From assembly GCA_965250115.1 (NCBI GenBank), contig CBDFNJ010000001.1, forward strand, positions 747,334 through 811,333: 64,000 nt of DNA, given 5' to 3'. The position numbers and the translations under genes were made by a program. Of the stretch, positions 1 through 64,000 are shown in pieces; the stretch's first letter is position 1; every line of letters begins with the position of its first letter. The notes under the pieces were generated by a model, which was not told where the DNA came from, searched no databases, and saw only the letters and a list, made by a program, of their open reading frames with translations. This stretch comes from Candidatus Marinacidobacterales bacterium. Lineage in GTDB: Bacteria > Acidobacteriota > Vicinamibacteria > Marinacidobacterales > SMYC01.

Positions 1-526
1 TAAAGCTCAATTGATAGGCCTCGACGAGGCCGGAATATCCATCTTCTCGCTCGAGGAACTCGTGCCCCGAGCCAAGACGCATCTCGCCGTACGCGCGGAG
101 GTCTGCGATCGTGCGGAGGCCGAGTCGTTCGGCGAGCTCCGGCCGCACCACGATTGCAAAGGTATTGTTGAATCCGAGGGGAGCACTCCACTCGATTCCG
201 AGCTCGCTCCGATAGACCTCACGTGCCCGACGGTAGACGAGATCCGGATCGTGACTCACAGGCTCCTTGAGAATGGCTGTCAGGGCCGTGCCACTGTACT
301 CGACGTAGAGATCCAAGTCGCTCGCCACTAGCGCTTGATGGCAAATGAACGTACCGCCGAGGTTCAACCGGCGATCGACGGGAGTGCCGCGCGATTCCAA
401 CAGCTGCGCGAGCATCTCACCGAGAATGACTTGCTCGGTGAAATTCTTCGAGCCCACGACCACGGATTGTCCCGAGGAACAGGACAGGCTCGCCGCGAGG
501 AGCAGTAATCCCACGAGCCGCCTCAT
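1..526 (-). CDS. Glycine betaine/osmoprotectant ABC substrate-binding lipoprotein (5' part; runs off the window edge)
   Basis: Hand translation from ATG at 526: MRRLVGLLLLAASLSCSSGQSVVVGSKNFTEQVILGEMLAQ...DLYVEYSGTAL (OpuBC/OsmX-type motifs, lipobox-like Cys). The ATG overlaps the permease TGA. Confidence 0.88.
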   Translation of the reverse strand, partial: MRRLVGLLLLAASLSCSSGQSVVVGSKNFTEQVILGEMLAQLLESRGTPVDRRLNLGGTFICHQALVASDLDLYVEYSGTALTAILKEPVSHDPDLVYRRAREVYRSELGIEWSAPLGFNNTFAIVVRPELAERLGLRTIADLRAYGEMRLGSGHEFLEREDGYSGLVEAYQLSF

Positions 527-1158
527 CTGCGTGCCACCAATCGGCGCTCGACGAAACCCAGCAAGGTGTCGGCGGCGACGGCTAGAGCTGCCGCCGGGAT
601 CGCCCCCGCGAGAATGAGTCGATTGTCTAGCATCGACAACCCACGAAAGATGAGCGAGCCGAGCCCGCCCGCACCGATGGCGGCGGCAATGGTCGCGAGC
701 CCTACCGAGACGACGGTCGCGATCCGAACTCCCGCGAGAATCGTCGGAAGTGCGAGGGGCACCTCGATGAGTCGGAGTCTTTCGAGGTCGGTCATTCCCA
801 TCCCGCGTCCGGCTTCGATGACGGCAGGATCTACGGCCCGAATCCCAGTATATGTATTTCGAAGGATCGGAAGCAACGAATAGAGAACGAGCGCGATGAT
901 CGCTGTCTTGTCCCCGATACCTCCCACGATCGGAATGGGAATGAGAAAACCGAAGAGCGCGAGGCTCGGAATGGTCTGCATGACGTTCGCGAATCCGATG
1001 AGGGGAGGCGCGAGTGCTTCCCGGCGGGTGAGCAAGATGCCCAGAGGGATACCGATAGCTGTTGCCAATCCGGTCGCGATGCCAACGAGCAGAAGATGCT
1101 CGACCGTCATGGTGGCGATGTCGGCACGTCTTTCGAGAAAGAACCTTAGAAGCTCCAT
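523..1158 (-). CDS. Osmoprotectant ABC transporter permease (OpuCB/ProW-like)
   Basis: QTIPSLALFG motif, EAA loop (EAGRGMGMT), AIGAGGLG, several TM helices. Confidence 0.93.
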   Translation of the reverse strand: MELLRFFLERRADIATMTVEHLLLVGIATGLATAIGIPLGILLTRREALAPPLIGFANVMQTIPSLALFGFLIPIPIVGGIGDKTAIIALVLYSLLPILRNTYTGIRAVDPAVIEAGRGMGMTDLERLRLIEVPLALPTILAGVRIATVVSVGLATIAAAIGAGGLGSLIFRGLSMLDNRLILAGAIPAAALAVAADTLLGFVERRLVARR

Positions 1159-1172
1159 GCGCCCCTCCTCTT

Positions 1173-1910
1173 TCAGATCTCGGTCCGAATTAGCTCACGA
1201 ACGAACTCGTTCGCTGGCTCCCGCAGGATGGTCTCTGGAGTCGCGAGCTGTAGGAGCTCACCTCCGTGCATGACCCCGATACGATGCGCCAGTTTGAGGG
1301 CCTCGGTCACATCGTGAGTCACGAAGACGATGGTTTTTCCGAGACGCTCGCGCATCTCGCGAAACTCGTCCTGGAGACGCCTCCTCGTGATGGGGTCGAG
1401 AGCGCCAAAGGGCTCGTCCATCAAGAGTATGGGTGGATCGATCGCGAGGGCTCTAGCGACACCGACCCGCTGGCGCTCACCTCCGGACAACTCCGACGGC
1501 CGCTTGTGCTCGAAGGCATGGGCCTCGAGACCGACGAGCTCGAGAAGCTCGCGCGCCCGTTCGCGCCTGCGAGACTGGGACCAGCCCTCGAGTCTCGGCA
1601 CGAGCTCGATGTTCTCGACCACGCTCCAATGAGGCAATAACCCCACGTCCTGAATGACGTAGCCCGCGTTTCTCCGAAGCCTGATCGGATCCCACTCTCG
1701 CACCTCTCGACCTTCGACAATCACTTCGCCCGAATCCGCTTCGACGAGGCGGTTGACCATCTTGAGCGTCGTCGTCTTGCCGGACCCGCTCGAGCCGAGG
1801 AGAACCAGCGTCTCTCCGAAGTCGACGGAGAGCGTGAGAGAGCTGAGCGCCGGAGCCCCTCCGTCGTAACACTTGCTCACGCCCCGGAACTCGACGGCGG
1901 GTTCGGCCAT
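1173..1910 (-). CDS. Osmoprotectant ABC transporter ATPase (OpuCA/ProV-like)
   Basis: GSSGSGKT, LSGGERQR, LLMDEPFGALD; adjacent to the permease and binding protein. Confidence 0.93.
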   Translation of the reverse strand: MAEPAVEFRGVSKCYDGGAPALSSLTLSVDFGETLVLLGSSGSGKTTTLKMVNRLVEADSGEVIVEGREVREWDPIRLRRNAGYVIQDVGLLPHWSVVENIELVPRLEGWSQSRRRERARELLELVGLEAHAFEHKRPSELSGGERQRVGVARALAIDPPILLMDEPFGALDPITRRRLQDEFREMRERLGKTIVFVTHDVTEALKLAHRIGVMHGGELLQLATPETILREPANEFVRELIRTEI

Positions 1911-1918
1911 CGATCCGA

Positions 1919-2602
1919 CTACGCACGCTCCATTTTGCGAAACGCTCCTTCTGATTGTACGAAAACCACGTCGGCCATGCCGATGAAAAGCCCCGAGTCC
2001 ACGACGCCGGGAACACCATCGATCAGCTCTTCGAGCTCGGAAGGAGAGGTGATCCGCTCGAACCGAGCATCGAGAATGTAATTGCCGTTGTCGGACCGGT
2101 AGGGGGCTTCTCCCACCGAGCGTAGCTCGACCTCGGAGCCCAGCGACTCGAGTTTCCGGCGCGCGACCGGAGCCGCAAAAGGAACGACCTCGACGGGGAC
2201 GCTCATTCGTTCGCCGAGATTCTTGACGATCTTCTCGTCACCCACCAGCACGACGAAGCGCTCGGAGACGGAGGCCACGACGCGTTCTCTCAGCAGGGCG
2301 CCTCCGTGTCCTTTGATCAGATCGAGGTTGGGGTCGACCTCGTCCGCTCCATCGACGTCGATATCCACGGAGGCCACTTGGTCGAGCGTCGTCAGGGGGA
2401 TTTTGAGCTCTTCGGCGAGCTCGGCGGTACGAATAGATGTCGGCACGCCCCGAACCGAAAGTCCGTCCTGGGTCACACGCTCGGCCAGCGCCCGTACGAA
2501 CATCGCCGCCGCACGGCCCGTACCGAGCCCGACGACCATACCGGACTCGACCATTTCGACGGCCGCGAGCGCCGCGGGCCAGATGGGAGGCTCGTCACTC
2601 AT
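1919..2602 (-). CDS. rpiA: Ribose-5-phosphate isomerase A
   Basis: GLGTG, DGADEVD, LIKGHGGALLRE, SDNGN motifs; ATG at 2602 chosen over the ORF-track start at 2617. Confidence 0.95.
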   Translation of the reverse strand: MSDEPPIWPAALAAVEMVESGMVVGLGTGRAAAMFVRALAERVTQDGLSVRGVPTSIRTAELAEELKIPLTTLDQVASVDIDVDGADEVDPNLDLIKGHGGALLRERVVASVSERFVVLVGDEKIVKNLGERMSVPVEVVPFAAPVARRKLESLGSEVELRSVGEAPYRSDNGNYILDARFERITSPSELEELIDGVPGVVDSGLFIGMADVVFVQSEGAFRKMERA

Positions 2603-2669
2603 GAGAGCTGCGAGCATACCCGACGGCTCGCACGGCCCGCAAGATCGGCGTCTCGCAACGGAAGCGCCG

Positions 2670-2808
2670 CAAATTCGGGCAGGAATCGCAGGAATCCACA
2701 GGAATCACTGGAAAGGAGCTGGCTTCACTCATTCGAGCTCTGAACGGTCTCTTCAAGAGTGCTTTTCTCCTGCGATTCCTGAATTTCCTGTGATTCCTGC
2801 CAAAATTG
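2670..2808. repeat. Intergenic inverted-repeat element made of short tandem CAGGAATC / GATTCCTG units
   Basis: CAGGAATC at 2680, 2689, 2699; GATTCCTG at 2774 and 2792, ATTTCCTG at 2783. Confidence 0.7.
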
Positions 2809-2852
2809 CCGTGCGTCAGCATCATTGAGAAGCACACTGCTAGAATCGTCCA

Positions 2853-4721
2853 ATGATCCGGATCCCCGCGCTTCTTCCCGAGCCCAAAAAGCTCCGTTCG
2901 AAACCTAGAAGCTTCCGACTCCGCAAAGACACACCGATCGTCTTGTCCTCCGGCTCGGAGGATTCCGACTTCGAGAGCGCCTGGGCTCTCCGGCAAGCGA
3001 TCGCGGCCGAGACGAGCGTCGTGCTGCCGGTGGAAACCCATGCGCGGCTTCAGGGTATCGGGCCACGCATCGAGCTCGCTCGAAGCCACGCCGATGGGCA
3101 GGGATATCGGATTCGTGTACGAGCGAAGCGGATCGAGCTCGTAGGTCAGGGACCCGCCGGGTTGCGTTACGGCGTGGAAACGCTCGCACAGCTCTTTCAG
3201 CCGCGCTCGAAAACCGTCATGGCTTGCGACGTGGACGACGCGCCCGATCTCGAGTGGCGCGGACTTCTGCTCGACGTTTCCCGGGGCAAGGTTCCCACCC
3301 TCGAGACGCTCGAACAGGTTGTCGACCTCATGGTCGCTTTGAAGCTGAATCTCCTCATGCTCTACACGGAGCACGTTTTCCGCTTCCGACGCCACCCTCT
3401 GATCGGGAAGGGTGCGTCACCCATCGAGGCCTGGGAGCTGCGGGAGCTCGATGCCTACGCCCGAGCGCGACACGTGGAGCTCGTACCAACGCTCCAGTCC
3501 CTCGGCCACATGCATCACATCCTGAAGATTGGGCGCTATAGTCACCTCGCCGAGTCCGATCGACGGTGGTCGATCTCTCCCGCGCTCGAAGCGTCCTACG
3601 ATTTCCTCTCCGACCTCTATTCCGAGTACCTCCCAAATTTCAGCTCGGGCTGGTTCAACGCGAACTGTGACGAGCCCGTCGACCTTGGGAAGGGGCTCTC
3701 CAAGAAAATCGCCGACGGGAAGGGCCGCGGAGGCCTCTACCGGGCGCATCTCGAGCGCGTGCGCGCTCTCGCGAGGCGTTTCGGAAAGCGAACGATGGTA
3801 TGGGGAGACGTCGTCTTCGAGCATCCCGAGGAGATTCCCCGTTTGAGCCGGGCGCTCACTCTCCTCGACTGGTCGTACGAAGCGAATCACGATTTCGATC
3901 GCGTCCAGGTCTTCGCCGAGAACGACATCCCCTTCATGGTCTGTTCGGGCACTTCCAGCTGGAACACTTTGTTCCCGAGACTTCAGAATGCTCTGGCCAA
4001 TATCACGGGCCACGCCGAAGCGGGAAAGCGCTTCGGCGCGGGCGGACTCGTGAATACCGATTGGGGCGATGGCGGTCACGGGAACCTCCTGGGCAACTCC
4101 CTCTATCCGATCGCCTGGGGTGCTCAGGCTTCTTGGGGTAGCACCCGCGGTGACATAGCTTCCTTCGATCGCGCATTCGGACAAAGACTTTTTCGAGATC
4201 GGACCGGGACCGTAGGAAAGCTCTACCGTCGCCTCGGGAAGGAACATCGGACGGGCTTCGACCACTTCAACAACTCACCGCTGAAATCTCTCTACTATGA
4301 TGACCTCGACGAAGCGAAGTTCTCCGCGAAGGTGCGGCCACGGGTGTTAACGGCGACGCTCCGGAGGCTGCGGCGCATTCAAAGAAGCTTCGCCGATCGC
4401 GCGGAGCTGTTCGATCGACGGCCGGTAGCTCGCGACGAGCTTCGTTTCGCCATCGACGCTTCGATGGTGGCGGCTCGGAAGGGGCTCGCGGGTCATCGGT
4501 TCGCGAAATGGCGTGACGAAGGCCTGTCGCTCAACGCCTCGGCGAAACGAGCGCTAGCGGGGGAGCTCCGTATGCTAGCGACCGAGCAATCGATGCTCGA
4601 AAGGAGACTCCGAAAGCTTTGGCTGGCGCGCAACCGACCGTCGAACTTCGAGACTACGGCAGAAATGTATCGGAAGTCGGTGCGGAGTCTCCGCCGAGCG
4701 GCGCGGAAGCTGTCTTCCTAA
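2853..4721 (+). CDS. Glycoside hydrolase family 20 (beta-N-acetylhexosaminidase-like), no signal peptide
   Basis: GH20 domain-2-like N-terminus, DAPDLEWRGLLLDVSR, SLGH, catalytic DE pair in NCDEP. Confidence 0.85.
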   Translation: MIRIPALLPEPKKLRSKPRSFRLRKDTPIVLSSGSEDSDFESAWALRQAIAAETSVVLPVETHARLQGIGPRIELARSHADGQGYRIRVRAKRIELVGQGPAGLRYGVETLAQLFQPRSKTVMACDVDDAPDLEWRGLLLDVSRGKVPTLETLEQVVDLMVALKLNLLMLYTEHVFRFRRHPLIGKGASPIEAWELRELDAYARARHVELVPTLQSLGHMHHILKIGRYSHLAESDRRWSISPALEASYDFLSDLYSEYLPNFSSGWFNANCDEPVDLGKGLSKKIADGKGRGGLYRAHLERVRALARRFGKRTMVWGDVVFEHPEEIPRLSRALTLLDWSYEANHDFDRVQVFAENDIPFMVCSGTSSWNTLFPRLQNALANITGHAEAGKRFGAGGLVNTDWGDGGHGNLLGNSLYPIAWGAQASWGSTRGDIASFDRAFGQRLFRDRTGTVGKLYRRLGKEHRTGFDHFNNSPLKSLYYDDLDEAKFSAKVRPRVLTATLRRLRRIQRSFADRAELFDRRPVARDELRFAIDASMVAARKGLAGHRFAKWRDEGLSLNASAKRALAGELRMLATEQSMLERRLRKLWLARNRPSNFETTAEMYRKSVRSLRRAARKLSS

Positions 4722-6487
4722 CCTTGGGGTTTTTCGGTTTCGGACTCTTCGTTTTCTACCTGCCCGACGGGTTCGTCGGAGGATGACTCGATCGGGCGGG
4801 GCCGGAAGAATTCGGGGAGGCCTTCTTCCTCGACGCTCGTCTCGTCGGATTCAGAGACGGGCTCGGCTCTTTCTTCCTCGTCTTTTTCCTCCTCGACGGG
4901 CTCGGACGCATCAGAGGCTTCCGGTTCAGGCGGCTCGAGCGTCGAGGAAGGCACATCATCTTCCTCGCTAGGTCGCTCGGCTAGGGGCGGTGTAGGAGGA
5001 AGCGCGGCACGAAAGAAGCTCGGCAGGTGCTCGAGCCCCTCGGGTACGTCCTCCTCTGCGATCTCCGGCTCTTGCCCCAAAGCTGTCTTCTCCGGCTGTA
5101 AAGGCTCTTCCGCGGGGGCGGGTGGGACGCCGGCTTTCTCCGGTTCCGAGGTTTCGGCTCGAGTAATCTGCTCGAGCTCAGCCGTCTGCGTCGGCTCACG
5201 CAACGGGTCCGAGGTCACGGGATTAGTTTCCGTCACGGCCTCGGACGGCGTCTCGAGACGCGGCGGAGGCGGAGCAGGAGCGGGGCGGCGCAAGCTCTTC
5301 GGCTCTCTCGCCGGTCGGGCCGAGCTCCGGAACGCAAGCTCGTACTTCGGAAGGAGCTTGGTCCATCCGTAGGTCTCCTTGATATAGCGCTGACCGTTTT
5401 TCCCCAAGTCGCGTCCCAACGATTTGTCGTTCAGAAGCAGGTGGAGCAGCTCTTCGAACTCCTCGAAGTCCCGATAATAGAAGCCCGCGTTGGACTTCCG
5501 GCAGTGGTCGACGAGCACTTGTGAGCCGCCGTTCGCGAGAACGGGACTGCCAACCGAGAACGCTTCCAGAGTTACGATAGAGAGGCTTTCCATCCTCGAG
5601 GACTGGACCACGGCGACCGCTCCCGCCATTGCCGCGAGCTTGTCGGCCTCATCGACGAAGCCGATATATCGAATGGATTCGTCCTCGGGCAGTTTCATCC
5701 CGAGTTTTCCGATCAGCACGAGCTGCAAGTTGCCGGTCGCGGGGTGCTCTTCTTTGTAGAAGGTGAAGTAGCGAAACAACTCATCCATGCCCTTGCCGGT
5801 GTCGATACGGCCGGCGTAGAGCAGATACTTCGCGGATATGTCGTGCTTCTTCCGAAAGCTGGAAGGATCCGGCGGGTCCAAGAGCTCCATCCCCATCCCG
5901 ATCGTTTCCCTCATCTTCTTGTGCACCGGGAAGCGCTCGAGCACAAGAAGCTCCTCGGCCTCGGTATTGAACAGGAATGCGCTCGGAAGCTGAAACATCT
6001 CCTTGAAGATGCCCAGCCGCAAGGGAGGCTCATCGTGAGCGGTCGGAATGAGAAAGCTCTTTTCGGGAGCGACCTTGAGACCGTAGAACGTAGGGTAATA
6101 GAGATAGGTAAAGAAAATGACCAGGTCGAAGCGCTCGTGCTCCGTCTTCAGATACTCCACTAGCTCCGGAACCACCGGACCCTGCCGCTCGAGCCATTCG
6201 AGCTCCTGCTCGCGGGTCGACTGCCCTTTGTAGATCTCTTCCGAGAACTTGTTGAACTCTTCGAGGTCCCGCTCACCCTCGACGGGAAAGCGGTGAATCT
6301 TGACGCCTCGGAGCTTCTCCTCGCCGACCTCGTATTCGTTCTTCCAGGTGATGTAGTCTTGGGCCGTGGTGGTCAGCACTTCGATCTCGTAGCGGCGTGA
6401 CAGGCGCTCGGCAAGCTGACGGGCGAGGGTCTCGGATCCACCGAGGATCTCCCTTCCGTATCGTTGTACGACAAAAGCCAGCTTCAA
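4718..6487 (-). CDS. GT4 glycosyltransferase with long acidic/Pro-rich C-terminal tail
   Basis: VVQRYG..GGSE, YAGRID..KG, ESLSIVTLEA; the last ~200 aa are low-complexity E/P/S. Confidence 0.9.
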   Translation of the reverse strand: MKLAFVVQRYGREILGGSETLARQLAERLSRRYEIEVLTTTAQDYITWKNEYEVGEEKLRGVKIHRFPVEGERDLEEFNKFSEEIYKGQSTREQELEWLERQGPVVPELVEYLKTEHERFDLVIFFTYLYYPTFYGLKVAPEKSFLIPTAHDEPPLRLGIFKEMFQLPSAFLFNTEAEELLVLERFPVHKKMRETIGMGMELLDPPDPSSFRKKHDISAKYLLYAGRIDTGKGMDELFRYFTFYKEEHPATGNLQLVLIGKLGMKLPEDESIRYIGFVDEADKLAAMAGAVAVVQSSRMESLSIVTLEAFSVGSPVLANGGSQVLVDHCRKSNAGFYYRDFEEFEELLHLLLNDKSLGRDLGKNGQRYIKETYGWTKLLPKYELAFRSSARPAREPKSLRRPAPAPPPPRLETPSEAVTETNPVTSDPLREPTQTAELEQITRAETSEPEKAGVPPAPAEEPLQPEKTALGQEPEIAEEDVPEGLEHLPSFFRAALPPTPPLAERPSEEDDVPSSTLEPPEPEASDASEPVEEEKDEEERAEPVSESDETSVEEEGLPEFFRPRPIESSSDEPVGQVENEESETEKPQG

Positions 6488-7554
6488 GAGCCTACCTCCT
6501 CGATGTAGCCTAACAGATCGGCCTCAACCCTTTGCGGAGAAAAGCGATCTACCCGTCGCCGCTCGCCCTCGATGACACTTGCGCGCAAGCTCTCGTTCGT
6601 CACCAATTCGTGGGCCATTTCGGCCAACTCCTCATAGTTCTTGGCCGAAAACTGAACACCGGCGCCCTCGAGAGTGTCGGGAACCGCTCCCGCGGCATAG
6701 GCGAGAATCGGGAGGTCCATCAGCATCGACTCGACAAGAGGTACGGCGAAGCCCTCGTGCTCGCTCATGCTCACGAAGAGATCCGAGGAGGCATAGCAGG
6801 CGAGCAAGTCGTCCCAAGCCAGGTGGCCGGTGAAAAGAAACTCGCTCGGTCTCAGCCCCCAGTGATCGGCCAAAGCCTGTACCGCCTGTTGATAGCGGTC
6901 CATTCTTCCAGCCTTGCCGACGAGAATGAAGCGAAAGTCTTCGGACACGTATTTCTTGTAGAAGAATGCGAGCCGCGCCAGGTCCTCGAATCGCTTGTTG
7001 GGATAGACCCGGCCGACGAAGAGGAAGTTGGCTCTCCCGTCGCCTAAAATCTCCTGCATGACGGGATTCGGCGTTCCACCTCGAAACTCGTCGAAGTCGA
7101 GCAGGATCGGGAGCACACCCGTGCGCTCGAATCCCAACTGCTCGAGTTCTCTGCGATTGAAGTCGGAGTCTCCCAATGCGAGGTCGGTGGCCGTCGCGAG
7201 GCTTCGAAGCTCGTTCCGTCCGGCGGCCGCAATCCGAACCAGCTCCTCGTCGAAACCCACGAAGAACTCCGCAGGCGTTATGTTGTGGTATACGAGCACC
7301 CGTTTTCCGTGCGCTTCTCGAAAGGCGGCAGTCATGGGCGACGGCAGGGCGAAGTGAAACATGGTCACGTCGTCGCTACCGGCCTCGGGGCGATCGCGGA
7401 ACGACAGGACGTCTCCCTCGGCTTGCTCGTCGATGTCCAGCGCGAAGATTTCGGAATCGTGGCCCGCTCGCCGAAGCGCGCCCCGCATACGGATAGCCTC
7501 GTCGCCAATGGCGTCGCCTCGATGCGCCGCGGGAAGCCATTGATCGATGCGCAT
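6484..7554 (-). CDS. GT4 glycosyltransferase
   Basis: FVGRVYPNKR, SEHEGFAVPLVES. Confidence 0.9.
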   Translation of the reverse strand: MRIDQWLPAAHRGDAIGDEAIRMRGALRRAGHDSEIFALDIDEQAEGDVLSFRDRPEAGSDDVTMFHFALPSPMTAAFREAHGKRVLVYHNITPAEFFVGFDEELVRIAAAGRNELRSLATATDLALGDSDFNRRELEQLGFERTGVLPILLDFDEFRGGTPNPVMQEILGDGRANFLFVGRVYPNKRFEDLARLAFFYKKYVSEDFRFILVGKAGRMDRYQQAVQALADHWGLRPSEFLFTGHLAWDDLLACYASSDLFVSMSEHEGFAVPLVESMLMDLPILAYAAGAVPDTLEGAGVQFSAKNYEELAEMAHELVTNESLRASVIEGERRRVDRFSPQRVEADLLGYIEEVGS

Positions 7555-8636
7555 CAGCCCTTCACCGCCGACGGCGTAAGCGCTTCTCTAACGAAACCCA
7601 TGAGGAGCTCGTGATCGTTCCTCGCATCCATACGCTCTAGCACGCCATCCTGTGCCGTGACGATCTTTCGCGAAAGCGACTCATCGGTGACGATCGCATG
7701 CCCCATCAGGGCAATCTCGTCGACTCGTTTTTCCCGGATCAGAATCCCGGCACCACCCAGCGTCTCGGGTACCGCGCCCGCATCCGCGGCCATGACCGGC
7801 ACACCGAAACGGAAAGCCTCGATGAGCGGCACGCAATAGCCTTCGTGCTCACTCAAGCATAAGAAGAGGTCGGCGGCCTGGTAATAGGCGGCGAGGTCGT
7901 CATCATCCACGTGCCCCGTGAAGACCACGTCCTTCAGCCGAAGATCGTCCACCATCCTCACGAGGGCTTCGAAGTACCTTTCGAAACCGACCCACTCGCC
8001 GACCAGAAGCAGGCGCGAGTTGGAATCGATGAACTTCTGATAGAAGGCGAAAACCTTGATGAGATCGTGAAAGCACTTGTTGGGAATCACGCGGCCGACG
8101 AAGAGAAAGTTCGTCTTGTCGTCGTCGAACATGTCGAGAACGACCGCGCTCGGCGTGATGTCGAGTCGTCCCGGGTCGAGCATCAGGGGAAGGACCCCAG
8201 TAGGGTGGAAGCCCACCGCCTCTAGCTCGGCCCGATTGAACTCGGAGTCTCCCAGGGCCAGCCTGACACGGGGGACGAAAGCCTCGAGCTCGCGGCGGCC
8301 GTGGTAGCAAAGTCCCGCGAGATGCGGATGAAACTCCGCGAACCAGCGCGCCGGCGTGATGTTGTGATAGATGAGCAATATTGGATCGACGAGATGGTGA
8401 GCGAAGGTGCTCACCCCGGCGCCGATCGAGAAGTGAAGCAAGAGCAGATTATCCGGGCTCGAGATCTCTCGATAGTCCCAGAGCTTTCGCGCCTTGCCCG
8501 CCATCTCCGGATGTACCGATTCGGCGAAAATGTCGGAATCGAATCCCTCGTTGCGAAGACCTTCCTGGATGCGCAGGGCCTCGTTTCCAATGGCATCACC
8601 AAGGGAGAGCGCGGCGAGCATCTGATGAATCTGCAT
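7554..8636 (-). CDS. GT4 glycosyltransferase (paralog of 6484-7554)
   Basis: GDAIGNE, FVGRVIPNK, SEHEGYCVPLIEA. Confidence 0.9.
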   Translation of the reverse strand: MQIHQMLAALSLGDAIGNEALRIQEGLRNEGFDSDIFAESVHPEMAGKARKLWDYREISSPDNLLLLHFSIGAGVSTFAHHLVDPILLIYHNITPARWFAEFHPHLAGLCYHGRRELEAFVPRVRLALGDSEFNRAELEAVGFHPTGVLPLMLDPGRLDITPSAVVLDMFDDDKTNFLFVGRVIPNKCFHDLIKVFAFYQKFIDSNSRLLLVGEWVGFERYFEALVRMVDDLRLKDVVFTGHVDDDDLAAYYQAADLFLCLSEHEGYCVPLIEAFRFGVPVMAADAGAVPETLGGAGILIREKRVDEIALMGHAIVTDESLSRKIVTAQDGVLERMDARNDHELLMGFVREALTPSAVKG

Positions 8637-8641
8637 CGCCT

Positions 8642-10114
8642 CTATCCTAGCCAGCGAGCGAAAAAGCCCTTCTTCGGAGCTTTCGCCTCACGAGCATCGT
8701 CCTGTGCTCGCAGGGTTCGAAGGATACGATTGTACTTTCCCTCGATGACCGCCCAGCGGTAGTGATCGCGATAGAAGCGCTTGCCGTTGACACCAAGGCC
8801 GCTGCGAAGCGCGTCGTCGCTCTCGAGAAGTGTCAGAGCTTCTTTGAACTCGTAGTAATCGTCGTAATAAAGACCGGCATCGGAGCGGAGGCATTGGCCC
8901 TTTAGAACGTCGCACTTTCCGTTGGCGAGCACCGCTTTTCCAACGGACCAGGCCTCCAGCGTCACCATCGAGAGGCTTTCGAGCTCCGAGGGCATCACCA
9001 AAAGCTCCGCCCCCGCGAGAGCGCCCCACTTTTCCGGCTCGGAGAGAAAGCCCGCATAGTAGATGCCCGAGTCCTCCGGTATGGCCATCTGGCGTCCACC
9101 CACCAGAACGAGCTTTAGCCTCGAGCCCGTCTCTCCTCTGTAACGACGGTAGTAGTTGAAGAGCGTCCCACAGCCCTTGTTCGGATCCACGCGCCCGATA
9201 AAAACGATATAGGGACCCTGGATCCCGTGCTTGTCGCGAAACAGACTCGCGTCCGTGGTCTCGGGCACGTCCGAGCCCACACCGACGACGTCTCCCGCTA
9301 CGCTCCTATTCCCCGTGGCCTCCCAGATCATCGCTCTTTCTTCGATCGAGTTGTAGACGATGGCACGGGGGAGTCGAAACAGATCGCGAAAGATCGTTAG
9401 CCGGATGACCTCGTCCCTCTCCGCCGTCGGCACCAGAATGGCCTTGGGCCGCACCGTCTGCACGCCGTAGAAACTATGATAGTAGCGGTAGCTGAAGAAG
9501 AGAAAATAGTCGTAGTCGCGCTCACGCCGCCTCAAGTAGCGAAGTAGCGAGGGCGAGAACGGTCCCTGCTCCTCGAGCCAGGCGAGCTCCTCTTCCCGCG
9601 CGTGCTTGCCGAGAAAGACCATGTTGGAAAGACGGCCGAATCGATCGGGATCTCGCGGACGCCGAACTTTGAAGCGTCGCACGGGAACGCCGTTGATCCG
9701 AACGAGGCCCGCCTCGTGCTCGTTGCGCCACGTGATGTAGTCCTTGGCACAGGACGTCAGCACTTCGACGCGATGAACTGCGCCGAGATGCTCGGCAATG
9801 AGGCGACAGTGATACTCGGCACCGCCGTTAATGTCTTCCCCGTAGCGCTGCACGACGAGACCGAGGCGGAGAGGCTCTGGCTCGGTTCTTTCTGGAGGTC
9901 GCGATTGGAGCTCGCCCCGTTGGGACGAGATCCGCCCCGGTTGGGACTCAGCCTGATTCCAACGCGTTCCTCCGGTACTAGCCTCCGGTTTTTCCACTGT
10001 TTCCGTCGCGCGGGCCGGACGAGCCGCCGCCAGAGCGACCCTCGTTCGGCTTGCCGCCGCGGCGACGCCGATAGTTGCGTCGGCCGCCGCGCTGGCGAGG
10101 ACGTCCCCGCTCAC
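8642..10114 (-). CDS. GT4 glycosyltransferase (paralog of 4718-6487); true start uncertain, conserved domain begins near 9870
   Basis: VVQRYG..GGAE, FIGRVDPNKG, ESLSMVTLEAW; the ORF-track N-terminus overlaps the upstream gene. Confidence 0.85.
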   Translation of the reverse strand: MSGDVLASAAADATIGVAAAASRTRVALAAARPARATETVEKPEASTGGTRWNQAESQPGRISSQRGELQSRPPERTEPEPLRLGLVVQRYGEDINGGAEYHCRLIAEHLGAVHRVEVLTSCAKDYITWRNEHEAGLVRINGVPVRRFKVRRPRDPDRFGRLSNMVFLGKHAREEELAWLEEQGPFSPSLLRYLRRRERDYDYFLFFSYRYYHSFYGVQTVRPKAILVPTAERDEVIRLTIFRDLFRLPRAIVYNSIEERAMIWEATGNRSVAGDVVGVGSDVPETTDASLFRDKHGIQGPYIVFIGRVDPNKGCGTLFNYYRRYRGETGSRLKLVLVGGRQMAIPEDSGIYYAGFLSEPEKWGALAGAELLVMPSELESLSMVTLEAWSVGKAVLANGKCDVLKGQCLRSDAGLYYDDYYEFKEALTLLESDDALRSGLGVNGKRFYRDHYRWAVIEGKYNRILRTLRAQDDAREAKAPKKGFFARWLG

Positions 10115-10688
10115 CCTCGCCCAATGCGGAGGATGACGAGGGGGCGCCTTGCGAAGAGGGCTGCGTCTCTCGTCTGGTCGTGAGCCCCTCGAAACTCTTC
10201 TCGCGTTTGGTCTGGAAGTCGACCCGAATGCCCATGGTGCGAAGCCGGGCCTTCATGTTGGTAAGCTCGAGATTCAGCTGCGTCACCTCTTCGGCCAGAT
10301 TGTGCAACAAGATCACGTAGTAGCGATTGAGATCCGACTGCCTGGACAGCGCGCTGATCATGGGGTTGGGGTTGAAGAGGAGCTTGAGGACCGGATTCAA
10401 GAGACGTCGGATCGATCGTTTGAAGCGGCCTCCTCCTCCGCGGGACGATGCATAGATCGTCTCGGGATTGAAACTGAAGTTCCACTTGGCGTCCCGGGCC
10501 CGGAAGGCTGCTACGAAGTCGCTATTGAACTCGTTGCTGTCGAGCACGGCATCGAGCCTCATCTCCGCGATTTCACGAACCTCGTCCTCGGTATAGAGTC
10601 CTTTGCGCTTTTCATCGATTCTGCGCCGAATATTGGACATGATGGCCTCGACATCGATGTCCGACCCTTTCGCATTGAAGGTCGACAT
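9978..10688 (-). CDS. Hypothetical protein with predicted coiled coil and Arg/Gly-rich tail
   Basis: ATG at 10688 preceded by AAAGGAGG; co-oriented within the GT cluster. Confidence 0.75.
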   Translation of the reverse strand: MSTFNAKGSDIDVEAIMSNIRRRIDEKRKGLYTEDEVREIAEMRLDAVLDSNEFNSDFVAAFRARDAKWNFSFNPETIYASSRGGGGRFKRSIRRLLNPVLKLLFNPNPMISALSRQSDLNRYYVILLHNLAEEVTQLNLELTNMKARLRTMGIRVDFQTKREKSFEGLTTRRETQPSSQGAPSSSSALGEGERGRPRQRGGRRNYRRRRGGKPNEGRSGGGSSGPRDGNSGKTGG

Positions 10689-10825
10689 GGGCCTCCTTTC
10701 ACCACCGCGAAGCCACGGCCCGCGGCAATCCAAAACGTTGCGCACCGTTCGCGCCTATCCGGCCCTCGAAAGAGCCGCTCGGCAAGCCCGCGCACAATCT
10801 GAGCGGTTTATCTGATGAGGAGAGT

Positions 10826-11725
10826 CTAGCCCGGCCCGCGTCCGTGATAAATCAGCGCGACCACTGTTGCGGCCCAGAGCGCTACTGTCACGAGAATCGG
10901 CCTATCGTTGAGGAGCACCCTCGTTGGGTTGCCTCCTTCTTCCCTTCGGTGCACGAGGTAGAGGTACCTAAATATCCCGTACAGAACAAAAGGAAGGGTC
11001 CAAACCAGTCGGTCCGTACCAAGTCTCTCCACAGTCTCCGGCGCCAAGGTGTATAGCGCGTAGGAGACGAGGGTAGAGGCCGTTACCACGGCGATCATTT
11101 GATCCAGCAGGTACGGGCTGTACTCTCCCAGAATTCTCCGATGCTCGGACGCTTGGCCTGCGAGAAGCGTCAGCTCCTGCCGACGCTTGGCGAGGGCCAA
11201 GAACAACGCGAGCAACAATGTACAAATCAACAACCAATTGCTGAAGGGTTCACCGATCACCACTGCGCCGGCGACCGCCCTCAGCACGAAACCTAATGCC
11301 ACGATGAGAACGTCGAGAATAACGACGTTCTTCAAAAATACAGAATACCCCGCCATGATGAGAAAGTACACGCCCACCACGAAACCGAAGCCAGTCGAAA
11401 GAGCGAAGGCCCATCCGACTCCCGCGAGAAGACAGACGACCGTCGCCGCGATCGCGAGGCTCGATGAAAGAGCTCCAGAGGCGAGCGGTCGCTGGCTCTT
11501 GACGGGATGCTTGCGATCTCCCTCCACGTCGAGGAGATCGTTGATGAGATAGACCGAGCCCGACACGAGGCAGAACACCACGAACCCGGAGCTCGCCGCC
11601 ACGACCGCACCCAGGTCGTAGAGACGCTGGGCGAAGGCCAGAGGTGCGAGAACGACTAAGTTCTTGGTCCACTGGTAGGGGCGCAGGGAAATGAGCAGCT
11701 GTCTCAGCTGGCGAACGAAAGACAC
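10826..11725 (-). CDS. UbiA-family decaprenyl-phosphate phosphoribosyltransferase
   Basis: LRPYQWTKN, NDLLDVEGDRKHPVKSQRPLASG, LAKRRQE, YGIFRY; multi-TM. Confidence 0.88.
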   Translation of the reverse strand: MSFVRQLRQLLISLRPYQWTKNLVVLAPLAFAQRLYDLGAVVAASSGFVVFCLVSGSVYLINDLLDVEGDRKHPVKSQRPLASGALSSSLAIAATVVCLLAGVGWAFALSTGFGFVVGVYFLIMAGYSVFLKNVVILDVLIVALGFVLRAVAGAVVIGEPFSNWLLICTLLLALFLALAKRRQELTLLAGQASEHRRILGEYSPYLLDQMIAVVTASTLVSYALYTLAPETVERLGTDRLVWTLPFVLYGIFRYLYLVHRREEGGNPTRVLLNDRPILVTVALWAATVVALIYHGRGPG

Positions 11726-11812
11726 CAGTGCCAGTTCCTTAATAGCCCGATCGTGCCAAATGCCTATCTCCTCGAGATTGGCGCGGGAACTCTTCCGTGT
11801 CGGGAAGCAACT

Positions 11813-12157
11813 CTACTCGAAGCTCTTGACGGCCTCTGCTTCCGTTTCGTAGGTGTCGAAAACCGTCAGCAGCTTTGTAATCGACAGCAGATCCTGGATG
11901 CGCTTGGTCAAGTTGAGCAGCTTGAGCTTCCCGCTCTTGCGGCTCACCGTGGTATAACAGCGAACGATCTCACCGAGTCCGGCGCTATCCACGTAGGGAA
12001 CATCTGCCAGATTCAAGACGATCTTCTGGGTCCCGTTCTCGACCAAGTTGTTGATCTTTTCGCGCAGCAGCTCGTCACCCTCTCCGATGAGCATTTTCCC
12101 CTGCAAATCCAAGATGGTGACCCCATCAACTGCTCTTTCCTCGATTTTCATCGCCAA
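11813..12157 (-). CDS. STAS-domain anti-sigma factor antagonist
   Basis: VLNLADVPYVDSAGLG phosphoacceptor motif. Confidence 0.92.
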   Translation of the reverse strand: MAMKIEERAVDGVTILDLQGKMLIGEGDELLREKINNLVENGTQKIVLNLADVPYVDSAGLGEIVRCYTTVSRKSGKLKLLNLTKRIQDLLSITKLLTVFDTYETEAEAVKSFE

Positions 12158-12316
12158 GAAGTCCTCCTAGAAACCGGGACAAGAAATCCTTCAATAGAAA
12201 CCATGCAGGGTTATCACAGAACGCCGAACGGTGTCAAACTCTTTGAGCAAGCACTAGTTAGCACCTTTTAGTGCTCGCTAAGTGCTCGTTCGCGGGAAGT
12301 GCTAGACTCTCTTCCC

Positions 12317-13315
12317 ATGGGGGATCCGTTTCTTACTCGCCTTCAAGAGCGGGCGAGCGCTCGAAAGAATCGAATCGTGCTCCCCGAGGCGACCGAGCCC
12401 AGGACGCTGAAGGCAGCGGCGGAGTTGAAGCGGCGGGCCGTCGCGGAGCCCGTCCTGGTCGGCGAGCCGGAAGTCGTCCTAAAGGCAGCTCGTGACGCCG
12501 GGGTTTCGCCCGAGCAGCTGGCGGGTATCGAGATCCGATCTCCCAGCGAGCGGGCCAAGGCCGAGCTCTTCGGTCAAAGGCTCTACGAACGCCTTCGACA
12601 CAAGGGCATCTCCGAGGACGAAGCCCGCGAACTGGCCCGCGATCCGCTCTATTTCGGCGCCCTGATGGTCTCGGGAGGGGAAGCCGCGGGCTACGTCGCT
12701 GGAGCTCAAAACAGTACCGCCAACGTGTTACGACCCGCCATTCGGGTTTTCGGAACCGAAGCGGGCATTCGTCGTGTCTCGAGCTTCTTTCTCATGAGCT
12801 TCGCCGACGAGCGCCGTCAGTTCTTGTTTGCGGACTGTGCCGTGCTCCCGAATCCGAGCCCGACGGAGCTCGTCGAGATCGCCGAGCTCGCGGCCAAGAA
12901 CTGCCGCCTCTTCCTCGAAGTCGAGCCCCGGGTGGCCCTGCTTTCGTTCTCGACCAAAGGCAGCGCCGACCATCCCGACGTTCGCAAGGTAGCCGAGGCC
13001 GCGGAGACTCTGAAGGCCCGTGCCCCCGCGCTCCTGGCCGACGGAGAGCTCCAGGCGGACGCCGCCATCGTTCCCGAGATCGGTCAGAGGAAGGCGCCGG
13101 GGAGCGCGGTGGCAGGAAGGGCGAATACGTTGATCTTTCCTGATCTGAACTCAGGGAATATCGCCTGCAAGCTGGTCGAGCAGCTCGCGGGCTCGGCCGC
13201 CATCGGTCCCATCCTCCAGGGACTCGCGGCTCCCGCCAACGACCTGTCTCGAGGTTGTAGCGTGGAAGATATCGTCAACGTCGCGGCCATCACTTCCGTG
13301 CAGGCGAGCGCCTGA
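12317..13315 (+). CDS. pta: Phosphate acetyltransferase
   Basis: [48 protein letters not shown]. Confidence 0.95.
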
Positions 13316-13347
13316 AACGAGGGGAACGTGACGGCCGCGTCGGATGC

Positions 13348-13548
13348 TCAGTCGTGCTGCTCGCGACGCATCTTCTTGCGTTGACGTTTTCGCGCGAGCG
13401 CTTGCTTGGCGCGTTTCTTATCGCCAGGCTTCATGTAGAACGAGTGTCTCTTGATCTCTTTGATGATATCTTCCTGCTGCACTTTGCGCTTGAATCGCCT
13501 CAGCGCGCTCTCGATCGACTCGTTGTCCTGAACTCTAATCTCCGCCAA
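13348..13548 (-). CDS. rpsU: 30S ribosomal protein S21
   Basis: ESIESALRRFKRKVQ...FYMKP; basic 66 aa protein. Confidence 0.95.
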   Translation of the reverse strand: MAEIRVQDNESIESALRRFKRKVQQEDIIKEIKRHSFYMKPGDKKRAKQALARKRQRKKMRREQHD

Positions 13549-13685
13549 ATCGACTGCACCCCCCTTCCCTCATGGATTTTTTCGAGAGGGGCACGGCGTT
13601 CGAAGGCAAAGAGCCCAACTCTGCGAGGAGATGGGATGCAGGTGAACGCGACTGTACGGTTTTCGAAACCCGCTCGCTTCAAATC

Positions 13686-13714
13686 ACTATAGGAGACGAT
13701 GTTAACCCTGTCAA
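13686..13714 (-). promoter_or_regulatory. sigma70-type promoter for rpsU
   Basis: TTGACA (13714-13709), 17 nt spacer, TATAGT (13691-13686) on the minus strand. Confidence 0.7.
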
Positions 13715-13773
13715 TACGATTCGGAGGCACTCCGCCCGACCCATCGGGCGGTGTCGGTTTGCCACGCGAATTG

Positions 13774-13803
13774 TTGACACTTTCTCTCCCGCCGTGGGAT
13801 AAT
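13774..13803 (+). promoter_or_regulatory. sigma70-type promoter for purD-purE
   Basis: TTGACA 13774-13779, 18 nt spacer, TGn-extended GATAAT 13798-13803. Confidence 0.6.
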
Positions 13804-13870
13804 CGGCACTCGTAGAATTTCGTAAATTACTGACAGTGCTGACTTTGAACACACCAACGGAAGCACGGCC

Positions 13871-15166
13871 TTGAGAGTGCTCGTGGTCGGCGGCGGCGGG
13901 CGGGAGCACGCGCTCGCCTGGAAGCTGAAACAGAGCCCGGAGTTGAGCGAGCTCTACTGCGCTCCCGGCAACGCGGGGATCGCGGCGATTGCGGACTGTG
14001 TCCCCATCGACCCCTCCGATATCGTCGAAATTGCGGACTTCGCGGACAACCTCAACATCGGTCTGACGGTCGTCGGCCCCGAGCTGCCGCTCATTCTGGG
14101 GCTCGCCGACGAGTTCCAGCGGCGTGGGCTTCCCGTTTTCGGACCCAACCGGGCGGCGGCGGAGCTCGAGGGCAGCAAGGCTTTCGCAAAAGACTTTCTG
14201 AAACGACACGACATTCCGACCGCCCGCTACCACGTCGTGGGAAGCATGGACGGCGCTAGGGCGATCCTCGAGAGCGGCGAGATCGGGATGCCTCTCGTCG
14301 TCAAGGCCGACGGACTCGCGGGCGGGAAAGGCGTCACCATCGTTCAGAGCAAGGACGAGGCCCTCGAGGTGGCCGTGCAGCTCATTGAGCAGCGCCAGCT
14401 CGGAAGCGCCGGAACCAGGCTCGTTCTCGAGGAGTTTCTCGAGGGAGACGAGGTCTCGTTTTTCGCCCTGTCTGATGGATCCAACGTGCTCCCGCTGGTG
14501 GCCGCCCAGGACCACAAGCGCGCCTTCGATGGGGACGAGGGACCCAACACCGGCGGGATGGGCTGTATCTGCCCAGCCACCAATCTGAAGGCAGAGACGC
14601 TGAAACGCATCGTGAAGGAGATCGTCCACCCGACGGTCTCGGGACTCGCCGCCGAAGGGCGGAGGTACCAGGGACTTCTCTATTGCGGACTCATGCTCAC
14701 CGCGGACGGACCAAAGGTCCTCGAGTTCAACGTGCGCTTTGGCGACCCAGAAGCCCAAGCGATTCTGCCCCGTTTGAAGTCCGACCTGCTGCCCCTGTTG
14801 ATGGAAGTCGCGAACGGAAGGCTCGGCCAGCACCGGCCCGAATGGACGCGGGAGCCGGCCGTGACGGTCGTGATGGCGGCCGGCGGCTATCCGGGCAAGT
14901 ACGAATCAGGAAAGCTCATCGAGGGCATCGACGCGAAGCAGGTCGAACAGAGCGAGGGCACTTACGTTTTCCACTCCGCCACCGCCTCCGCCGAAGAAGG
15001 GCTCGTCACCTCGGGCGGGCGAGTGCTCGCCGTCACCGCGGTTGGGCAGAACTTGAAGGGGGCGATCGATCGCGCCTACGAAGGAGTCGGGCGCATTCGC
15101 TTCGAGGGAAATCACTTCCGCAAGGATATCGGCGGGAAGGCACTAGCGCGGCTCACGGGTGGTTAG
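13871..15166 (+). CDS. purD: Phosphoribosylamine-glycine ligase
   Basis: [44 protein letters not shown]. Confidence 0.97.
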
Positions 15167-15671
15167 AAACTTGTCCAAACCGAAGGTCATCATCGTCATG
15201 GGAAGCTCGTCCGACGCGGACGTCATGAACGAGGCAGCTCAAGTCTTGAGAGAGCTCGGCATTCCCTTCGAGATGGGCATCTACTCCGCGCACCGTACCC
15301 CGGAGCGAGCTGCGAAGCTCGCCTCCGAGGCAGCGGATCGCGGTGTCAAGGCGCTCATCGCCGGAGCGGGGGCGGCGGCGCATCTCGCTGGCGCCCTCGC
15401 CTCGCGGACTCACCTTCCCGTCATCGGCGTTCCCCTGGCCGCCACGCCGCTCGCCGGCTTGGACGCCCTGCTCGCCACGGTACAAATGCCGGCGGGATTT
15501 CCCGTCGCGACGATGGCGATTGGCAAAGCGGGAGCGCGCAATGCCGCGTTTCTCGCCGCTCAAATCATCGCCACTTCGGACGCTAGCGTCGCCGACAAGC
15601 TCGCCGCCTGGCGCAAGACGAAAGCCAAAGAGGTCGAGGAAGCTTCGGAGAAGCTCAGGACTTCAACTTGA
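15159..15671 (+). CDS. purE: N5-CAIR mutase (start may be TTG 15171)
   Basis: [32 protein letters not shown]. Confidence 0.96.
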
Positions 15672-16706
15672 TAGCGTCGCCGAAGTCGAGCTACCCGCAA
15701 GTTGGCCGCAGGCCGCGAGCACGTCGTCCCCGCGGCTTCGTCGCAAGCTCACGGTGATGCCGACGGCGGCGAGGATCCGCATGAAGCTCTCCGTCGCCTC
15801 GCGGGTCGTGCGAACGTGGGGTGAGCCCGGCCATGGGTTATAGGCGATCAAGTTCACCTTGGCTTTCATCCCTTCCAGCAGGGACGCCAACCGATGTGCG
15901 TCGGCTCCTGTATCGTTCTCTCCACCGAGTAGCACGTACTCGAAGGTGATCCGACGCCTGCGCGGTAGAGGAAGACTTCGCGCCGCGGCTAGCAGCTCCT
16001 CGAGCGGATGTTTGCGGTTGATCGGCATGATGCGACTCCGATTGCCGTTCGTCGTCGCGTGAAGGCTGATGGCGAGCCGGACGGCCGGATGCCCGGTCGC
16101 GAAGCGCGCGAGCTCATCCGGCAGTCCGACTGTCGAGACGGTGATGCGCCGCGGTGAAACCGCACAAGCGTTGTCGTCGCTGAGGATCTCGAGCGATCCA
16201 TCGACACCTTCGGAATTGAGCAGCGGTTCGCCCATTCCCATGAAGACGATATTGCTGCGCGCCGGAGGCGAGGCGAGCTCTCCCCGCGCGAGGAGAAACT
16301 GGCCCACGATCTCTCCGGGCGTCAGATTCCTCTCGAATTGCACGGTTCCCGAAAAGCAGAAGGTGCACTTCAGCGGACACCCGACTTGAGTCGAAAGGCA
16401 AAAGGTGTGTCGCTCGCCATCGGGAATATAGACGGTCTCGACGTGCCTCTTGTCCTCGAGCTCGATCGAGAGCTTACGGGTACCGTCCTTCGAAAGGCTC
16501 CGGTCAACGACCCGTGGGCGTCGGATGACGTAGTCTCGGGACAGCCGCTCACGAAGCTGCCTCGACAGATCGGTCATCTCCTCGAAGCTCTTCACACCGC
16601 GAGCATAGATCGAGCGATAGATCTGCCCCCCTCGAAACCGAGGAGATCCCGCCGCGACCAGCTCGCTCTCGAGCTCGCCGCGGCTCATGCCGAAGAGGTT
16701 CTTCAT
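15663..16706 (-). CDS. rlmN: 23S rRNA/tRNA m2A methyltransferase (radical SAM)
   Basis: [29 protein letters not shown]. Confidence 0.95.
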
Positions 16707-16821
16707 CCCACGGATGTTAGCAAAAAGGCCCGGCTGGCGCCTCGATCGCTGCTTGTGCTAACCTTTGCAGTCCTCCACACATAAACCTGGCCGGGGGACG
16801 TCCAGGAGCAGCTTTGACGCG

Positions 16822-18078
16822 ATGTTCCGCAAAAAGGTTCTCGACAACGGGCTTACGGTCCTGACGGAAGAGATGCCTCACTTCCGTTCTGTCGCCATCG
16901 GCATCTGGATCGCGAGGGGAAGCCGCCATGAAACGATCGAAGAGGGCGGTCTCGCCCATTTCATCGAGCATATGGTCTTCAAGGGCACGGAGCGCCGCAG
17001 CCAGGCACGCATTGCGCAGGAAATGGACGAGATCGGTGGCCAAACGGACGCCTTCACGAGTCACGAATATGCGGGCTTTCACGCGAAAGTTCTGGATGAG
17101 CACGTTCCGCGTGCCGTCGATCTGCTTTCCGACATCGTTCTCGCCCCCCGCTTCGACGCGGAGGAGCTAGAGCGCGAACGAAACGTGATCTTCGAAGAGA
17201 TCAAAGGCGTTGAAGACGCTCCCGAGGATCTCGTCCACGAGCTCTTCGGCGAGCAGTTCTGGCCGAATCATGCTCTCGGAAGACCCATTCTCGGTACACC
17301 CGAGACACTCGCCGCCTTCACGAGGGCCGAGGTCTTGCGCTTCTTTCGCAGGATTTACGCCCCCAGCAATTTGATCGTGGCTGCCGCGGGCCGTCTCGAG
17401 CACGCGCATATCGAGCGACTCGTCGCCGAGCACTTCGACGCGCTCCAAACGCCGCCGGATGGGATCGTCGACAAGGCGCCGGTCATGGTGCCGAGCGTTC
17501 GCCTCCTCGAAAAGGACCTTGAGCAAGCGCACCTCGTCATAGGAACCGAAGGGCCGCCCCAAGCGTCCTCGGACCGCTATGCCGCCTATATCCTCAACGC
17601 GATTCTGGGAGGAAGCTTAAGCTCCCGGCTGTTCCAGGTGATTCGCGAGGAACGAGGACTCGCTTACTCGGTCTACTCGGGGCTTTCCTGCTTCCGCGAC
17701 ACCGGCCAGCTCACCGTTTACGCGGGTACCGATCCCAAGAACGTCCCCGAGGTACTCGAGCTCGTCATGAGCGAGCTCGGCCGCATCCGGGACGAGCCCA
17801 TCGAGGCTCCCGAGCTCCAGCGAGCCAAAGATCACTTGCGTGGAAGTCTGTTGATGGGTCTGGAATCCACGGCGTCGCGAATGTCGCAGCTCGCTCGGCA
17901 AGAAATGTATTACGGGCGGCAGGTGAGCGTCGAGGAAGCGATTCGCGGGATCGAGGCTGTGAGCTCCGAGGACCTTCGCCGGCTGGCGTCCTCGATGTTC
18001 GAGAACCGTCCTCTAGCCATGACGCTTCTCGGAAAGCTCTCGCATCTTCACCCCGTACCGGAGACGCTGGTTGCCTGA
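16822..18078 (+). CDS. M16 family zinc peptidase
   Basis: HFIEH inverzincin motif, SSRLFQVIREERGLAY. Confidence 0.92.
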   Translation: MFRKKVLDNGLTVLTEEMPHFRSVAIGIWIARGSRHETIEEGGLAHFIEHMVFKGTERRSQARIAQEMDEIGGQTDAFTSHEYAGFHAKVLDEHVPRAVDLLSDIVLAPRFDAEELERERNVIFEEIKGVEDAPEDLVHELFGEQFWPNHALGRPILGTPETLAAFTRAEVLRFFRRIYAPSNLIVAAAGRLEHAHIERLVAEHFDALQTPPDGIVDKAPVMVPSVRLLEKDLEQAHLVIGTEGPPQASSDRYAAYILNAILGGSLSSRLFQVIREERGLAYSVYSGLSCFRDTGQLTVYAGTDPKNVPEVLELVMSELGRIRDEPIEAPELQRAKDHLRGSLLMGLESTASRMSQLARQEMYYGRQVSVEEAIRGIEAVSSEDLRRLASSMFENRPLAMTLLGKLSHLHPVPETLVA

Positions 18079-18904
18079 ATTCCACATCTCGATTCTAGGC
18101 AGTGGTAGCTCGGGAAACGTCACCTTCGTGACCGATGGCTCCGTGCGCCTGCTGCTCGACGCGGGCCTTGCCTGCCGGGAGATCGAGCGACGTCTTCGAA
18201 CGTTGGGTGTTGCCCCGAGAGACATCGACGGCGTCATGCTCTCACACGAGCACGGCGATCACTCGAAAGGCGCTTGGCGCTTCTGCGCCAAGCACTCGGT
18301 GACACTCTATGCGACCGCCGGCACCCATCGCGAGATGCCCAAGCTCGCCGATCGTGACATCGAGTGGATTGGTGTCCAGTCGGGCTCGAGCGTGAAACTC
18401 GGTCGACTGCAGGTCGACCTCTTTCCAACCCCGCACGACGCTGCCGACCCCGTTGGCTTCCGCCTGCGTCGCGGGAATCTGGCTTTCGGCCACGTCACCG
18501 ACATCGGCCACGTTTCGGATGAGGTGGCTGACGGCCTCCGTGGTTGCTCCGCCATCCTCATCGAGGCCAACCACGACATCGAGATGTTGCGCAGCGGTGA
18601 CTATCCGGAAACACTCAAGCATCGCGTGGGAGGCCGCTTCGGTCATCTTTCGAACGACGCCCTCGCCCGCTACCTCGAGTACCGTCTGCCCGACGGCCTA
18701 CGCCACCTGTTTCTCGCGCACCTCTCGAAGAACAACAACCATGAACGTCTCGCCCTCGATTGCTGTCTCGAGGCGCTCGGACGTCGGGGCGGTCGGATGC
18801 CGAAAGTGCACCTCACCTATGCCAATCGTCCGACGCCGCTCCTGCGGCTCTCGGAGCCGCGCTCGGTGCTGCCGGACGTTCAACAAGGAGTGCTCGCGTT
18901 CTAG
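18071..18904 (+). CDS. Metallo-beta-lactamase fold hydrolase (YycJ/WalJ-like)
   Basis: LGSGSSGN, SHEHGDH, PHDA, EANHD, GHLSN, AHLS. Confidence 0.88.
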   Translation: MPEFHISILGSGSSGNVTFVTDGSVRLLLDAGLACREIERRLRTLGVAPRDIDGVMLSHEHGDHSKGAWRFCAKHSVTLYATAGTHREMPKLADRDIEWIGVQSGSSVKLGRLQVDLFPTPHDAADPVGFRLRRGNLAFGHVTDIGHVSDEVADGLRGCSAILIEANHDIEMLRSGDYPETLKHRVGGRFGHLSNDALARYLEYRLPDGLRHLFLAHLSKNNNHERLALDCCLEALGRRGGRMPKVHLTYANRPTPLLRLSEPRSVLPDVQQGVLAF

Positions 18905-18906
18905 CC

Positions 18907-20205
18907 ATGCTGACGGATCGGTACGTTCACCCGGAGATGGGTCGCATTTGGAGCGAAGAGGCGAAGTTCGACTCTTGGATGGAGGTCGAAGTCGCCGCCG
19001 CGGAGGTGATGGCCGAAGAGGGGATCGTTCCCAGGGAAGCCGCCAAGACCATTCGAGCAAAGGCCGCCTATTCGATCGAGCGAATCGACGAGATCGAGAA
19101 GGACGTCAAGCACGACGTCATCGCTTTCACCCAGGCCCTCGCCGAGAACGTAGGGGAGGCAGGCCGGTTCATTCACTTCGGGCTCACGAGCTATGACGTC
19201 GTGGATACCGCCCTCGGAATTCGGTTGCGCGATGCGATGGACCTGATCCTCGAGAAGCTCGACCGTCTGTGCGACGTCTTGAAGTCCCGCGCTCACGACC
19301 ACAAGAAGACCGTGATGGTCGGACGCACCCACGGCGTACATGCCGAGCCGATGACCTTCGGTATGAAGCTCGCTTTGTGGTACGCCGAAATGCGGCGCAA
19401 TCACGCGAGACTCGCGGCGGCACGCGGAGCCGTCGCGGTCGGCAAGCTCTCGGGAGCGGTCGGGACCTTCGCCCATCTACCGCCGCTCATCGAGGAAAAG
19501 CTCTGCGCGAAACTCGGTCTCGAGCCGGCGCCCATCTCGACGCAGGTTCTGCAGCGAGATCGTCACGCCGAGGCGATGTCGGCACTCGCGATTCTAGCTA
19601 CGAGCCTCGACAAGATTGCGGTCGAGATCCGAAGTCTGCAGCGGACGGAGATCCGCGAGGTCGAGGAGTTCTTTTCCGGGAAGCAGAAGGGGTCCTCCTC
19701 GATGCCGCACAAACGCAACCCCGTCGCCTCGGAGCAAGTCTCGGGGCTCGCGCGCGTCGTGCGCGGCAATCTTCAAGCCGCGCTCGAGAACGTGCCCCTC
19801 TGGAACGAGCGAGATATCTCTCACTCCTCGGCCGAGCGGATGATCCTCCCGTCGAGCTTCATCCTGACCGACCATATCCTGAGGCGTACGACCACGGTTC
19901 TCGACAACTTGATCGTCTATCCAGAAAAGATGAAGGAGAACCTCGACTCGATGAAAGGTCTCGTTTTCAGTGGACAAGTGCTCTTGGAGCTGGCCAAGAA
20001 AGGTTTGCCGCGCGAGGAGGCCTATCGGGTCGTTCAACGGAACGCGATGGCAGTTTGGCAAGGCAAGGGGACGCTCCGGGAGCTTCTCAGCACCGACGAA
20101 GATGTGAAGAAGCGACTCACGAGCAAGGAGCTCGATGAAGCTTTCGATCTGGAGCGCCAGATGGACTACGTCGACGTGATTTACAAGCGAGTATTCGACT
20201 CATGA
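18907..20205 (+). CDS. purB: Adenylosuccinate lyase
   Basis: HFGLTSYD, GRTHGVHAEP, GSSSMPHKRNP signature. Confidence 0.97.
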   Translation: MLTDRYVHPEMGRIWSEEAKFDSWMEVEVAAAEVMAEEGIVPREAAKTIRAKAAYSIERIDEIEKDVKHDVIAFTQALAENVGEAGRFIHFGLTSYDVVDTALGIRLRDAMDLILEKLDRLCDVLKSRAHDHKKTVMVGRTHGVHAEPMTFGMKLALWYAEMRRNHARLAAARGAVAVGKLSGAVGTFAHLPPLIEEKLCAKLGLEPAPISTQVLQRDRHAEAMSALAILATSLDKIAVEIRSLQRTEIREVEEFFSGKQKGSSSMPHKRNPVASEQVSGLARVVRGNLQAALENVPLWNERDISHSSAERMILPSSFILTDHILRRTTTVLDNLIVYPEKMKENLDSMKGLVFSGQVLLELAKKGLPREEAYRVVQRNAMAVWQGKGTLRELLSTDEDVKKRLTSKELDEAFDLERQMDYVDVIYKRVFDS

Positions 20206-20441
20206 AAGTGAACGTTATCGTTAGACTGAAATCTGCCGTCCACGACCCCCAGGGCGAGACCATCGGTCACGCCCTGGGACAGTTGGAGTTTCGAGGCGTG
20301 AGCGTCCGCCAGGGCAAGTTCTTCGAGTTGTCGCTCGACGCAGAATCCAGAGAAGCGGCCGAGACGATGGCGCGGGAGATCGCCTCCAAGGTCTTGTCCA
20401 ATCCGGTATTGGAGGTCTTCGAAGTGGAGGTCGTGAGCTAG
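20202..20441 (+). CDS. purS: FGAM synthase subunit PurS
   Basis: DPQG, RQGKFFE, LSNPVLE. Confidence 0.95.
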   Translation: MKVNVIVRLKSAVHDPQGETIGHALGQLEFRGVSVRQGKFFELSLDAESREAAETMAREIASKVLSNPVLEVFEVEVVS

Positions 20442-20442
20442 A

Positions 20443-21135
20443 GTGCCGCGTTTTGCCGTCGTCGTCTTCCCCGGCTCCAATTGTGAAGAGGACGTGCAAT
20501 ACGCTCTGGAGGGCGTGCTCGGCCAGCCCACCGATCTCGTTTGGCACAAGGAAAGCTCGCTCGAGGGCTACGACGGCGTGATCCTCCCCGGCGGTTTCGC
20601 CCATGGCGACTACCTTCGCCCCGGCGCCATCGCGCGCTTTTCGCCGATCATGGATGCGGTACGCGAAATGGCCGAGGCTGGCAAAGCCGTCATCGGAATC
20701 TGCAACGGCTTCCAAATGCTCCAGGAGGCGGGGCTGCTCCCCGGCGCGATGCTGCGGAACCGTGCGTTGACCTACGTCTGCCGCTACGTCTATCTCAAGG
20801 CCGAACAAGTCGACACGCCCCTGACGAAGACCCTCGAGGGGAACGAGCTCCTGAGGATCCCGGTGGGCCACGCGGACGGCAACTACTTTGGCGACGAGGA
20901 GACGCTCGAGAGGCTCGAGTCGACGGGACGCATCGTCTTTCGCTACACGAACGCGGCGGCGGCGGCAGATCCCGCGGCTAGCCCCAACGGCGCCGCCCGC
21001 AACATCGCGGGCATTCGTAACGACCGCGGCAACGTTGTGGGACTGATGCCGCATCCCGACCGCTGCTACGAGCCCGATCTCGGTACCGCGGATGGACGGA
21101 AGCTCTTCGAGAGCCTCATCGCCTGGACGTCATGA
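20443..21135 (+). CDS. purQ: FGAM synthase subunit PurQ
   Basis: [31 protein letters not shown]. Confidence 0.95.
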
Positions 21136-23348
21136 CGCCGACCGACGAGACCCTCAAAGCCCACAACCTGACGGGCGACGAGTATCGAGCTATCGTCGCG
21201 AAGCTCGGGCGCGAGCCGAATCCAACCGAGCTCGGGTTGTTCTCAGTCATGTGGTCGGAGCACTGCAGTTACAAGAGCTCACGGGTCCATCTGAAGCGGC
21301 TTCCGACGAAAGGTCCGCGCGTAATCCAGGGACCAGGGGAGAACGCCGGCGTCGTCGACATCGGTCACGGCCTCGCGGCCGTGTTCAAAGTCGAGTCTCA
21401 CAACCATCCGTCTTTCATCGAGCCGTTTCAGGGCGCCGCGACCGGCGTCGGAGGGATCATTCGTGACGTGTTCACGATGGGCGCTCGGCCCCTCGCCTTG
21501 ATGAACTCCCTTCGTTTCGGCCCGCTCGACATCGCGAGGAATCGCTCGATCTTGACCGGCGCGGTGGCCGGTATCGCGAGCTACGGCAACGCCATGGGCA
21601 TTCCCACGGTCGGCGGCGAGGTCGTCTTCGAAGATTGCTACAGCCTGAACCCTCTGGTAAACGCTTTCTGTCTCGGCATCGCGCCCAAGGATCGCATTTT
21701 CCTGGCCAAGGCCGAGGGCGATGGCAACCCCGTCTTTTACGTCGGAGCGAAGACGGGGAAGGACGGGATCCACGGCGCGACGATGGCCTCGGCGGAGTTC
21801 GACGAGGCGGCCGCGGAGAAACGGCCGACGGTTCAGGTCGGCGATCCCTTTCTCGAAAAGCTCCTTCTCGAAGCTTGCCTCGAGCTCATGGCCACGGACG
21901 CCTTGGTTGCGATTCAGGATATGGGGGCCGCGGGGCTGACCTGCTCAAGTGCCGAGATGGGAGCGCGCGGCGGGTTGGGCATCGAGATCGATCTCGACAA
22001 GGTTCCGCAGCGCGAAGCGGAGATGTCGCCCTACGAGATCCTCCTCTCCGAATCACAGGAGCGCATGTTGCTCGTGGCCCGCGCTGGAAAAGAGCATGTC
22101 GTCGAGGCGATCTTCGACAAGTGGGATCTGGACGCCGCCGCGATCGGCCGGGTGACGACGGACGGCTTGCTGCGCGTCCTCGCGGACGGACGAAGCGTGG
22201 CGCAAGTTCCGAACCGTCATCTCGCGGAGGAAGGCCCCGTTTACGAACGCCCGATGGCGCGACCCGCCCACCTCGAACGTTGTGAGCCGCTGCGGGTCGA
22301 AAGTCTGCCGGAGCCAATCGATATCGAGGCGACACTCCTGCGCTTGCTCGGGAGCCACGCCCTCGCGAGCAAGCACTGGATATTCGAGCAATACGATCAC
22401 ATGGTGCGCAGCAATACCATCGTGCTTCCGGGCTCGGACGCCGGGGTCATCCGCATCAAGGGAACACCCTTGGCGCTCGCGATGTGTCTCGATGGTAACG
22501 GCCGATACGGCCATCTCGACCCCTATCTCGGCGCGGCCACGGCCGTCTCCGAAGGATGCCGCAATCTCGCCGCGGCGGGTGCGATCCCGATCGGGGCGAC
22601 GAACTGCTTGAACTTCGGCAACCCCGAGAAACCGGAGATCATGTGGCAGTTCGCGCGAGCCATCGACGGGATACGCGACGCCTGCGAGCGTTTCAGCGTG
22701 CCCATCACCGGCGGCAATGTGAGTTTCTACAACGAGACGGAAGGGCAGGGTATCTTCCCGACGCCGGTCGTCGGCGTCGTTGGTCTCATCGAAGACAAGT
22801 CGAAACGACTCACGCATCACTTCAAGCAAGCGGGCGATTTGATCTATCTCCTGGGCGAGACCAGGGAGGAGCTCGGAGCGAGCGAGTACTTGAAGGTAGT
22901 TCACGGACGCATCGATGGTGCCCCGCCGGCACTAGACCTCGAGGCGGAAGTGGCGCTGCACGAGCTCGTACGAGAGGCGGCCGCGCGCGAGCTTCTCCGC
23001 TCGGCGCACGATCTCAGCGAGGGCGGGCTCGGAACGGCGGTCGCGGAGAGCCTTTTCGGTCCTCTCGGGGAAACGATGGGTGCAACCCTCGCACTCGAAA
23101 CGCCGCGACGGGCCGACGCCGTGCTATTCTCAGAGAGTCAAAGCCGTATGCTCGTGAGCGTCCCTCCCGGGTCGTCGCAACGTTTCTTAACCCTTGCCGA
23201 GGAGCGCGCGGTGCCGCTATCACGCATGGGTGTAACGGGCGGCTCGCGGCTCGAGATTCAAGTCAACGGCGTCAGCGCTATCGCGCACGAAGTGGAAGAG
23301 CTTCGGGACATTTGGTGGACCGCCATCGAGAGAGGGCTTCAAGCATGA
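21132..23348 (+). CDS. purL: FGAM synthase subunit PurL
   Basis: [39 protein letters not shown]. Confidence 0.97.
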
Positions 23349-24748
23349 GCGGATTCAAGGACGAATGCGGCGTTTTCGGCATCTTCGGACACCCCGACGC
23401 GGCGCGCGTCACCTATCTCGGCCTTTACGCTCTCCAGCACCGCGGCCAGGAGGCGGCCGGTATCGTCGTCTCGGGAGCTTCGGGCTTTCGTAGCAGGAAA
23501 AAGCAGGGCTACGTCGCGGACGTTTTCGACGAATCCTCCCTGGAATCGCTCAAGGGTCAGAATGCCATCGGCCATACCCGCTATTCGACATCCGGCGAGA
23601 ATAACGCCGCCAACATGCAACCGATCTATATCGAGTGCAAATTCGGAGAGATCGCCGTCTGCCACAATGGGAATCTGGTCAATGCTCACCTGCTCAGGCA
23701 TGACCTGGTCGAGCGCGGCTCGATTTTCCGCACGACGAGCGACACCGAGGTCATTCTCCATCTCTACGCGAAGTCGTCTCAGAAGGAGCGCGTCGACGCG
23801 GTTTTCGATTCCGTCCAGACCATCGAAGGCGCCTTCTCTCTGCTGTTCCTCACCGAGGACGCGCTCTTCGGCATTCGAGACCCGAGAGGATTTCGCCCGC
23901 TGATTCTGGGGAAACTCGACGAGAGCTACGTGCTCTGCTCCGAGACCTGCGCCCTGGATCTCATCGATGCCGAATACGTCCGGGAGATCGAGGCGGGCGA
24001 GATGGTGATCATCGACAAGAACGGGATTCGATCGCTCCGACCCCTCGCCGAGGCCAAACCCGCGCACTGCATTTTCGAGCACGTCTACTTCGCCCGACCG
24101 GACAGCTACGTCTTCGGCCGCGACGTCCACGCAACGCGACTCGACACGGGCCGGCGTCTCGCGAGGGAGGCCCCGGTCGATGCCGACGTCGTCGTGCCCG
24201 TTCCCGACTCGGGTGTGGTGGCGGCAACGGGCTTCTCGCAGGAATCCGGCCTGCCGATGGAGTTCGGTCTGATCCGAAACCACTACGTGGGACGTACGTT
24301 CATCGAGCCACGGCAATCGATTCGTCATTTCGGCGTCAAGGTGAAGCTCAATCCCGTGCGGTCGGTCATCGAAGGCCGGCGCGTCGTGTTGATCGACGAC
24401 TCCATCGTGCGGGGTACCACGAGCCGCAAGATCGTCGGCATGATCCGCCGAGCTGGTGCCAAGAAAGTCCACTTCCGCGTCGCGTCACCGCCCACCACCG
24501 GACCGTGCCACTACGGCATCGATACCCCCAAACGCGACGAGCTCATCGGCTCGACTCATTCGATCCCCGAGATCGCCGAGTTCATGGGCGCCGACAGCCT
24601 CGGCTACCTCTCACAAGAGGGATTGCTCCAGTCCGTCGTCGAGGATCGGCACCGGTACTGCTCCGCCTGTTTCTCGGGCAACTACCCCGTACCGCTACCG
24701 GAGAAGGGCCGCAAGCAGCTCAAGCTCTTCGAAAAAGTCCGAGATTAG
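23345..24748 (+). CDS. purF: Amidophosphoribosyltransferase
   Basis: MSGFKDE|CGVFG propeptide plus Cys1, [18 protein letters not shown]. Confidence 0.97.
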
Positions 24749-24772
24749 GTCTGAGAAGGGAGCCGCTTGCGG

Positions 24773-25225
24773 CTAGGTTGCTTCGGTCGCGGGGTCTCGG
24801 ACGCGCTGCATGAAAACCCAGCGGTGGCCTTCCAGATCCTCGGCCTCGTAGGTGCGGTCGGCCCAGTAGTCTTCTCCGTAGTCGGTGGTCTTGGGCTCGC
24901 TCAAGATCCTTGCGCCGGCGGCCCTAGCCGTCGCGCAGTGCCCATCGGCGTCCTCGACGGCAACGCAGAGACCCTGGGTGCTGGCTCCGCCCACCGATCG
25001 TGGGCTCTTGCGATGCTCTTCCCGCGAGTGTCCACCCTCGCTCCCGACCATGATGAGACCGTCTTCATAGACGAGCTCTGAGTGCTCGATGCGGCCACCC
25101 TCGCCCTCGATCCTCAGACGCACGGTAAACCCGAAGGCCCGGCAGAGCCAGTCGATTGCTTTTGCGGGATCTTCGTAGAACAGTGCGCTCGAGATGCGCG
25201 GCCAACCTTTGGGAGATTCTTTCAT
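24773..25225 (-). CDS. VOC/glyoxalase family protein
   Basis: AIDWLCRAFGF, HSEL, DLEGHRWVF. Confidence 0.85.
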   Translation of the reverse strand: MKESPKGWPRISSALFYEDPAKAIDWLCRAFGFTVRLRIEGEGGRIEHSELVYEDGLIMVGSEGGHSREEHRKSPRSVGGASTQGLCVAVEDADGHCATARAAGARILSEPKTTDYGEDYWADRTYEAEDLEGHRWVFMQRVRDPATEAT

Positions 25226-25292
25226 GCTCGACTCCTGTGATTGACGATCTGGCTAATCATGTATGAAGCCCTAGACTAATGTGAACTCTAGA

Positions 25293-27741
25293 CTATTGCT
25301 CGGCGCGCAGGGTCGTCGCCGGATTCGAACGCGCGGCCCGACGCGCCGGGATATAGCTCGCCACGAAAGCGACGGTTGCGAGAAGGGCGACGACCATCGT
25401 CAGCGTGAGAGGGTCTCTCGGGCTCACCTCGAACAAGAGACTCGCGATGAAGCGTCCGAAGAAGAGAGACGCGGTGACGCCCACGAGCAAGCCGATCGCG
25501 GTCACTCGCATTCCGTCCCGAAGAATCATCTTCTTGATGTCACCTGGACTGGCTCCGATCGCCGAGCGGATGCCGATCTCTCGAAACCGCTGCCTCACGG
25601 AATAGGCCATGACGCCGTAGAGACCGATCGCGGCGAGACAGGCGGCGATCCCGGCCAATACGGCCGCGAGCACGCTACCGAATCGCTCCGTCGCCAGCAC
25701 GCCGGCGGTGTGCGAGGCGAAGTTGATGACGTCTCCGGGCGGAAGCTCCGGATAGATCTCGGCAATCGCCCGACGCAGGTCTCGCGCGACCTGCTCCGTC
25801 GCTCCGCTCGCCCGCACCACCAAAGACAGATAGTTCGCCGAGGCCAACTCCTGGTCGTAGGGCAGGTACCAGACGGGCCGATCGATTCTGAAGTTGTAGC
25901 GGTTCTCCTTGACGTCGGCGACGAGGCCGACGACCGTCATCCACGGTGCGTCTTCGGAGGCGGCGCCTGCTTTGATGCGTTTGCCGAGCGGATCCTCACC
26001 CGGCCAGGCTCGCTCCGCAAGCGCCTCGCTGACGACGACCACCCGCTCCGCGCCTTCGCGGTCCCGCTCGTCGAGGGGACGTCCACGGAGGAGGGAAAGC
26101 TCTAGGGTCTCCAAATAGCCGGGGCTCACGAGCCGGTGCGCCGTCATCGGTTCCGAGGCGTCTCGAGCCGCCGGAGCCGCCCCTTCCACCGTGTAGCGTG
26201 CATCCCACGTGCCGTGACGCAAGGGGATACCGGTCGTGGCGGCGGCCGAGGCCACGCCCGGCACGCCGCGCGCCCTCTCGACGAGACGTTCGATGAAGGC
26301 GGCACGATCCCGATGTTCGGGAAAACGATCTCCCGGCAGCGTGAAATCGAAGCTCAAGACGCCCTCGGGTCTGAAGCCGAGCTCGAGACGCGACAGCCTG
26401 CCCAAGCTCTGGCTGAGTAGCGCGGCGCTCACCAGCAGTGTGATCGAGACCGCCACTTCGACAGCGACGAGCGAGGCCGAGAGGCTCCCGGAGCTCGAGG
26501 AGCCTCGACCTGGCGAGTCCGAGTGCGGTGTCTTCTGGAAGCTCGCGCGCATCACACGCACGGCGGGAGAGAGGGCGAAGATCAAGACGGTTCCGAGGCT
26601 CGCGCAGGCCGCGAAGAGGAAGACGCTCCCGTCCATGGGAATCGAGCCGGAAAAAACCCGTATAGGCTTCCTCGCGCAATGGGCTCAAGGCCATGAGCGC
26701 AGGAATCAAGGCGCGAGCGAAGACGAGGCCCGCGACGCCACCGAGTATCGCCACCAGAACACTCTCACCGAGTAGCTGGGCGAGGAGCTGTAAACGCCCC
26801 GCACCGATCGCGGACAAGAGCGAGAGCTCGCGCTCCTGCTCGAAGAAACGCGCGAGGTAGAGATGAGCGACGTTCACGCAGGCGGTAAGAAACATGAAGA
26901 GCACCGCCGCGGAGAGAGCGTAGACCATCGCACGGATACGCCCCTGAAAGTCGCCGAGAAGAAAACTGCGAAGCGGGATGAGGGCGATACTCCAACCCTC
27001 GTTCGTTTCGGGCGAGTCTTTTTCGAGATCCCGAGCGATCTGAACGAGATCCGCCTCGGCCGCGTCGAGCGTGACGCCAGGCAAGAGCCGTCCGATCATG
27101 GTGTTCGAGTGGCTCGCGCGGTCGTAACCGACGAGCTGGCCGAGGTCGAAGCGGCGTGGGAGCCAGACTTCCGTTCGTCGTGGAAGGTCGAAGGCTTCGG
27201 GAAGCACCCCGACGACGGTATGAAGATTCCCCGTCGAGGCGAGAATCCCCGCGTCGGCGGCGAATCGGCGCAGCCAGAGCCCGTGACCTACCAGAGCCGC
27301 GGCGGGGCCTCCGAGAGTGTCTTCCTCTCTCGTGAATCCCCTTCCGAGCACGGGCGAGACCCCGAGGGTCACGAGGTAGGAGCGCGCGATCTAGGCCGCC
27401 TCGACGCGCTCGGCGATATCCCCATCGAGGGGATCGAGGCCGAGCCCCTCCATCGTTCGAGCGAGACCGAGGCTCTCGAAGGACCGACTCCGATCGATAT
27501 AGGCCTGGATCTCGAGCGGTGAGACGCCATAGGGCTCCACACCATCGCGCATCGCCATGAAGAAGGCGACGTCGTCCACGTTCTCGACGGGTGTCGGCCG
27601 CAGGAGCAGCCCATTGACGACGGTGAAGATGGCCGTCGCGGCGCCGATGCCGAGAGCGAGACAGGCTACCGTCGTGATCGTGAAGAGGGGTCGCTTCCAG
27701 AGCTTCCGAAACGAGATCCGGAGAAGTTGGATGGGGCTCAT
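25293..27741 (-). pseudogene. ADOP/MacB-FtsX duplicated permease, split over three frames
   Basis: LALGIGAATAIF (27391-27741); LGVSPVLGRGF...ACVNVA (25996-27372); GLYGVMAYSVRQRFREIGIRSAIGA (25293-26636); two frameshifts, near 27390 and 26640. Confidence 0.85.
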
Positions 27742-27758
27742 GACGGAATGCCGGCGAG

Positions 27759-28421
27759 CTAGAACGGAGGCTCGTCCGCTTCCTCTCCCGCTTCCGGCAG
27801 CTCGCCGACGTCGCTCAAGACGGAGTCGATCTGCTCTTCCGTCAACCCCTCGCTATTGGCACGCAAATCCCTCGCGAAGCCGTCCGCCTCCGTGCCGCAG
27901 TCCGGCTTCTCGAGCTCGTCGGCAACGCAGCGCGGGTGCACGTGGATGGGCATCGTTCGATACTGGCTTCCGAACTCGAGCTCACGACCGAGCACCACGC
28001 GCAGGCTTCCTTTCTCCATCACTTCGCCGCAGAACTTGCACTTGGCGCGGCCCGAGGGATCGACCTCGACGTAGGGAATGCGCTTCCTCGCCTCCTTCTT
28101 CTCCTCGGCCTCCTCGTGCAGCTTGCGAAGCTCCTCGATCGAGGGGACCTCCTCGGGCGGGTCTTGCGCGAATTGCCAGGCCTCGATCCGGTAGGCTTCC
28201 TCGACGTCCTCGAGGCGCCGCTTCGCCGCACAGGTCAAGTGGTGCCATAAGTGTCCGAGACCGAAAGGTCCCTCGATGAGGACACCGAGGCGAAGCACAC
28301 CCTTGTCGATCTTCTTGCGGCACGATTTGCACTTCGCTTGAGCCGAGCGCGCCCCTTCGATGATATAGGCGGGCTTCTCCGGTTCGGGCTCGCCGGTTCC
28401 GGGTTTGATCTCGTCTGGCAT
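27759..28421 (-). CDS. Stand-alone protein with two PARP-type zinc fingers
   Basis: EGARSAQAKCKSC..I.KG.LRLG...WHHLTC and EVDPSGRAKCKFC...KG.LR...HPRC (C-x2-C...H-x2-C). Confidence 0.82.
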   Translation of the reverse strand: MPDEIKPGTGEPEPEKPAYIIEGARSAQAKCKSCRKKIDKGVLRLGVLIEGPFGLGHLWHHLTCAAKRRLEDVEEAYRIEAWQFAQDPPEEVPSIEELRKLHEEAEEKKEARKRIPYVEVDPSGRAKCKFCGEVMEKGSLRVVLGRELEFGSQYRTMPIHVHPRCVADELEKPDCGTEADGFARDLRANSEGLTEEQIDSVLSDVGELPEAGEEADEPPF

Positions 28422-28571
28422 CAGTGACTCCTGTTCGTGCGGCCTAGCATGGCCTATGCCATCCTAGGGACGCAACAAGGCGGCAAGACCCCAAAAAGCG
28501 CATCGAAGCCTTCACAGCGCAAAACCTTATACACAAAAGATTTAGCATGCAATCGCCGTGCGAGAACGGAG

Positions 28572-28600
28572 TTGAACTTCGCTTTCACGACCCGCATAAT
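28572..28600 (+). promoter_or_regulatory. Candidate sigma70 promoter for the kinase gene
   Basis: TTGAAC, 17 nt spacer, CATAAT. Confidence 0.45.
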
Positions 28601-28646
28601 GACAGTAGAATTACATTCCAATTCCGTTTCAGGGGGTCTCGACCGC

Positions 28647-31600
28647 GTGGATTGCCCATCCTGCGGCCAGTCAGGTGCCTCGGATCGCCTCGAGTGCGAT
28701 CAGGGCGGCGCCTTGCTGGTCGATGTCTTCGAAAGCGACGATAGCAAGACCGATCCGATCCAGGTGATCGGAGGGGAGGGTATTCCCGCTGAAGACCAAG
28801 AGTTTCTCCGCGCCGCGAACGAAGCCGGGCTAGGCGAGTCGTCTCCTCGCGAGTCCCTGAGCCGACTCCCGACCGCCATCGACTACACGGGCGACCTCCC
28901 GCGTTTGTTCCGCTTCGGGGACCGATATCAGATCCTGGAAAAGCTCGGCGAGGGTAGCATGGGTCGCGTCTATAAAGCGCTCGATCTCGAGCTCGACCGC
29001 CCCGTCGCGCTCAAGACCATTCGCGTCGAGAAGGGCGCGGGCCGTGACCTTCTCGAGCGATTCAAGCAGGAGCTGATTCTCGCTCGCAAAGTGACGCACA
29101 AGAACGTCATCCGCATCTACGACCTCGGCGAGGCCGAAGGGATGAAGTTCTTCACGATGGAGCTCGTCGTGGGCAAGAGTCTTCGCGATCTTCTCGAGGA
29201 AAGCGGAACGCTCTCGGTCGCCGAGACCCTCTCGTTCATGAAGCAGATGCTCCTGGGGCTCGCCGAGGCCCACAGCGAGGGCGTCGTTCATAGAGATCTG
29301 AAGCCGCAGAACGTGATGGTAGACGGTGGTGGGGTCCTCCGCATCATGGACTTCGGCATTGCGCGGACCGCGGACTCCGCGACCATCACGGGCACGAGCG
29401 AGATGATGGGAACGCCCGACTATATCTCTCCCGAGCAAGTCAAGGGCGAGAAGGCGGACGCGAAATCCGACCTCTATTCGTTCGGTATCATCCTCTACGA
29501 GCTTCTCACGGGAGAGACCCCCTTCAGCGGCGAGACCGCCGTCTCTAAGATCGTTGCCCGTCTGCAGACCACACCGAAGCCTCCGCGCTCTTTGAACGCC
29601 GAGATACCCGGCTACCTCGAGCGCATCATTGTGAAGTGTCTCGAAGTCGATCCCGAGCTTCGCTACGCGAGCGCCGAAGAGGTTCTGAAGGATGTGGAGC
29701 GAGAACAGGTGGACCGATCCCTTTGGCCGCGTGTGCGAAAAGCGATCTCCCGACGTAAGGGGTGGGTCTTCGCGACGGCGGCCGCCTTGGCGGCTGTCCT
29801 CGCTTGGACGCTCGTCCCGGATCCGCAACCCATCGACGTGACCACCATTGCCGTCCTCCCATTTCACAACCAGACCCAAGCCGCGGACCTCGAGTGGATG
29901 GAGAACGGCCTTGCCGATCTACTCATCACGGATCTCTCGCAGTCGCGGGCCCTTCGTCCCTTGATGGCCGACAGCATTCACAGCGTACTGCAGGTGCTCG
30001 GCAAGACGGACGAGACCCGCCTCGACGAGGAGACTCACGGGGTCGTCGCGAGTCGGACCGGAGCGGACTTCACGCTCTCCGGCAGATTCTTGCAGGCCAA
30101 CGAGAAGCTGCGCGTCGACTTGAGCCTGAGACGCTCGACCACCGGCGTCGATACGATCGTGAAAGTCGAAGGTCGTTCCTCCGAAGTCTTCACGCTCGTC
30201 GACGCGATCGCCGAGAAAGTCAGCGACGAGCTAGCGCCCAATGCCTGGCGCAGGAAGCGATCGTCTGAGAACATCCCTCTCGAGGCGGTACGAGCCTATC
30301 AACAGGGCTTGCTTGCTCTCCGCGATGGCGCCCACCAAAGCGCCGTTCCCAAGTTTCGAGAAGCGGTCGAGCACTATAGCGAGTACGCGATGGCGCATGC
30401 GAAGCTCGCCGAAGCCCTCTTTCACATGGGGGATCAAGCCTCGGCGTCGCAAGCCATCGAGAGGGCCCGCGAGCTCGAGACGGACAAGCAGCTTCCGACT
30501 CTCGAGACGTATCAACTCCACGCGATCGCCGCGCGAATCGAGGACGATCCCGAGGCCGCCGTCGAAACCTACCGGGAGCTCTCCGATCTCTATCCGGAAT
30601 CTCCCGACATCCTCTTCAATCTCGCGAGCTCTCTCGAGACGGCGGGTGAGATCGCCGAGGCGACGGATACCTACCAGCGCGTCGTGGCCAAGTCTCCGGA
30701 CTATGGCGGCGCCATCCTGGGCCTCGGACGGCCCCTGGTCGTCAGCCGAAAACCGGATCAAGCGATCGAGGTTCTCGAGGAAGCTCTCGAGGCGGGCTAT
30801 TTCCAGGGCGACGCGGAGTCCCTCGGAATGGCCTACTCCGTGCTCGGCGTCGCCCACCGGGCTCTGGGCAAATACGACGCGGCGCTCGTCGAGCTAAGAA
30901 AGTCTCTGGAGCACCGCCGAGGGGCGGACGACAAGCGCGGGATTGCGGCAACTCTGACGAACTTGGCCGGAGTCCACTTGGAGCTCGGTGAGCACGAAGC
31001 GGCGAGCTCCCTTTTGACGGAAAGCCTCGCCGTCGCACGGGAGGCTGAGAATTCCACCATGGAGTCCTTCGCTCTCGTGAACCTCGCGAACGTTAGACGG
31101 AATATAGGAGAGCTCGATTCGGCCCTCGAGTACTTTAGGTGGTCGCTCACGATCGAGTGGGAAAAAAAGGACCATAAGGAGCTCGCCGATCGCATGAATG
31201 AAGTTGGACTAACTTACTTCAGCCGCGGCCTGTACGCGGACGCGGAGACCTACCTGGAGCAGGCCAAGGTGCACCTCGCCGTGAGCGACATGCCCGATGA
31301 AAAAGCCGCGAACCTCCTGCTCCTGGGGAGCATCTACAGAATGAAGGGCGCCTACACGGAGTCGGTCCAGGCCCTCCTCGGTGCCGTGCCCCTGTTCTTG
31401 GACGCCGGACTGCCGGGAGGCGCCGCCGCTGCCAGGACGGAGCTTTCGGCGATCTACCTCGCCCAGGGCCGGCTTCGAGATGCGCTCAGCTCCGCGGATC
31501 GTGCGGTCACGGAATCGGAGCCGTCGGGAGACTTCGAAACGCACGCCCGTTCGCTGATCCAAAGGGCTCTCTGCCTGACCCGATTGGGACGCTCGGGCGA

Positions 31601-32219
31601 GGCCGAGGAGAGCCTGGGGCGAGCGGCGAGGGCTCTCGGAAAGAGAAAGCTCGTGGAGATCGAGCTGCTCCGCGATTTGGCGAGAGGTCGGCTATCGCAA
31701 GAGCTCGGAGACCATCGCAAGGCCATGCGACAGCTCGAGACGGTCGAAAACGACGCTCGACGATTCGGCCACTTGGCGCCCAAGCTCGAAGCATTGCTAC
31801 ACCTTGGCGATGCGCATCTCCGTGTCGGCGAGCCTCGGGAGGCGATTGAGCTGTTCCGAGAGGTTCAGGAAGAAGCCTCCAGCCGGCGACTCCGTCCCCT
31901 CATGGCAGAGGCATTTCTTGGAATGGCGGAAGCACAGTCGACGCTGGGCGAGGCTGTGTCCGCGCTCGAGCTCGTCGAGAGGGCCACGAGACTGGCCGAG
32001 TCCCTCGAGGCTCGCCCTTTACTCGTTCGAGCGCTTCGCCTCGAGGCCGCGATCGCGAAGAAGGCGGGCGCGTTCGAACGCGTGGCCGTTGCGGAGAGCA
32101 AGTGCCGGGAGCTCGAAAGTTGGCTGGCTCAGCACGACGCTCCCACCAACGCGTCCTCAGCGAGCGGACAAAAAAAAATAGCGGCCTCGAAGTCAGCCGC
32201 TATTGTAAGAAAGTGCTGA
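28647..32219 (+). CDS. Membrane Ser/Thr protein kinase: degenerate Zn-ribbon, Hanks kinase, TM helix, TolB-N/FlgO-like domain, long TPR array
   Basis: GTG at 28647 after AGGGGG; LGEGSMGRVY, VALK, HRDLKPQN, DFG, GTPDYISPE; TM WVFATAAALAAVLAWTLV; IAVLPFHNQ; many TPR-like helical repeats. Confidence 0.92.
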   Translation: MDCPSCGQSGASDRLECDQGGALLVDVFESDDSKTDPIQVIGGEGIPAEDQEFLRAANEAGLGESSPRESLSRLPTAIDYTGDLPRLFRFGDRYQILEKLGEGSMGRVYKALDLELDRPVALKTIRVEKGAGRDLLERFKQELILARKVTHKNVIRIYDLGEAEGMKFFTMELVVGKSLRDLLEESGTLSVAETLSFMKQMLLGLAEAHSEGVVHRDLKPQNVMVDGGGVLRIMDFGIARTADSATITGTSEMMGTPDYISPEQVKGEKADAKSDLYSFGIILYELLTGETPFSGETAVSKIVARLQTTPKPPRSLNAEIPGYLERIIVKCLEVDPELRYASAEEVLKDVEREQVDRSLWPRVRKAISRRKGWVFATAAALAAVLAWTLVPDPQPIDVTTIAVLPFHNQTQAADLEWMENGLADLLITDLSQSRALRPLMADSIHSVLQVLGKTDETRLDEETHGVVASRTGADFTLSGRFLQANEKLRVDLSLRRSTTGVDTIVKVEGRSSEVFTLVDAIAEKVSDELAPNAWRRKRSSENIPLEAVRAYQQGLLALRDGAHQSAVPKFREAVEHYSEYAMAHAKLAEALFHMGDQASASQAIERARELETDKQLPTLETYQLHAIAARIEDDPEAAVETYRELSDLYPESPDILFNLASSLETAGEIAEATDTYQRVVAKSPDYGGAILGLGRPLVVSRKPDQAIEVLEEALEAGYFQGDAESLGMAYSVLGVAHRALGKYDAALVELRKSLEHRRGADDKRGIAATLTNLAGVHLELGEHEAASSLLTESLAVAREAENSTMESFALVNLANVRRNIGELDSALEYFRWSLTIEWEKKDHKELADRMNEVGLTYFSRGLYADAETYLEQAKVHLAVSDMPDEKAANLLLLGSIYRMKGAYTESVQALLGAVPLFLDAGLPGGAAAARTELSAIYLAQGRLRDALSSADRAVTESEPSGDFETHARSLIQRALCLTRLGRSGEAEESLGRAARALGKRKLVEIELLRDLARGRLSQELGDHRKAMRQLETVENDARRFGHLAPKLEALLHLGDAHLRVGEPREAIELFREVQEEASSRRLRPLMAEAFLGMAEAQSTLGEAVSALELVERATRLAESLEARPLLVRALRLEAAIAKKAGAFERVAVAESKCRELESWLAQHDAPTNASSASGQKKIAASKSAAIVRKC
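32170..32204 (-). terminator. Rho-independent terminator for the small peptide gene
   Basis: 9-bp stem AATAGCGGC (32177-32185) / GCCGCTATT (32196-32204); A9 run at 32170-32178 gives the U-tract on the minus strand. Confidence 0.8.
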
Positions 32220-32228
32220 TGAGCAGCT

Positions 32229-32288
32229 CTAGAACTGCTTGCCGTGCTGGCCGGACCAGCCGGATCGAATCCGTGTCTTCACCTGCAT
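32229..32288 (-). CDS. 19-aa peptide MQVKTRIRSGWSGQHGKQF, putative C39-processed precursor (below the ORF-track cutoff)
   Basis: Hand translation; AGGAGG at 32302-32297, 8 nt before the ATG; own promoter and terminator. Confidence 0.78.
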   Translation of the reverse strand: MQVKTRIRSGWSGQHGKQF

Positions 32289-32343
32289 GGAAGCTTCCTC
32301 CTTCTGATGCTTACCCGCAGCGATACACCGATGAACGTGTCGC

Positions 32344-32372
32344 AGGATAAACGGCCCTTTTCGTGGTGTCAA
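32344..32372 (-). promoter_or_regulatory. sigma70-type promoter of the peptide gene
   Basis: TTGACA (32372-32367), 17 nt spacer, TATCCT (32349-32344). Confidence 0.72.
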
Positions 32373-32395
32373 CCCTACAGATCAGTGTAAAAAAG

Positions 32396-32456
32396 TAACA
32401 TGTTATGGGGACTTCCCCCCGACTCGTAAACCCTTGCTAGCGTAGGGGAAACCCCT
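32396..32456. promoter_or_regulatory. Palindromic candidate operator boxes
   Basis: TAACATGTTA 32396-32405, GGGGACTTCCCC 32407-32418, AGGGGAAACCCCT 32444-32456. Confidence 0.5.
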
Positions 32457-32602
32457 CTCCCTTGAAGCCGAGACGAGCCCGACGTCGTTGCGAAACCCTC
32501 TCTTAGATTGACTATGAATTCTTAAGAACATTGACTATTATGAGACAATCTGATTGAGCGAATTGACAATGTCACCTTACAGATGTTGTCTATTAATTGA
32601 CA

Positions 32603-33634
32603 ATGAGCGTCAGGACGAAAGACCGAATCCTGAAATACCTCGGTTCCCATCCGGGGGCGGGAGGCAAGGCGCTGCGCGAGCACCTGGGTGTCAGCCGACA
32701 AGCCTTGAGCGTCCACCTTCGCGATCTGGTCCGCGAGGAAAAAATAGTCAAGTCCGGTTCCACGCGTGGGGCAAGCTACCAGCTGGCCGGCTCACAACCG
32801 CAGCCTCGGAAAGCGTCGCGGCGCGCCGTGCTCGAGGGCCTCGACGAAAGCCTCGTCTACGACGAGCTCGCCACGCGATTGAACTTGGGCTCTGAGCTTC
32901 GAGGCAACGTGCGCGCTTTGGTGCGCTACGGCTTCACGGAAATGCTCAACAACGCCATCGATCACTCGAAAGCCGAAACCTGCAACGTCTCTCTGGAGAT
33001 CGATTCGGCGAAGGTGGCTTTCGACGTGAAGGATCGCGGGGTAGGAGCGTTTCACTCCATCGCTTCCAAGTTCTCGCTCCCCGACGAGGAAGCCGCGATG
33101 ATCGAGCTCCTCAAGGGCAAGACCACGACGGCGCCGGAGCGCCACACGGGAGAAGGGATCTTTTTCACCGCCCGTGCCGCCGACGAGCTCACACTGCGCT
33201 CCCACCGTCTCCAGCTGGAGTGGAGCAAGAGCCGAGACGACGTCTTCGTCTCCGAGAGACGCCACATCGAGGGCACCCACGTAAGCGTCACGTTGTTTCA
33301 CGCCACACGACGCCGTTTGGAGGACGTCTTCCGGGAGTTTGCTCCGGCAGATTACGACTACGAATTCCAGAAAACGAGAATTCTCATTCGGCTGCTGCGG
33401 CGTGACTACGTCTCGCGTTCAGAGGCCAAGAGGCTTCTCACGAACCTGGACAAGTTTCGGGAGGTTCGGCTCGACTTTAGAGACGTACAGTCGGTAGGCC
33501 AGGGCTTCGCGGACGAGGTTTTCCGCGTCTTCGCTCGAGAACATCCTGACGTCCTAATCGTGCCGGCGCGCGCGTCACCCGCGGTTTTGGCCATGCTTCG
33601 CCACGTCGGCTACGCGGGCGCGGGCGAGCACTAG
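32603..33634 (+). CDS. wHTH + HATPase-like + STAS-like (DUF4325) protein
   Basis: N-terminal HTH (LGVSRQALSVHL), TEMLNNAIDHS, DRGVG, GEGIFF, LDFRDVQSVGQGFADEVFR. Confidence 0.85.
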   Translation: MSVRTKDRILKYLGSHPGAGGKALREHLGVSRQALSVHLRDLVREEKIVKSGSTRGASYQLAGSQPQPRKASRRAVLEGLDESLVYDELATRLNLGSELRGNVRALVRYGFTEMLNNAIDHSKAETCNVSLEIDSAKVAFDVKDRGVGAFHSIASKFSLPDEEAAMIELLKGKTTTAPERHTGEGIFFTARAADELTLRSHRLQLEWSKSRDDVFVSERRHIEGTHVSVTLFHATRRRLEDVFREFAPADYDYEFQKTRILIRLLRRDYVSRSEAKRLLTNLDKFREVRLDFRDVQSVGQGFADEVFRVFAREHPDVLIVPARASPAVLAMLRHVGYAGAGEH

Positions 33635-33647
33635 TTCTTCGCGGCCA

Positions 33648-35465
33648 TCACGGATGGGCGACGACGACGAGAGATTTCGCCCGATCGCGGGCGCAGATGA
33701 GCGCGCGACGAAGGTTCCCGGGATCGAGGGCCGCGAAGCTCTCGTCGAGAAGCACGAGATCACCGCCCTGAAGCAGCGCCCGCGCGAGGAAGGTGCGACT
33801 CCGCTCGCCGTGAGAGAGCTGCCAGCCCGTCTCGCCGACGAGCTGGTTCATCCCCCCGGCATCTTCTCGAGAAGCTCTCCGAGACCGAGCTCCGGGGCAA
33901 GACCTTCGGCCTCCTGCCAGTCCTTAGCACTCGGCGGCCAACGGCGTCCCATCAAAAGGTTGAAGGCGAAGGTCTCGGTGAAGACGTGGCTCTCGTGAAA
34001 CTGAGGGGCCGTCGCGATCCGCCGCGTCCATCCGTGCGCTCCCAGGCTCTCCCGATCGAGTCCCTTCAGACGAAGCCGACCGGACGTCGGTGTCCTGAGT
34101 CCGTTCAGAAGCGAGAGCAACGTCGACTTGCCACCTCCGGAGGGAGACGTCAGAAGAACGCGGTCGTCAGGTCCGAGGCGAAAGCGGCCGTCACGAATCG
34201 TCGCTTCGGCGCGGCCGGGATACTGGAAGAGAAGATCCTCGGCAGTCACGGTGGCCGCCTCGTTCTCGGCGCGCGCATTGGGATCCCCTGGAAGAGGCTC
34301 GCGGCTGGCCGCGCGAAAGAGTGGCTCGACGCGTCCCCAGGCGATGACGGCGTCGAGGAGCGCAGACAGACCGTCCGTGAGTTTCTTCAAGGCTCGCGAC
34401 GCCAGGATCGTGCCGCCGAGACCGACGGCCACCCGCTCTATGCTCGCTCCACCGCCGACCATGGCGGGAGCGAGGCCGAGAAGGCCGATCGGAAGCCAGG
34501 CGCGATGGGCGACTGCGAGAAAGCGCTTCAGATGGTCCACCTCGCGCGATCGATCGAGATAGCCCGAAAGGCGTGCGTCTTCTTCGTCGTACTACGCCTC
34601 GGGCGCTTGCTGCGCGAGCCGGGTGCGATGGCCGACCATGAGCTCGAGGAGCGCGGCCATAGAGAGCAGTCCCCCCGAGAGCGCGAGTGACTCCACGGCT
34701 TCGGACTCGAAGACTCTCGCGAGGTGTCGGCCGGCGCCGTCCCGCCGGGTCTCGTCCGGCTCGAGACGCATCGCGCCGAGAAGGAGTCGCCTCTTGAGAA
34801 GACCTCCCGCCGCGACGGCGATCTTTCCCTCGTACCACGTCGAGAGCATGCGAAAGGGAAGCATGGTCAGAAAGACGAGCGCCCAGGCGGAAAGCCACCC
34901 CCAGTCGATGCGACCGCTGAGCGCACCGCGGCCGATGAGCCACCAGGAAACGATGAAGAGGCCGTAGTCGATCGCGTAGGTCGACGCGAAGGCGAAAGCG
35001 AGCGACTTGAGCCGCGTGTCTTTGACCTCGTCTCGGAGAGAGCCCGGACGTTCCCTGAGAAGCCACACCCGCTCGCGGACCACGCCGCTTTTTCGCTCGG
35101 TGGTGAGGTGTTCTTTCGCCCGCCGCCGCGCGTCGGGTGCGAGGTCGAGAGAGTCGACTACGCTCTCTACCTCATTCGGACCATCGCCAGTCGTCTCGCG
35201 TTCGAGGGCTTCCACGGGGTACAGGCGTTCGCTTCCCCGCTCGTCTAAAACACGAACGTTCCTCGAGCCGCCACGCGTCATGAGAAGGAATCGACCGCGC
35301 TCGAGAGCTAGAATAGCTGGAGCGCCCGAGCACAGGAACTTCGGCACTTCGGCCTTCGACAGTGTGAGTGGTTGCGCTTCAACGCCTGCGAACCTCGCCG
35401 CGGAGACGAGCCACTCGTCGAGCTCTCCTTCGGGCGGCGGCGCGAGCGCTCATCGATTCTTCCTT
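33648..35465 (-). pseudogene. Second ABC exporter subunit (TMD+NBD), frameshifted and internally deleted
   Basis: Fragments 34592-35347, 33848-34540 (SPSGGGKST) and 33648-33851 (LSHGERSR..LLDESFAALD); the TMD is too short at LLEL|MVGHRTRLAQ; 5' boundary approximate. Confidence 0.8.
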
Positions 35466-37762
35466 CGCGCAATCGAAAGCGCCGCCATGAGCTCTCAGAC
35501 CAGAGCGCCTCGAGCTCTCGATCGGCGTCGCGGAGACGAGCGAAGCGAGATCCCGGAGCCTCGAGAAGCGCTTTCGGCGATCCATCCTCGGCGAGGCGTC
35601 CCCCTTCGAGAACGAGCACACGGTCGAAGCCCTCGGCTTCGGCGATGTCATGGGTCACGCAGAGCAGCGTCGCGTCCCTCCACAGTCGACGCGTACGAGC
35701 GAGAAGCTCTCCCCGCCGCTCCCGATCGAGCCCTCCGCCTTCGCCAAGCGGCCTGCTCCCTCCGTCGGGGAGACCTTGGAGCACAGACCGCAAATCCGCG
35801 AGCTCGAAGACGGAAGCGACGTCGCGCGCGTCGTTTCCGTAGCGCAGATTCTCGACGAAGCTTCGATTCCAGATCTGAACCTCCGGGTCGACCCAGGCGA
35901 TCTCACGCCTCACCGACGCGAGACGGTCGCCGCTCAAGATCCCCCCGTCGACGACCACGCGGCCCTCGTCGGGAAAGTGCCAGCCGAGCGGCAGACTGAG
36001 CAGGGAGGTCTTTCCCGCACCCGAGGGGCCCACGATTGCCACGTGGCTTCCCGGCTCGATGACGAGGTCGATCGTCTGAAGGATCGCGTGGCCGGCAGGG
36101 CGCAGGTTCACTCCCTCGAATCGAAGGGACATAGCACGGGAGTCCGCTACCTTCGAGCTCGAACCATCCGCCTTGGGCGCGACCTCGGTCTCCTCGAGGG
36201 CACGCAAGGGCTCCCCGAGTCGCAAGCTCACGTTCCGAAGCGCCGGATAGCGCCAGCAGAGAGAAACGAGCTCGAGCCCGAGGACGGGAAGGTTGAGCGC
36301 CCAATAGGCGAGTAGAAGGACGGCGGCCGTTTCTCCCCCGGCGCCTAGATAGGTGAACAGCAGAAACACGATGAGACCGTAGCCGGCAAGGAACTGCGCG
36401 CCACTCAGACCAACGGCGACCCGCTGCAAACCGAGCCTCGCACGCGCCCAGTGCACGAGCAGAGCCTCGTGCTCTTCTCGCATCGCGCGCTCCGCGCCAT
36501 GAGCTTTGAGGGGGACGAGACCGAGCAGCGCATCGAGGTAGAAGCAACTCAGTCCACCCAGGTGGCTCCTCACGCGAAGGTCGCGCTCGTGTAGAAGCCT
36601 CTGCCCGGCGATGGGAATCACGAGGGCCGCGACGAGCATCAGGAGAACGAAAGGCGCGGTACCTGGCGCGAGCCAAACGATGGCAGCCGCGGTAAGAGCG
36701 AGCTCGAAGCCGGCGCGCGCAACCTGCCCGGTCAGTTGCGGTACGGTCCTCAACAGGTGGCTCGAGTGGTTGCGCTCGGCCATATCCGACACGAGACGAC
36801 TTCGAAAATAGCGGTCCGAGAGACGAGCTACTTTCCGCTGAAGCGCGAGACGAAGCCGCGACGAGGAGCGACGGAGCCGCCCTACCCTCTTCGAAGACCT
36901 GCCGGAGCAAGTCGCGGAGCGGGCGCTCGGGAGTTTCGTCGCGGGCGGCATCGATGCGCGTTGAAAAAGAGCTCACTTCCACCGGCTCTTCGCTCGGCCG
37001 GACGAGCACGGCGCCGCGGACCTCGAGCATCGCGCCTTCGCCCGGCCGCTCAGACCGCGCAGACCATGCAGAAAAGTAGCGCTCGGGAATTGCGCCAGGT
37101 TGTTGCTTTTCTTTCTCGTAGAGAGCCCGCGCGAGCGCGAGACCGTCCCGTCCGAGGCCCGCAGCGGAAGCAGCTCGGAAGTCGGCGTCGAGGTCCGCGA
37201 GCGAGCGCCAGTCAGGATCAGAAAGAGCCTCTCCGAGGAGCGCGGAGGCCTCCTCGGCAGACGCACCGACAGCCGCGAGTCGGCGAGAGAAGCCGGCCGT
37301 CGCTTCCTTCGCACCCGCCCAGGCTCTCCAGTCCTCGGCCGCAACCTCCATCCGGTGCTCGAAGAGCTCGGCCATGAGCTCGACACGCGTCAGCCAGCGA
37401 CGGCCGGAGGCGGGATCCATGACTTGGACGAGGCCATGAAATACGTTCCAAATCACGACGAAGTGGGAATTGCCGTTGGGCAGGCGGAAGACGGCGACGG
37501 CGGGCAGGTTCCGAGAGCCCGCGAGCAGCACGTGGTCTCTCGGCACGAGAACCTGCTCGGCCGGCAAGCCAAAGTAGGTCGCAAGCTCCTCGAGAGTCTC
37601 GATAGCCGTGCCATCGACGTCCGTTTGGCAGGCTTCACGGAGCCTCCCGTAGCTCACGGGAATGCCGTGGCCCTCGAGAAAGGCCTTCAAGGCTGCCGGA
37701 CCGCAGTCCATTGCCGAGGACTGCACGACCTCCGGGATGAGCCTCTTTCTGCCAGCTGCCAT
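35440..37762 (-). pseudogene. C39 peptidase-containing ABC exporter (PCAT), frameshifted and deleted
   Basis: QSSAMDCGPAAL, HFVV and VMDP (Cys-His-Asp triad intact); frame change near 36900; GPSGAGKT present but signature and Walker B missing at LGEGGG|LDRERR. Confidence 0.85.
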
Positions 37763-37959
37763 GGTAGTTTCGGGCGTGAGGCAGTGTACCAGTTCTAACT
37801 CTTTTATCCAGAACCTTTAAGACTCAACGAGGACTTGTCTCGATGGGACGCTTTGAGTACAATCGCTTGTTTCGCGCCGACGGGGGTACACACCTCGCCC
37901 AGAAGGGCGGCGCGGCATAAACAACGGTCCAAACCAATCGAACAGGAGGTACACGTTCT

Positions 37960-38715
37960 ATGGAACCCGCTTCCTCGAAATCGATGATCGAGGCACTCGG
38001 TCTTACCAAGTACTACGGTCCGTTCATCGCGACCGAGAACATCACCTTCGCCATTCCGCAAGGGCAGATCGTTGCCTTCCTCGGACCCAACGGTGCCGGT
38101 AAGACCACGACCATGAAGATGCTCTCGGGTTACCTCGCCCCGAGCGAAGGGGCGGCGAGGATCGCCGGGCTCGACGTGCACAAGGAGCGAATCGAAGCTT
38201 CCAAGCGGCTCGGCTATCTGCCCGAGAACGGCCCGCTCTATCCGGACATGACGCCGCTCGAGCTCCTCACGTTCTTCGGAGAGGCTCGCGAGCTCGGCCC
38301 CAAACTGTTGAGAGAGCGCATCGATGCCGTGCGTAGCCTCTGCGCGCTCGAGCAAGTCCTCGAGAAACCCATCGGGAAGTTGTCCCGAGGATTGCGACAA
38401 CGTGTGGGGCTCGCGCAAGCGCTTCTGCACGACCCGGACGTTCTCATCATGGACGAGCCCACGGCCGGTCTCGACCCCAATCAGATCCGCCAGTTCCGCG
38501 AGAACATCAGGACGCTGGGACGAAACAAAACGATTCTCATCTCGACCCACATCTTGCAGGAGGTCGAGGCCGTGGCCGACTACGTGCTCTTCGTCAACAA
38601 CGGACGGATGGTCTTCGAAGGTACGCCCGCGGAGTTGAAGGACGGCGCCTCACTCGAGAAGCCTTTCTATCGTCTGACCCACCAGGCCGACGAGGAGGCG
38701 AGCGTCAATGTTTGA
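37960..38715 (+). CDS. ABC ATPase (GldA-like)
   Basis: GPNGAGKT, LSRGLRQR, IMDEPTAGLD. Confidence 0.9.
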   Translation: MEPASSKSMIEALGLTKYYGPFIATENITFAIPQGQIVAFLGPNGAGKTTTMKMLSGYLAPSEGAARIAGLDVHKERIEASKRLGYLPENGPLYPDMTPLELLTFFGEARELGPKLLRERIDAVRSLCALEQVLEKPIGKLSRGLRQRVGLAQALLHDPDVLIMDEPTAGLDPNQIRQFRENIRTLGRNKTILISTHILQEVEAVADYVLFVNNGRMVFEGTPAELKDGASLEKPFYRLTHQADEEASVNV

Positions 38716-41401
38716 GAAGATCAATTTCAATATCGTGCGAGCGATCGTCAAACGAGATCTGAAGATGTACTTCTCCAATCCCACTGGCTACGTTTTCATC
38801 ACGCTCTTCATCTTCCTGAGCGCGGCGGCGGCGTTCTGGCAGGACCGCTTTTTCCTGAACAACCTGGCCAATCTGGATCAGCTCAACACCGTCTTCCCCT
38901 ATCTGCTCGTATTCTTCGTCCCCGCGCTCACGATGTCCGTCTGGGCGGCAGAAAAGAACCTCGGGACGGACGAGCTGCTGCTCACCCTCCCTGCGACCGA
39001 TCTGGAGATCGTGCTCGGGAAGTTCCTTGCCGTCTTGTCCATCTACACGGTTGCGCTCGGACTGTCGCTCAGCCACGTCATCGTTCTGCTGTGGCTCGGA
39101 AGTCCCGACCTGGGTCTCATGTTCGCCAACTACCTAGGTTTCTGGCTCGCGGGAGCCGCGCTCATCGCGGTCGGTATGGTCGCCTCGCAGCTGACGACCA
39201 ATGTCACCATCGCGTTCATTCTCGGCGCCGTGCTCTGCGGCCTCGGTGTCTTCGTCGAGCCGATGGCCGGCATTATCAGTCAGAGCATGGCGCGACTAGT
39301 GGAGCCGCTCGGCGTCTTCCCGCACTTCGAGGATTTCGGCCGCGGAGTCGTAAGCGTGACGGGTCTGCTCTACTTCGTCTCTGTGATCGGGCTCTTCCTC
39401 TACGTGAACGTAGTTCTTTTGAGTCGCAGGCACTGGCCACGCGAAGCCGAAGGCCTCCGGATGTCGACGCATCAGATCATCCGTGCCGTCTCCGTCGTCG
39501 TGATTCTCGTGAGCGCCATCGCTATCATCGGCCGACTCGGGCTGCGCCTCGACACCACGGCTGAGCGACTTCACTCGCTGACGGCCGAGACGAAACAGCT
39601 CCTGCGAAAGCTCGACGCAGACCGCCCCGTCTTCGTCCAAGCCTATTTGAGTCCCGAAGTTCCCGAGCAATACGTCCAGACACGGGCGAACATCATTGGC
39701 CTCCTCAAGGAGATGGCCTCGGTCAGTGGTGGCAAAGTTCAAGTCCTCATGAACGAGACTGAGCCGTTCTCCGAGGAGGCCCGCGAGGCCCGGGAGAAAT
39801 TCGGGATTCAACCACGCGAGATTCCCAACCTCGCGGGCGCCAGAGCGGGGTTTTCGGAAGTCTTTCTCGGACTCGCTTTCACTTGCGGCGCCGAAGAACA
39901 GGTCATCCCTTACTTCGACCGTGGGCTTCCCGCCGAGTACGAGATCGCCCGCGGTATTCGCGTCGTAGCCAATACGGAGCGCAAGAAGATTGGCGTCATC
40001 AATACCCAGCTCCGGCTGTTCGGCGGGCTCGACTTCAACACGATGCAGTCGACTCCGGCCTGGTCGGTCGTGGATGAGCTTCGGAAGCAATACGAGGTCG
40101 TCCAGATCACACCGTCGAGCGCCATTACCGAGGAGGTCGATGGACTGCTCGTCGCGCTGCCCTCGACGATGACACAGGAGGAGATGGGTAACGTTCTCGA
40201 AGTCATCGAGAGGGGAACCCCCGCGCTACTTCTCGACGATCCACTGCCCATCGTCAACTTGAGCCTTGCGCCCTCGGAGCAGGCCGGTGCCAGTAGAAAT
40301 CCCTTCATGAGCCAGGGGCAGCCACCGCCGGAGCCGAAGGGTGACATCCGGGGGTTCTTCGATCGTCTCGGCTTTCGTTGGGAACCGGCGATTGTCGTGT
40401 GGGACACCTACAACCCCCATCCCGATCTCGCCCATTTGCCGCCTGAGGTGGTGTTCCTTGGCCGCGGCAACGAGAACCCCGACGTTTTCAATCCGAACGT
40501 TCCGGCATCCGCCTCGTTGCAGCAGCTCGTGCTGCTCTACCCCGGCCAAGTCGAATCGGCCTCGAAAGAAGGCCTGACGTACCAGCCGCTTCTCGCCACC
40601 GGTGTCTACTCGGGGCGGACTCCCTACTCGCTGATGGTCCAGCGCAACTTTCTCGGAGCGTCATTGAATCGCAACCTGCCTCACCGTCCCGACCCGATGA
40701 GCTATACGATCGCGGCTGAGGTCAAGTCCGCGCCGGACACGGGCGAGGGCGAGGACGAAAGCGAGAGCGATGAAATCGGGTCGCCGATTCACGTCATCGC
40801 CATGACCGACGTCGATTTCATCTCGGAGCAGTTCTTCGAGATCCGCCGGATGGGCCCCGGGAACTTGAACTTCGACAACGTCACGTTCTTTCTCAACGCG
40901 ATGGACACACTGGTTGGCGATGAGTCCTTCATCGCGCTTCGCAACCGCCGCGTCCGCCACCGCACACTCGCGCGGGTCGAGGACCAGACCCGGACTTTCA
41001 TCGAGCAGCGCTCTCAGGAGGAGTTGGAGGCCGAGCGGCGCGCGGAGCAGGCGCTCGCGGAGGCGCAGCGCCGCCTCGATGGCCGGGTGGCGGAGGTCCA
41101 GGATCGAGACGACCTCGACCAGCAAACGAAACAGATCATGGCGCGCAATCTCCAGGAAGTTGAAAATCGAAGGTTCGAGGTCTTGAAATCGAACATCGAG
41201 TCGGACAAAGAAGTGGAAGTTCGCGCGAGCGAAGAACGGATGGAGTCGCAAATTCGCCGAATCCAGAGCGGTATTCGCACCTCGGCCGTTCTGCTGCCGC
41301 CCATTCCCGTCTTCCTACTCGGAGTCTATATTTTCATCCGCCGCCAGCAGCGGGCCAGGGAAGGCGCCTCGGCGGCGCGCCGCCTGAGAGCCGACGGCTA
41401 G
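38708..41401 (+). CDS. GldF-like ABC-2 permease fused to a GldG-like domain
   Basis: PALTMSVWAAEKNLGTDELLLTLP, VLGKFL; RLDTTAERLHSLT..TK.LL GldG-type start; C-terminal TM. Confidence 0.85.
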   Translation: MFEKINFNIVRAIVKRDLKMYFSNPTGYVFITLFIFLSAAAAFWQDRFFLNNLANLDQLNTVFPYLLVFFVPALTMSVWAAEKNLGTDELLLTLPATDLEIVLGKFLAVLSIYTVALGLSLSHVIVLLWLGSPDLGLMFANYLGFWLAGAALIAVGMVASQLTTNVTIAFILGAVLCGLGVFVEPMAGIISQSMARLVEPLGVFPHFEDFGRGVVSVTGLLYFVSVIGLFLYVNVVLLSRRHWPREAEGLRMSTHQIIRAVSVVVILVSAIAIIGRLGLRLDTTAERLHSLTAETKQLLRKLDADRPVFVQAYLSPEVPEQYVQTRANIIGLLKEMASVSGGKVQVLMNETEPFSEEAREAREKFGIQPREIPNLAGARAGFSEVFLGLAFTCGAEEQVIPYFDRGLPAEYEIARGIRVVANTERKKIGVINTQLRLFGGLDFNTMQSTPAWSVVDELRKQYEVVQITPSSAITEEVDGLLVALPSTMTQEEMGNVLEVIERGTPALLLDDPLPIVNLSLAPSEQAGASRNPFMSQGQPPPEPKGDIRGFFDRLGFRWEPAIVVWDTYNPHPDLAHLPPEVVFLGRGNENPDVFNPNVPASASLQQLVLLYPGQVESASKEGLTYQPLLATGVYSGRTPYSLMVQRNFLGASLNRNLPHRPDPMSYTIAAEVKSAPDTGEGEDESESDEIGSPIHVIAMTDVDFISEQFFEIRRMGPGNLNFDNVTFFLNAMDTLVGDESFIALRNRRVRHRTLARVEDQTRTFIEQRSQEELEAERRAEQALAEAQRRLDGRVAEVQDRDDLDQQTKQIMARNLQEVENRRFEVLKSNIESDKEVEVRASEERMESQIRRIQSGIRTSAVLLPPIPVFLLGVYIFIRRQQRAREGASAARRLRADG

Positions 41402-41431
41402 CAGGGTGCCCAAGCAATTGGAGTAAGAGCC

Positions 41432-42793
41432 ATGGAAACGAAAAGCGAGCTAACACTGACCAAGACCCTGGCGGGTGTCGCGCTTCTTGTCGCGGTTGTG
41501 GCTTTCGCCACCGCGCCCCGGAACGTGACTCCAAGCGCTTTCCTGGATCAGGGAGAGCCGTTCTTTCCCGACTTCCAGGACCCGAACGTCGCCAGAACCC
41601 TGGAAGTGATCGAGTTCGACGAGGAGACCGCCGCGGCCCGACCTTTCAAGGTCACAAATCGGAACGGGATCTGGACGATCCCCTCCCATCACGACTATTC
41701 GGCCGACGGAGAGGAGCGGCTCGCGCAGACCGCCGCCGGGGTCATCACGATCGCGAAGGACGACTTCCGCTCCGACAACGTGGCCGACCACGAGGTCCTA
41801 GGCGTCATCGATCCTCTCGACGAAACCGCGACGAGCCTGCAAGGTCGCGGCAAGCGTGTCACGATCAAGAGCGAGAACGAAGTCGTGCTCGCCGATCTGA
41901 TCATTGGCAAGGACGTCGAGGGCCGCGAAGGATTCCGCTTCGTTCGCGTACCACAACAGAAACGCGTCTATGCGGCAAAGGCTGACGTCGATATCTCGAC
42001 GAAGTTCGAGGACTGGATCGAGAAGGACTTGCTGCAGGTGGAACGAGACCAGTTCGACCGCGTGACCCTGAAGGATTACTCGATTGACGAGCGCAGTCTC
42101 ATGGTCGATCTGCGCGACACGGTCGAGCTCGAGAAGCAAGACGGCGAGTGGAGTATGGGCCGAACGCCGGCGAACCGGGAGATCGACTCGACGAAGATGA
42201 ACGACCTCCTTGCCGAACTCGACGATTTGAAGATCGTCGGCGTGAGGCCGAAGCCGGAAGGTATCGAGGACCGCCTATCGGGTCTGACGATGTCACGGCA
42301 GGACGCTCTTTCACTCCAGAGCCGTGGTTACTATCTCACGCGTACGGGCGATCTGATGTCGAACGAGGGGGATCTGGAGGCCGCGACCGCGGAAGGTCTT
42401 CGCTACACGCTGCGGTTCGGCGAGATTCTCTACGGTCGAGGCGAGGCGATAAGCGCGGGAGCCGGGTCGACCGGAGACGAGTCAACCGGCCCGGGCGAGA
42501 ACCGCTATCTCTTCATCAGCATCGCCTTCGATCCCACGCTCGTTCCGGAACCCCCGAAACCCGCCAATAGGGATTTCGAGGGCAAGGAAGCGGACGACCT
42601 GACCGACGAGGACAAGAAGAACGAAGAGCTCGAGGAAGCTCACAATCGCTGGGCCGAAACCATAGAGAGGGGGCGAGAAAAGGCAGCCGAGCGGTCGCAA
42701 CGTTTCGCACCCTGGTACTACGTGATCCCCGCCTCGAGCTTCGACAAGATCCACCTGAATCGGGACGATCTCCTCAAGGACGCGGAGACTTAG
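41432..42793 (+). CDS. DUF4340-like membrane-anchored protein
   Basis: N-terminal TM, acidic soluble domain, typical position after GldG-like genes. Confidence 0.7.
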   Translation: METKSELTLTKTLAGVALLVAVVAFATAPRNVTPSAFLDQGEPFFPDFQDPNVARTLEVIEFDEETAAARPFKVTNRNGIWTIPSHHDYSADGEERLAQTAAGVITIAKDDFRSDNVADHEVLGVIDPLDETATSLQGRGKRVTIKSENEVVLADLIIGKDVEGREGFRFVRVPQQKRVYAAKADVDISTKFEDWIEKDLLQVERDQFDRVTLKDYSIDERSLMVDLRDTVELEKQDGEWSMGRTPANREIDSTKMNDLLAELDDLKIVGVRPKPEGIEDRLSGLTMSRQDALSLQSRGYYLTRTGDLMSNEGDLEAATAEGLRYTLRFGEILYGRGEAISAGAGSTGDESTGPGENRYLFISIAFDPTLVPEPPKPANRDFEGKEADDLTDEDKKNEELEEAHNRWAETIERGREKAAERSQRFAPWYYVIPASSFDKIHLNRDDLLKDAET

Positions 42794-42797
42794 AGCT

Positions 42798-43847
42798 TTA
42801 ACGCGAACCTATTCGCACGTTCGACCAGATCGCTTCTTCGAGCGTTTCCTCACGCTGGCAGTTGCCGAGCTCGATCCAGTGCGTCTTCGGATGATAGGGG
42901 GCGTCGTAGTTCCGGGTCAGAATCTCGAACCCGTCCAGAAAGACCTTCACATGCTGAGAGCTGATGCCAGCAAAGTCGCCCCACTCGATGCGCCAGCTGT
43001 AAACGATATCCGCCTCGAAGTCGTAGAAGCTGAGCCCGGTATTGGCCTCTTGACCTCGAGAGATCCATCGAAGCCGCACGTCGTCGAAGGCCGCCGTACT
43101 CTCGTCGAGCTTCTGGAGATGCATTCGAAACGGATTGGTCGTGTACTCTCCCTTGGTGGGATCCCACATCGAGATGAGCATGCGTTTGCCCGAAAAGAAG
43201 TTCGGAGAGCGCACGTTCGTCGTTTGAAACTCGATCACACCGTTATCGAGCGTGGGGACTTGATAACGTACGCAATCGGCATTGCTCTTCGCCTTCCAAC
43301 CTCCGGATATGAACTCACCGCCCTTGACGATCCCGATGGAGCCACCGCTGACCAGAGGATCGAAGACGACGAGATCACCGGTCGGGCGGTCCGCGATGAA
43401 AGCTTCGCGAACCCGGAACTCGGAAACGTCGGAATAGGGGCCACTACCGCTGCTCGTGGAAGCGCGCACCCGCCAGAAGTACTTCGTGTCCGCGGCGAGC
43501 GACTCGGTTACGACCCACTTCGTCACGCCGCCGAGTCCTTCCGGTACGCCGGTCTCATTGACGGCCATCTGCTGAAAAGCGGAGTCCAGAGCAAGCTCGT
43601 AAGTATAAGTTCTCGTTCCAGAGCCGCCGGAGGCATTTCCTATCTGGAGCTCGGGTTGCAAGTCTTTGACCGCCTCGCCCGCTTCCGGTGCCTGGAGTGT
43701 CGGCGCCGTCAGGGAGGAATCGGTCGAAGGCTGGGTGCCTCCGCCGCCAGGCGGGGTAGGATTGCTGGGGGAACCGCCGTCGCCGCAGGCGGCAGCGAGC
43801 GCCACCGCGAAGGAGAGCGCAATCGATAACGCGACACCACGATTCAT
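42798..43847 (-). CDS. Lipoprotein with FN3-like and beta-sandwich domains
   Basis: Lipobox LAAA-C, G/P/S linker, KYFWRVRA..SGPYS. Confidence 0.75.
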   Translation of the reverse strand: MNRGVALSIALSFAVALAAACGDGGSPSNPTPPGGGGTQPSTDSSLTAPTLQAPEAGEAVKDLQPELQIGNASGGSGTRTYTYELALDSAFQQMAVNETGVPEGLGGVTKWVVTESLAADTKYFWRVRASTSSGSGPYSDVSEFRVREAFIADRPTGDLVVFDPLVSGGSIGIVKGGEFISGGWKAKSNADCVRYQVPTLDNGVIEFQTTNVRSPNFFSGKRMLISMWDPTKGEYTTNPFRMHLQKLDESTAAFDDVRLRWISRGQEANTGLSFYDFEADIVYSWRIEWGDFAGISSQHVKVFLDGFEILTRNYDAPYHPKTHWIELGNCQREETLEEAIWSNVRIGSR

Positions 43848-44058
43848 GTTGAGGTTATCCTTTCCGATGCTACGCGGACCGCTTCGAGAACCGTCACCCC
43901 CTGCGGGCGAGGTCGAGCGTTGGACGTGGCGATGTTGATCTCATTGGCGCCGTCATGAAGGGCCGTACCCTCGACTCTAGAGTCGGCCGGCGCCTCAAGA
44001 AGAAGATGCTAGCACAATCAGGCGGTCCCCGGCCACACCTGGGGTAGGATCGGAGCGA

Positions 44059-44886
44059 GTGACGAAGACCATTCTCTACCACGGGCACTGCGCTGACGGG
44101 TTCGGTGCGGCCTGGGCCGCGTGGCGCAAGCTGGGAGACGATGCTTCCTATGTCCCCGTCCTACACGGGGCCCCTCCACCGGAGCTTCCCCGGGAGACCG
44201 CAGTTACGATTCTGGACTTTTCCTACTCGCGTGTAGAAATGCTTTCGATGCGCGAACGCCAGAAAGAGCTGAGGGTCATCGACCACCATCGAACCGCGGA
44301 GGTCGCGCTCTCGGGGCTCGATTTTGCGACATTCGACAACTCGAAGAGTGGCGCCGTCCTCGCGTGGGAGCACTTTCATCCGGGAGTCGATGTTCCCGAA
44401 CTGCTCCGCTACGTCATGGACCGCGATCTCTGGCTCCATGAGCTCCAGCACAGCCGGGAAGTTTCGGCGGCGCTAGCTTCCTATCCGATGGATTTCAAGG
44501 TGTGGAACGAGCTCGACGTCGCGGCGCTAGCGAAGGAAGGGGTACCCATTCTCCGCTACCAGCGTGAGCAAGTGCGGCTCGCTTGCCAGCAGGCTCGTTT
44601 CGACGACCTTGCCGGGCACCAGGTGCCCGTCGTCAATGCGACCGTCTTCGGCTCCGAGATCGGGGAGGCGCTACTCTCCCTCCATTCCGAGGCTCCTTTC
44701 GTCGTCATCTACTTCGACCGAGCGGACGGAAAACGCCAGTGGTCGCTTCGGTCGCGTGAGGATTTCGACGTGTCGAGAATCGCGCGTCTCTTCCACAACG
44801 GCGGACACCGACAGGCCGCGGGCTTCGAGACCGAGCTCCCGCAGAGCTTCCTGCCGAAGCCCAAACGAAGCGCCGATTCGACGTGA
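44059..44886 (+). CDS. DHH/DHHA1 phosphoesterase
   Basis: YHGHCADG, ILDFS, IDHH, DRDLW, SLRS, GGHRQAAG. Confidence 0.9.
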   Translation: MTKTILYHGHCADGFGAAWAAWRKLGDDASYVPVLHGAPPPELPRETAVTILDFSYSRVEMLSMRERQKELRVIDHHRTAEVALSGLDFATFDNSKSGAVLAWEHFHPGVDVPELLRYVMDRDLWLHELQHSREVSAALASYPMDFKVWNELDVAALAKEGVPILRYQREQVRLACQQARFDDLAGHQVPVVNATVFGSEIGEALLSLHSEAPFVVIYFDRADGKRQWSLRSREDFDVSRIARLFHNGGHRQAAGFETELPQSFLPKPKRSADST

Positions 44887-44934
44887 GCTGCAGTCGGGCT
44901 CCGTCGAGAACGAGCTCCGAATCCTAAGCTGACC

Positions 44935-46527
44935 TCAGAAGAACAGCCGCTTCTTCTTGGGCTTGTCGCGATCCCTCGACTTGAAGTCCTTGAGGGCGTC
45001 GATTGGGCGACGGTCGGGTTTCATGAGCTTGATCGCGCTCTGCAAGACCGGCTCGGCGGCATCGAAATCCCCCTCTTCGCCGTAGAGCATGCCGAGGTAA
45101 TAGAGGGCGAGCCCGCACTCCGGATCGATTCGAACCGTTTCCTGAAGCTCCTGCAAAGCGGCGGCCCCTTCGAGCTGCGGGTCCTTTCGATAACGGCAAT
45201 AGGCGAGCTCGGCACGATAGATGGCATTCTGAGGCTCGCAGTCGTGAGCGAACTGGAGCTGCTCGATCGCGTCGGCGAACTTGCCCGCCTCGACGAGCAA
45301 CATACCCTTCTTGAACTGCTCGTCCGCATCGAGGAGATTCGATTTGATCGCGAAAGCTTCCCGGGCTTCCTCGCTGCTGAGCTGGCGAAACTTGCTGTTG
45401 CGTCGGGCCACAAGCGAGTTTTTCGTTTCGGGATTGGACAGCTCACCGAAAGCATGACCGGCTGCGATGAAGAGATCACGCGCCTTCTCCTTCATGTTCT
45501 GGAGCTCGGGATGCTCGAATTTCCACGGCGCGAACTTCTCGCAGAACTCGAGGAAGCCGCTCTCGATGACCTCCCGGGTCGTCTCGACCGGAATGCCCAA
45601 GAGATCGAAGGCGTCGAGCTTTCGATAACGGAGGTAGAGCTCCATGACCTCGTTTCGACGCTGATCGGCGTTCGGAAGGAGCGGGGTTGCGGCTTCCGTC
45701 GCGGCGGGAACCGCTGCCGCTTCTTCGGGAGCGGAAGCAAAGTCCATATCGGGAACCGCCTCTTCCAGCCCCCCTTGAAGCCAGCCCTCCGGCACCGCGA
45801 CGCCAATCACGGCGAGAGAATAGAGGAAGCGGAGGACGCGATCGCGCGGCATTCCAGACTCCGCTTCGAGCTCATCGAGCGTCTTGCCCACCGACACCAG
45901 ACCGACGATCTCCTGATGGCCGCGTGACAGCCGCAGGTCTTTTAGAGGAAAGGGCGGGCGCGGATTGATGAAGAATTTCTCGTTCTGGATCGAATCCATG
46001 GCGGTCGCGATCTCGGACTCCGTGGCCAGCTTCGAGATCCAGGTCAGCACGAGCTGAGGCGCGTTGACCTTCAGCGGTGAGTCCACCGGTGGCAACCGGG
46101 TGGATACGGTGAAGCTCCCGCTCCTCCACGTGAAACCGTCGAGGAGCTTTTTCGCCAGATTCTGCTGCAGAATCTTGTAGAGGTCGCTGGCACTGACCAG
46201 TCCCTCCGCGACGAGGATCTCGGAAAAGGGTTGGCCGGTGGTGGCGCTCTTCGAGAGGATCTGGAGGTTGGCCTCCTCGGTAATGTCCCCGCGGCCGACC
46301 ATGAACTTGCCCAGCGTGTCCTGCAGCAGGTTCGACTGGCAATCGACGGGCGTGCCGTTCTCCAGGATGATCTCCTTCGTGACCTGCCTGCGATCGATCG
46401 AAAGCACCACCGAGCGATGGTGAACGGCAAGCGCGTGGAGCAGGACGGGAAAAGGGATCTCGGAGAGGTCTCCCTTCGTCATTTGGGAGATCGCGCGAAC
46501 CTGTTCTTCGTTAGGGACCACTAACAA
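44935..46527 (-). CDS. DUF4388-like + degenerate J-like + TPR protein
   Basis: KGDLSEIPFPVLL, FTWRSGSF, DAFDLLGI..(no HPD), C-terminal TPRs. Confidence 0.7.
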   Translation of the reverse strand: MLVVPNEEQVRAISQMTKGDLSEIPFPVLLHALAVHHRSVVLSIDRRQVTKEIILENGTPVDCQSNLLQDTLGKFMVGRGDITEEANLQILSKSATTGQPFSEILVAEGLVSASDLYKILQQNLAKKLLDGFTWRSGSFTVSTRLPPVDSPLKVNAPQLVLTWISKLATESEIATAMDSIQNEKFFINPRPPFPLKDLRLSRGHQEIVGLVSVGKTLDELEAESGMPRDRVLRFLYSLAVIGVAVPEGWLQGGLEEAVPDMDFASAPEEAAAVPAATEAATPLLPNADQRRNEVMELYLRYRKLDAFDLLGIPVETTREVIESGFLEFCEKFAPWKFEHPELQNMKEKARDLFIAAGHAFGELSNPETKNSLVARRNSKFRQLSSEEAREAFAIKSNLLDADEQFKKGMLLVEAGKFADAIEQLQFAHDCEPQNAIYRAELAYCRYRKDPQLEGAAALQELQETVRIDPECGLALYYLGMLYGEEGDFDAAEPVLQSAIKLMKPDRRPIDALKDFKSRDRDKPKKKRLFF

Positions 46528-46649
46528 AAAGTCTAACCAACTATGAGCGATTGTTGAAGCGCCGTCCGGCGAAATCTTTCTGGAGAGTGCTAGAGGCCCA
46601 ACGGCGATGGCTGCGCCCGTTTACTAGGAGCGGATCGAGCGAGAGTCTC

Positions 46650-47387
46650 CTAGATCAAGCTGCCTCTCGTGTCCGCTACGAGGCCGAGCCGTTGGCAGCC
46701 GACCACGTACTTCGACGAGCGGGTCGGTTGGAGGCGCAGCGGGTACAAGAGCTCGTCGACGTCGACCTCCGCCGCGGGCTTCGTCTTGACCTCGAGCACG
46801 ACCAATCGCGGCAGGTCGATGCCGAAGCGCCGGCTGAACCGCTCTTTGCCCAACTGCGAAAACCATTGGAGCTCCGAGTCCACCGTTACCCTCACACTGC
46901 GGTCGATCCATTCGAAATACTCGTGCCGGTACTCTCCTAGTAGCACGGGTCGCGATTGAATCTTCAGAAGCTCCCGATGAGGGACGGACAGTTCTGGCGA
47001 CAGCCGCTGCACCAGATCTCGGTAGCGAATGTCCTTCCACGACGCGCGGGATTCGATGGCAGCTCTCTCCTTGAGCACGATGTCGAAGGAGCGTCGTTTG
47101 ACTTCGAAGAACAAGCGCCGATCGCGCTCGTCGTACCACCTCAGACGGACCTTACGACGGTGGCCCGCGCCTTCGACGCTGTCGAAATAGCCTCTGAGCC
47201 GTTCGTCATCGAAATAGATGCTTCTGACTACGGAGCATCGTTGGTGGTGCGAGACGTGTCGGGCGTTCGTTCGCAGCACCGCACGAATCCTCCCGAGGTC
47301 TGTCTCGGGGAGAGCGAATTTCAGCTCGTGCCGCGCGCTTGCCTCTTGGTGCCCGGTATCGTCGGCGGCGCGAAACACGACGCTCAC
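46650..47387 (-). CDS. VTC/polyphosphate polymerase (CYTH-like) domain protein
   Basis: RHELKF, VRSIYFD, KVRLRWY, FEVKR, RVTVD, VLEVK, SKY. Confidence 0.85.
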   Translation of the reverse strand: MSVVFRAADDTGHQEASARHELKFALPETDLGRIRAVLRTNARHVSHHQRCSVVRSIYFDDERLRGYFDSVEGAGHRRKVRLRWYDERDRRLFFEVKRRSFDIVLKERAAIESRASWKDIRYRDLVQRLSPELSVPHRELLKIQSRPVLLGEYRHEYFEWIDRSVRVTVDSELQWFSQLGKERFSRRFGIDLPRLVVLEVKTKPAAEVDVDELLYPLRLQPTRSSKYVVGCQRLGLVADTRGSLI

Positions 47388-47895
47388 GATTCACCTGACG
47401 ATTCGAGTGAGATGCGGAACCCGGGCAGCCGCGTGCGCATTTTCGAGACCACGGATGACGGATCGGTAGCATCATCGAGCTCGAACCGCGCGCGGATAAG
47501 GATCTCATCCTTGGAGATATCGATACTCTGAAATGTTGCCGCCCCGACCATTCCCTGGATTCGCTCCATGCCGGTCTCGGGAGACAACGCTCCCCTTGGG
47601 CCCGAGGCGATGACGATGAAGGGCCGCCGCGCCGAGGACGTCTTCATGCGCCACATCACAGAGACGGTGAGAAACGCGAGAATGTCGACGAGAGCCTCGG
47701 AAAAACTTTCGCGTATCTCGCGCTCCAAGTCGGGCGCGACCTCCTCGCGGAGGCGGCGAATGCGCGCCACGAGCTCGGACGGCTCGAGCGCCCCGGAGAG
47801 ATGCTTCTCGAGGCCAACGATGAACAGTTCCTGGTACCGCCGATTCGCCATTAGGCCGGCGAAGAGATCGCTCAACGCTTCTCCGCGGACGAGCT
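47384..47895 (-). pseudogene. 3' remnant of a gene truncated by IS5
   Basis: The frame ends with GTGA overlap on the VTC gene; its 5' part is replaced by IS sequence at 47896. Confidence 0.65.
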
Positions 47896-48980
47896 GCCTT
47901 GGTGCACAACTCGCGATCTCGGTCCACAATTGTCCTGTACTCACGGATTCGAGGTTCCCCATGAGCATTTTCAAACGCACTCAGCGGAAGTATGTGAAGA
48001 AGGCCTATCGCGTGAGGAATTGGCGTGAATATGAGGCGGGTCTACGCAACCGTGGGAGCCTGACCGTCTGGATCTCGCTCACCGCCGGCAAGCTTGTGAA
48101 CTGGGACGCGCCCCGGCCGAGGAGGAGGAAACCGGGCCGTCAACGCAAGTACTCGAACCACGCCATCGAGACGGCTGTCACCCTGGGCATGGTGTTTCAT
48201 CTGTCATCTAGGCAGAGCGAGGGATTGCTGCGATCGTTGTTCGCTCTGATGAAGCTAGGCAATGATGTGCCCGATCACACCACGATTTCGAGGCGCAAGG
48301 CGAAGCTGGGTAAGGTCCCCTTCTACCAAGACAAGCAGAAGACGCCGTTGCACATCTTGATCGACAGCAGCGGTCTCGCTGTCCACGCCGGCCAGCTGCG
48401 CAGAGCACCAAAGAGCAGGGACTATCGCAAGCTCCATCTGTGTGTCGACGAGCAGAGTGGCGAAGTCGTCGCCGGCGAGCTGACGAGCAAAAGAGCCCGC
48501 GATTCATCGCGGGTTGCATCGCTTGTCGCACAGATCGACAGTCCCATCTCATCGGCCAGAGCTGACACCGCATACGACGCCAGCGGCGTCTATGAGGCGA
48601 TCGAGAATCACAGCGCTCATCGCTCGCCGAGGGTGCTGATACCGCCGCGCAAGGGCGCCCAGCTCGCATCGGGGCCGGCGAGCAGCCGACAGCGCAATCG
48701 CAACATTGCAGCACAAGCTCGGCTCGGCAAACGAAAGTGGCACACAGAATCGGGCTACAGCAACCGGAGCAAAGTCGAGACAACGTTCCATCGCTACAAG
48801 GCTATCGTGGGCTCAGCGATGCGAGCGAGAGGGTTGGCGGCACAGAGAGTCGAGGCAAGGATCGGGTGCAAGATTCTGAACACCATGACGGCGCTCGGGA
48901 TGCCTGATAGCGAGATGATCGGATGATGGGAGTCGGGGCCAAGCGAGCTATCGGCCTCTATCGGAGTTGTGCACCAAGGC
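47896..48980 (+). mobile_element. IS5-family element (IS903-like), complete
   Basis: Perfect TIRs GCCTTGGTGCACAACTC (47896) / GAGTTGTGCACCAAGGC (48964-48980). Confidence 0.92.
47961..48926 (+). CDS. IS5-family transposase
   Basis: YRVRNWREYEAGLRNRGSLTVW, PDHTTISRR, IDSSG, RKLH, ADTAYD, YSNRSKVET. Confidence 0.93.
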   Translation: MSIFKRTQRKYVKKAYRVRNWREYEAGLRNRGSLTVWISLTAGKLVNWDAPRPRRRKPGRQRKYSNHAIETAVTLGMVFHLSSRQSEGLLRSLFALMKLGNDVPDHTTISRRKAKLGKVPFYQDKQKTPLHILIDSSGLAVHAGQLRRAPKSRDYRKLHLCVDEQSGEVVAGELTSKRARDSSRVASLVAQIDSPISSARADTAYDASGVYEAIENHSAHRSPRVLIPPRKGAQLASGPASSRQRNRNIAAQARLGKRKWHTESGYSNRSKVETTFHRYKAIVGSAMRARGLAAQRVEARIGCKILNTMTALGMPDSEMIG

Positions 48981-49179
48981 AGCTTGCCGGCGGTGAGCGA
49001 GATCCAGACGGTCAGGCTCCCACGGTTGCGTAGACCCGCCTCATATTCACGCCAATTCCTCACGCGATAGGCCTTCTTCACATACTTCCGCTGAGTGCGT
49101 TTGAAAATGCTCATGGGGAACCTCGAATCCGTGAGTACAGGACAATTGTGGACCGAGATCGCGAGTTGTGCACCAAGGC
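48981..49179 (-). mobile_element. Inverted truncated copy of the IS5 left end
   Basis: Reverse complement of 47896-48094, abutting the right TIR directly. Confidence 0.92.
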
Positions 49180-49189
49180 AGGAGCGGGC

Positions 49190-50074
49190 TCAGCCCTCGG
49201 CGGGCAGACGAAGACCGAACTCGACCGCGATCTCCCGTAGCTTCGCCTGGATCCGCTGGACGTTGTCCGGTCCCATGCGAAGAAGCTGTCTCTGAACGGG
49301 CGGGAGGTCTTCGATCCACTGCTCGGAGTAAGTGTAGTTGACGCTTACTGTCTCGACGGCCATATCACCCCGAACAATGGGTGTTTTCAGAACGACCGCG
49401 AAGGCCATGGTCAGAACGTCCTCGAATGGCCGCTCGCCGTAGCCGAGTTCCTGATACGCCTCGTCGATCAGGGGTCTCACATTGCGGTACGTTTCGACGA
49501 GGCCAGCGGAATCGAGGGAAACGAGGAGGTCGACGTACGTGTTATATCGATGGTAGCTCTCCGCGTCGATGACGAGTCGGCCCGAGTGGGAGGCGACCTC
49601 GAACCGCTCCTCCGGTCGTAGATGCGGGAACAAACGAGCCGGGCTGAGCCCTTCCGCAACGTTGGCCACGACGACCACCGCTTTGCGAACGAGCTGCTCG
49701 GTCACCACAAACGACGCCAGCACGGGATGTGCGGAGAGCTTCTCGACCATCGCGCGGACGAAGTCATCGCTGGTGGACAGCGGTGGCAAAACGATCGGCG
49801 CCGCCTCGGGTAGAGCTCCCGTCTCGCCGGACGGTGGCGCAGCCGGCTCTGCCACGGTGCTCGTCGGCGCCTCGAGTGCGTCGGGAGCCTCGTCGATACC
49901 TCCGCCAGTAAGGAGAAAGTACAGGACGATTCCCACGACAAAAGCAATCCCGACGACTCCGGCAGGGACGAGGAGCCAATGCCGGAGGGACTCGCCATCG
50001 TCCGTCAGGACGGGTTCGGAAACCGCACTTTCTTCCGGCTGCTCGATGTTCCGGTCTTCCGAATCGGACGGCAT
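49190..50074 (-). CDS. DUF3014-like membrane-anchored protein
   Basis: TM, Pro/Ala linker, LPPLSTSDDFVR, SYHRYN, PLIDEAYQELGY, QRQLLRMGPDN. Confidence 0.82.
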   Translation of the reverse strand: MPSDSEDRNIEQPEESAVSEPVLTDDGESLRHWLLVPAGVVGIAFVVGIVLYFLLTGGGIDEAPDALEAPTSTVAEPAAPPSGETGALPEAAPIVLPPLSTSDDFVRAMVEKLSAHPVLASFVVTEQLVRKAVVVVANVAEGLSPARLFPHLRPEERFEVASHSGRLVIDAESYHRYNTYVDLLVSLDSAGLVETYRNVRPLIDEAYQELGYGERPFEDVLTMAFAVVLKTPIVRGDMAVETVSVNYTYSEQWIEDLPPVQRQLLRMGPDNVQRIQAKLREIAVEFGLRLPAEG

Positions 50075-50094
50075 TTATTAGTTCCTCTCGCGCT

Positions 50095-50190
50095 TGAGAG
50101 CGAACGTGGAGGAGCAGCCCCAGAGGTCTGCTCCCAGACCCGCCGCAGGCTGGCGAGGTCCAAACCGTCCAGAACGACATTCCTGGCCAA
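50095..50190 (-). pseudogene. DUF2924-like fragment
   Basis: LDGLDLASLRRVWEQTSGAAPPRSLS resembles the DUF2924 N-terminus (recalled resemblance only). Confidence 0.4.
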
Positions 50191-50409
50191 CCCCTGTATC
50201 CTTCAGCATCACCCGACGTTCGCTCTTTTGCGCCGCAAAGTCCAGTCTAATGGGGTGTCTGGCATCGGGGGCGTTTTCTTTTGCCCGTCGATACGCGTTC
50301 TTCTTTTTTGCGGATCACAATCTTCTCCAACCATTCAAAAGGGCCGAGTTTTGGCACAGGACGGGGTCGGTCAGCTAGCTTTTCGTCAACTTGACAGCAC
50401 CCTCGAGAC

Positions 50410-51639
50410 CTACCCGAGGTAGGTAATCCTCCAGATCTTCCCGCCACCGTCGTCGCTCACGAGAAGCGAACCGTCGGGCAGTTGCAGCAAGCCGACGGGA
50501 CGGCCCCAAACCTCGCGCTTCGCCGGGTCGAGCATGAAGCCGCTGAGGAAGTCTTCCGGACCCGCGGTCGGCTCGCCGTCCGCAAAGGGAATAAACGTCA
50601 CCGAGTAGCCGATGCGCTCCGAGCGATTCCACGAGCCGTGGAAGGCTAGGAACATGCCGTCGCGGTACTTCGCTGGAAACTGATCGCCCGTATAGAAGAG
50701 GATGTCGAGTACCGCAACGTGGGAGCCGAGCAGCACGTCCGGATAGAGCGTGCTCTCGACCTGCGCCTGATCGAGGTTCTCGTGTCTCGGCTCGGGGTGA
50801 GGTCCGATGTAGGCAATCGGCCAACCGTAGAATCCACCCTCGTGGATTTTCGTCACGTAGTCCGGGACGAGGTCGTCGCCGAGCCCGTCTCGCTCCTGAA
50901 CCGCCACCCATAAGTCTTCGGTCCCCGGATAATAACGGAGCCCGATGGTGTTTCGGAGGCCCGATGCGACGATCTCGTGGCCGCTGCCGTCGGGATTGTA
51001 GCGATGGAGCGCGGCGCGCATCGGATCCTCGCCGAGATCGATGTTCGATCTGGAGCCGACCGTCAGATAGAACTTCGACCCATCTCGATTAAATAAGAGA
51101 CTTCGTGTCCAGTGACCCCGACCGAAGTTCTGAAGGGGGACGATCTCATCCCCCGGCGTCTCCGCACGCATCGCGCCCGCATCGTAGCGATAGCGTTTGA
51201 GCGACGTGGACTCTCCCACGTACAACCAGCCATCGTTCAGCGCTAGCCCGTAGGGGCGCTCTAGACCCCCGATCAGCTCGGTCCGCGATCCATCCTTCAG
51301 CAGGTAGACGATCCCGGCGGGCGTGTCGCGCGAACCACTGTCCGTGAGCAGGATCTCCTGGCTCGGTCCGAGCATCATGAAACGGGGCCGGCCGAAGCCG
51401 GAGAGGTACTCTTCGACGACGAAGCCGTCTGGGAGCTTGAGTTCCGCATGGTCCGGCCTCGAGATCACATCGGGCCAGTTTTGGGCCGACTCGCTGTGAA
51501 AGGGCGCTGGCAACTCCTTCCAATTTACGGGGCGCTCGTTCGTCTGCGCCCAGCCGACGCTGCCGAACGCCAAGACCACTGTTGCCAACAAAGCCTTCAC
51601 TTGGATTCCTATGGCGGTATTATGCTTCAAAAGCTCCAT
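50410..51639 (-). CDS. PQQ-dependent glucose/sorbosone dehydrogenase family, secreted
   Basis: LKLPDGFVVE, GHWTR, SGLRN, ERDGLGDDLVPD, YGWP, FHGSWNR, GRPVGL..DGSLLVSDD. Confidence 0.9.
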   Translation of the reverse strand: MELLKHNTAIGIQVKALLATVVLAFGSVGWAQTNERPVNWKELPAPFHSESAQNWPDVISRPDHAELKLPDGFVVEEYLSGFGRPRFMMLGPSQEILLTDSGSRDTPAGIVYLLKDGSRTELIGGLERPYGLALNDGWLYVGESTSLKRYRYDAGAMRAETPGDEIVPLQNFGRGHWTRSLLFNRDGSKFYLTVGSRSNIDLGEDPMRAALHRYNPDGSGHEIVASGLRNTIGLRYYPGTEDLWVAVQERDGLGDDLVPDYVTKIHEGGFYGWPIAYIGPHPEPRHENLDQAQVESTLYPDVLLGSHVAVLDILFYTGDQFPAKYRDGMFLAFHGSWNRSERIGYSVTFIPFADGEPTAGPEDFLSGFMLDPAKREVWGRPVGLLQLPDGSLLVSDDGGGKIWRITYLG

Positions 51640-51869
51640 GCGTGTCAGGCTGGCCGGTTGGCTCTTGGTGTCGAGGGCTGACAATGGAAACGATGTGCTC
51701 GGGATGGTTGTGCTCCGCAAAAAGTAGATTTAGCGTTGATTGCTCGGGTTAGACCTGCCATGATCGGCTGCCTCGCGCCGATCGCGTCCTGTGCCAAAAC
51801 TCGGCCCTTTTGAAATAGGCCATAAATCAGCAGCTTAGTGTCTGTGTTTTCTACTGGACAGTGAGCGTG

Positions 51870-51999
51870 TTACTTCGGCCAGCAGCCGGATACGATCCAG
51901 CACCGTTTGATCCGGGTCGCCTCGACCGTGTAGACCCAGGCGAGTTCCCGGACTCCGTGGACCGTGGCGGGCACCAGCACACGGCGGTACAAGCTGGAA
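51870..51999 (-). pseudogene. Gamma-glutamylcyclotransferase-like C-terminal fragment
   Basis: Hand translation LYRRVLVPATVHGVRELAWVYTV...SGCWPK*, lying between two element ends. Confidence 0.5.
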
Positions 52000-52022
52000 C
52001 CCGTCCTGTGCCAAAACTCGGC

Positions 52023-52684
52023 TGTGCCTTCTATTTATTCATCCGCTCGCACCGAACTTGATTAGTCTCCGGTCTGCCGGCACCGTGCCGGCATGATTTC
52101 GTCGTTTGTTCGCGCTCTCGTCTCTTGTGATCCGCAAAAAATCGATCCAGCGTTGATAGCGCGAGGGTTGGCGCCGTGCGCCCATCCCGCGTGAGGTCAA
52201 AATACTCATGCGGCTTCCCGATGGTAGAAACGTAGCAACCCGCCAAGCTGTTCATGGGAGCACACCTTGCGCTCGGACTGAGGTAACTGGTCTCTGGCTG
52301 GGAACAGCAGCAGATTCTCCTTGCCTTGATAATTCCGTACTCGCGATCTCATCAAGGGCTTGCTTACCCAGACGCTTTCCGGGCTCGGCCAGAGACCGCC
52401 GTTCGCTATCGGTCAGGCGCAAGCAACCCTGGAACTGATTTCGAAGGACTCGATTCTCGGCCACAAGATACTCGTTACGCAGGAGCAAGTCCTCATCCAC
52501 GGACCCTGAGATGTAGCTCAGCATGGTCTTCCAGTCCATCGCGACTCCTTCCGCTGAACTGGAACACGTATCCGACCGCGATGGCGGATTCAAGCGGCCT
52601 TTGGAAAGGTGCAAACTACTGACCCGCTGGGCGTTCGAGTATTTTGACCAGACGGGGCGCGCGGATGAATAAATAGAAGGCACA
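52023..52684. mobile_element. Internally deleted IS/MITE with perfect 23-bp TIRs and nested remnants
   Basis: TGTGCCTTCTATTTATTCATCCG 52023-52045 / CGGATGAATAAATAGAAGGCACA 52662-52684; inner IR pair GGTCAAAATACTC 52195 / GAGTATTTTGACC 52637 around a truncated transposase N-terminus (MDWKTMLSYISG...). Confidence 0.8.
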
Positions 52685-52719
52685 ACCTCAGTCCGAGCGC
52701 AAGGTGCGCTCCCGTGAAC

Positions 52720-54069
52720 GCGTCGTGTCCAAAAATACAAACGAACTCAAAACCAGCTCGCCGGGACGCTTCGTATTAGAGGCGCCTAGGCTTGGTTAGC
52801 CAATGGGAGCTAGAATCCTCGGTCATGAGCACGCCGGTCCAGCCCTTGACCTTGTTAGTCGTCGCCATCGCTGGTTGGCTCCAGCGTGACCAACAGGCCG
52901 CTATCGTCTACTTGCTCGAGGAGAACAGAGTCCTCAAAGCTCGGCTTTGCGGGAGGAAGCTTCGTCTCACAGACGACGAGCGACGTCGGCTCGCGGTAAA
53001 GGGTAAGGCGCTTGGCCGGAAACTCTTGGCAGAAGTCGCCGGTATCGTCACACCGGAAACCCTGCTGGCTTGGCACCGAAGGCTGATTGCGCGGAAGTGG
53101 GACTACAGCGAGCGGCGGAAACAGCCCGGACGGCCCCGGGTCATGGCCGAGATTAGCAAGCTTGTCGTAGGGATGGCGAAGTCGAATCCGAGGTGGGGGT
53201 ATACACGCATTCGCGGCGCCCTCTCGAATCTCGGCCATACGGTAGCCAGGAGCACCATCGCCAATATTCTGCGAGAGCATGGCATCGAGCCTGCGCCGGA
53301 GCGAAGTGAGCGAACGCCATGGCGCACGTTTCTCGCCGCCCATTGGGAAACCGTTGCTGCGACCGACTTCTTCACCGTCGAGGTCGCCACAGTTCGCAGG
53401 CTCGTGACCTACTATGTGCTCGTCGTCATCGAGCTGTCTTCGCGAAAAGTGCACATTGCCGGAATCACTCCGGGGCCAGATGGCCCGTTCATGATGCAGG
53501 TCGGTCGGAATCTCACCGACCCGCTCGACGGCTTTCTGCGCGGCAAGCGATTCCTCATCCTGGACCGCGACAAGAAGTTCACCACGGAGTTTCGCTATTT
53601 GCTTGAGCACGCCGGAACGGACGTCATTCGGCTGCCGCACCGTTCGCCGAATCTGAACGCTTATGTCGAAAGGTTTGTTTTGTCGATCAAGAGCGAGTGC
53701 TTGGAGCGGATGATCTTCTTCAGTGAGCAATCGCTGCGTCGTGCCGTCACTGAGTTCATCCATCATTATCACGGAGAGCGCAACCATCAAGGGCTCGGGA
53801 ACGCGTTGCTCGAAGCGGAAGAATGCGTCGGCAGTCCTCACGGGGAGGTGCGATGTCGTAAGCGATTGGGCGGTTTGCTCAATTATTACCACCGCGCCGC
53901 CGCATAGGAGTTCGGGCGCGCCAGCTGGACGAAACGGATGGTCTGGAGGAGAGGTCTGCTCGGGAGCGCCTATCGCAGAGCCCGTGTCGCGTCGGCTAGT
54001 CTCCGCGAATTTCGAGAACGCCCCCAGGATTCGAGCTTTCGGCTCCGTTCGTATTTTCGGACACGACGC
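52720..54069 (+). mobile_element. Complete IS with rve/integrase-core transposase
   Basis: TIRs GCGTCGTGTCCAAAAATAC 52720-52738 / GTATTTTCGGACACGACGC 54051-54069 (18/19 match). Confidence 0.88.
52825..53907 (+). CDS. Integrase-core (DDE) transposase
   Basis: [49 protein letters not shown]. Confidence 0.9.
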
Positions 54070-54426
54070 CACGGCCCTTGGCCCGGTCGCAAACACAGAC
54101 ACTAAGTTGCTGATTTATGGCCTATTTCAAAAGGGCCGAGTTTTGGCACAGGACGGCGTTCAACCGCGTCGTGTCCAAAAACACAAACGAACTCAAGAAA
54201 CCGGCGCGTCGGGACGTTTCCCGCCCCCGCCGTCGAGCTTCCGATGAAACCGGACCAGCATCGACATCAATTACCCGACCAGCGCGCCGTTGTAACCTGA
54301 CCCACGGTTAGTACGACGTTGTATCTCAGTCATTCGGTCCTGACAAGGACCGGTTGAAGCCGGCGGTCGGTAAACCAACGAGCTGTGGGGTCTAAGACGA
54401 TTGAACTCTTGCGTACTGAAGCGGCA

Positions 54427-55482
54427 TCACAATGTGGCACGCCAGCATCTAATGATGCGCAGAAATTTCCCTACATTGTAGCCAATATAAACCAGAGTCT
54501 CGTGAATGCCTCGTGAATCGTCTTGTCCAACATCCCCGTCACCTCGCAGGTTTCTGTTGGCAATCTCCAGCATTCGTTTCAACGATTTCCTCTTGGACAA
54601 GGAACTATGGCTCACTTCATTATTGCGAAGGACATCCAACAGTGTACCGAGCGTGTAGTCGTCCCCATATACTTCAAAGATTTTGAAGTCCAACCAGTCG
54701 CCCCTAGCTAGTGAACGGCGACCGTAGTTGAGTGGATTGTAGTCGTCCAAATGATTGTATCCGCCGTGCCATTTGCCGAGTCGGTATTCGGAGTCCGCTC
54801 GCTGAACGGACATGAACATACCTTGCTCGAACGAGTTCAGAACGCGAGCGTTCTGTCCGACATATAGATCAAATAGAGAGCAGTTGTTTTCTATAGGCTT
54901 CTGGCGAATGATTTGTTTGTGCTGTCGAGTGAGGTGCTCCATCGCAGTTTTCGAGTCGAGCATCATTTTGTGTAGAATGCTCACGACAGTCTGAAACGTG
55001 AAATACGAAGCATTAAAAGAGCGTGCCCTGATTAGGTTTGTCTCAAAGCCCTTCACTAGTTCGCACACGGCGCCAACGCTCCTTGATGCGGCCTTGAGAA
55101 AAGCATCTTGTGTCTCGCTCAAAATAAAGGCTAGCTGAGGAGGAGGCCACTTCAGGGCTTCCTGAAGCCCGGTCTCAGTAAAATCAACATATGCTCCATG
55201 ATCGCCCTTGGGACAGATCTCCAGCAAGCCATCAGATACAGCTATAAGAAGAATGTTCTCATCCTCTTTTGACAAGATGTAATAGCGCCCCGTGAATCCT
55301 TTGGCAGAGTTGCTATAAAGAGTGAGATCCTTCTTGCATATGGGGCCGTAGTTACCTTCAAGAGATAGATCCATTAAGATAAGACAAAGACCTTTTGTTG
55401 TTAGGACACCGTTAGGTGATAGGGCGTCCTTTGGTGAACGATCTGTGAAGTACAGTTTCGTCCAGCCGGAATGTGGTTTCAT
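54427..55482 (-). CDS. Lower-GC hypothetical protein with a possible HEPN-like motif; start uncertain, possibly 5'-truncated
   Basis: ~350-codon open frame in visibly AT-richer DNA; RNNEVSH near the C-terminus. Confidence 0.6.
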   Translation of the reverse strand: MKPHSGWTKLYFTDRSPKDALSPNGVLTTKGLCLILMDLSLEGNYGPICKKDLTLYSNSAKGFTGRYYILSKEDENILLIAVSDGLLEICPKGDHGAYVDFTETGLQEALKWPPPQLAFILSETQDAFLKAASRSVGAVCELVKGFETNLIRARSFNASYFTFQTVVSILHKMMLDSKTAMEHLTRQHKQIIRQKPIENNCSLFDLYVGQNARVLNSFEQGMFMSVQRADSEYRLGKWHGGYNHLDDYNPLNYGRRSLARGDWLDFKIFEVYGDDYTLGTLLDVLRNNEVSHSSLSKRKSLKRMLEIANRNLRGDGDVGQDDSRGIHETLVYIGYNVGKFLRIIRCWRATL

Positions 55483-55663
55483 TGGTAACTGCCTGTGCTC
55501 CGCAAAAAAGAAGGTCGAACAGAAGCAGCCTACCATAGCAGGTCGGTATTAGACCTGCTATGCGGGGGGAAACTCACGTTCTGCCTGTCGCACCCACTTG
55601 TGCACCGTCTCGGATGTACAGCCAACCTTCTGCGTAGTCGATGAGAGCGGGTGCTTGCGATGT

Positions 55664-55800
55664 ATCAGGACCGGTGCGGTCTCGGCCCACTTCTGGTTGC
55701 CGGGAGCGAGACACCGGAGAAGCTTCTCATGTTCTGCGGGATCGTCTTTGGTCGCGACGATGAAGCGCCACGGCTGCTCGTTGAACGACGAAGGCGCCCG
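55664..55800 (-). pseudogene. Nitroreductase internal fragment
   Basis: RAPSSFNEQPWRFIVA...GNQKWAETAPVLI; bounded by an IS end at 55799-55824 and an IS3 orfA scrap (VGCTSETVHKWVRQAE). Confidence 0.75.
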
Positions 55801-55961
55801 GAATGTGTCAATGATTTTGAGACACAAAGTCTCTGCATTTAGTGAGCTCCCGCTCGTGTTTCGGGGCGCATGAGGGCGCCATCCGAATCGAGCGCCGGAT
55901 CAGGCTCCCGTCCTGTACCAAAACTCGGCCCTTTTGAAATAGGCCATAAATCAGCAGCTTA

Positions 55962-57885
55962 GGGCCGCCGACAAAATAACTGTCTAGTTTTGAGCACACT
56001 CTTCCTGTTTCAGGTCGTGATCGCGATATCGTCTGGCATCACGAGAGCCTGGCAAGCTCCCTAGAAACGGAACATTTGTAGGTCTTCAGCAACCAGCGCG
56101 TGTTTGACGAACGGTCCTCATTGTAGGAGGATTACGCCTATCAAGGAGCACTTCTCCTATTATGAGACCTACGAGCTATCAGTCTGAAGATCTCGACCGC
56201 CTGTTGAGGAAGCACAAAATAGCTACCCTCGATGATTTGAAGGCAGTGTTGGGTACCGATGTGGACTCGACCGTCTTCCGAAAGCTCAATGAGTTGGCGT
56301 ATCGGACAAGCTACTCCCACCGTGGTAGCTACTACACGTTGGACGAGATCGCCCAGTTCGATCGAAAAGGTCTTTGGTCGTTGCGCTCAGTGTGGTTCTC
56401 GAAGTACGGGACGTTGCTTGCGACGGTAAAAGCGTTGGTCGCGGCCTGTGAGGCAGGCTACTACGTCGACGAGCTCGAGGACGTGGTGCAGGTTGACGTC
56501 AAGGCTCCTCTGTTGAAACTGGTCCGAGAGAAAAGATTGGCGCGCGAGCAGGTGTTCGGCCGATATCTGTATCTGGCCACCGATGTGAGCACGCGCAAGC
56601 AACAGCTCTCGGCCCGCCAGGTACATGAGGCGTCACCTTCCACGTTGGGCGGGGTCGGGGGAGTCCGCGTGCTCCCCGTGGAGTTGAAGGCTGCGATCGT
56701 TCTTTTCTACAGCCTGCTCGATGAAAAGCAGCGCCGTCTCTACGCGGGAGTCGAGGCCATGAAGCTCGGTCACGGTGGCGACCAACAGATTGCCGAACTG
56801 CTCGGGATGGGTCCGAGCACGGTAGCCAGAGGTCGTAGGGAATTGCTAATGAGAGATGTTGAGCTCGACGGAGTTCGGCGAAAGGGTGGCGGACGGCGCG
56901 CCGTGCAAAAAAAAGCCAGAAGTCATCGCCAAGATCGAAGAACTCATGAAGCACGACACCGCGGGCGATCCGATGACGGGAGTGAAATGGACGCGGCGGA
57001 CCACCGACAAGATTGCTTGCGAGCTAAGAAGCCTCGGTGTGAACGTCAGCAGCAAAACCGTCGGTCGACTGCTCAAACAGCTCGGCTTCTCGTTGCGGGT
57101 GAACCACAAGAAGCTGTGCGGTGCCACGTCCGAAGATCGCGATACCCAATTCGCGTGTATCGCCGAACTGCGCGAGCGTTTTGCCGCAGCTGGTCATCCC
57201 ATCATCAGCGTAGACACGAAGAAACGGGAGCTGGTGGGATTATTCAAAAACGGCGGGCAGGCCTGGAACCGCGAGCCGACTCTCGTCAAAGACCATGACT
57301 TCCGTTCCGAATCGAACGGCATCGCAATCCCCTACGGCATCTACGATCTGCTCGCGAACCGCGGGACAGTGTTCATTGGTACCTCGTACAACACCCCGGA
57401 CTTCGCCGTGAATGCCATCGAGAAGTGGTGGCGAACGGAAGGACGGCGACGCTATCCTGCAGCCCGTGACCTCGCGATATTGGCAGACGCCGGGGGCAGC
57501 AATGGCTATCGGTGTCGGGGTTGGAAGCACGGGCTTCAAACGCGGATTTGCAATCGCCACGACATCGCTATCACCATAGCCCACTATCCGTCCGGTACAT
57601 CCAAGTGGAATCCAGTGGAGCACCGTCTGTTCAGCGAGGTCAGCAAGAACTGGGCGGGCAGGCCTCTCGACAGCTACGAAACCATCCTCAAATACATCCG
57701 CACGACCACCACCTCTTCCGGTTTGCGAGTACGCGCACACCTTATCCGGCGTCGTTATCCGAAGGGCGTCAAAATCACTGACGAGCGGATGCAGGCGCTT
57801 TCCGTTACAAAGGACCAGACTCTACCCAAATGGAACTACACCATCCGACCGTCTTGAAAACGGGAACTTATTTTGTCGCCGGCCC
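55962..57885 (+). mobile_element. ISAzo13-family element, copy 1, TSD TTA
   Basis: Ends GGGCCGCCGACAAAATAA / TTATTTTGTCGCCGGCCC; TTA on both sides; the uninterrupted sequence is seen at 51830-51849. Confidence 0.9.
56162..57857 (+). CDS. ISAzo13 transposase (orfA/orfB joined at the A8 run near 56907)
   Basis: LDEKQRRLYAG, GDPM...WT, ISVDTKKRE, ADAGGSNG, HYPSGTSKWNPVEHRLFS, KWNYTI. Confidence 0.88.
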
Positions 57886-58435
57886 TTAGTGTCTGTGTTT
57901 GCGCCGGGGCCAAGGGCCGTAGGCTTTACAATCGTCTGGCCCGAGGGTGTTATCTTCAGATCCATGATGACGTACCACGCGCAATTCCTACTGCTCGTTC
58001 TAGCTGGCTGGGTCAACCGCCAGCAGCAGGATGTGATCGACTACCTGCAAGAGGAGAACCGTGTGCTCCGAGCCGGGCTTCGGGGCAAGCGTCTCAGTCT
58101 CTCGGACGACGACCGGCGCAGGCTCGCGGTCAAGGCCCAGGCTTTGGGCCGCGAGGCGCTGGCCCAGATTGCGTCCGTTGCCACACCCGCTACGCTTCTG
58201 CGCTGGTACCGCCACCTCATCGCAGCCAAGTACGATGGCAGCAAGAACCGGAGTCCAGGCCGACCTCCGACGGCGAAGGACATCCGTGAGCTCATTGTGC
58301 GCGTGGCGCGGGAGAACCCGACGTGGGGATATACGCGCCTGCGAGGCGCACTCAAGAACCTAGGACATGAACTCGGACGCAACACTATCAAGAGGATCCT
58401 CGCCGAGCACGGTGTCGCTCCTGCGCCGGAGCGGG

Positions 58436-59003
58436 CCCTCTGTGCCAACATCCTTGAGACAATCCGCTCCTTGAAATTAGTGTCGAGGGCGGAGGAGGAT
58501 CATAGATGAGTACGTTGATTGAGAGAATGACGTCGGCGGGGTCGGAAGGAGCCCGTAGGGCGACTGGAGATCTCGCCGACCGTGGTGCTGCGGCGGTTTC
58601 TTCGACTACTACAACAACGCGCACCGGCACTCGGGACTGGGGCTCATGACGCCGGCCGCCGTTCACTACGGTCGCGCCGACGAGCTCAACGCCGCCCGGC
58701 GCCAGGTCCTTCTCGAAGCTCATCGGGCTCACCCCGAGCGCTTCGTGCACGGAACACCTCAACCTCCGGTTTTGCCTCGTCAGGTCTGGATCAACCCGCC
58801 GCCCGAGAAAACGACGCCACAGGAGGCCCTAGGAGCCACTTTCTCGGGGCGCCCCATACCTGAGCTACCCCCGGATTCAAGCTATCCGGACGCGATCGCG
58901 TCGGAACCCAATCGCGACCGCACCGCGCTCACGCCCCGTCCTTCACTGATCGAGGCTCACTAAATGCAGCCTGCGGGTGTCTCAAAGTCGTTGACACGTT
59001 CCG
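58436..59003 (+). mobile_element. Internally deleted IS3-like remnant inserted in the rve gene
   Basis: Imperfect IR GTGCCAACATCCTTGAGACA 58442 / TGTCTCAAAGTCGTTGACAC 58978; transposase tail YYNNAHRHSGLGLMTPAAVH...VWINPP. Confidence 0.72.
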
Positions 59004-59186
59004 GGGGCAGGAGCATGTCGTGGAGCACCTTCATCAAGGCTCATTGGGGCGCCATCGCTGCGACAGACCTGTTCACCGTCGAGGTGGTGAACCCGTTCGG
59101 GCTCGTCCGCTACCATGTCCTGTTTGTCATCGATATTGAACCGCCCCGGGTTTCCCGGAGACTCCAACTCTTGAGAGGATGGAGTC

Positions 59187-60421
<1,235 letters not shown>

Positions 60422-60734
60422 AACAGTCTCCGGAAAACCCGGGGCGGTTCAATATCGCCACTCGCTGCGTGTGCATCGGTGGGATAACGTCGGACCCCAA
60501 CGGGGAGTGGATGAAGCAGGTGGCAAAAAACCTCACTGACATGTGGGATGGTTTCCTCCTTGGCAAGCGATACCTCATCCACGACCGGGACCCGCTATTC
60601 ACCGAGGCGGTACGTGGGCTCTTGAGAGATTCAGGCGTGAAGCCCGTCCTGTGCCAAAACTCGGCCCTTTCGAAATAGACCATAAATCAGCAGCTTAGCG
60701 ACTGGGCCAAGGGCCCCTAGGCTTTACAGTTACC

Positions 60735-60950
60735 CCACCCGCGGTCGACCTTCGAGAGCCGCGCCGTTTCACCGTACGGCAGAGGACGGCGAGCTGCTGC
60801 CGAAGAGCGACATTGCCAAGAGCCAGTTCGCGGCGAGCCTTGAAGGCGGAGATGAGAGCGCGAACAAACGACGAAATCAAGCAGGTATGGTGCCGGCAGA
60901 CCGGAGACTAATCAAGTTCGGGGCGCCCGGATGAATAAATAGAAGGCACA
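60735..60950 (-). mobile_element. Truncated left end of the element family seen at 52023
   Basis: TIR at 60928-60950; transposase start MISSFVRALISAFKARRELALGNVALRQQLAVL. Confidence 0.75.
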
Positions 60951-60952
60951 GG

Positions 60953-61087
60953 ATGATCTTCATCCCCAGCATAGACGGCATCAGCCACTCTCCTAAGGAG
61001 TTCTCGCGTCCCAGGGACATTGAGGCGGGCGCGAACGTGCTCCTCCACACCCTTCTCGGAGCGGACGCGCTTGAGCTCGGAGGCTGA
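60953..61087 (+). pseudogene. M20/allantoate amidohydrolase C-terminal fragment
   Basis: Hand translation MIFIPSIDGISHSPKEFSRPRDIEAGANVLL; begins at an IS end. Confidence 0.75.
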
Positions 61088-61162
61088 GCGCTATATTTGA
61101 CGGTTTGGGTATTTCCCCCTTTGGTAGACAGTGGGGAAATCCCTAATAAAAAAAAGGTCAGA

Positions 61163-62665
61163 TCAACCTTGTATCGCTGACTGGATAAATTCTGCGATCT
61201 CCTCTTTGAACTTGGCATGGGATGGTTTGTGGATATACATCATGTGACCCGCTTCATAGTAGCTAATCTTTATGCGTCCCTTGAAATCGGAATTCAAATC
61301 CAGATGTGAGATAGCATATTCGGCAGCGAAATAGCTCCTAACATCGTAATAACCGTTGGCAATATAAACCTCGAGAGATTGGTTCTTTCTCATCACCTTG
61401 CGAAGGCTTTCTGCAGTATTCAAGTAGCGAGGTCTATCCCATGGCCTGACCTTTCCTTGTAATTCATAGCGTATATCTTTCTTGAACTCGAGCTCTGTTG
61501 TGAGATAGTGATTTATCATTGCAGAAAATGCTCCAGAAATCGCCGAGTGACCCGGGTCAGATTCGAAGCGTTCACCCGCTGAATCAGCATCCTTTCCTTT
61601 GAACCGGGCATCATTGTGACCTACGATCTGGTGTTCATCGCGAAGAAGTTCTTTTTCAAAACGGCGGGTGTGGATACGCATATTAGTTTGTTCGATATAT
61701 TTGGGAGAGAGTCCGGTGTAGCGGGCTAGTTTTTCGATAAGTTCGCTCTTTTTATCCGCAGGGAGCTCGTTTCCTTTCATCAGCGCCAAGTTATAGTCCT
61801 CTAAAGCAAAGTTTTCGACCTCATCCAGTACATCACGCAAACTTCTTTCCTGAAGGTCAGATGGGAGCTTCTTGTGAAACCACGCTACTGCCGTGTACGT
61901 AGGCAGAGCCAGGATGAAAGCGAGGTCATTCCCGGGCTGGAAACTACGGGCGAACGGGTTTAAACCAGAAGAGACCAGGATTAGTCCTTTAAGATACATC
62001 GATTGAGTGTCTCTCTGGAGAAACTCAGCCAGTCCTACAGCCCGGGGCACGCCGTAGCTTTCTCCGATAATAAACTTGGGCGAGGCCCAGAGTTCATTGC
62101 GAGCTATATACAACTGGATAAACTCTCCGAGATATTCAATATCTTCTGTATAGCCATGAAATTCCTTCGGATTTACACCCTCAACAGCCCGGCTGTATCC
62201 TGTGGAAACAGGGTCCACCATAACCACATCCGATACATCCAGGATGGAGTATTCGTTGTCTACAAGGCGATAAGGCCCAGGAGGAGGATATCCTTCATCG
62301 TCCAGCAGGACCTTTCTTGGACCGAGAGCTCCAATATGAAGCATCGTAGAAGAAGAACCAGGCCCTCCGTTGTAAGCAAATGTGATGGGGCGGCGACTCT
62401 TATCTTCTACACCGTCCTTGGTGTAAGCCGTAAAAAAAACATTTGCTCTTGGTCTCCCTGTTTCTTCCCTAAGAAGCATGTAACCTACGGTCGCTGTGTA
62501 TTTCAGCGGTTCTCCCTTTAGCTGGATGGTGTGACTTGTAACAGAGAGAGAGGGCTCTGGAACTTTTGGGGTTGGCTTCTTTTTGGAAGATTCTTGAGCT
62601 GCTAAATTAGGAAGGAGAAGAATTAGAAAGACTACCAAAAAAACGTAAAGACTTTTTCTTGTCAT
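61163..62665 (-). CDS. Secreted S10 serine carboxypeptidase-like protein, lower GC
   Basis: Signal peptide, NGGPGSSS, DPVSTGYS, GESYG, YEAGHMMY. Confidence 0.92.
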   Translation of the reverse strand: MTRKSLYVFLVVFLILLLPNLAAQESSKKKPTPKVPEPSLSVTSHTIQLKGEPLKYTATVGYMLLREETGRPRANVFFTAYTKDGVEDKSRRPITFAYNGGPGSSSTMLHIGALGPRKVLLDDEGYPPPGPYRLVDNEYSILDVSDVVMVDPVSTGYSRAVEGVNPKEFHGYTEDIEYLGEFIQLYIARNELWASPKFIIGESYGVPRAVGLAEFLQRDTQSMYLKGLILVSSGLNPFARSFQPGNDLAFILALPTYTAVAWFHKKLPSDLQERSLRDVLDEVENFALEDYNLALMKGNELPADKKSELIEKLARYTGLSPKYIEQTNMRIHTRRFEKELLRDEHQIVGHNDARFKGKDADSAGERFESDPGHSAISGAFSAMINHYLTTELEFKKDIRYELQGKVRPWDRPRYLNTAESLRKVMRKNQSLEVYIANGYYDVRSYFAAEYAISHLDLNSDFKGRIKISYYEAGHMMYIHKPSHAKFKEEIAEFIQSAIQG

Positions 62666-62743
62666 TGTATTTCCTCCTCAAAGAATACTAATGATAGAAT
62701 ATTCGTTTTTGCTGTTGCGAACATGTTCTTCATTTTTGGCTAA

Positions 62744-64000
62744 GGGCCGCCGACAAAATAACTGTCTAGTTTTGAGCACACTCTTCCTGTTTCAGGTCGT
62801 GATCGCGATATCGTCTGGCATCACGAGAGCCTGGCAAGCTCCCTAGAAACGGAACATTTGTAGGTCTTCAGCAACCAGCGCGTGTTTGACAAACGGTCCT
62901 CATTGCAGGAGGATTACGCCTATCAAGGAGCACTTCTCCTATTATGAGACCTACGAGCTATCAGTCTGAAGATCTCGACCGCCTGTTGAGGAAGCACAAA
63001 ATAGCTACCCTCGATGATTTGAAGGCAGTGTTGGGTACCGATGTGGACTCGACCGTCTTCCGAAAGCTCAATGAGTTGGCGTATCGGACAAGCTACTCCC
63101 ACCGTGGTAGCTACTACACGTTGGACGAGATCGCCCAGTTCGATCGAAAAGGTCTTTGGTCGTTGCGCTCAGTGTGGTTCTCGAAGTACGGGACGTTGCT
63201 TGCGACGGTAAAAGCGTTGGTCGCGGCCTGTGAGGCAGGCTACTACGTCGACGAGCTCGAGGACGTGGTGCAGGTTGACGTCAAGGCTCCTCTGTTGAAA
63301 CTGGTCCGAGAGAAAAGATTGGCGCGCGAGCAGGTGTTCGGCCGATATCTGTATCTGGCCACCGATGTGAGCACGCGCAAGCAACAGCTCTCGGCCCGCC
63401 AGGTACATGAGGCGTCACCTTCCACGTTGGGCGGGGTCGGGGGAGTCCGCGTGCTCCCCGTGGAGTTGAAGGCTGCGATCGTTCTTTTCTACAGCCTGCT
63501 CGATGAAAAGCAGCGCCGTCTCTACGCGGGAGTCGAGGCCATGAAGCTCGGTCACGGTGGCGACCAACAGATTGCCGAACTGCTCGGGATGGATCCGAGC
63601 ACGGTAGCCAGAGGTCGTAGGGAATTGCTAATGAGAGATGTTGAGCTCGACGGAGTTCGGCGAAAGGGTGGCGGACGGCGCGCCGTGCAAAAAAAACGCC
63701 AGAAGTCATCGCCAAGATCGAAGAACTCATGAAGCACGACACCGCGGGCGATCCGATGACGGGAGTGAAATGGACGCGGCGGACCACCGACAAGATTGCT
63801 TGCGAGCTAAGAAGCCTCGGTGTGAACGTCAGCAGCAAAACCGTCGGTCGACTGCTCAAACAGCTCGGCTTCTCGTTGCGGGTGAACCACAAGAAGCTGT
63901 GCGGTGCCACGTCCGAAGATCGCGATACCCAATTCGCGTGTATCGCCGAACTGCGCGAGCGTTTTGCCGCAGCTGGTCATCCCATCATCAGCGTAGACAC
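62744..64000 (+). mobile_element. ISAzo13-family element, copy 2 (runs off the window)
   Basis: Near-identical direct copy of 55962 onward, preceded by TAA; orfA at 62944-63732. Confidence 0.92.

What the first reader, a model, noticed from the sequence alone, without database searches (positions are those of the whole stretch)
28647..37762. Candidate peptide-signalling system: TPR receptor Ser/Thr kinase, tiny exported peptide and C39 exporter
Seen: a kinase-TM-TolB-like-TPR gene ends tail-to-tail, 9 nt from a hidden 19-codon gene. About 1.4 kb beyond, on the same strand as the peptide, lies a two-gene ABC exporter with an N-terminal C39 peptidase. Known: C39/PCAT exporters cut leaders after a small-residue-Gly motif and secrete the core, and TPR arrays bind short peptides (RRNPP receptors). 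Inference: the leader MQVKTRIRSG is removed, WSGQHGKQF is exported, and the extracytoplasmic TPR region binds it and switches a Hanks kinase. This would be a quorum-sensing-like circuit using a receptor Ser/Thr kinase instead of a histidine kinase or RRNPP factor. I know of no characterised example. The exporter is decayed in this copy.
Basis: partly seen in the sequence, partly recalled or inferred. Interest (0 to 1): 0.88.

Follow-up and report, generated by a model that had tools for sequence, protein, structure and literature searches.

The report
Tiny exported peptide, C39 exporter, receptor kinase
A real 19-codon gene sits between a broken peptide-cutting exporter and a membrane Ser/Thr kinase, and it belongs to a large, apparently undescribed family of very short secreted peptides that may act as signals.

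Summary
A 19-codon gene (32288..32229, minus strand) with a Shine-Dalgarno site, a promoter-like site and a terminator lies 9 nt from the stop of a Ser/Thr kinase. The kinase has one membrane helix and a long TPR region.

The same short gene lies between the exporter and the kinase in 14 related genomes of 9 genera. Its first ten residues (MKVKTRI[KRQ][AS]G) are kept through synonymous codon changes, and the tail varies.

A public scan found the same leader in at least 120 stretches: 66 titled Acidobacteriota, 34 Pseudomonadota, 8 Chloroflexota, 6 Planctomycetota and 6 other. It yielded 238 peptides, mostly 16-19 residues and often in tandem arrays. They commonly lie beside the same two-gene C39 exporter and a HlyD protein.

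Pfam, NCBIfam and the four full-text paper searches for the peptide family found no description of it.

Ser/Thr kinases, FHA-sigma54 activators and TPR proteins recur next to these peptides and exporters. That fits a signalling circuit.

Peptide binding to the kinase's TPR region remains an inference. In this strain the exporter carries six lesions, so the circuit is probably broken here.

The parts
28599..32219 (+). Membrane Hanks-type Ser/Thr kinase. Kinase domain about 28926..29690, single TM helix about 29763..29816, extracytoplasmic alpha/beta domain plus TPR superhelix 29817..32216. The longest ORF starts at GTG 28437.
   Evidence: Pkinase 196 bits; many TPR families; orthologues, homology from about residue 7-19; model, TPR folds.
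32229..32288 (-). 19-codon precursor gene MQVKTRIRSG|WSGQHGKQF: a 10-residue leader followed by a 9-residue core.
   Evidence: Conserved in 14 genomes with ATG and a Shine-Dalgarno site. Synonymous variation in the leader codons. Identical in the contigs of 4 runs from 3 studies (no differences listed in 32229-32288).
32344..32372 (-). Sigma-70-like promoter of the peptide gene (TTGACA, 17 nt, TATCCT).
   Evidence: 1 site found against 0.3 expected in shuffles. The region is 96% identical in G001.
32168..32204 (-). Intrinsic terminator after the peptide gene: a 10-bp stem 32204..32177 followed by T9. It lies inside the kinase's 3' end in this strain and just after the kinase stop in A8 strains.
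32455..33640 (+). Inserted DNA relative to G001. It carries the wHTH + HATPase_c_2 + DUF4325 gene (32597..33634) and four ATTGACWAT repeats (32507..32604). It is not part of the module.
33648..35347 (-). Remnant of exporter subunit 2 (family-specific N-domain, TMD, NBD). Lesions: an in-frame deletion of about 165 nt near 34640, a TAG stop at 34592-34594, and a 1-nt deletion at 33851.
35440..37762 (-). Remnant of exporter subunit 1 (C39 peptidase, linker domain, TMD, NBD). Lesions: a deletion of about 200 nt with frameshift near 36856, a deletion of about 96 nt near 35730 that removes the signature-to-Walker-B stretch, and a deletion of about 116 nt near 35444 at the gene's 3' end.
27759..28421 (-). 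Protein with a PARP-type zinc finger, divergent from the kinase. It is conserved at this place in 9 loci of the window's family. It is a possible partner, with no evidence beyond position.

Best explanation
This is one instance of a conserved four-gene module:
- a heterodimeric ABC exporter, one subunit of which carries an active-type C39 cysteine peptidase;
- a 15-20-codon precursor;
- a convergent membrane Ser/Thr kinase with an extracytoplasmic TPR region.

Proposed mechanism:
1. The precursor's first ten residues (MKVKTxVKAG type) are an unusually short export leader, with alternating basic and hydrophobic residues.
2. The C39 domain cuts after the invariant Gly10.
3. The exporter releases a 5-9-residue core.
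4. In the window's family the core usually ends in basic-basic/Gln-Phe/Tyr. No HlyD adaptor is present, so release would be into the periplasm, where the kinase's TPR region sits.
5. The kinase is functionally tied to the peptide, most likely as its sensor.

What is shown and what is inferred:
- Shown: the gene is real and translated as protein-coding sequence, the module is conserved, and leader and exporter travel together.
- Inferred: the cleavage site, export, and above all ligand binding by the TPR region.
- My odds: about 0.95 that the gene is real, about 0.75 that the peptide is the exporter's substrate, and about 0.35-0.4 that the kinase senses it.

In this strain the exporter is dead and no second copy exists, so the circuit is probably not running now.
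For: Gene reality:
- ATG, a Shine-Dalgarno site, a promoter-like site and a terminator are present.
- In 14 sequences Val3, Thr5 and Gly10 each use 4 different codons while the residue is kept.

Module:
- Among 19 fetched loci of kinase relatives, 11 hold the exporter and all 11 hold the peptide between the exporter's 3' end and the kinase's 3' end.
- One more locus has the peptide but its contig ends before the exporter position.
- The 7 loci without an exporter have no peptide.
- In total 14 genomes of 9 genera and 2 families carry it.

Leader family:
- The pattern scan gave at least 120 stretches against about 4 expected from my own bit count.
- These hold 238 peptides in 118 loci, with modal lengths of 16-19 aa.

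Leader and exporter together:
- Homologues of this exporter's specific parts occur in roughly 40-45 of 120 uncentred 8-kb blocks.
- The reverse test in an even phylum sample found peptides by regex at 3-4 of 8 exporter loci.

Protease competence:
- The C39 residues Gln14, Cys20, His100 and Asp116 are invariant.

Link to kinases:
- A Ser/Thr kinase lies in 4 of 7 unrelated exporter loci. The chance of one kinase in 14-20 kb of the own genome is 6-9%.
- Architectures at the loci examined include kinase-TM-TPR (L171, L078, L109, L051), kinase-STAND-TPR (L172), kinase-STAND-TPR fused to GAF and a sigma54 activator beside the exporter (L174), wHTH-TPR (L145), and a TPR-only protein between peptides and HlyD (L124).
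- FHA-GAF-sigma54 activators lie divergent from peptide genes in L048 and L053.
- L136 holds a kinase, an FHA activator and peptide genes together, and an ABC-cluster ORF at the block's edge; one search matched only the subunit-2 parts there.

Fast-evolving core:
- Between G000 and G001 the DNA around the gene is 95-99% identical, but a 15-nt block in the core is replaced.
- About 6% of kinase codons differ synonymously between the two (75 of 1191).
Against: - The cut site would be [Ala/Ser]-Gly, not the usual Gly-Gly/Ala/Ser.
- A 10-residue leader is shorter than any characterised double-glycine leader that I recall.
- No bacteriocin-leader model matches.
- The exporter is broken in this genome, in its sister species G001, and, by other lesions, in the near-identical strains seen in other runs, while peptide and kinase stay intact. 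Either the module is decaying as a whole or the peptide and kinase do not need the exporter.
- One kinase relative of 45% identity (G009, L027) has neither exporter nor peptide on its 13.7-kb contig.
- 4 of 8 exporter loci in the phylum sample showed no recognisable peptide within the fetched DNA.
- Some neighbouring kinases are cytoplasmic (L172, L174), so they cannot sense a periplasmic ligand.
- TPR-bearing kinases are common in this phylum anyway (one search lists many paralogues), so a TPR next to a peptide carries little weight alone.
- Arrays of up to 10 different cores look more like effector diversification than like a single signal.
Confidence: 0.5

Rival explanations
1. The peptide is an exported effector, such as a very small microcin-like competition factor, a metal- or surface-binding peptide, or a matrix factor. 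The kinase, and elsewhere the FHA-sigma54 activators, control its production or export in response to other cues. The kinase does not bind the peptide.
For: - C39 exporter plus HlyD is the class II microcin and bacteriocin secretion layout. HlyD lies directly upstream of the exporter in 7 of 7 phylum-sample loci.
- Tandem arrays of up to 10 hypervariable cores occur.
- Some associated kinases are cytoplasmic.
- Sigma54-like promoters lie before 12 of 234 peptide genes against 1.85% in random segments, and activators sit next to the peptide genes. This shows regulation of production, not sensing.
Against: - Cores of 5-9 unmodified residues are far shorter than the unmodified bacteriocins I know of.
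- No immunity-like gene is conserved in the module.
- The window's family has a single peptide gene and no HlyD.
- A conserved C-terminal motif within the kinase-linked family suggests a conserved partner.
Confidence: 0.3
2. The peptide is a RiPP precursor. The core is chemically modified by an enzyme encoded elsewhere before or after export, and the unmodified sequence is not the active form.
For: - A proteobacterial branch of the same leader family has long cores ending in ..RC[VA]G[IAL]. In 9 loci these lie next to a conserved protein of about 630 aa that has no Pfam family.
- Multi-unit precursors also exist.
- The kinase's sensor part resembles TIGR04510, 'putative peptide modification system cyclase', at 89 bits, below that model's cut-off of 400.
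Against: - No modifying enzyme is conserved in the window's module. Only the exporter, peptide and kinase are shared across both families.
- The recurrent neighbours of the whole family are transport and signalling genes.
Confidence: 0.08
3. In this organism the small protein acts inside the cell without export, for example as a basic mini-protein or a kinase substrate through its conserved Thr5. Alternatively it is an inert relic.
For: - The exporter is dead here and in G001, yet the peptide ORF and its signals are intact and identical across strains.
- Thr or Ser at position 5 is kept in 14 of 14 sequences.
Against: - The leader, including Thr5, is equally conserved in loci that have no kinase. 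Its conservation therefore follows the exporter.
- Undeleted exporter forms are seen in near-identical strains, so the lesions are recent. Intactness of a 60-nt gene over that time says little.
Confidence: 0.07

Closest known systems
ComC / ComAB / ComDE competence pheromone circuit of Streptococcus pneumoniae (recalled; PCAT background seen in the abstract of bioRxiv 10.1101/783472, listing)
   Same: A ribosomal precursor with a short N-terminal leader ending in small residues. A C39-peptidase ABC exporter that would cut and export it. A membrane sensor kinase encoded alongside. Fast-diverging peptide cores.
   Different: - The sensor is a Hanks-type Ser/Thr kinase with a TPR ectodomain, not a polytopic histidine kinase.
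- The leader has 10 residues and ends in [AS]-G instead of about 24 residues ending in G-G.
- The exporter is a two-gene heterodimer with extra domains.
- The organisms are diderm.
- No response regulator is present.
Class II microcin secretion (CvaA/CvaB/TolC type) and NHLP/Nif11 two-gene exporters (TIGR03796/TIGR03797)
   Same: A diderm C39 ABC exporter with a HlyD adaptor. A two-gene peptidase/non-peptidase pair as in the NHLP systems.
   Different: - An intact orthologue scores 141 and 99.5 bits against cut-offs of 853 and 709, so it is not a member.
- The TMD/NBD parts are closest to CydC/CydD.
- There is a linker domain of about 190 aa, and subunit 2 has an N-domain of about 250 aa with no Pfam family. 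That N-domain matches 1056 cluster representatives at E<=1e-3.
- The cargo is only 5-9 residues.
PknS of Xanthomonas citri (PMC13147305; passages read)
   Same: A transmembrane Hanks-type kinase with a cytoplasmic kinase domain and a periplasmic TPR region that is needed for function.
   Different: - PknS has three TPRs, its ligand is unknown, and it phosphorylates an ECF sigma factor.
- Here the TPR region is about 650 aa, no ECF sigma gene was seen among the conserved module genes, and a candidate ligand gene lies next door.
RRNPP receptors (Rap, Rgg, NprR, PlcR, PrgX)
   Same: TPR domains that bind short linear peptides of 5-10 residues.
   Different: RRNPP receptors are cytoplasmic. They act on re-imported peptides and are transcription factors or phosphatases. 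Here the TPR region is predicted outside the membrane and is fused to a kinase.

Membership tests
Peptidase-containing ABC transporters (PCAT/AMS) | N-terminal C39 domain with catalytic Cys and His, plus oxyanion Gln and Asp | tested here: met
   Peptidase_C39 at 72 bits. Gln14, Cys20, His100 and Asp116 are invariant in 43-44 family sequences including the window's.
Peptidase-containing ABC transporters (PCAT/AMS) | Intact transmembrane and ATP-binding domains | tested here: not met
   Met in orthologues, which read in a single frame. In the window there are six lesions: three in subunit 1, including loss of the signature-to-Walker-B stretch, and three in subunit 2.
Peptidase-containing ABC transporters (PCAT/AMS) | Cargo with a double-glycine leader cut after Gly-Gly/Ala/Ser | tested here: inconclusive
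   The motif is [Ala/Ser]-Gly at leader positions 9-10. Cleavage cannot be tested with these tools.
NHLP-type exporter pair (TIGR03796 / TIGR03797) | Score above the curated cut-off of the equivalog models | tested here: not met
   141.4 bits against 853.3, and 99.5 bits against 709.4, for the intact orthologue from G003.
Known leader-peptide families (bacteriocin-type signal, NHLP, Nif11 and others in Pfam and NCBIfam) | Match to a curated model | tested here: not met
   No credible match for the window's 47-aa ORF or for ten longer family members at E up to 1 or 10. 120 listed database relatives carry no Pfam domain and only the name 'hypothetical protein'.
Hanks-type Ser/Thr protein kinases | Pkinase domain with the HRDLKPxN, DFG and APE-like motifs | tested here: met
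   Pkinase at 196 bits. HRDLKPQN, DFG and SPE are visible in the translation.
TIGR04510 putative peptide modification system cyclase | Score above the cut-off; cyclase output domain | tested here: not met
   89.3 bits against 400. Only the sensor part (aa 434-847) aligns, and the output here is a kinase.
RRNPP peptide receptors | Cytoplasmic TPR receptor fused to an HTH or phosphatase domain, acting on imported peptide | tested here: not met
   The TPR region lies after a single TM helix with positive-inside topology, and it is fused to a kinase.
Peptide quorum-sensing circuit (functional class) | The secreted peptide is bound by the sensor and changes its activity in a density-dependent way | not testable with these tools
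   Only gene neighbourhood is available.

The most novel reading that the evidence does not exclude
MKVKTxVKAG peptides would be a large, undescribed class of ultra-short secreted peptides of diderm bacteria. Each would be cut from a 10-residue leader by a dedicated heterodimeric C39 exporter. In Acidobacteriota they would be the ligands of receptor Ser/Thr kinases with periplasmic TPR ectodomains, and elsewhere feed through FHA-sigma54 activators. That would be a peptide-pheromone system built on Hanks kinases, a bacterial counterpart of plant peptide/receptor-kinase signalling, with the TPR region reading the peptide's free C-terminus.
Probability: 0.3. Interest if true: 0.9.

Novelty: new variant of a known kind. 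Interest (0 to 1): 0.8.

Why it matters
- Peptide signalling in diderm bacteria is poorly documented. To my knowledge, and in the searches, no ribosomal peptide ligand is known for any bacterial Hanks-type receptor kinase.
- This locus offers a defined candidate ligand of 5-9 residues next to a defined receptor ectodomain, repeated in many genomes. The question therefore becomes directly testable.
- Separately, the leader and exporter family is widespread: at least 120 genomic stretches in the capped scan, and 1056 exporter cluster representatives. It is invisible to gene callers because most members have 16-19 codons. Genome annotation and peptide mining would both gain from a model for it.

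Tried and rejected
- RNA evidence: no RNA holder was listed for the stretch, so there is no statement on expression.
- Complex prediction of the C39 domain (alignment A2) with a 60-aa multi-unit precursor from the same locus (L170) gave no verdict, score 0.00. It is not evidence either way. The window's 19-aa peptide is below that tool's 30-residue guidance, so TPR plus peptide was not sent.
- Rfam found no match in 27000-39000. There is no tRNA in the window.
- 'TolB-like' could not be confirmed. phmmer against PDB gave only weak TPR hits, the Atlas gave TPR clusters, and Foldseek gave TPR folds. My model also began after the first strand of that domain.
- PADLOC hits of the kinase (PD-T4-6, mad6) cover the kinase domain only, so I dropped a defence reading. 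The DUF4325 protein had no PADLOC hit.
- Literature: exact leader strings gave 0 relevant papers. Four concept searches and one on double-glycine screens gave nothing on this family. PMC4833913 concerns leader-gene spacing and is irrelevant. Supplementary files were not opened, so a peptide list in a supplement could have been missed.
- I first labelled one neighbour cluster 'hybrid histidine kinase' from a single representative. One search showed it mixes histidine kinases with FHA/GAF-sigma54 activators. The 'STK' cluster also holds a wHTH-TPR protein (L145) and a TPR-only protein (L124). The class counts are therefore rough.
- I first read the gap in the subunit-1 ATPase as lying at 35444. 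Searches place the signature/Walker-B loss near 35730 and put the 35444 deletion at the gene's end.


Full report
WHAT IS IN THE WINDOW

The window is G000:C1:747334-811333, from a 6.37-Mb genome in two contigs with 61% G+C. An ADOP-type permease nearby fits Acidobacteriota. So do the record titles of public hits that carry the same kinase-linked peptide type.

The kinase:
- The ORF runs 28437..32219 (+).
- It has a Pkinase domain (196 bits, aa 110-364) and many TPR matches from about aa 555 to 1110.
- It has one hydrophobic helix, WVFATAAALAAVLAWTLV. RVRKAISRRKG precedes it and PDPQPIDV follows it, which gives N-in/C-out topology by the positive-inside rule.
- An AlphaFold2 model of aa 425-770, built from 15 orthologues (pLDDT 82), shows a small alpha/beta domain followed by a TPR superhelix. 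Foldseek returned TPR proteins only. 'TPR' is therefore confirmed and 'TolB-like' is not tested.

The peptide gene:
- Nine nucleotides after the kinase stop, on the other strand, lies ATG..TAG 32288..32229, which encodes MQVKTRIRSGWSGQHGKQF.
- GGAGGA lies upstream of the ATG.
- A TTGACA-17-TATCCT site lies at 32372..32344. One such site was found against 0.3 expected in shuffles.
- A 10-bp hairpin followed by T9 lies at 32204..32168 on the same strand.
- The gene is therefore a complete small transcription unit.

Between the peptide gene and the exporter lies 32597..33634 (+), a wHTH + HATPase_c_2 + DUF4325 protein.

The exporter lies on the peptide's strand:
- Subunit 1 is 37762..~35440: C39 peptidase, a linker of about 190 aa, TMD and NBD.
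- Subunit 2 is 35347..33648: an N-domain of about 250 aa with no Pfam family, TMD and NBD.

THE EXPORTER IS BROKEN, AND RECENTLY

I compared the window with an intact orthologue (G003) by tblastn. I also laid contigs of four public runs from three studies on the stretch. The window has these lesions:
- about 200 nt missing at 36852-36860, in the linker/TMD of subunit 1, with a frame change;
- about 96 nt missing at 35727-35733, from the ABC signature to Walker B;
- about 116 nt missing at 35440-35448, at the end of subunit 1;
- about 165 nt missing at 34633-34652, in the TMD of subunit 2;
- a TAG stop at 34592-34594, where two runs read a sense codon;
- one C missing at 33851, a frameshift in the subunit-2 NBD.

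What the runs show:
- A contig of run X1 is identical to the window over 32100-35487, and a second X1 contig spans 35558-36036. Together they cover five of the six lesions; none of the X1 pieces listed bridges the ~200-nt junction at 36852-36860. X1 may be the window's own source sample.
- Runs X2, X5 and X6 hold near-identical strains with the longer forms. In X2 and X5 both forms are present.
- X5 and X6 carry their own 2-nt insertion at 34413.
- The sizes are read from contig coordinates and may be off by a base or two.

The sister species G001 has one frameshift in each subunit, at other places. The own genome has no second exporter of this family and only a HlyD fragment on contig 2.

The peptide gene shows no difference in any of the four runs. 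The A9 run at 32170-32178 is A8 in X2, X5, X6 and G001. With A8 the kinase ends 13 codons earlier, just before the hairpin.

THE SMALL GENE IS CONSERVED AND CODING

I searched 41 related genomes with the kinase, fetched 19 loci of up to 20 kb and scanned six frames.
- 11 loci hold homologues of both exporter subunits. All 11 hold a short ORF of the same type between the exporter's 3' end and the kinase's 3' end, on the exporter's strand.
- A twelfth locus (L023) has the ORF, but its contig ends before the exporter position.
- The 7 loci of more distant or fragmentary kinase relatives without an exporter have none. One of these (G009, L027, 45% identity) is as close as some carriers, so it counts as an exception.
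- With the short contig of G005, the carriers are 14 genomes in 9 genera and 2 families. The unpublished genome G027 is left out of all counts.
- Every copy starts with ATG and has a purine-rich site 5-12 nt upstream.
- The first ten residues are M-[KQTR]-V-[KR]-[TS]-[RKN]-[IVL]-[KRQ]-[AS]-G. Val3, Thr5 and Gly10 each use four different codons and Arg6 uses four. Selection therefore acts on the protein.
- The tail has 5-10 residues. In 9 of 10 genomes of the window's family it ends in [KR]-[KQR]-[FY].
- Between G000 and G001 the promoter, 5' UTR, leader and terminator are 95-99% identical, but a 15-nt block in the core is replaced. Only about 6% of kinase codons differ synonymously (75 of 1191). 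The core therefore changes much faster than neutral sites. This fits diversifying selection or a local replacement event.
- The kinase's sensor half also carries most of the 98 amino-acid changes.

THE LEADER IS A WIDESPREAD, UNCURATED FAMILY

A pattern of Shine-Dalgarno site plus ten degenerate codons was run over 185,579 species genomes.
My own bit count (38 bits over 1.2e12 positions) predicts about 4 chance hits.
- By record title, 66 are Acidobacteriota, 34 Pseudomonadota, 8 Chloroflexota, 6 Planctomycetota and 6 other. A few may still be chance matches.
- A looser protein regex found 238 peptides in 118 of these loci. The commonest lengths are 16, 19, 17 and 18 aa, and tandem arrays reach 10 copies.
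- The pattern and the regex fix Gly10 and restrict position 9, so those two columns are conserved partly by construction.
- Cores fall into types: ..[LV]WG., G..IDPNG, GG..WGG, Cys-rich, long ones ending ..RC[VA]G[IAL], and multi-unit precursors in which the leader block is repeated internally.
- Pfam and NCBIfam match none of them. The 120 listed relatives in the protein collection are unnamed or 'hypothetical protein' and have no Pfam domain.
- Full-text searches for leader strings found nothing relevant.

LEADER AND EXPORTER TRAVEL TOGETHER

The scan's loci are fixed 8-kb blocks that are not centred on the match.
- Even so, homologues of the exporter's family-specific parts occur in 23-35 of them, and 40 hold an ABC or HlyD cluster member.
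- Reverse test: in 300 genomes drawn evenly from the phylum, 8 hold subunit 2. In the DNA fetched around them, HlyD lies directly upstream of the C39 gene in 7 of 7 usable loci. Peptides were recognised at 3, perhaps 4, of 8. A looser scan found none in the other four.
- In the window's family there is no HlyD in the locus. The sister family has one.
- The C39 residues Gln14, Cys20, His100 and Asp116 are invariant in 43-44 sequences.
- The exporter is not a member of the NHLP pair, and its transport parts are closest to CydC/CydD.
- The subunit-2 N-domain matches 1056 cluster representatives at E<=1e-3 and 817 at E<=1e-10.

THE LINK TO SIGNALLING PROTEINS

Besides the 14 genomes above:
- 4 of 7 unrelated exporter loci in the phylum sample hold a Ser/Thr kinase. 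The own genome has 30 kinase loci, which gives a 6-9% chance of one in 14-20 kb. Other genomes may have more, and related genomes are not fully independent.
- Pfam scans of neighbours show kinase-TM-TPR (L171, L078, L109, L051), kinase-TM-PD40 (L136), a kinase with a polytopic membrane domain (L116), and kinase-STAND-TPR (L172).
- They also show one 1703-aa protein that joins kinase, STAND, TPR, GAF and a sigma54 activator right after the exporter (L174), a wHTH-TPR protein beside a 10-gene array (L145), and a TPR-only protein between peptides and HlyD in a Methylomicrobium genome (L124).
- FHA-GAF-sigma54 activators lie divergent from the peptide genes in L048 and L053. In L136 one lies beside a kinase and the peptide genes, with an ABC-cluster ORF at the edge of the block; one search matched only the subunit-2 parts there. 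FHA domains bind phospho-threonine (established knowledge).
- Sigma54-like sites lie 50-103 nt before 12 of 234 peptide genes, against 1.85% of random segments.
- These patterns tie the peptides to Ser/Thr phospho-signalling. They do not say whether the kinase senses the peptide or merely controls it. Some of the kinases are cytoplasmic.

COMPARISON AND NOVELTY
- The layout works like ComC/ComAB/ComD, with a Hanks kinase in place of the histidine kinase.
- The exporter is a PCAT by its C39 domain but belongs to no curated subfamily.
- The leader is shorter than known double-glycine leaders and differs from them.
- PknS of Xanthomonas (PMC13147305, passages read) shows that a periplasmic TPR region can be needed for a Hanks kinase. 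Its ligand is unknown.
- The literature searches found no description of this peptide family or of a peptide ligand for such a kinase. Supplementary files could not be read.

VERDICT
- This particular copy is a recently disabled one.

Noticed in passing
window 32455-33640: A block present here but not in sister species G001. It carries a wHTH + HATPase_c_2 + DUF4325 (STAS-like) gene, preceded by four ATTGACWAT repeats at 32507, 32530, 32562 and 32596. That is 4 matches against 0.24 expected, and these are the only matches in the window. They may be operator sites. There was no PADLOC hit.
   Followed up: partly
window 32170-32178: The A9 homopolymer is A8 in three other runs and in G001. The kinase's last 13 codons exist only in the A9 form. 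With A8 the terminator hairpin lies between the two convergent stop codons.
   Followed up: yes
window 27759-28421 (-): A 220-aa protein with PARP-type zinc fingers (79 bits), divergent from the kinase. It is kept at this place in 9 loci of the window's family and is not seen in the sister family's loci. It could be a DNA-binding target of the kinase.
   Followed up: no
L042, L043, L058, L060, L083, L100, L103, L133, L139: A proteobacterial branch of the leader family has long cores (23-66 aa) ending in ..RC[VA]G[IAL], which resembles a CaaX box. They lie next to a conserved protein of about 630 aa with no Pfam family, possibly a modifying enzyme.
   Followed up: partly
L045, L050, L052, L062, L091, L157, L170: Multi-unit precursors of 41-103 aa repeat the leader block internally (..NHN[QE]T...GLKVKTxVKAG..). 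The motif therefore also works inside a chain, and several peptides may come from one precursor.
   Followed up: no
L044, L048, L053, L136 and sigma54-like sites in L053, L070, L095, L138, L151: 16-aa peptides ending ..[LIV]WG. in Acidobacteriaceae and Bryobacteraceae records lie next to FHA/GAF-sigma54 activators. TGGCA-N6-TTGC-like sites lie about 56-63 nt before the ATG.
   Followed up: partly
window 25293-27741 (-): The ADOP-family duplicated permease appears in pieces. A 116-aa ORF matches model positions 4-111 and a 447-aa ORF matches positions 363-803, with the middle missing. G001 shows the same pieces at 97-99% identity.
   Followed up: no
own genome contig C2:1733187-1733663: An isolated HlyD-like fragment of about 100-150 aa, related to the adaptor of this exporter family. 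No exporter lies nearby. It is possibly a relic of a complete system.
   Followed up: no
L029 (G012) 2068-2121 (-): A second leader-type peptide gene lies in the same locus, about 2.4 kb from the first, close to another TPR-coding stretch.
   Followed up: no

Follow-up and report, generated by a model that had tools for sequence, protein, structure and literature searches.

A 19-codon gene of marine Acidobacteriota that probably encodes a secreted signal

Introduction

Genes of 15–20 codons are, to our knowledge, almost never annotated, and peptide signaling is considered rare in Gram-negative bacteria. One locus in a 64,000-nucleotide stretch of DNA from a Candidatus Marinacidobacterales bacterium (contig CBDFNJ010000001.1, positions 747,334 to 811,333; hereafter the window) brings these two matters together by raising the question whether a 19-codon open reading frame (ORF), flanked by expression signals and lying between the remnants of a peptide exporter and a receptor-like kinase gene, is a real gene, and what its product might do. 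The stretch is present, whole or in part, in 20 of the 24 sequencing runs listed, across 10 studies, and none of the runs that contain it is recorded as RNA.

In this report, we draw from the expression signals at the locus, from homologous loci in related genomes and from comparison with known peptide systems to assess the gene and its possible role. Throughout the text the window’s own genome is labeled G000, its relatives carry labels such as G001, G003 and G008, and G029 denotes a genome of a second family. We infer translation of the peptide, as well as its cleavage, export and binding, from sequence.

Expression signals of the 19-codon gene

The features on which the argument draws are, from the exporter to the kinase:

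35446–37762, minus strand: remnant of a C39-peptidase ABC exporter (PCAT), with Pfam Peptidase_C39 and partial ABC_tran matches in two overlapping ORFs
33651–35443, minus strand: remnant of a second ABC exporter gene, with no C39 domain, carrying deletions and a frameshift
32460–33629, plus strand: 1170-nt insertion relative to G001, between exporter and peptide promoter, delimited by blastn blocks and lying outside the module
32385–32399, minus strand: conserved upstream box GTTACTTTTTTACAC, 12 nt 5′ of the −35 hexamer
32344–32372, minus strand: predicted sigma-70-type promoter, TTGACA-17-TATCCT, scoring 10 of 12 matches
32297–32302, minus strand: Shine-Dalgarno sequence AGGAGG, 8 nt 5′ of the ATG
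32229–32288, minus strand: 19-codon ORF MQVKTRIRSGWSGQHGKQF with stop codon TAG, by translation
32168–32204, minus strand: predicted intrinsic terminator, a hairpin followed by T9, overlapping the 3′ end of the convergent kinase gene
28437–32219, plus strand: convergent gene for a Ser/Thr protein kinase (Pfam Pkinase, TPR) that has a single transmembrane segment and, toward its C-terminus, a long TPR region; a candidate receptor

The initial annotation had described a complete cassette of promoter, ribosome-binding site, ORF and hairpin with a T run, and all four signals are indeed present on the minus strand where they had been claimed. The −35 element TTGACA (32372–32367) is separated by a 17-nt spacer from the −10 element TATCCT (32349–32344), the ORF runs from its ATG at 32288–32286 to its TAG at 32231–32229, and the terminator consists of a hairpin at 32204–32177 with 10 pairs (one G-U, 5 G-C) and a loop of 8, followed by nine T at 32176–32168, the T run being 8 or 9 long depending on the strain. 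A transcript of about 170 nt, starting near 32337, would be expected. The same annotation had argued that four correctly spaced signals made chance unlikely. The promoter is the sole promoter-like site on either strand within 30000–35000 (shuffled sequences, mean 0.3, sd 0.7), and that interval has 3 terminator-like sites against a mean of 4.8 in shuffles. Because terminator-like sites are not enriched there, the argument against chance rests on conservation and not on the scan.

That conservation begins upstream of the gene. The block common to the window and G001 starts at 32459, and the box GTTACTTTTTTACAC is the same in G001 and G008, with 0 mismatches over 30 specified positions. Boxes of the form GTTAC-N6-TAC[AT]C or GTTAC-N5-GTAAC occupy the matching place in all 9 aligned loci of the window’s type (type A, see below), which also keep the TTGACAC −35 element, and we regard the box as a candidate transcription factor binding site. 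The whole cassette (promoter, Shine-Dalgarno sequence, short ORF, terminator) recurs at the syntenic position in other genera: all type-A homologues have GGAG or GAGG 6–9 nt 5′ of the ATG, and each is followed by a hairpin and T run, the terminator sequences being unrelated to one another.

A family of very short peptides

A profile search recovers homologous ORFs of 15–20 codons in 13 of the 55 genomes of the order, namely 12 of the 19 in the window’s family (its own genome counted) and 1 of 8 in a second family, and in none of 150 other genomes of the phylum. The homologues in G008, G003 and G018 were first located via synteny. A strict back-translated pattern missed most relatives, with matches in 2 of the 19 genomes of the family and 3 of the 401 of the class; run over all species representatives it returned 12 stretches, and a Shine-Dalgarno sequence with a 20-codon ORF was found only in the G008 record. 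The peptides conform to the consensus MKVKTRIQAG-x(1-5)-GK[QK][FY], in which the 1–5 variable residues are mostly Gly-rich, with the family motif KT[RN][IV][QKR][AS]G, and start, stop, Shine-Dalgarno sequence and short length are kept in every member. In the window’s ORF, codons 1–10 encode the decapeptide conserved throughout the family, codons 11–15 evolve fast and the final GKQF is the C-terminal motif of type A.

The pattern of change is that of a protein-coding sequence. Across codons 2–10 of 10 family members, variation touches 4 of the 9 first positions, 3 of the second and all 9 of the third, and pairwise codon differences comprise 168 synonymous and 83 non-synonymous changes, where random single changes would be synonymous in 21 of 81 cases; these statistics are partly ascertained, as some members came from a degenerate back-translated pattern. 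In G008 a DNA-level search matched the promoter block and not the ORF. Since third positions vary and the DNA search in G008 finds the promoter only, the ORF is conserved as protein. On this comparative evidence ORF MQVKTRIRSGWSGQHGKQF is a genuine coding gene, which bears out the view that the locus holds a real, unannotated gene equipped with expression signals of its own; relatives keep the frame.

The gene appears to be single in its genome. A six-frame search for VKTRIRSG allowing up to 2 substitutions gave 34 matches in the window’s genome, among which the only short, M-initiated one is the ORF itself, and a DNA search of the same genome found no copy besides the locus. The N-terminus of the genome’s own bL35, ANKPKSHRGAAKRFRK, has only the spacing K-[ST]-x-x-x-[AS]...K-x-F in common with the peptide, and the similarity is too short to score. 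When the peptides of the window and of G001, each lengthened by one upstream codon to 20 residues, were compared with Pfam and NCBIfam, 0 families came back at E-values of 10 or less; HMMER filters may lose queries of that length. A literature search found no paper describing this peptide family. The initial annotation had likened the peptide to KTxxKAG-type peptides near C39 exporters; the motif found here is similar and does lie beside such exporters in acidobacterial genomes, while a prior description of such a family was confirmed neither in these two databases nor in the literature. The family, 15–20 residues long and found in one order of marine Acidobacteriota, is thus undescribed in these sources.

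The exporter and kinase neighborhood

The peptide gene lies between two kinds of conserved neighbor. Some 3.5 kb upstream of it in the window, likewise on the minus strand, is the C39-peptidase ABC gene, so the association with a C39 exporter holds as to position; in the window’s genome this gene is disrupted. Relative to the intact gene of G001 (794 aa) the remnant has lost about 71 residues and changed frame, with G001 residues 1–295 and 367–739 matching in different frames (tblastn), and it carries the sole C39 domain of the window’s genome. The second ABC gene is also broken, with one TGA and one TAG inside the match; it is frameshifted in G001 as well, and its orthologues in other genera are open over 705–720 aa. 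The insertion that separates the exporter from the peptide promoter holds a gene with wHTH, HATPase_c_2 and DUF4325 domains (32597–33634; Pfam) and an AT-rich upstream region. Where the exporter is intact it looks active, the C39 domain of G018 retaining the Q, DCG, HF and DP columns of PCAT1 (4RY2), which correspond to the catalytic Q, C, H and D.

The order C39-ABC, second ABC, peptide and convergent kinase or TPR gene is found in G001, G003, G008, G014, G017, G018 and G029, the last keeping it in a second family and being the only genome in which an HlyD gene was seen. Type-A peptides occur in 11 of the 13 genomes with an orthologue of the second ABC gene and in 0 of the 6 without one. Since 17 of the 19 genomes of the family have a C39 domain, co-occurrence with C39 at the level of the genome says little.

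Linkage to the kinase is closer. In G001, G003, G014, G017, G012 and G029 the peptide gene faces a convergent kinase or TPR gene, and a kinase-TPR or TPR-CHAT gene adjoins it in G000, G001, G003, G014, G017, G012, G013 and G029; the distance from the peptide gene to the 3′ end of the kinase gene remains within 80–100 nt, even with extra genes between exporter and peptide. The window’s kinase gene likely starts near 28647 and its true stop is likely the TAG at the A run, as in G001. Its product is 92% identical to that of G001, and both proteins are full length. In the kinases a single hydrophobic stretch follows the kinase domain, with basic residues ahead of it (RRKG in the window’s protein), and the TPR-CHAT protein has a signal-like N-terminus; these features predict an extracytoplasmic location for the TPR regions of the partners. 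With the kinase C-terminus as the query, no confirmed relative was found among 205 genome-contig and 335 metagenome-contig pattern stretches.

On the evidence of gene order and domain content, these genes form a three-part conserved module of a paired ABC exporter with a C39 domain, a peptide gene with a regulated promoter and terminator, and a convergent Hanks-type kinase.

Locus types and the leader-like decapeptide

Three types of locus share the N-terminal decapeptide and differ in their tails (GK[QK]F; VRWxxxD; PGVRGPGK). All three adjoin TPR proteins, be it a kinase, a TPR-CHAT protein or a kinase plus TPR, and some loci hold tandem copies of the peptide gene. Position 5 of the peptide is T in every member found except G003, which has S.

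Read as a leader, the decapeptide would place the putative cleavage site after SG. Double-glycine leaders usually have about 15–30 residues, and the initial annotation was right that this one is shorter; canonical features are missing too. With 10 residues ending in SG or AG, it falls outside the canonical class (15–30 residues ending in GG, GA or GS), and of the three expected hydrophobic positions only −4 (I or V) conforms, −7 being basic (K or R) and −12 absent. Processing by the peptidase LahT150 was lost when −4 or −7 was basic, and the shortest substrates reported as tested with it retained 13–14 leader residues (PMC6363468).

A possible mechanism and its known counterparts

The peptide gene probably encodes a secreted signal, to judge from its family and neighbors. 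More specifically, we hold, at a little under an even chance, that the peptide is the minimal precursor of an exported signaling peptide sensed by the TPR kinase. It would be synthesized in the cytoplasm and, with the family-wide decapeptide as a minimal tag, be processed and exported by the C39 exporter. What is then released outside the cytoplasm would be the type-specific C-terminal part, WSGQHGKQF in the window’s peptide, which ends in a free aromatic residue; the TPR ectodomain of the neighboring kinase would bind it, and the kinase would signal inward. In favor of this we count, besides coding conservation and synteny, the common decapeptide with type-specific tails next to TPR proteins, and the fast divergence of codons 11–15 with frame and length preserved. 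Counting against export are the departure from C39 leader rules, the break in the window’s only C39 exporter beside an intact peptide gene, exporter scores far under the NHLP cut-offs (given below) and the sighting of HlyD in G029 alone. Also, these genomes are rich in TPR proteins and kinases, and adjacency could partly be chance; nor are related genomes independent.

A broader reading, which we consider doubtful as a whole, is that of a Gram-negative peptide-ligand and receptor-kinase system in which precursors of 15–20 residues with a 10-residue tag would be exported through C39, ligands of 5–10 residues with a free C-terminal aromatic residue would be sensed by the TPR domain that a Hanks-type Ser/Thr kinase exposes outside the cytoplasm, tails of paralogs would address TPR-CHAT and other TPR partners, and cores would diversify between species in the manner of pherotypes.

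Several known systems offer partial parallels. PCAT/AMS double-glycine systems (ComC-ComAB, class II bacteriocins, microcins, LahT substrates) likewise pair a short ribosomal peptide with a C39 ABC exporter bearing the catalytic residues; the conserved N-terminal part of the peptide ends in a small-residue pair and is followed by a variable C-terminal part, and some loci have tandem copies. The family studied here differs in its leader (10 residues and not about 15–30, [AS]G and not GG, GA or GS, basic at −7, no −12), in putative cores of only 5–10 residues, in an exporter made of a pair of ABC genes and in having HlyD in one genome. RRNPP-type peptide signaling is a Firmicutes system, known from Rap/Phr, NprR/NprX, PlcR/PapR and Rgg/SHP. 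As there, a very short peptide gene adjoins the gene of a TPR protein (here a candidate receptor) and tails differ by lineage, but the host is a Gram-negative acidobacterium, and in place of a cytoplasmic receptor joining TPR to an HTH or phosphatase the partners are Pkinase-TM-TPR (that is, a transmembrane Hanks-type kinase) or TPR-CHAT proteins whose TPR is predicted to be extracytoplasmic.

PatS has 13–17 residues and carries the motif RGSGR. In Anabaena and Nostoc, where it is a tiny developmental peptide, the C39-type ABC exporter HetC has been proposed, though not proven, to handle a signaling peptide, and its substrate is described as still not known (PMC4133259; PMC10986499). The parallel is that a Gram-negative bacterium combines a tiny peptide with an ABC exporter of C39 type; the sequences are not alike, and RGSGR does not occur in the family. 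NHLP/Nif11 export cassettes (TIGR03796, TIGR03797, HlyD-type protein) resemble the module in having a C39-bearing ABC subunit followed by a C39-less second one, and differ in that the peptides here are without an NHLP or Nif11 domain. The exporter proteins are not members of these families either, with scores for TIGR03796 and TIGR03797 of 84–166 bits against cut-offs of 709–853 (best 166 vs 853 and 136 vs 709).

Alternative explanations

The ORF could be incidental to a small non-coding RNA, or to a mere terminator or antisense element for the convergent kinase gene, as the initial annotation had already allowed in case the frame proved unconserved. The predicted 170-nt transcript does fold better than shuffled sequences (z = −2.75, with 3 of 200 equally good), and its terminator overlaps the end of the kinase gene. 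Against this, the fold of the G001 transcript has z = −1.33, the RNAalifold consensus of 9 type-A transcripts has 0 conserved pairs and Rfam gives no match (best E-value 2.1, all below gathering scores) and 0 in 8 related loci; what genera have kept is the amino-acid sequence, with variable third positions, and all members have a start, a stop, a Shine-Dalgarno sequence and the same shortness in common. With the frame checked in relatives and conserved, we disfavor this explanation and deem it very improbable. If the product is a peptide, it need not leave the cell. A small basic protein could act in the cytoplasm on its neighbor, for example as a substrate or pseudosubstrate of the Ser/Thr kinase or as another regulator, with the exporter linked incidentally or for other cargo. 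This would account for an intact peptide gene beside a broken sole C39 exporter, for linkage that is tightest to the kinase gene rather than the exporter, for a decapeptide that breaks double-glycine leader rules, and for a conserved Thr or Ser at position 5 with basic residues on its flanks. It is unlikely, in our estimate, given partner TPR regions predicted to be extracytoplasmic, an active-looking C39 exporter in 7 genomes with no alternative cargo candidate nearby (in G003 the exporter-kinase gap of about 310 nt has no room for another small ORF), and the combination, typical of exported precursors, of a common N-terminus, type-specific tails and tandem copies.

The broken exporter raises a further explanation, in which the family functions elsewhere and the window’s copy is the relic of a decaying module, too small to have been hit yet, whose middle reflects relaxed constraint and one multi-base mutational event. 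Both exporter genes are broken in the window and one in G001, and the divergence of the kinase gene from G001 at first-plus-second positions (3.9%) is high relative to that at 4-fold sites (7.8%). Within the peptide gene, 10 of the 15 nt of codons 11–15 differ from G001, against 48 of 618 4-fold sites (7.8%; P = 1.7e-8); in either species the patch is able to fold into a small GC hairpin, its register shifted between the two, as a template switch could produce. We did not count this hairpin as compensatory covariation, the pairs being in different register in the two species. The frame and length of the patch are nonetheless preserved, promoter, Shine-Dalgarno sequence, start, stop, decapeptide and GKQF are all retained between G000 and G001, the kinase is full length in both, and the ORF is invariant in contigs of 4 same-species runs (X3, X11, X13 and X15). 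We judge a relic unlikely. Because the exporter is disrupted in the window’s genome, we consider that its module may be decaying or that the peptide may act without export; for the family, an exported signal sensed by the kinase is the reading that we retain.

Implications

The micro-gene family described here has a clear coding signature and a regulated promoter, and beside it lie an exporter that looks dedicated and a receptor-like kinase. If the proposed mechanism is true, it would provide a case, open to testing, in which the ligand of a bacterial receptor Ser/Thr kinase is a ribosomal peptide, and C39 exporters would accept a far shorter, non-canonical tag than rules derived from Gram-positive bacteria permit. 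Should the mechanism prove wrong, the family would still point to a conserved module of three parts in an uncultured order of marine Acidobacteriota and supply a search profile for further such genes.

The micro-gene and its signals

All four elements that the initial annotation had claimed for the minus strand, namely promoter, ribosome-binding site, ORF and hairpin with U-run, are present in this genome (G000; 6.37 Mb in two contigs, ~60.6% G+C; the window is C1:747334-811333) at the spacing it described:

32372-32367 and 32349-32344, minus strand: promoter, TTGACA and TATCCT with a 17-nt spacer (sigma-70-like scan)
32302-32297, minus strand: Shine-Dalgarno sequence (SD) AGGAGG, 8 nt 5' of the ATG
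32288-32229, minus strand: peptide ORF MQVKTRIRSGWSGQHGKQF, ATG at 32288-32286, TAG at 32231-32229 (translation)
32204-32177, minus strand: terminator, a 10-pair hairpin followed by T9 at 32168-32176 (scan)

The promoter is the only sigma-70-like site that the scan found on either strand between 30000 and 35000 (mean of 0.3 in shuffles). Because terminator-like sites are not enriched as a class in the region (3 versus a shuffle mean of 4.8), the scan is weak proof on its own. The scans of the window gave no tRNA or tmRNA and nothing near threshold in Rfam (best E = 2.1), and the peptide matches no family in Pfam or NCBIfam.

Members and distribution of the peptide family

The frame, whose loss in relatives was to count against a peptide gene, is conserved. 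In the same-genus relative G001, which is colinear with the window at ~95% identity, the ORF reads MKVKTRIRSGGHGGCGKQF and agrees with the window's in start, frame, length and stop, and homologues occur in 13 of the 55 genomes of the order. A DNA search of 40 relatives gave as its second-genus match a 42-nt promoter block alone, in G008, lying 3' of the orthologue of the second of the two ABC exporter genes found beside the micro-gene. Beyond a transposase gene, G008 has a 20-codon ORF, MKVKTRIQSGSGGNQFNHYP, preceded at 7 nt by AGGAG and followed by a hairpin and T8 of its own; the intervening transposase thus cuts this ORF off from its promoter. At that locus (L018), transposase-like ORFs lie at 10598-11887, between promoter block and ORF (mutator-family-like, named by its likeness to a Transposase_mut match elsewhere and by reading of the sequence), and at 12562-13674, between peptide and kinase.

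Second-ABC orthologues are present in 13 of the 19 genomes of the family, and the ORFs 3' of them include MKVRSRIQAGPGDGKQY in G003 and MKVKTRIQAGWKGKKF in G018. A relaxed back-translated pattern hit nine places in 7/19 genomes, its reversed control none. A profile of nine aligned peptides found 19 places in the order, the positive genomes being G000 and 11 of the 18 others of its family, 1/8 of a second family and 0/28 of a third. On 151 genomes sampled across the phylum the profile found G000 only; a strict pattern run on one genome per species of all Bacteria and Archaea hit 12 stretches, with a short ORF and SD in the G008 record alone. Within the genomes searched, the family was therefore not found beyond this order.

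Coding signature

Over codons 1-10 of ten members, M, V, R, I and G are invariant and the other positions admit only K/Q, K/R, T/S, Q/R/K and A/S. Variation in codons 2-10 touches 4/9 first, 3/9 second and 9/9 third positions, and pairwise codon differences are synonymous in 168 cases and non-synonymous in 83, where random single changes would be synonymous in 21 of 81. These statistics are partly ascertained, since the pattern that retrieved some members puts no constraint on third positions; against this, the members in G008, G003 and G018 were located by position, and the reversed-pattern controls gave no hits. A small RNA, named by the initial annotation as the alternative to a peptide gene, is disfavoured by these data: the frame is conserved in relatives, no Rfam family comes near threshold, and RNAalifold detected no shared pair in nine aligned transcripts of the window's locus type (type A), whose conserved columns concentrate in the SD and the ORF. 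Every type-A member also has a TTGACAC -35 element and, 17 nt further, a -10-like hexamer, together with a GTTAC-N6-TAC[AT]C box 12 nt 5' of the -35 (GTTAC-N5-GTAAC in G029, of the second family), an SD, and a terminator of unrelated sequence between genera. Taken together, the comparisons make it very probable that the micro-gene is translated.

Divergence within the genus and among strains

From 32459 downward the window and G001 are near-identical, from the promoter and 5' leader across the ORF and its terminator to the kinase gene. In codons 11-15, 10 of 15 bases have changed. Four-fold degenerate sites of the neighbouring kinase gene differ at 48/618 (7.8%), a rate at which the probability of at least 10 changes in 15 is 1.7e-8, and the patch ranks within the three most divergent 30-column stretches of 6.4 kb. 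The middle of the peptide was thus not changed by neutral point mutation, which would leave either diversifying selection or replacement by a single multi-base event. A small GC hairpin can form in the patch of both species; its register is shifted, so it was not counted as covariation and was dropped. The kinase gene (28647-32177) differs between the two genomes by 3.9% at first and second codon positions versus 7.8% at four-fold sites, which is somewhat on the high side for a conserved enzyme, and its TPR region shows small replacement clusters such as EHYSE/ARHDD and EVLEEA/PFLEQS.

The stretch is present, whole or in part, in 20 of the 24 public runs listed, from 10 studies; none of these is recorded as an RNA run. 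Contigs of four runs, all of the same species as the window, show no differences within 32229-32288 and single-base differences at 32216, 32328 and 32414. The homopolymer at 32168-32176 (T9 on the minus strand, A9 on the plus) has 8 bases in G001 and is 1-2 bases shorter in several run contigs; with the shorter run the kinase ends at QKK, as in G001, which makes the window's 13 additional residues either a variant of this strain or a homopolymer error. Two more short contigs of one of these runs (X15) match the promoter block alone (32358-32417) with other sequence on both sides, and a contig of another (X3) joins 32399 to 33719; their probable sources are related organisms or loci bearing this promoter box.

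Neighbouring genes and synteny

Convergent to the micro-gene is a gene whose 3' end the terminator overlaps; its protein, of 1177-1260 residues, combines a Pkinase domain and a long TPR region (Pfam) with a single hydrophobic segment. Farther upstream, on the micro-gene's own strand, two ABC exporter genes survive as remnants, of which the first encodes a Peptidase_C39 domain; a plus-strand gene separates them from the promoter:

32460-33629: insertion of 1170 nt relative to G001, holding the winged-HTH gene (genome alignment)
32597-33634, plus strand: winged-HTH/HATPase_c_2/DUF4325 (STAS-like) gene (Pfam)
33651-37762, minus strand: disrupted ABC exporter pair (comparison with relatives)

G001 lacks the insertion, and its peptide promoter lies directly 3' of the second ABC gene. 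The winged-HTH protein matched no NCBIfam family at E up to 1e-10; the ~140 nt 5' of its gene are AT-rich and contain an inverted repeat as well as recurring TGTCAAT/AGTCAAT words.

The order C39-ABC, second ABC, peptide, convergent kinase-TPR recurs in G001, G003 and G014, and by tblastn in G008 with two transposase-like insertions. G018 has the first three genes in order, with only TPR ORFs detected beside the peptide, and G029 has the module order with HlyD upstream and with kinase and TPR as separate ORFs. The peptide is convergent to the kinase in G017 (on a short contig) and in G012, where it lies 3' of a DUF4388 gene. Inserted genes fill the exporter-peptide gap in the window, G008, G014 and G018; in G003 the exporter-to-kinase space amounts to ~310 nt in full. 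From the peptide to the 3' end of the kinase gene there are 80-100 nt in G003, G014, G017 and G012. The survey covered neighbourhoods other than those of G002, G011 and G005. Type-A peptides occur in 11/13 genomes with a second-ABC orthologue, the two exceptions being 74-75% complete, and in 0/6 without; these genomes are non-independent kin, and no statistical test is therefore given.

Three locus types

The N-terminal decapeptide is common to three locus types, and the tail is type-specific. In type A it is followed by 1-5 variable, mostly Gly-rich residues and a G[KR][KQ][FY] end. In type B (MKVRTRIQAGVRWMVHD and relatives) the conserved leader is a different one and a hairpin is conserved too; the G013 copy lies upstream of a TPR-CHAT gene, after which comes an ECF sigma/anti-sigma pair. 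At the type-B loci L049 (~1479-1650, minus), L052 (~1479-1650, minus), L051 (~1380-1700) and L071, a ~110-nt leader, GGAGGCAGGCAAGAAC...CCGGCGTCCAGCGC...GTAGGGGTGCCCT, lies 5' of the ATG, and a conserved GC-rich hairpin without a T-run follows the stop, ahead of the TPR-CHAT gene; Rfam gave no match to type-B loci. The type-B ORF of G008 has no stop and continues into the TPR frame. Type C (MKVKTNIQAGPGVRGPGK / MTVKT...) forms arrays of two or three identical 18-codon genes whose stops and starts overlap as ATGA, preceded by a sigma-54-promoter-like TGGCAC-N5-CTGCA motif; a kinase gene and a TPR gene are near in G018. Two type-C loci (L083, 9258-9980; L080, 9762-10410) are divergent from DUF1592/DUF1552/ankyrin genes.

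Exporter, candidate receptor and proposed mechanism

A C39 exporter, the kind of gene near which the initial annotation placed similar short peptides, does lie upstream on the same strand, but in G000 it is disrupted. In the window's C39-ABC gene, residues 1-295 and 367-739 of the G001 protein fall in different frames and ~71 residues are absent. The second ABC gene shifts frame too, both here and in G001. Relative to G001, four stretches of roughly 100-200 nt are gone from the exporter genes, with overlaps of 9-20 nt at each junction, which suggests deletion between short direct repeats. Beyond this remnant no other C39 domain was found in the window's genome. This leaves two options: decay of the module in this genus, or a peptide that needs no exporter. 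The co-occurrence of C39 domains with the peptide (12/12 peptide-positive genomes of the family) carries little weight, since 17/19 genomes of the family have such a domain.

The reading of the initial annotation is partly supported. Its peptide gene stands; the decapeptide, which it called shorter than classic double-glycine leaders, is unlike such a leader. The peptidase LahT150 holds the hydrophobic residues -4, -7 and -12 in a groove. Processing was abolished by a basic residue at -4 or -7, and among the substrates reported as tested the shortest retained 13-14 residues of the leader (PMC6363468). The decapeptide has K or R at -7, A or S at -2, and no -12. The exporter shares a two-subunit architecture with the NHLP exporter families but scores far below their cut-offs. 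The closest working likeness combines double-glycine PCAT export with an RRNPP-like arrangement, in which a short peptide gene adjoins the gene of a TPR receptor; as the module lacks defining features of PCAT cargo and of RRNPP systems, it is filed under neither. HetC of Nostoc, a C39-type exporter, is the nearest Gram-negative analogue, and is proposed to export a still unknown signalling peptide (PMC10986499, PMC4133259). Within a limited literature collection, we found no publication on Marinacidobacterales or on a combination of PCAT, kinase, TPR and signalling peptide, and, among the matches listed, no acidobacterial C39/double-glycine precursor family of this sort.

Alignment of the G018 C39 domain with PCAT1 (4RY2) places the oxyanion Gln, catalytic Cys (DCG), His and Asp all in position, so the exporter should cut a cargo, and the micro-gene product is the only candidate for that cargo in the conserved cluster. 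In the kinases a single hydrophobic segment comes directly behind the kinase domain, with RRKG or RRRG in front of it; this segment is above threshold in 3/5 examined (G000, G014, G012), while in G017 only a different stretch exceeds the threshold, and in G003 none. With the signal-like N-terminus of the G013 TPR-CHAT protein, these segments and their basic residues predict that the TPR regions lie outside the cytoplasm.

Judged from sequence and gene order, an exported precursor would be the most economical account. The shared decapeptide would direct the precursor to the exporter, and the short tail would be released and then read by the TPR ectodomain. The conserved aromatic residue at the C-terminus would suit this, as TPR domains are known to clamp free C-termini. 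Export as a signal is the best, if unproven, role that we can tentatively assign to the peptide, and the mechanism we favour, on a similarly provisional footing, is one in which this signal may be read by the neighbouring TPR kinase.
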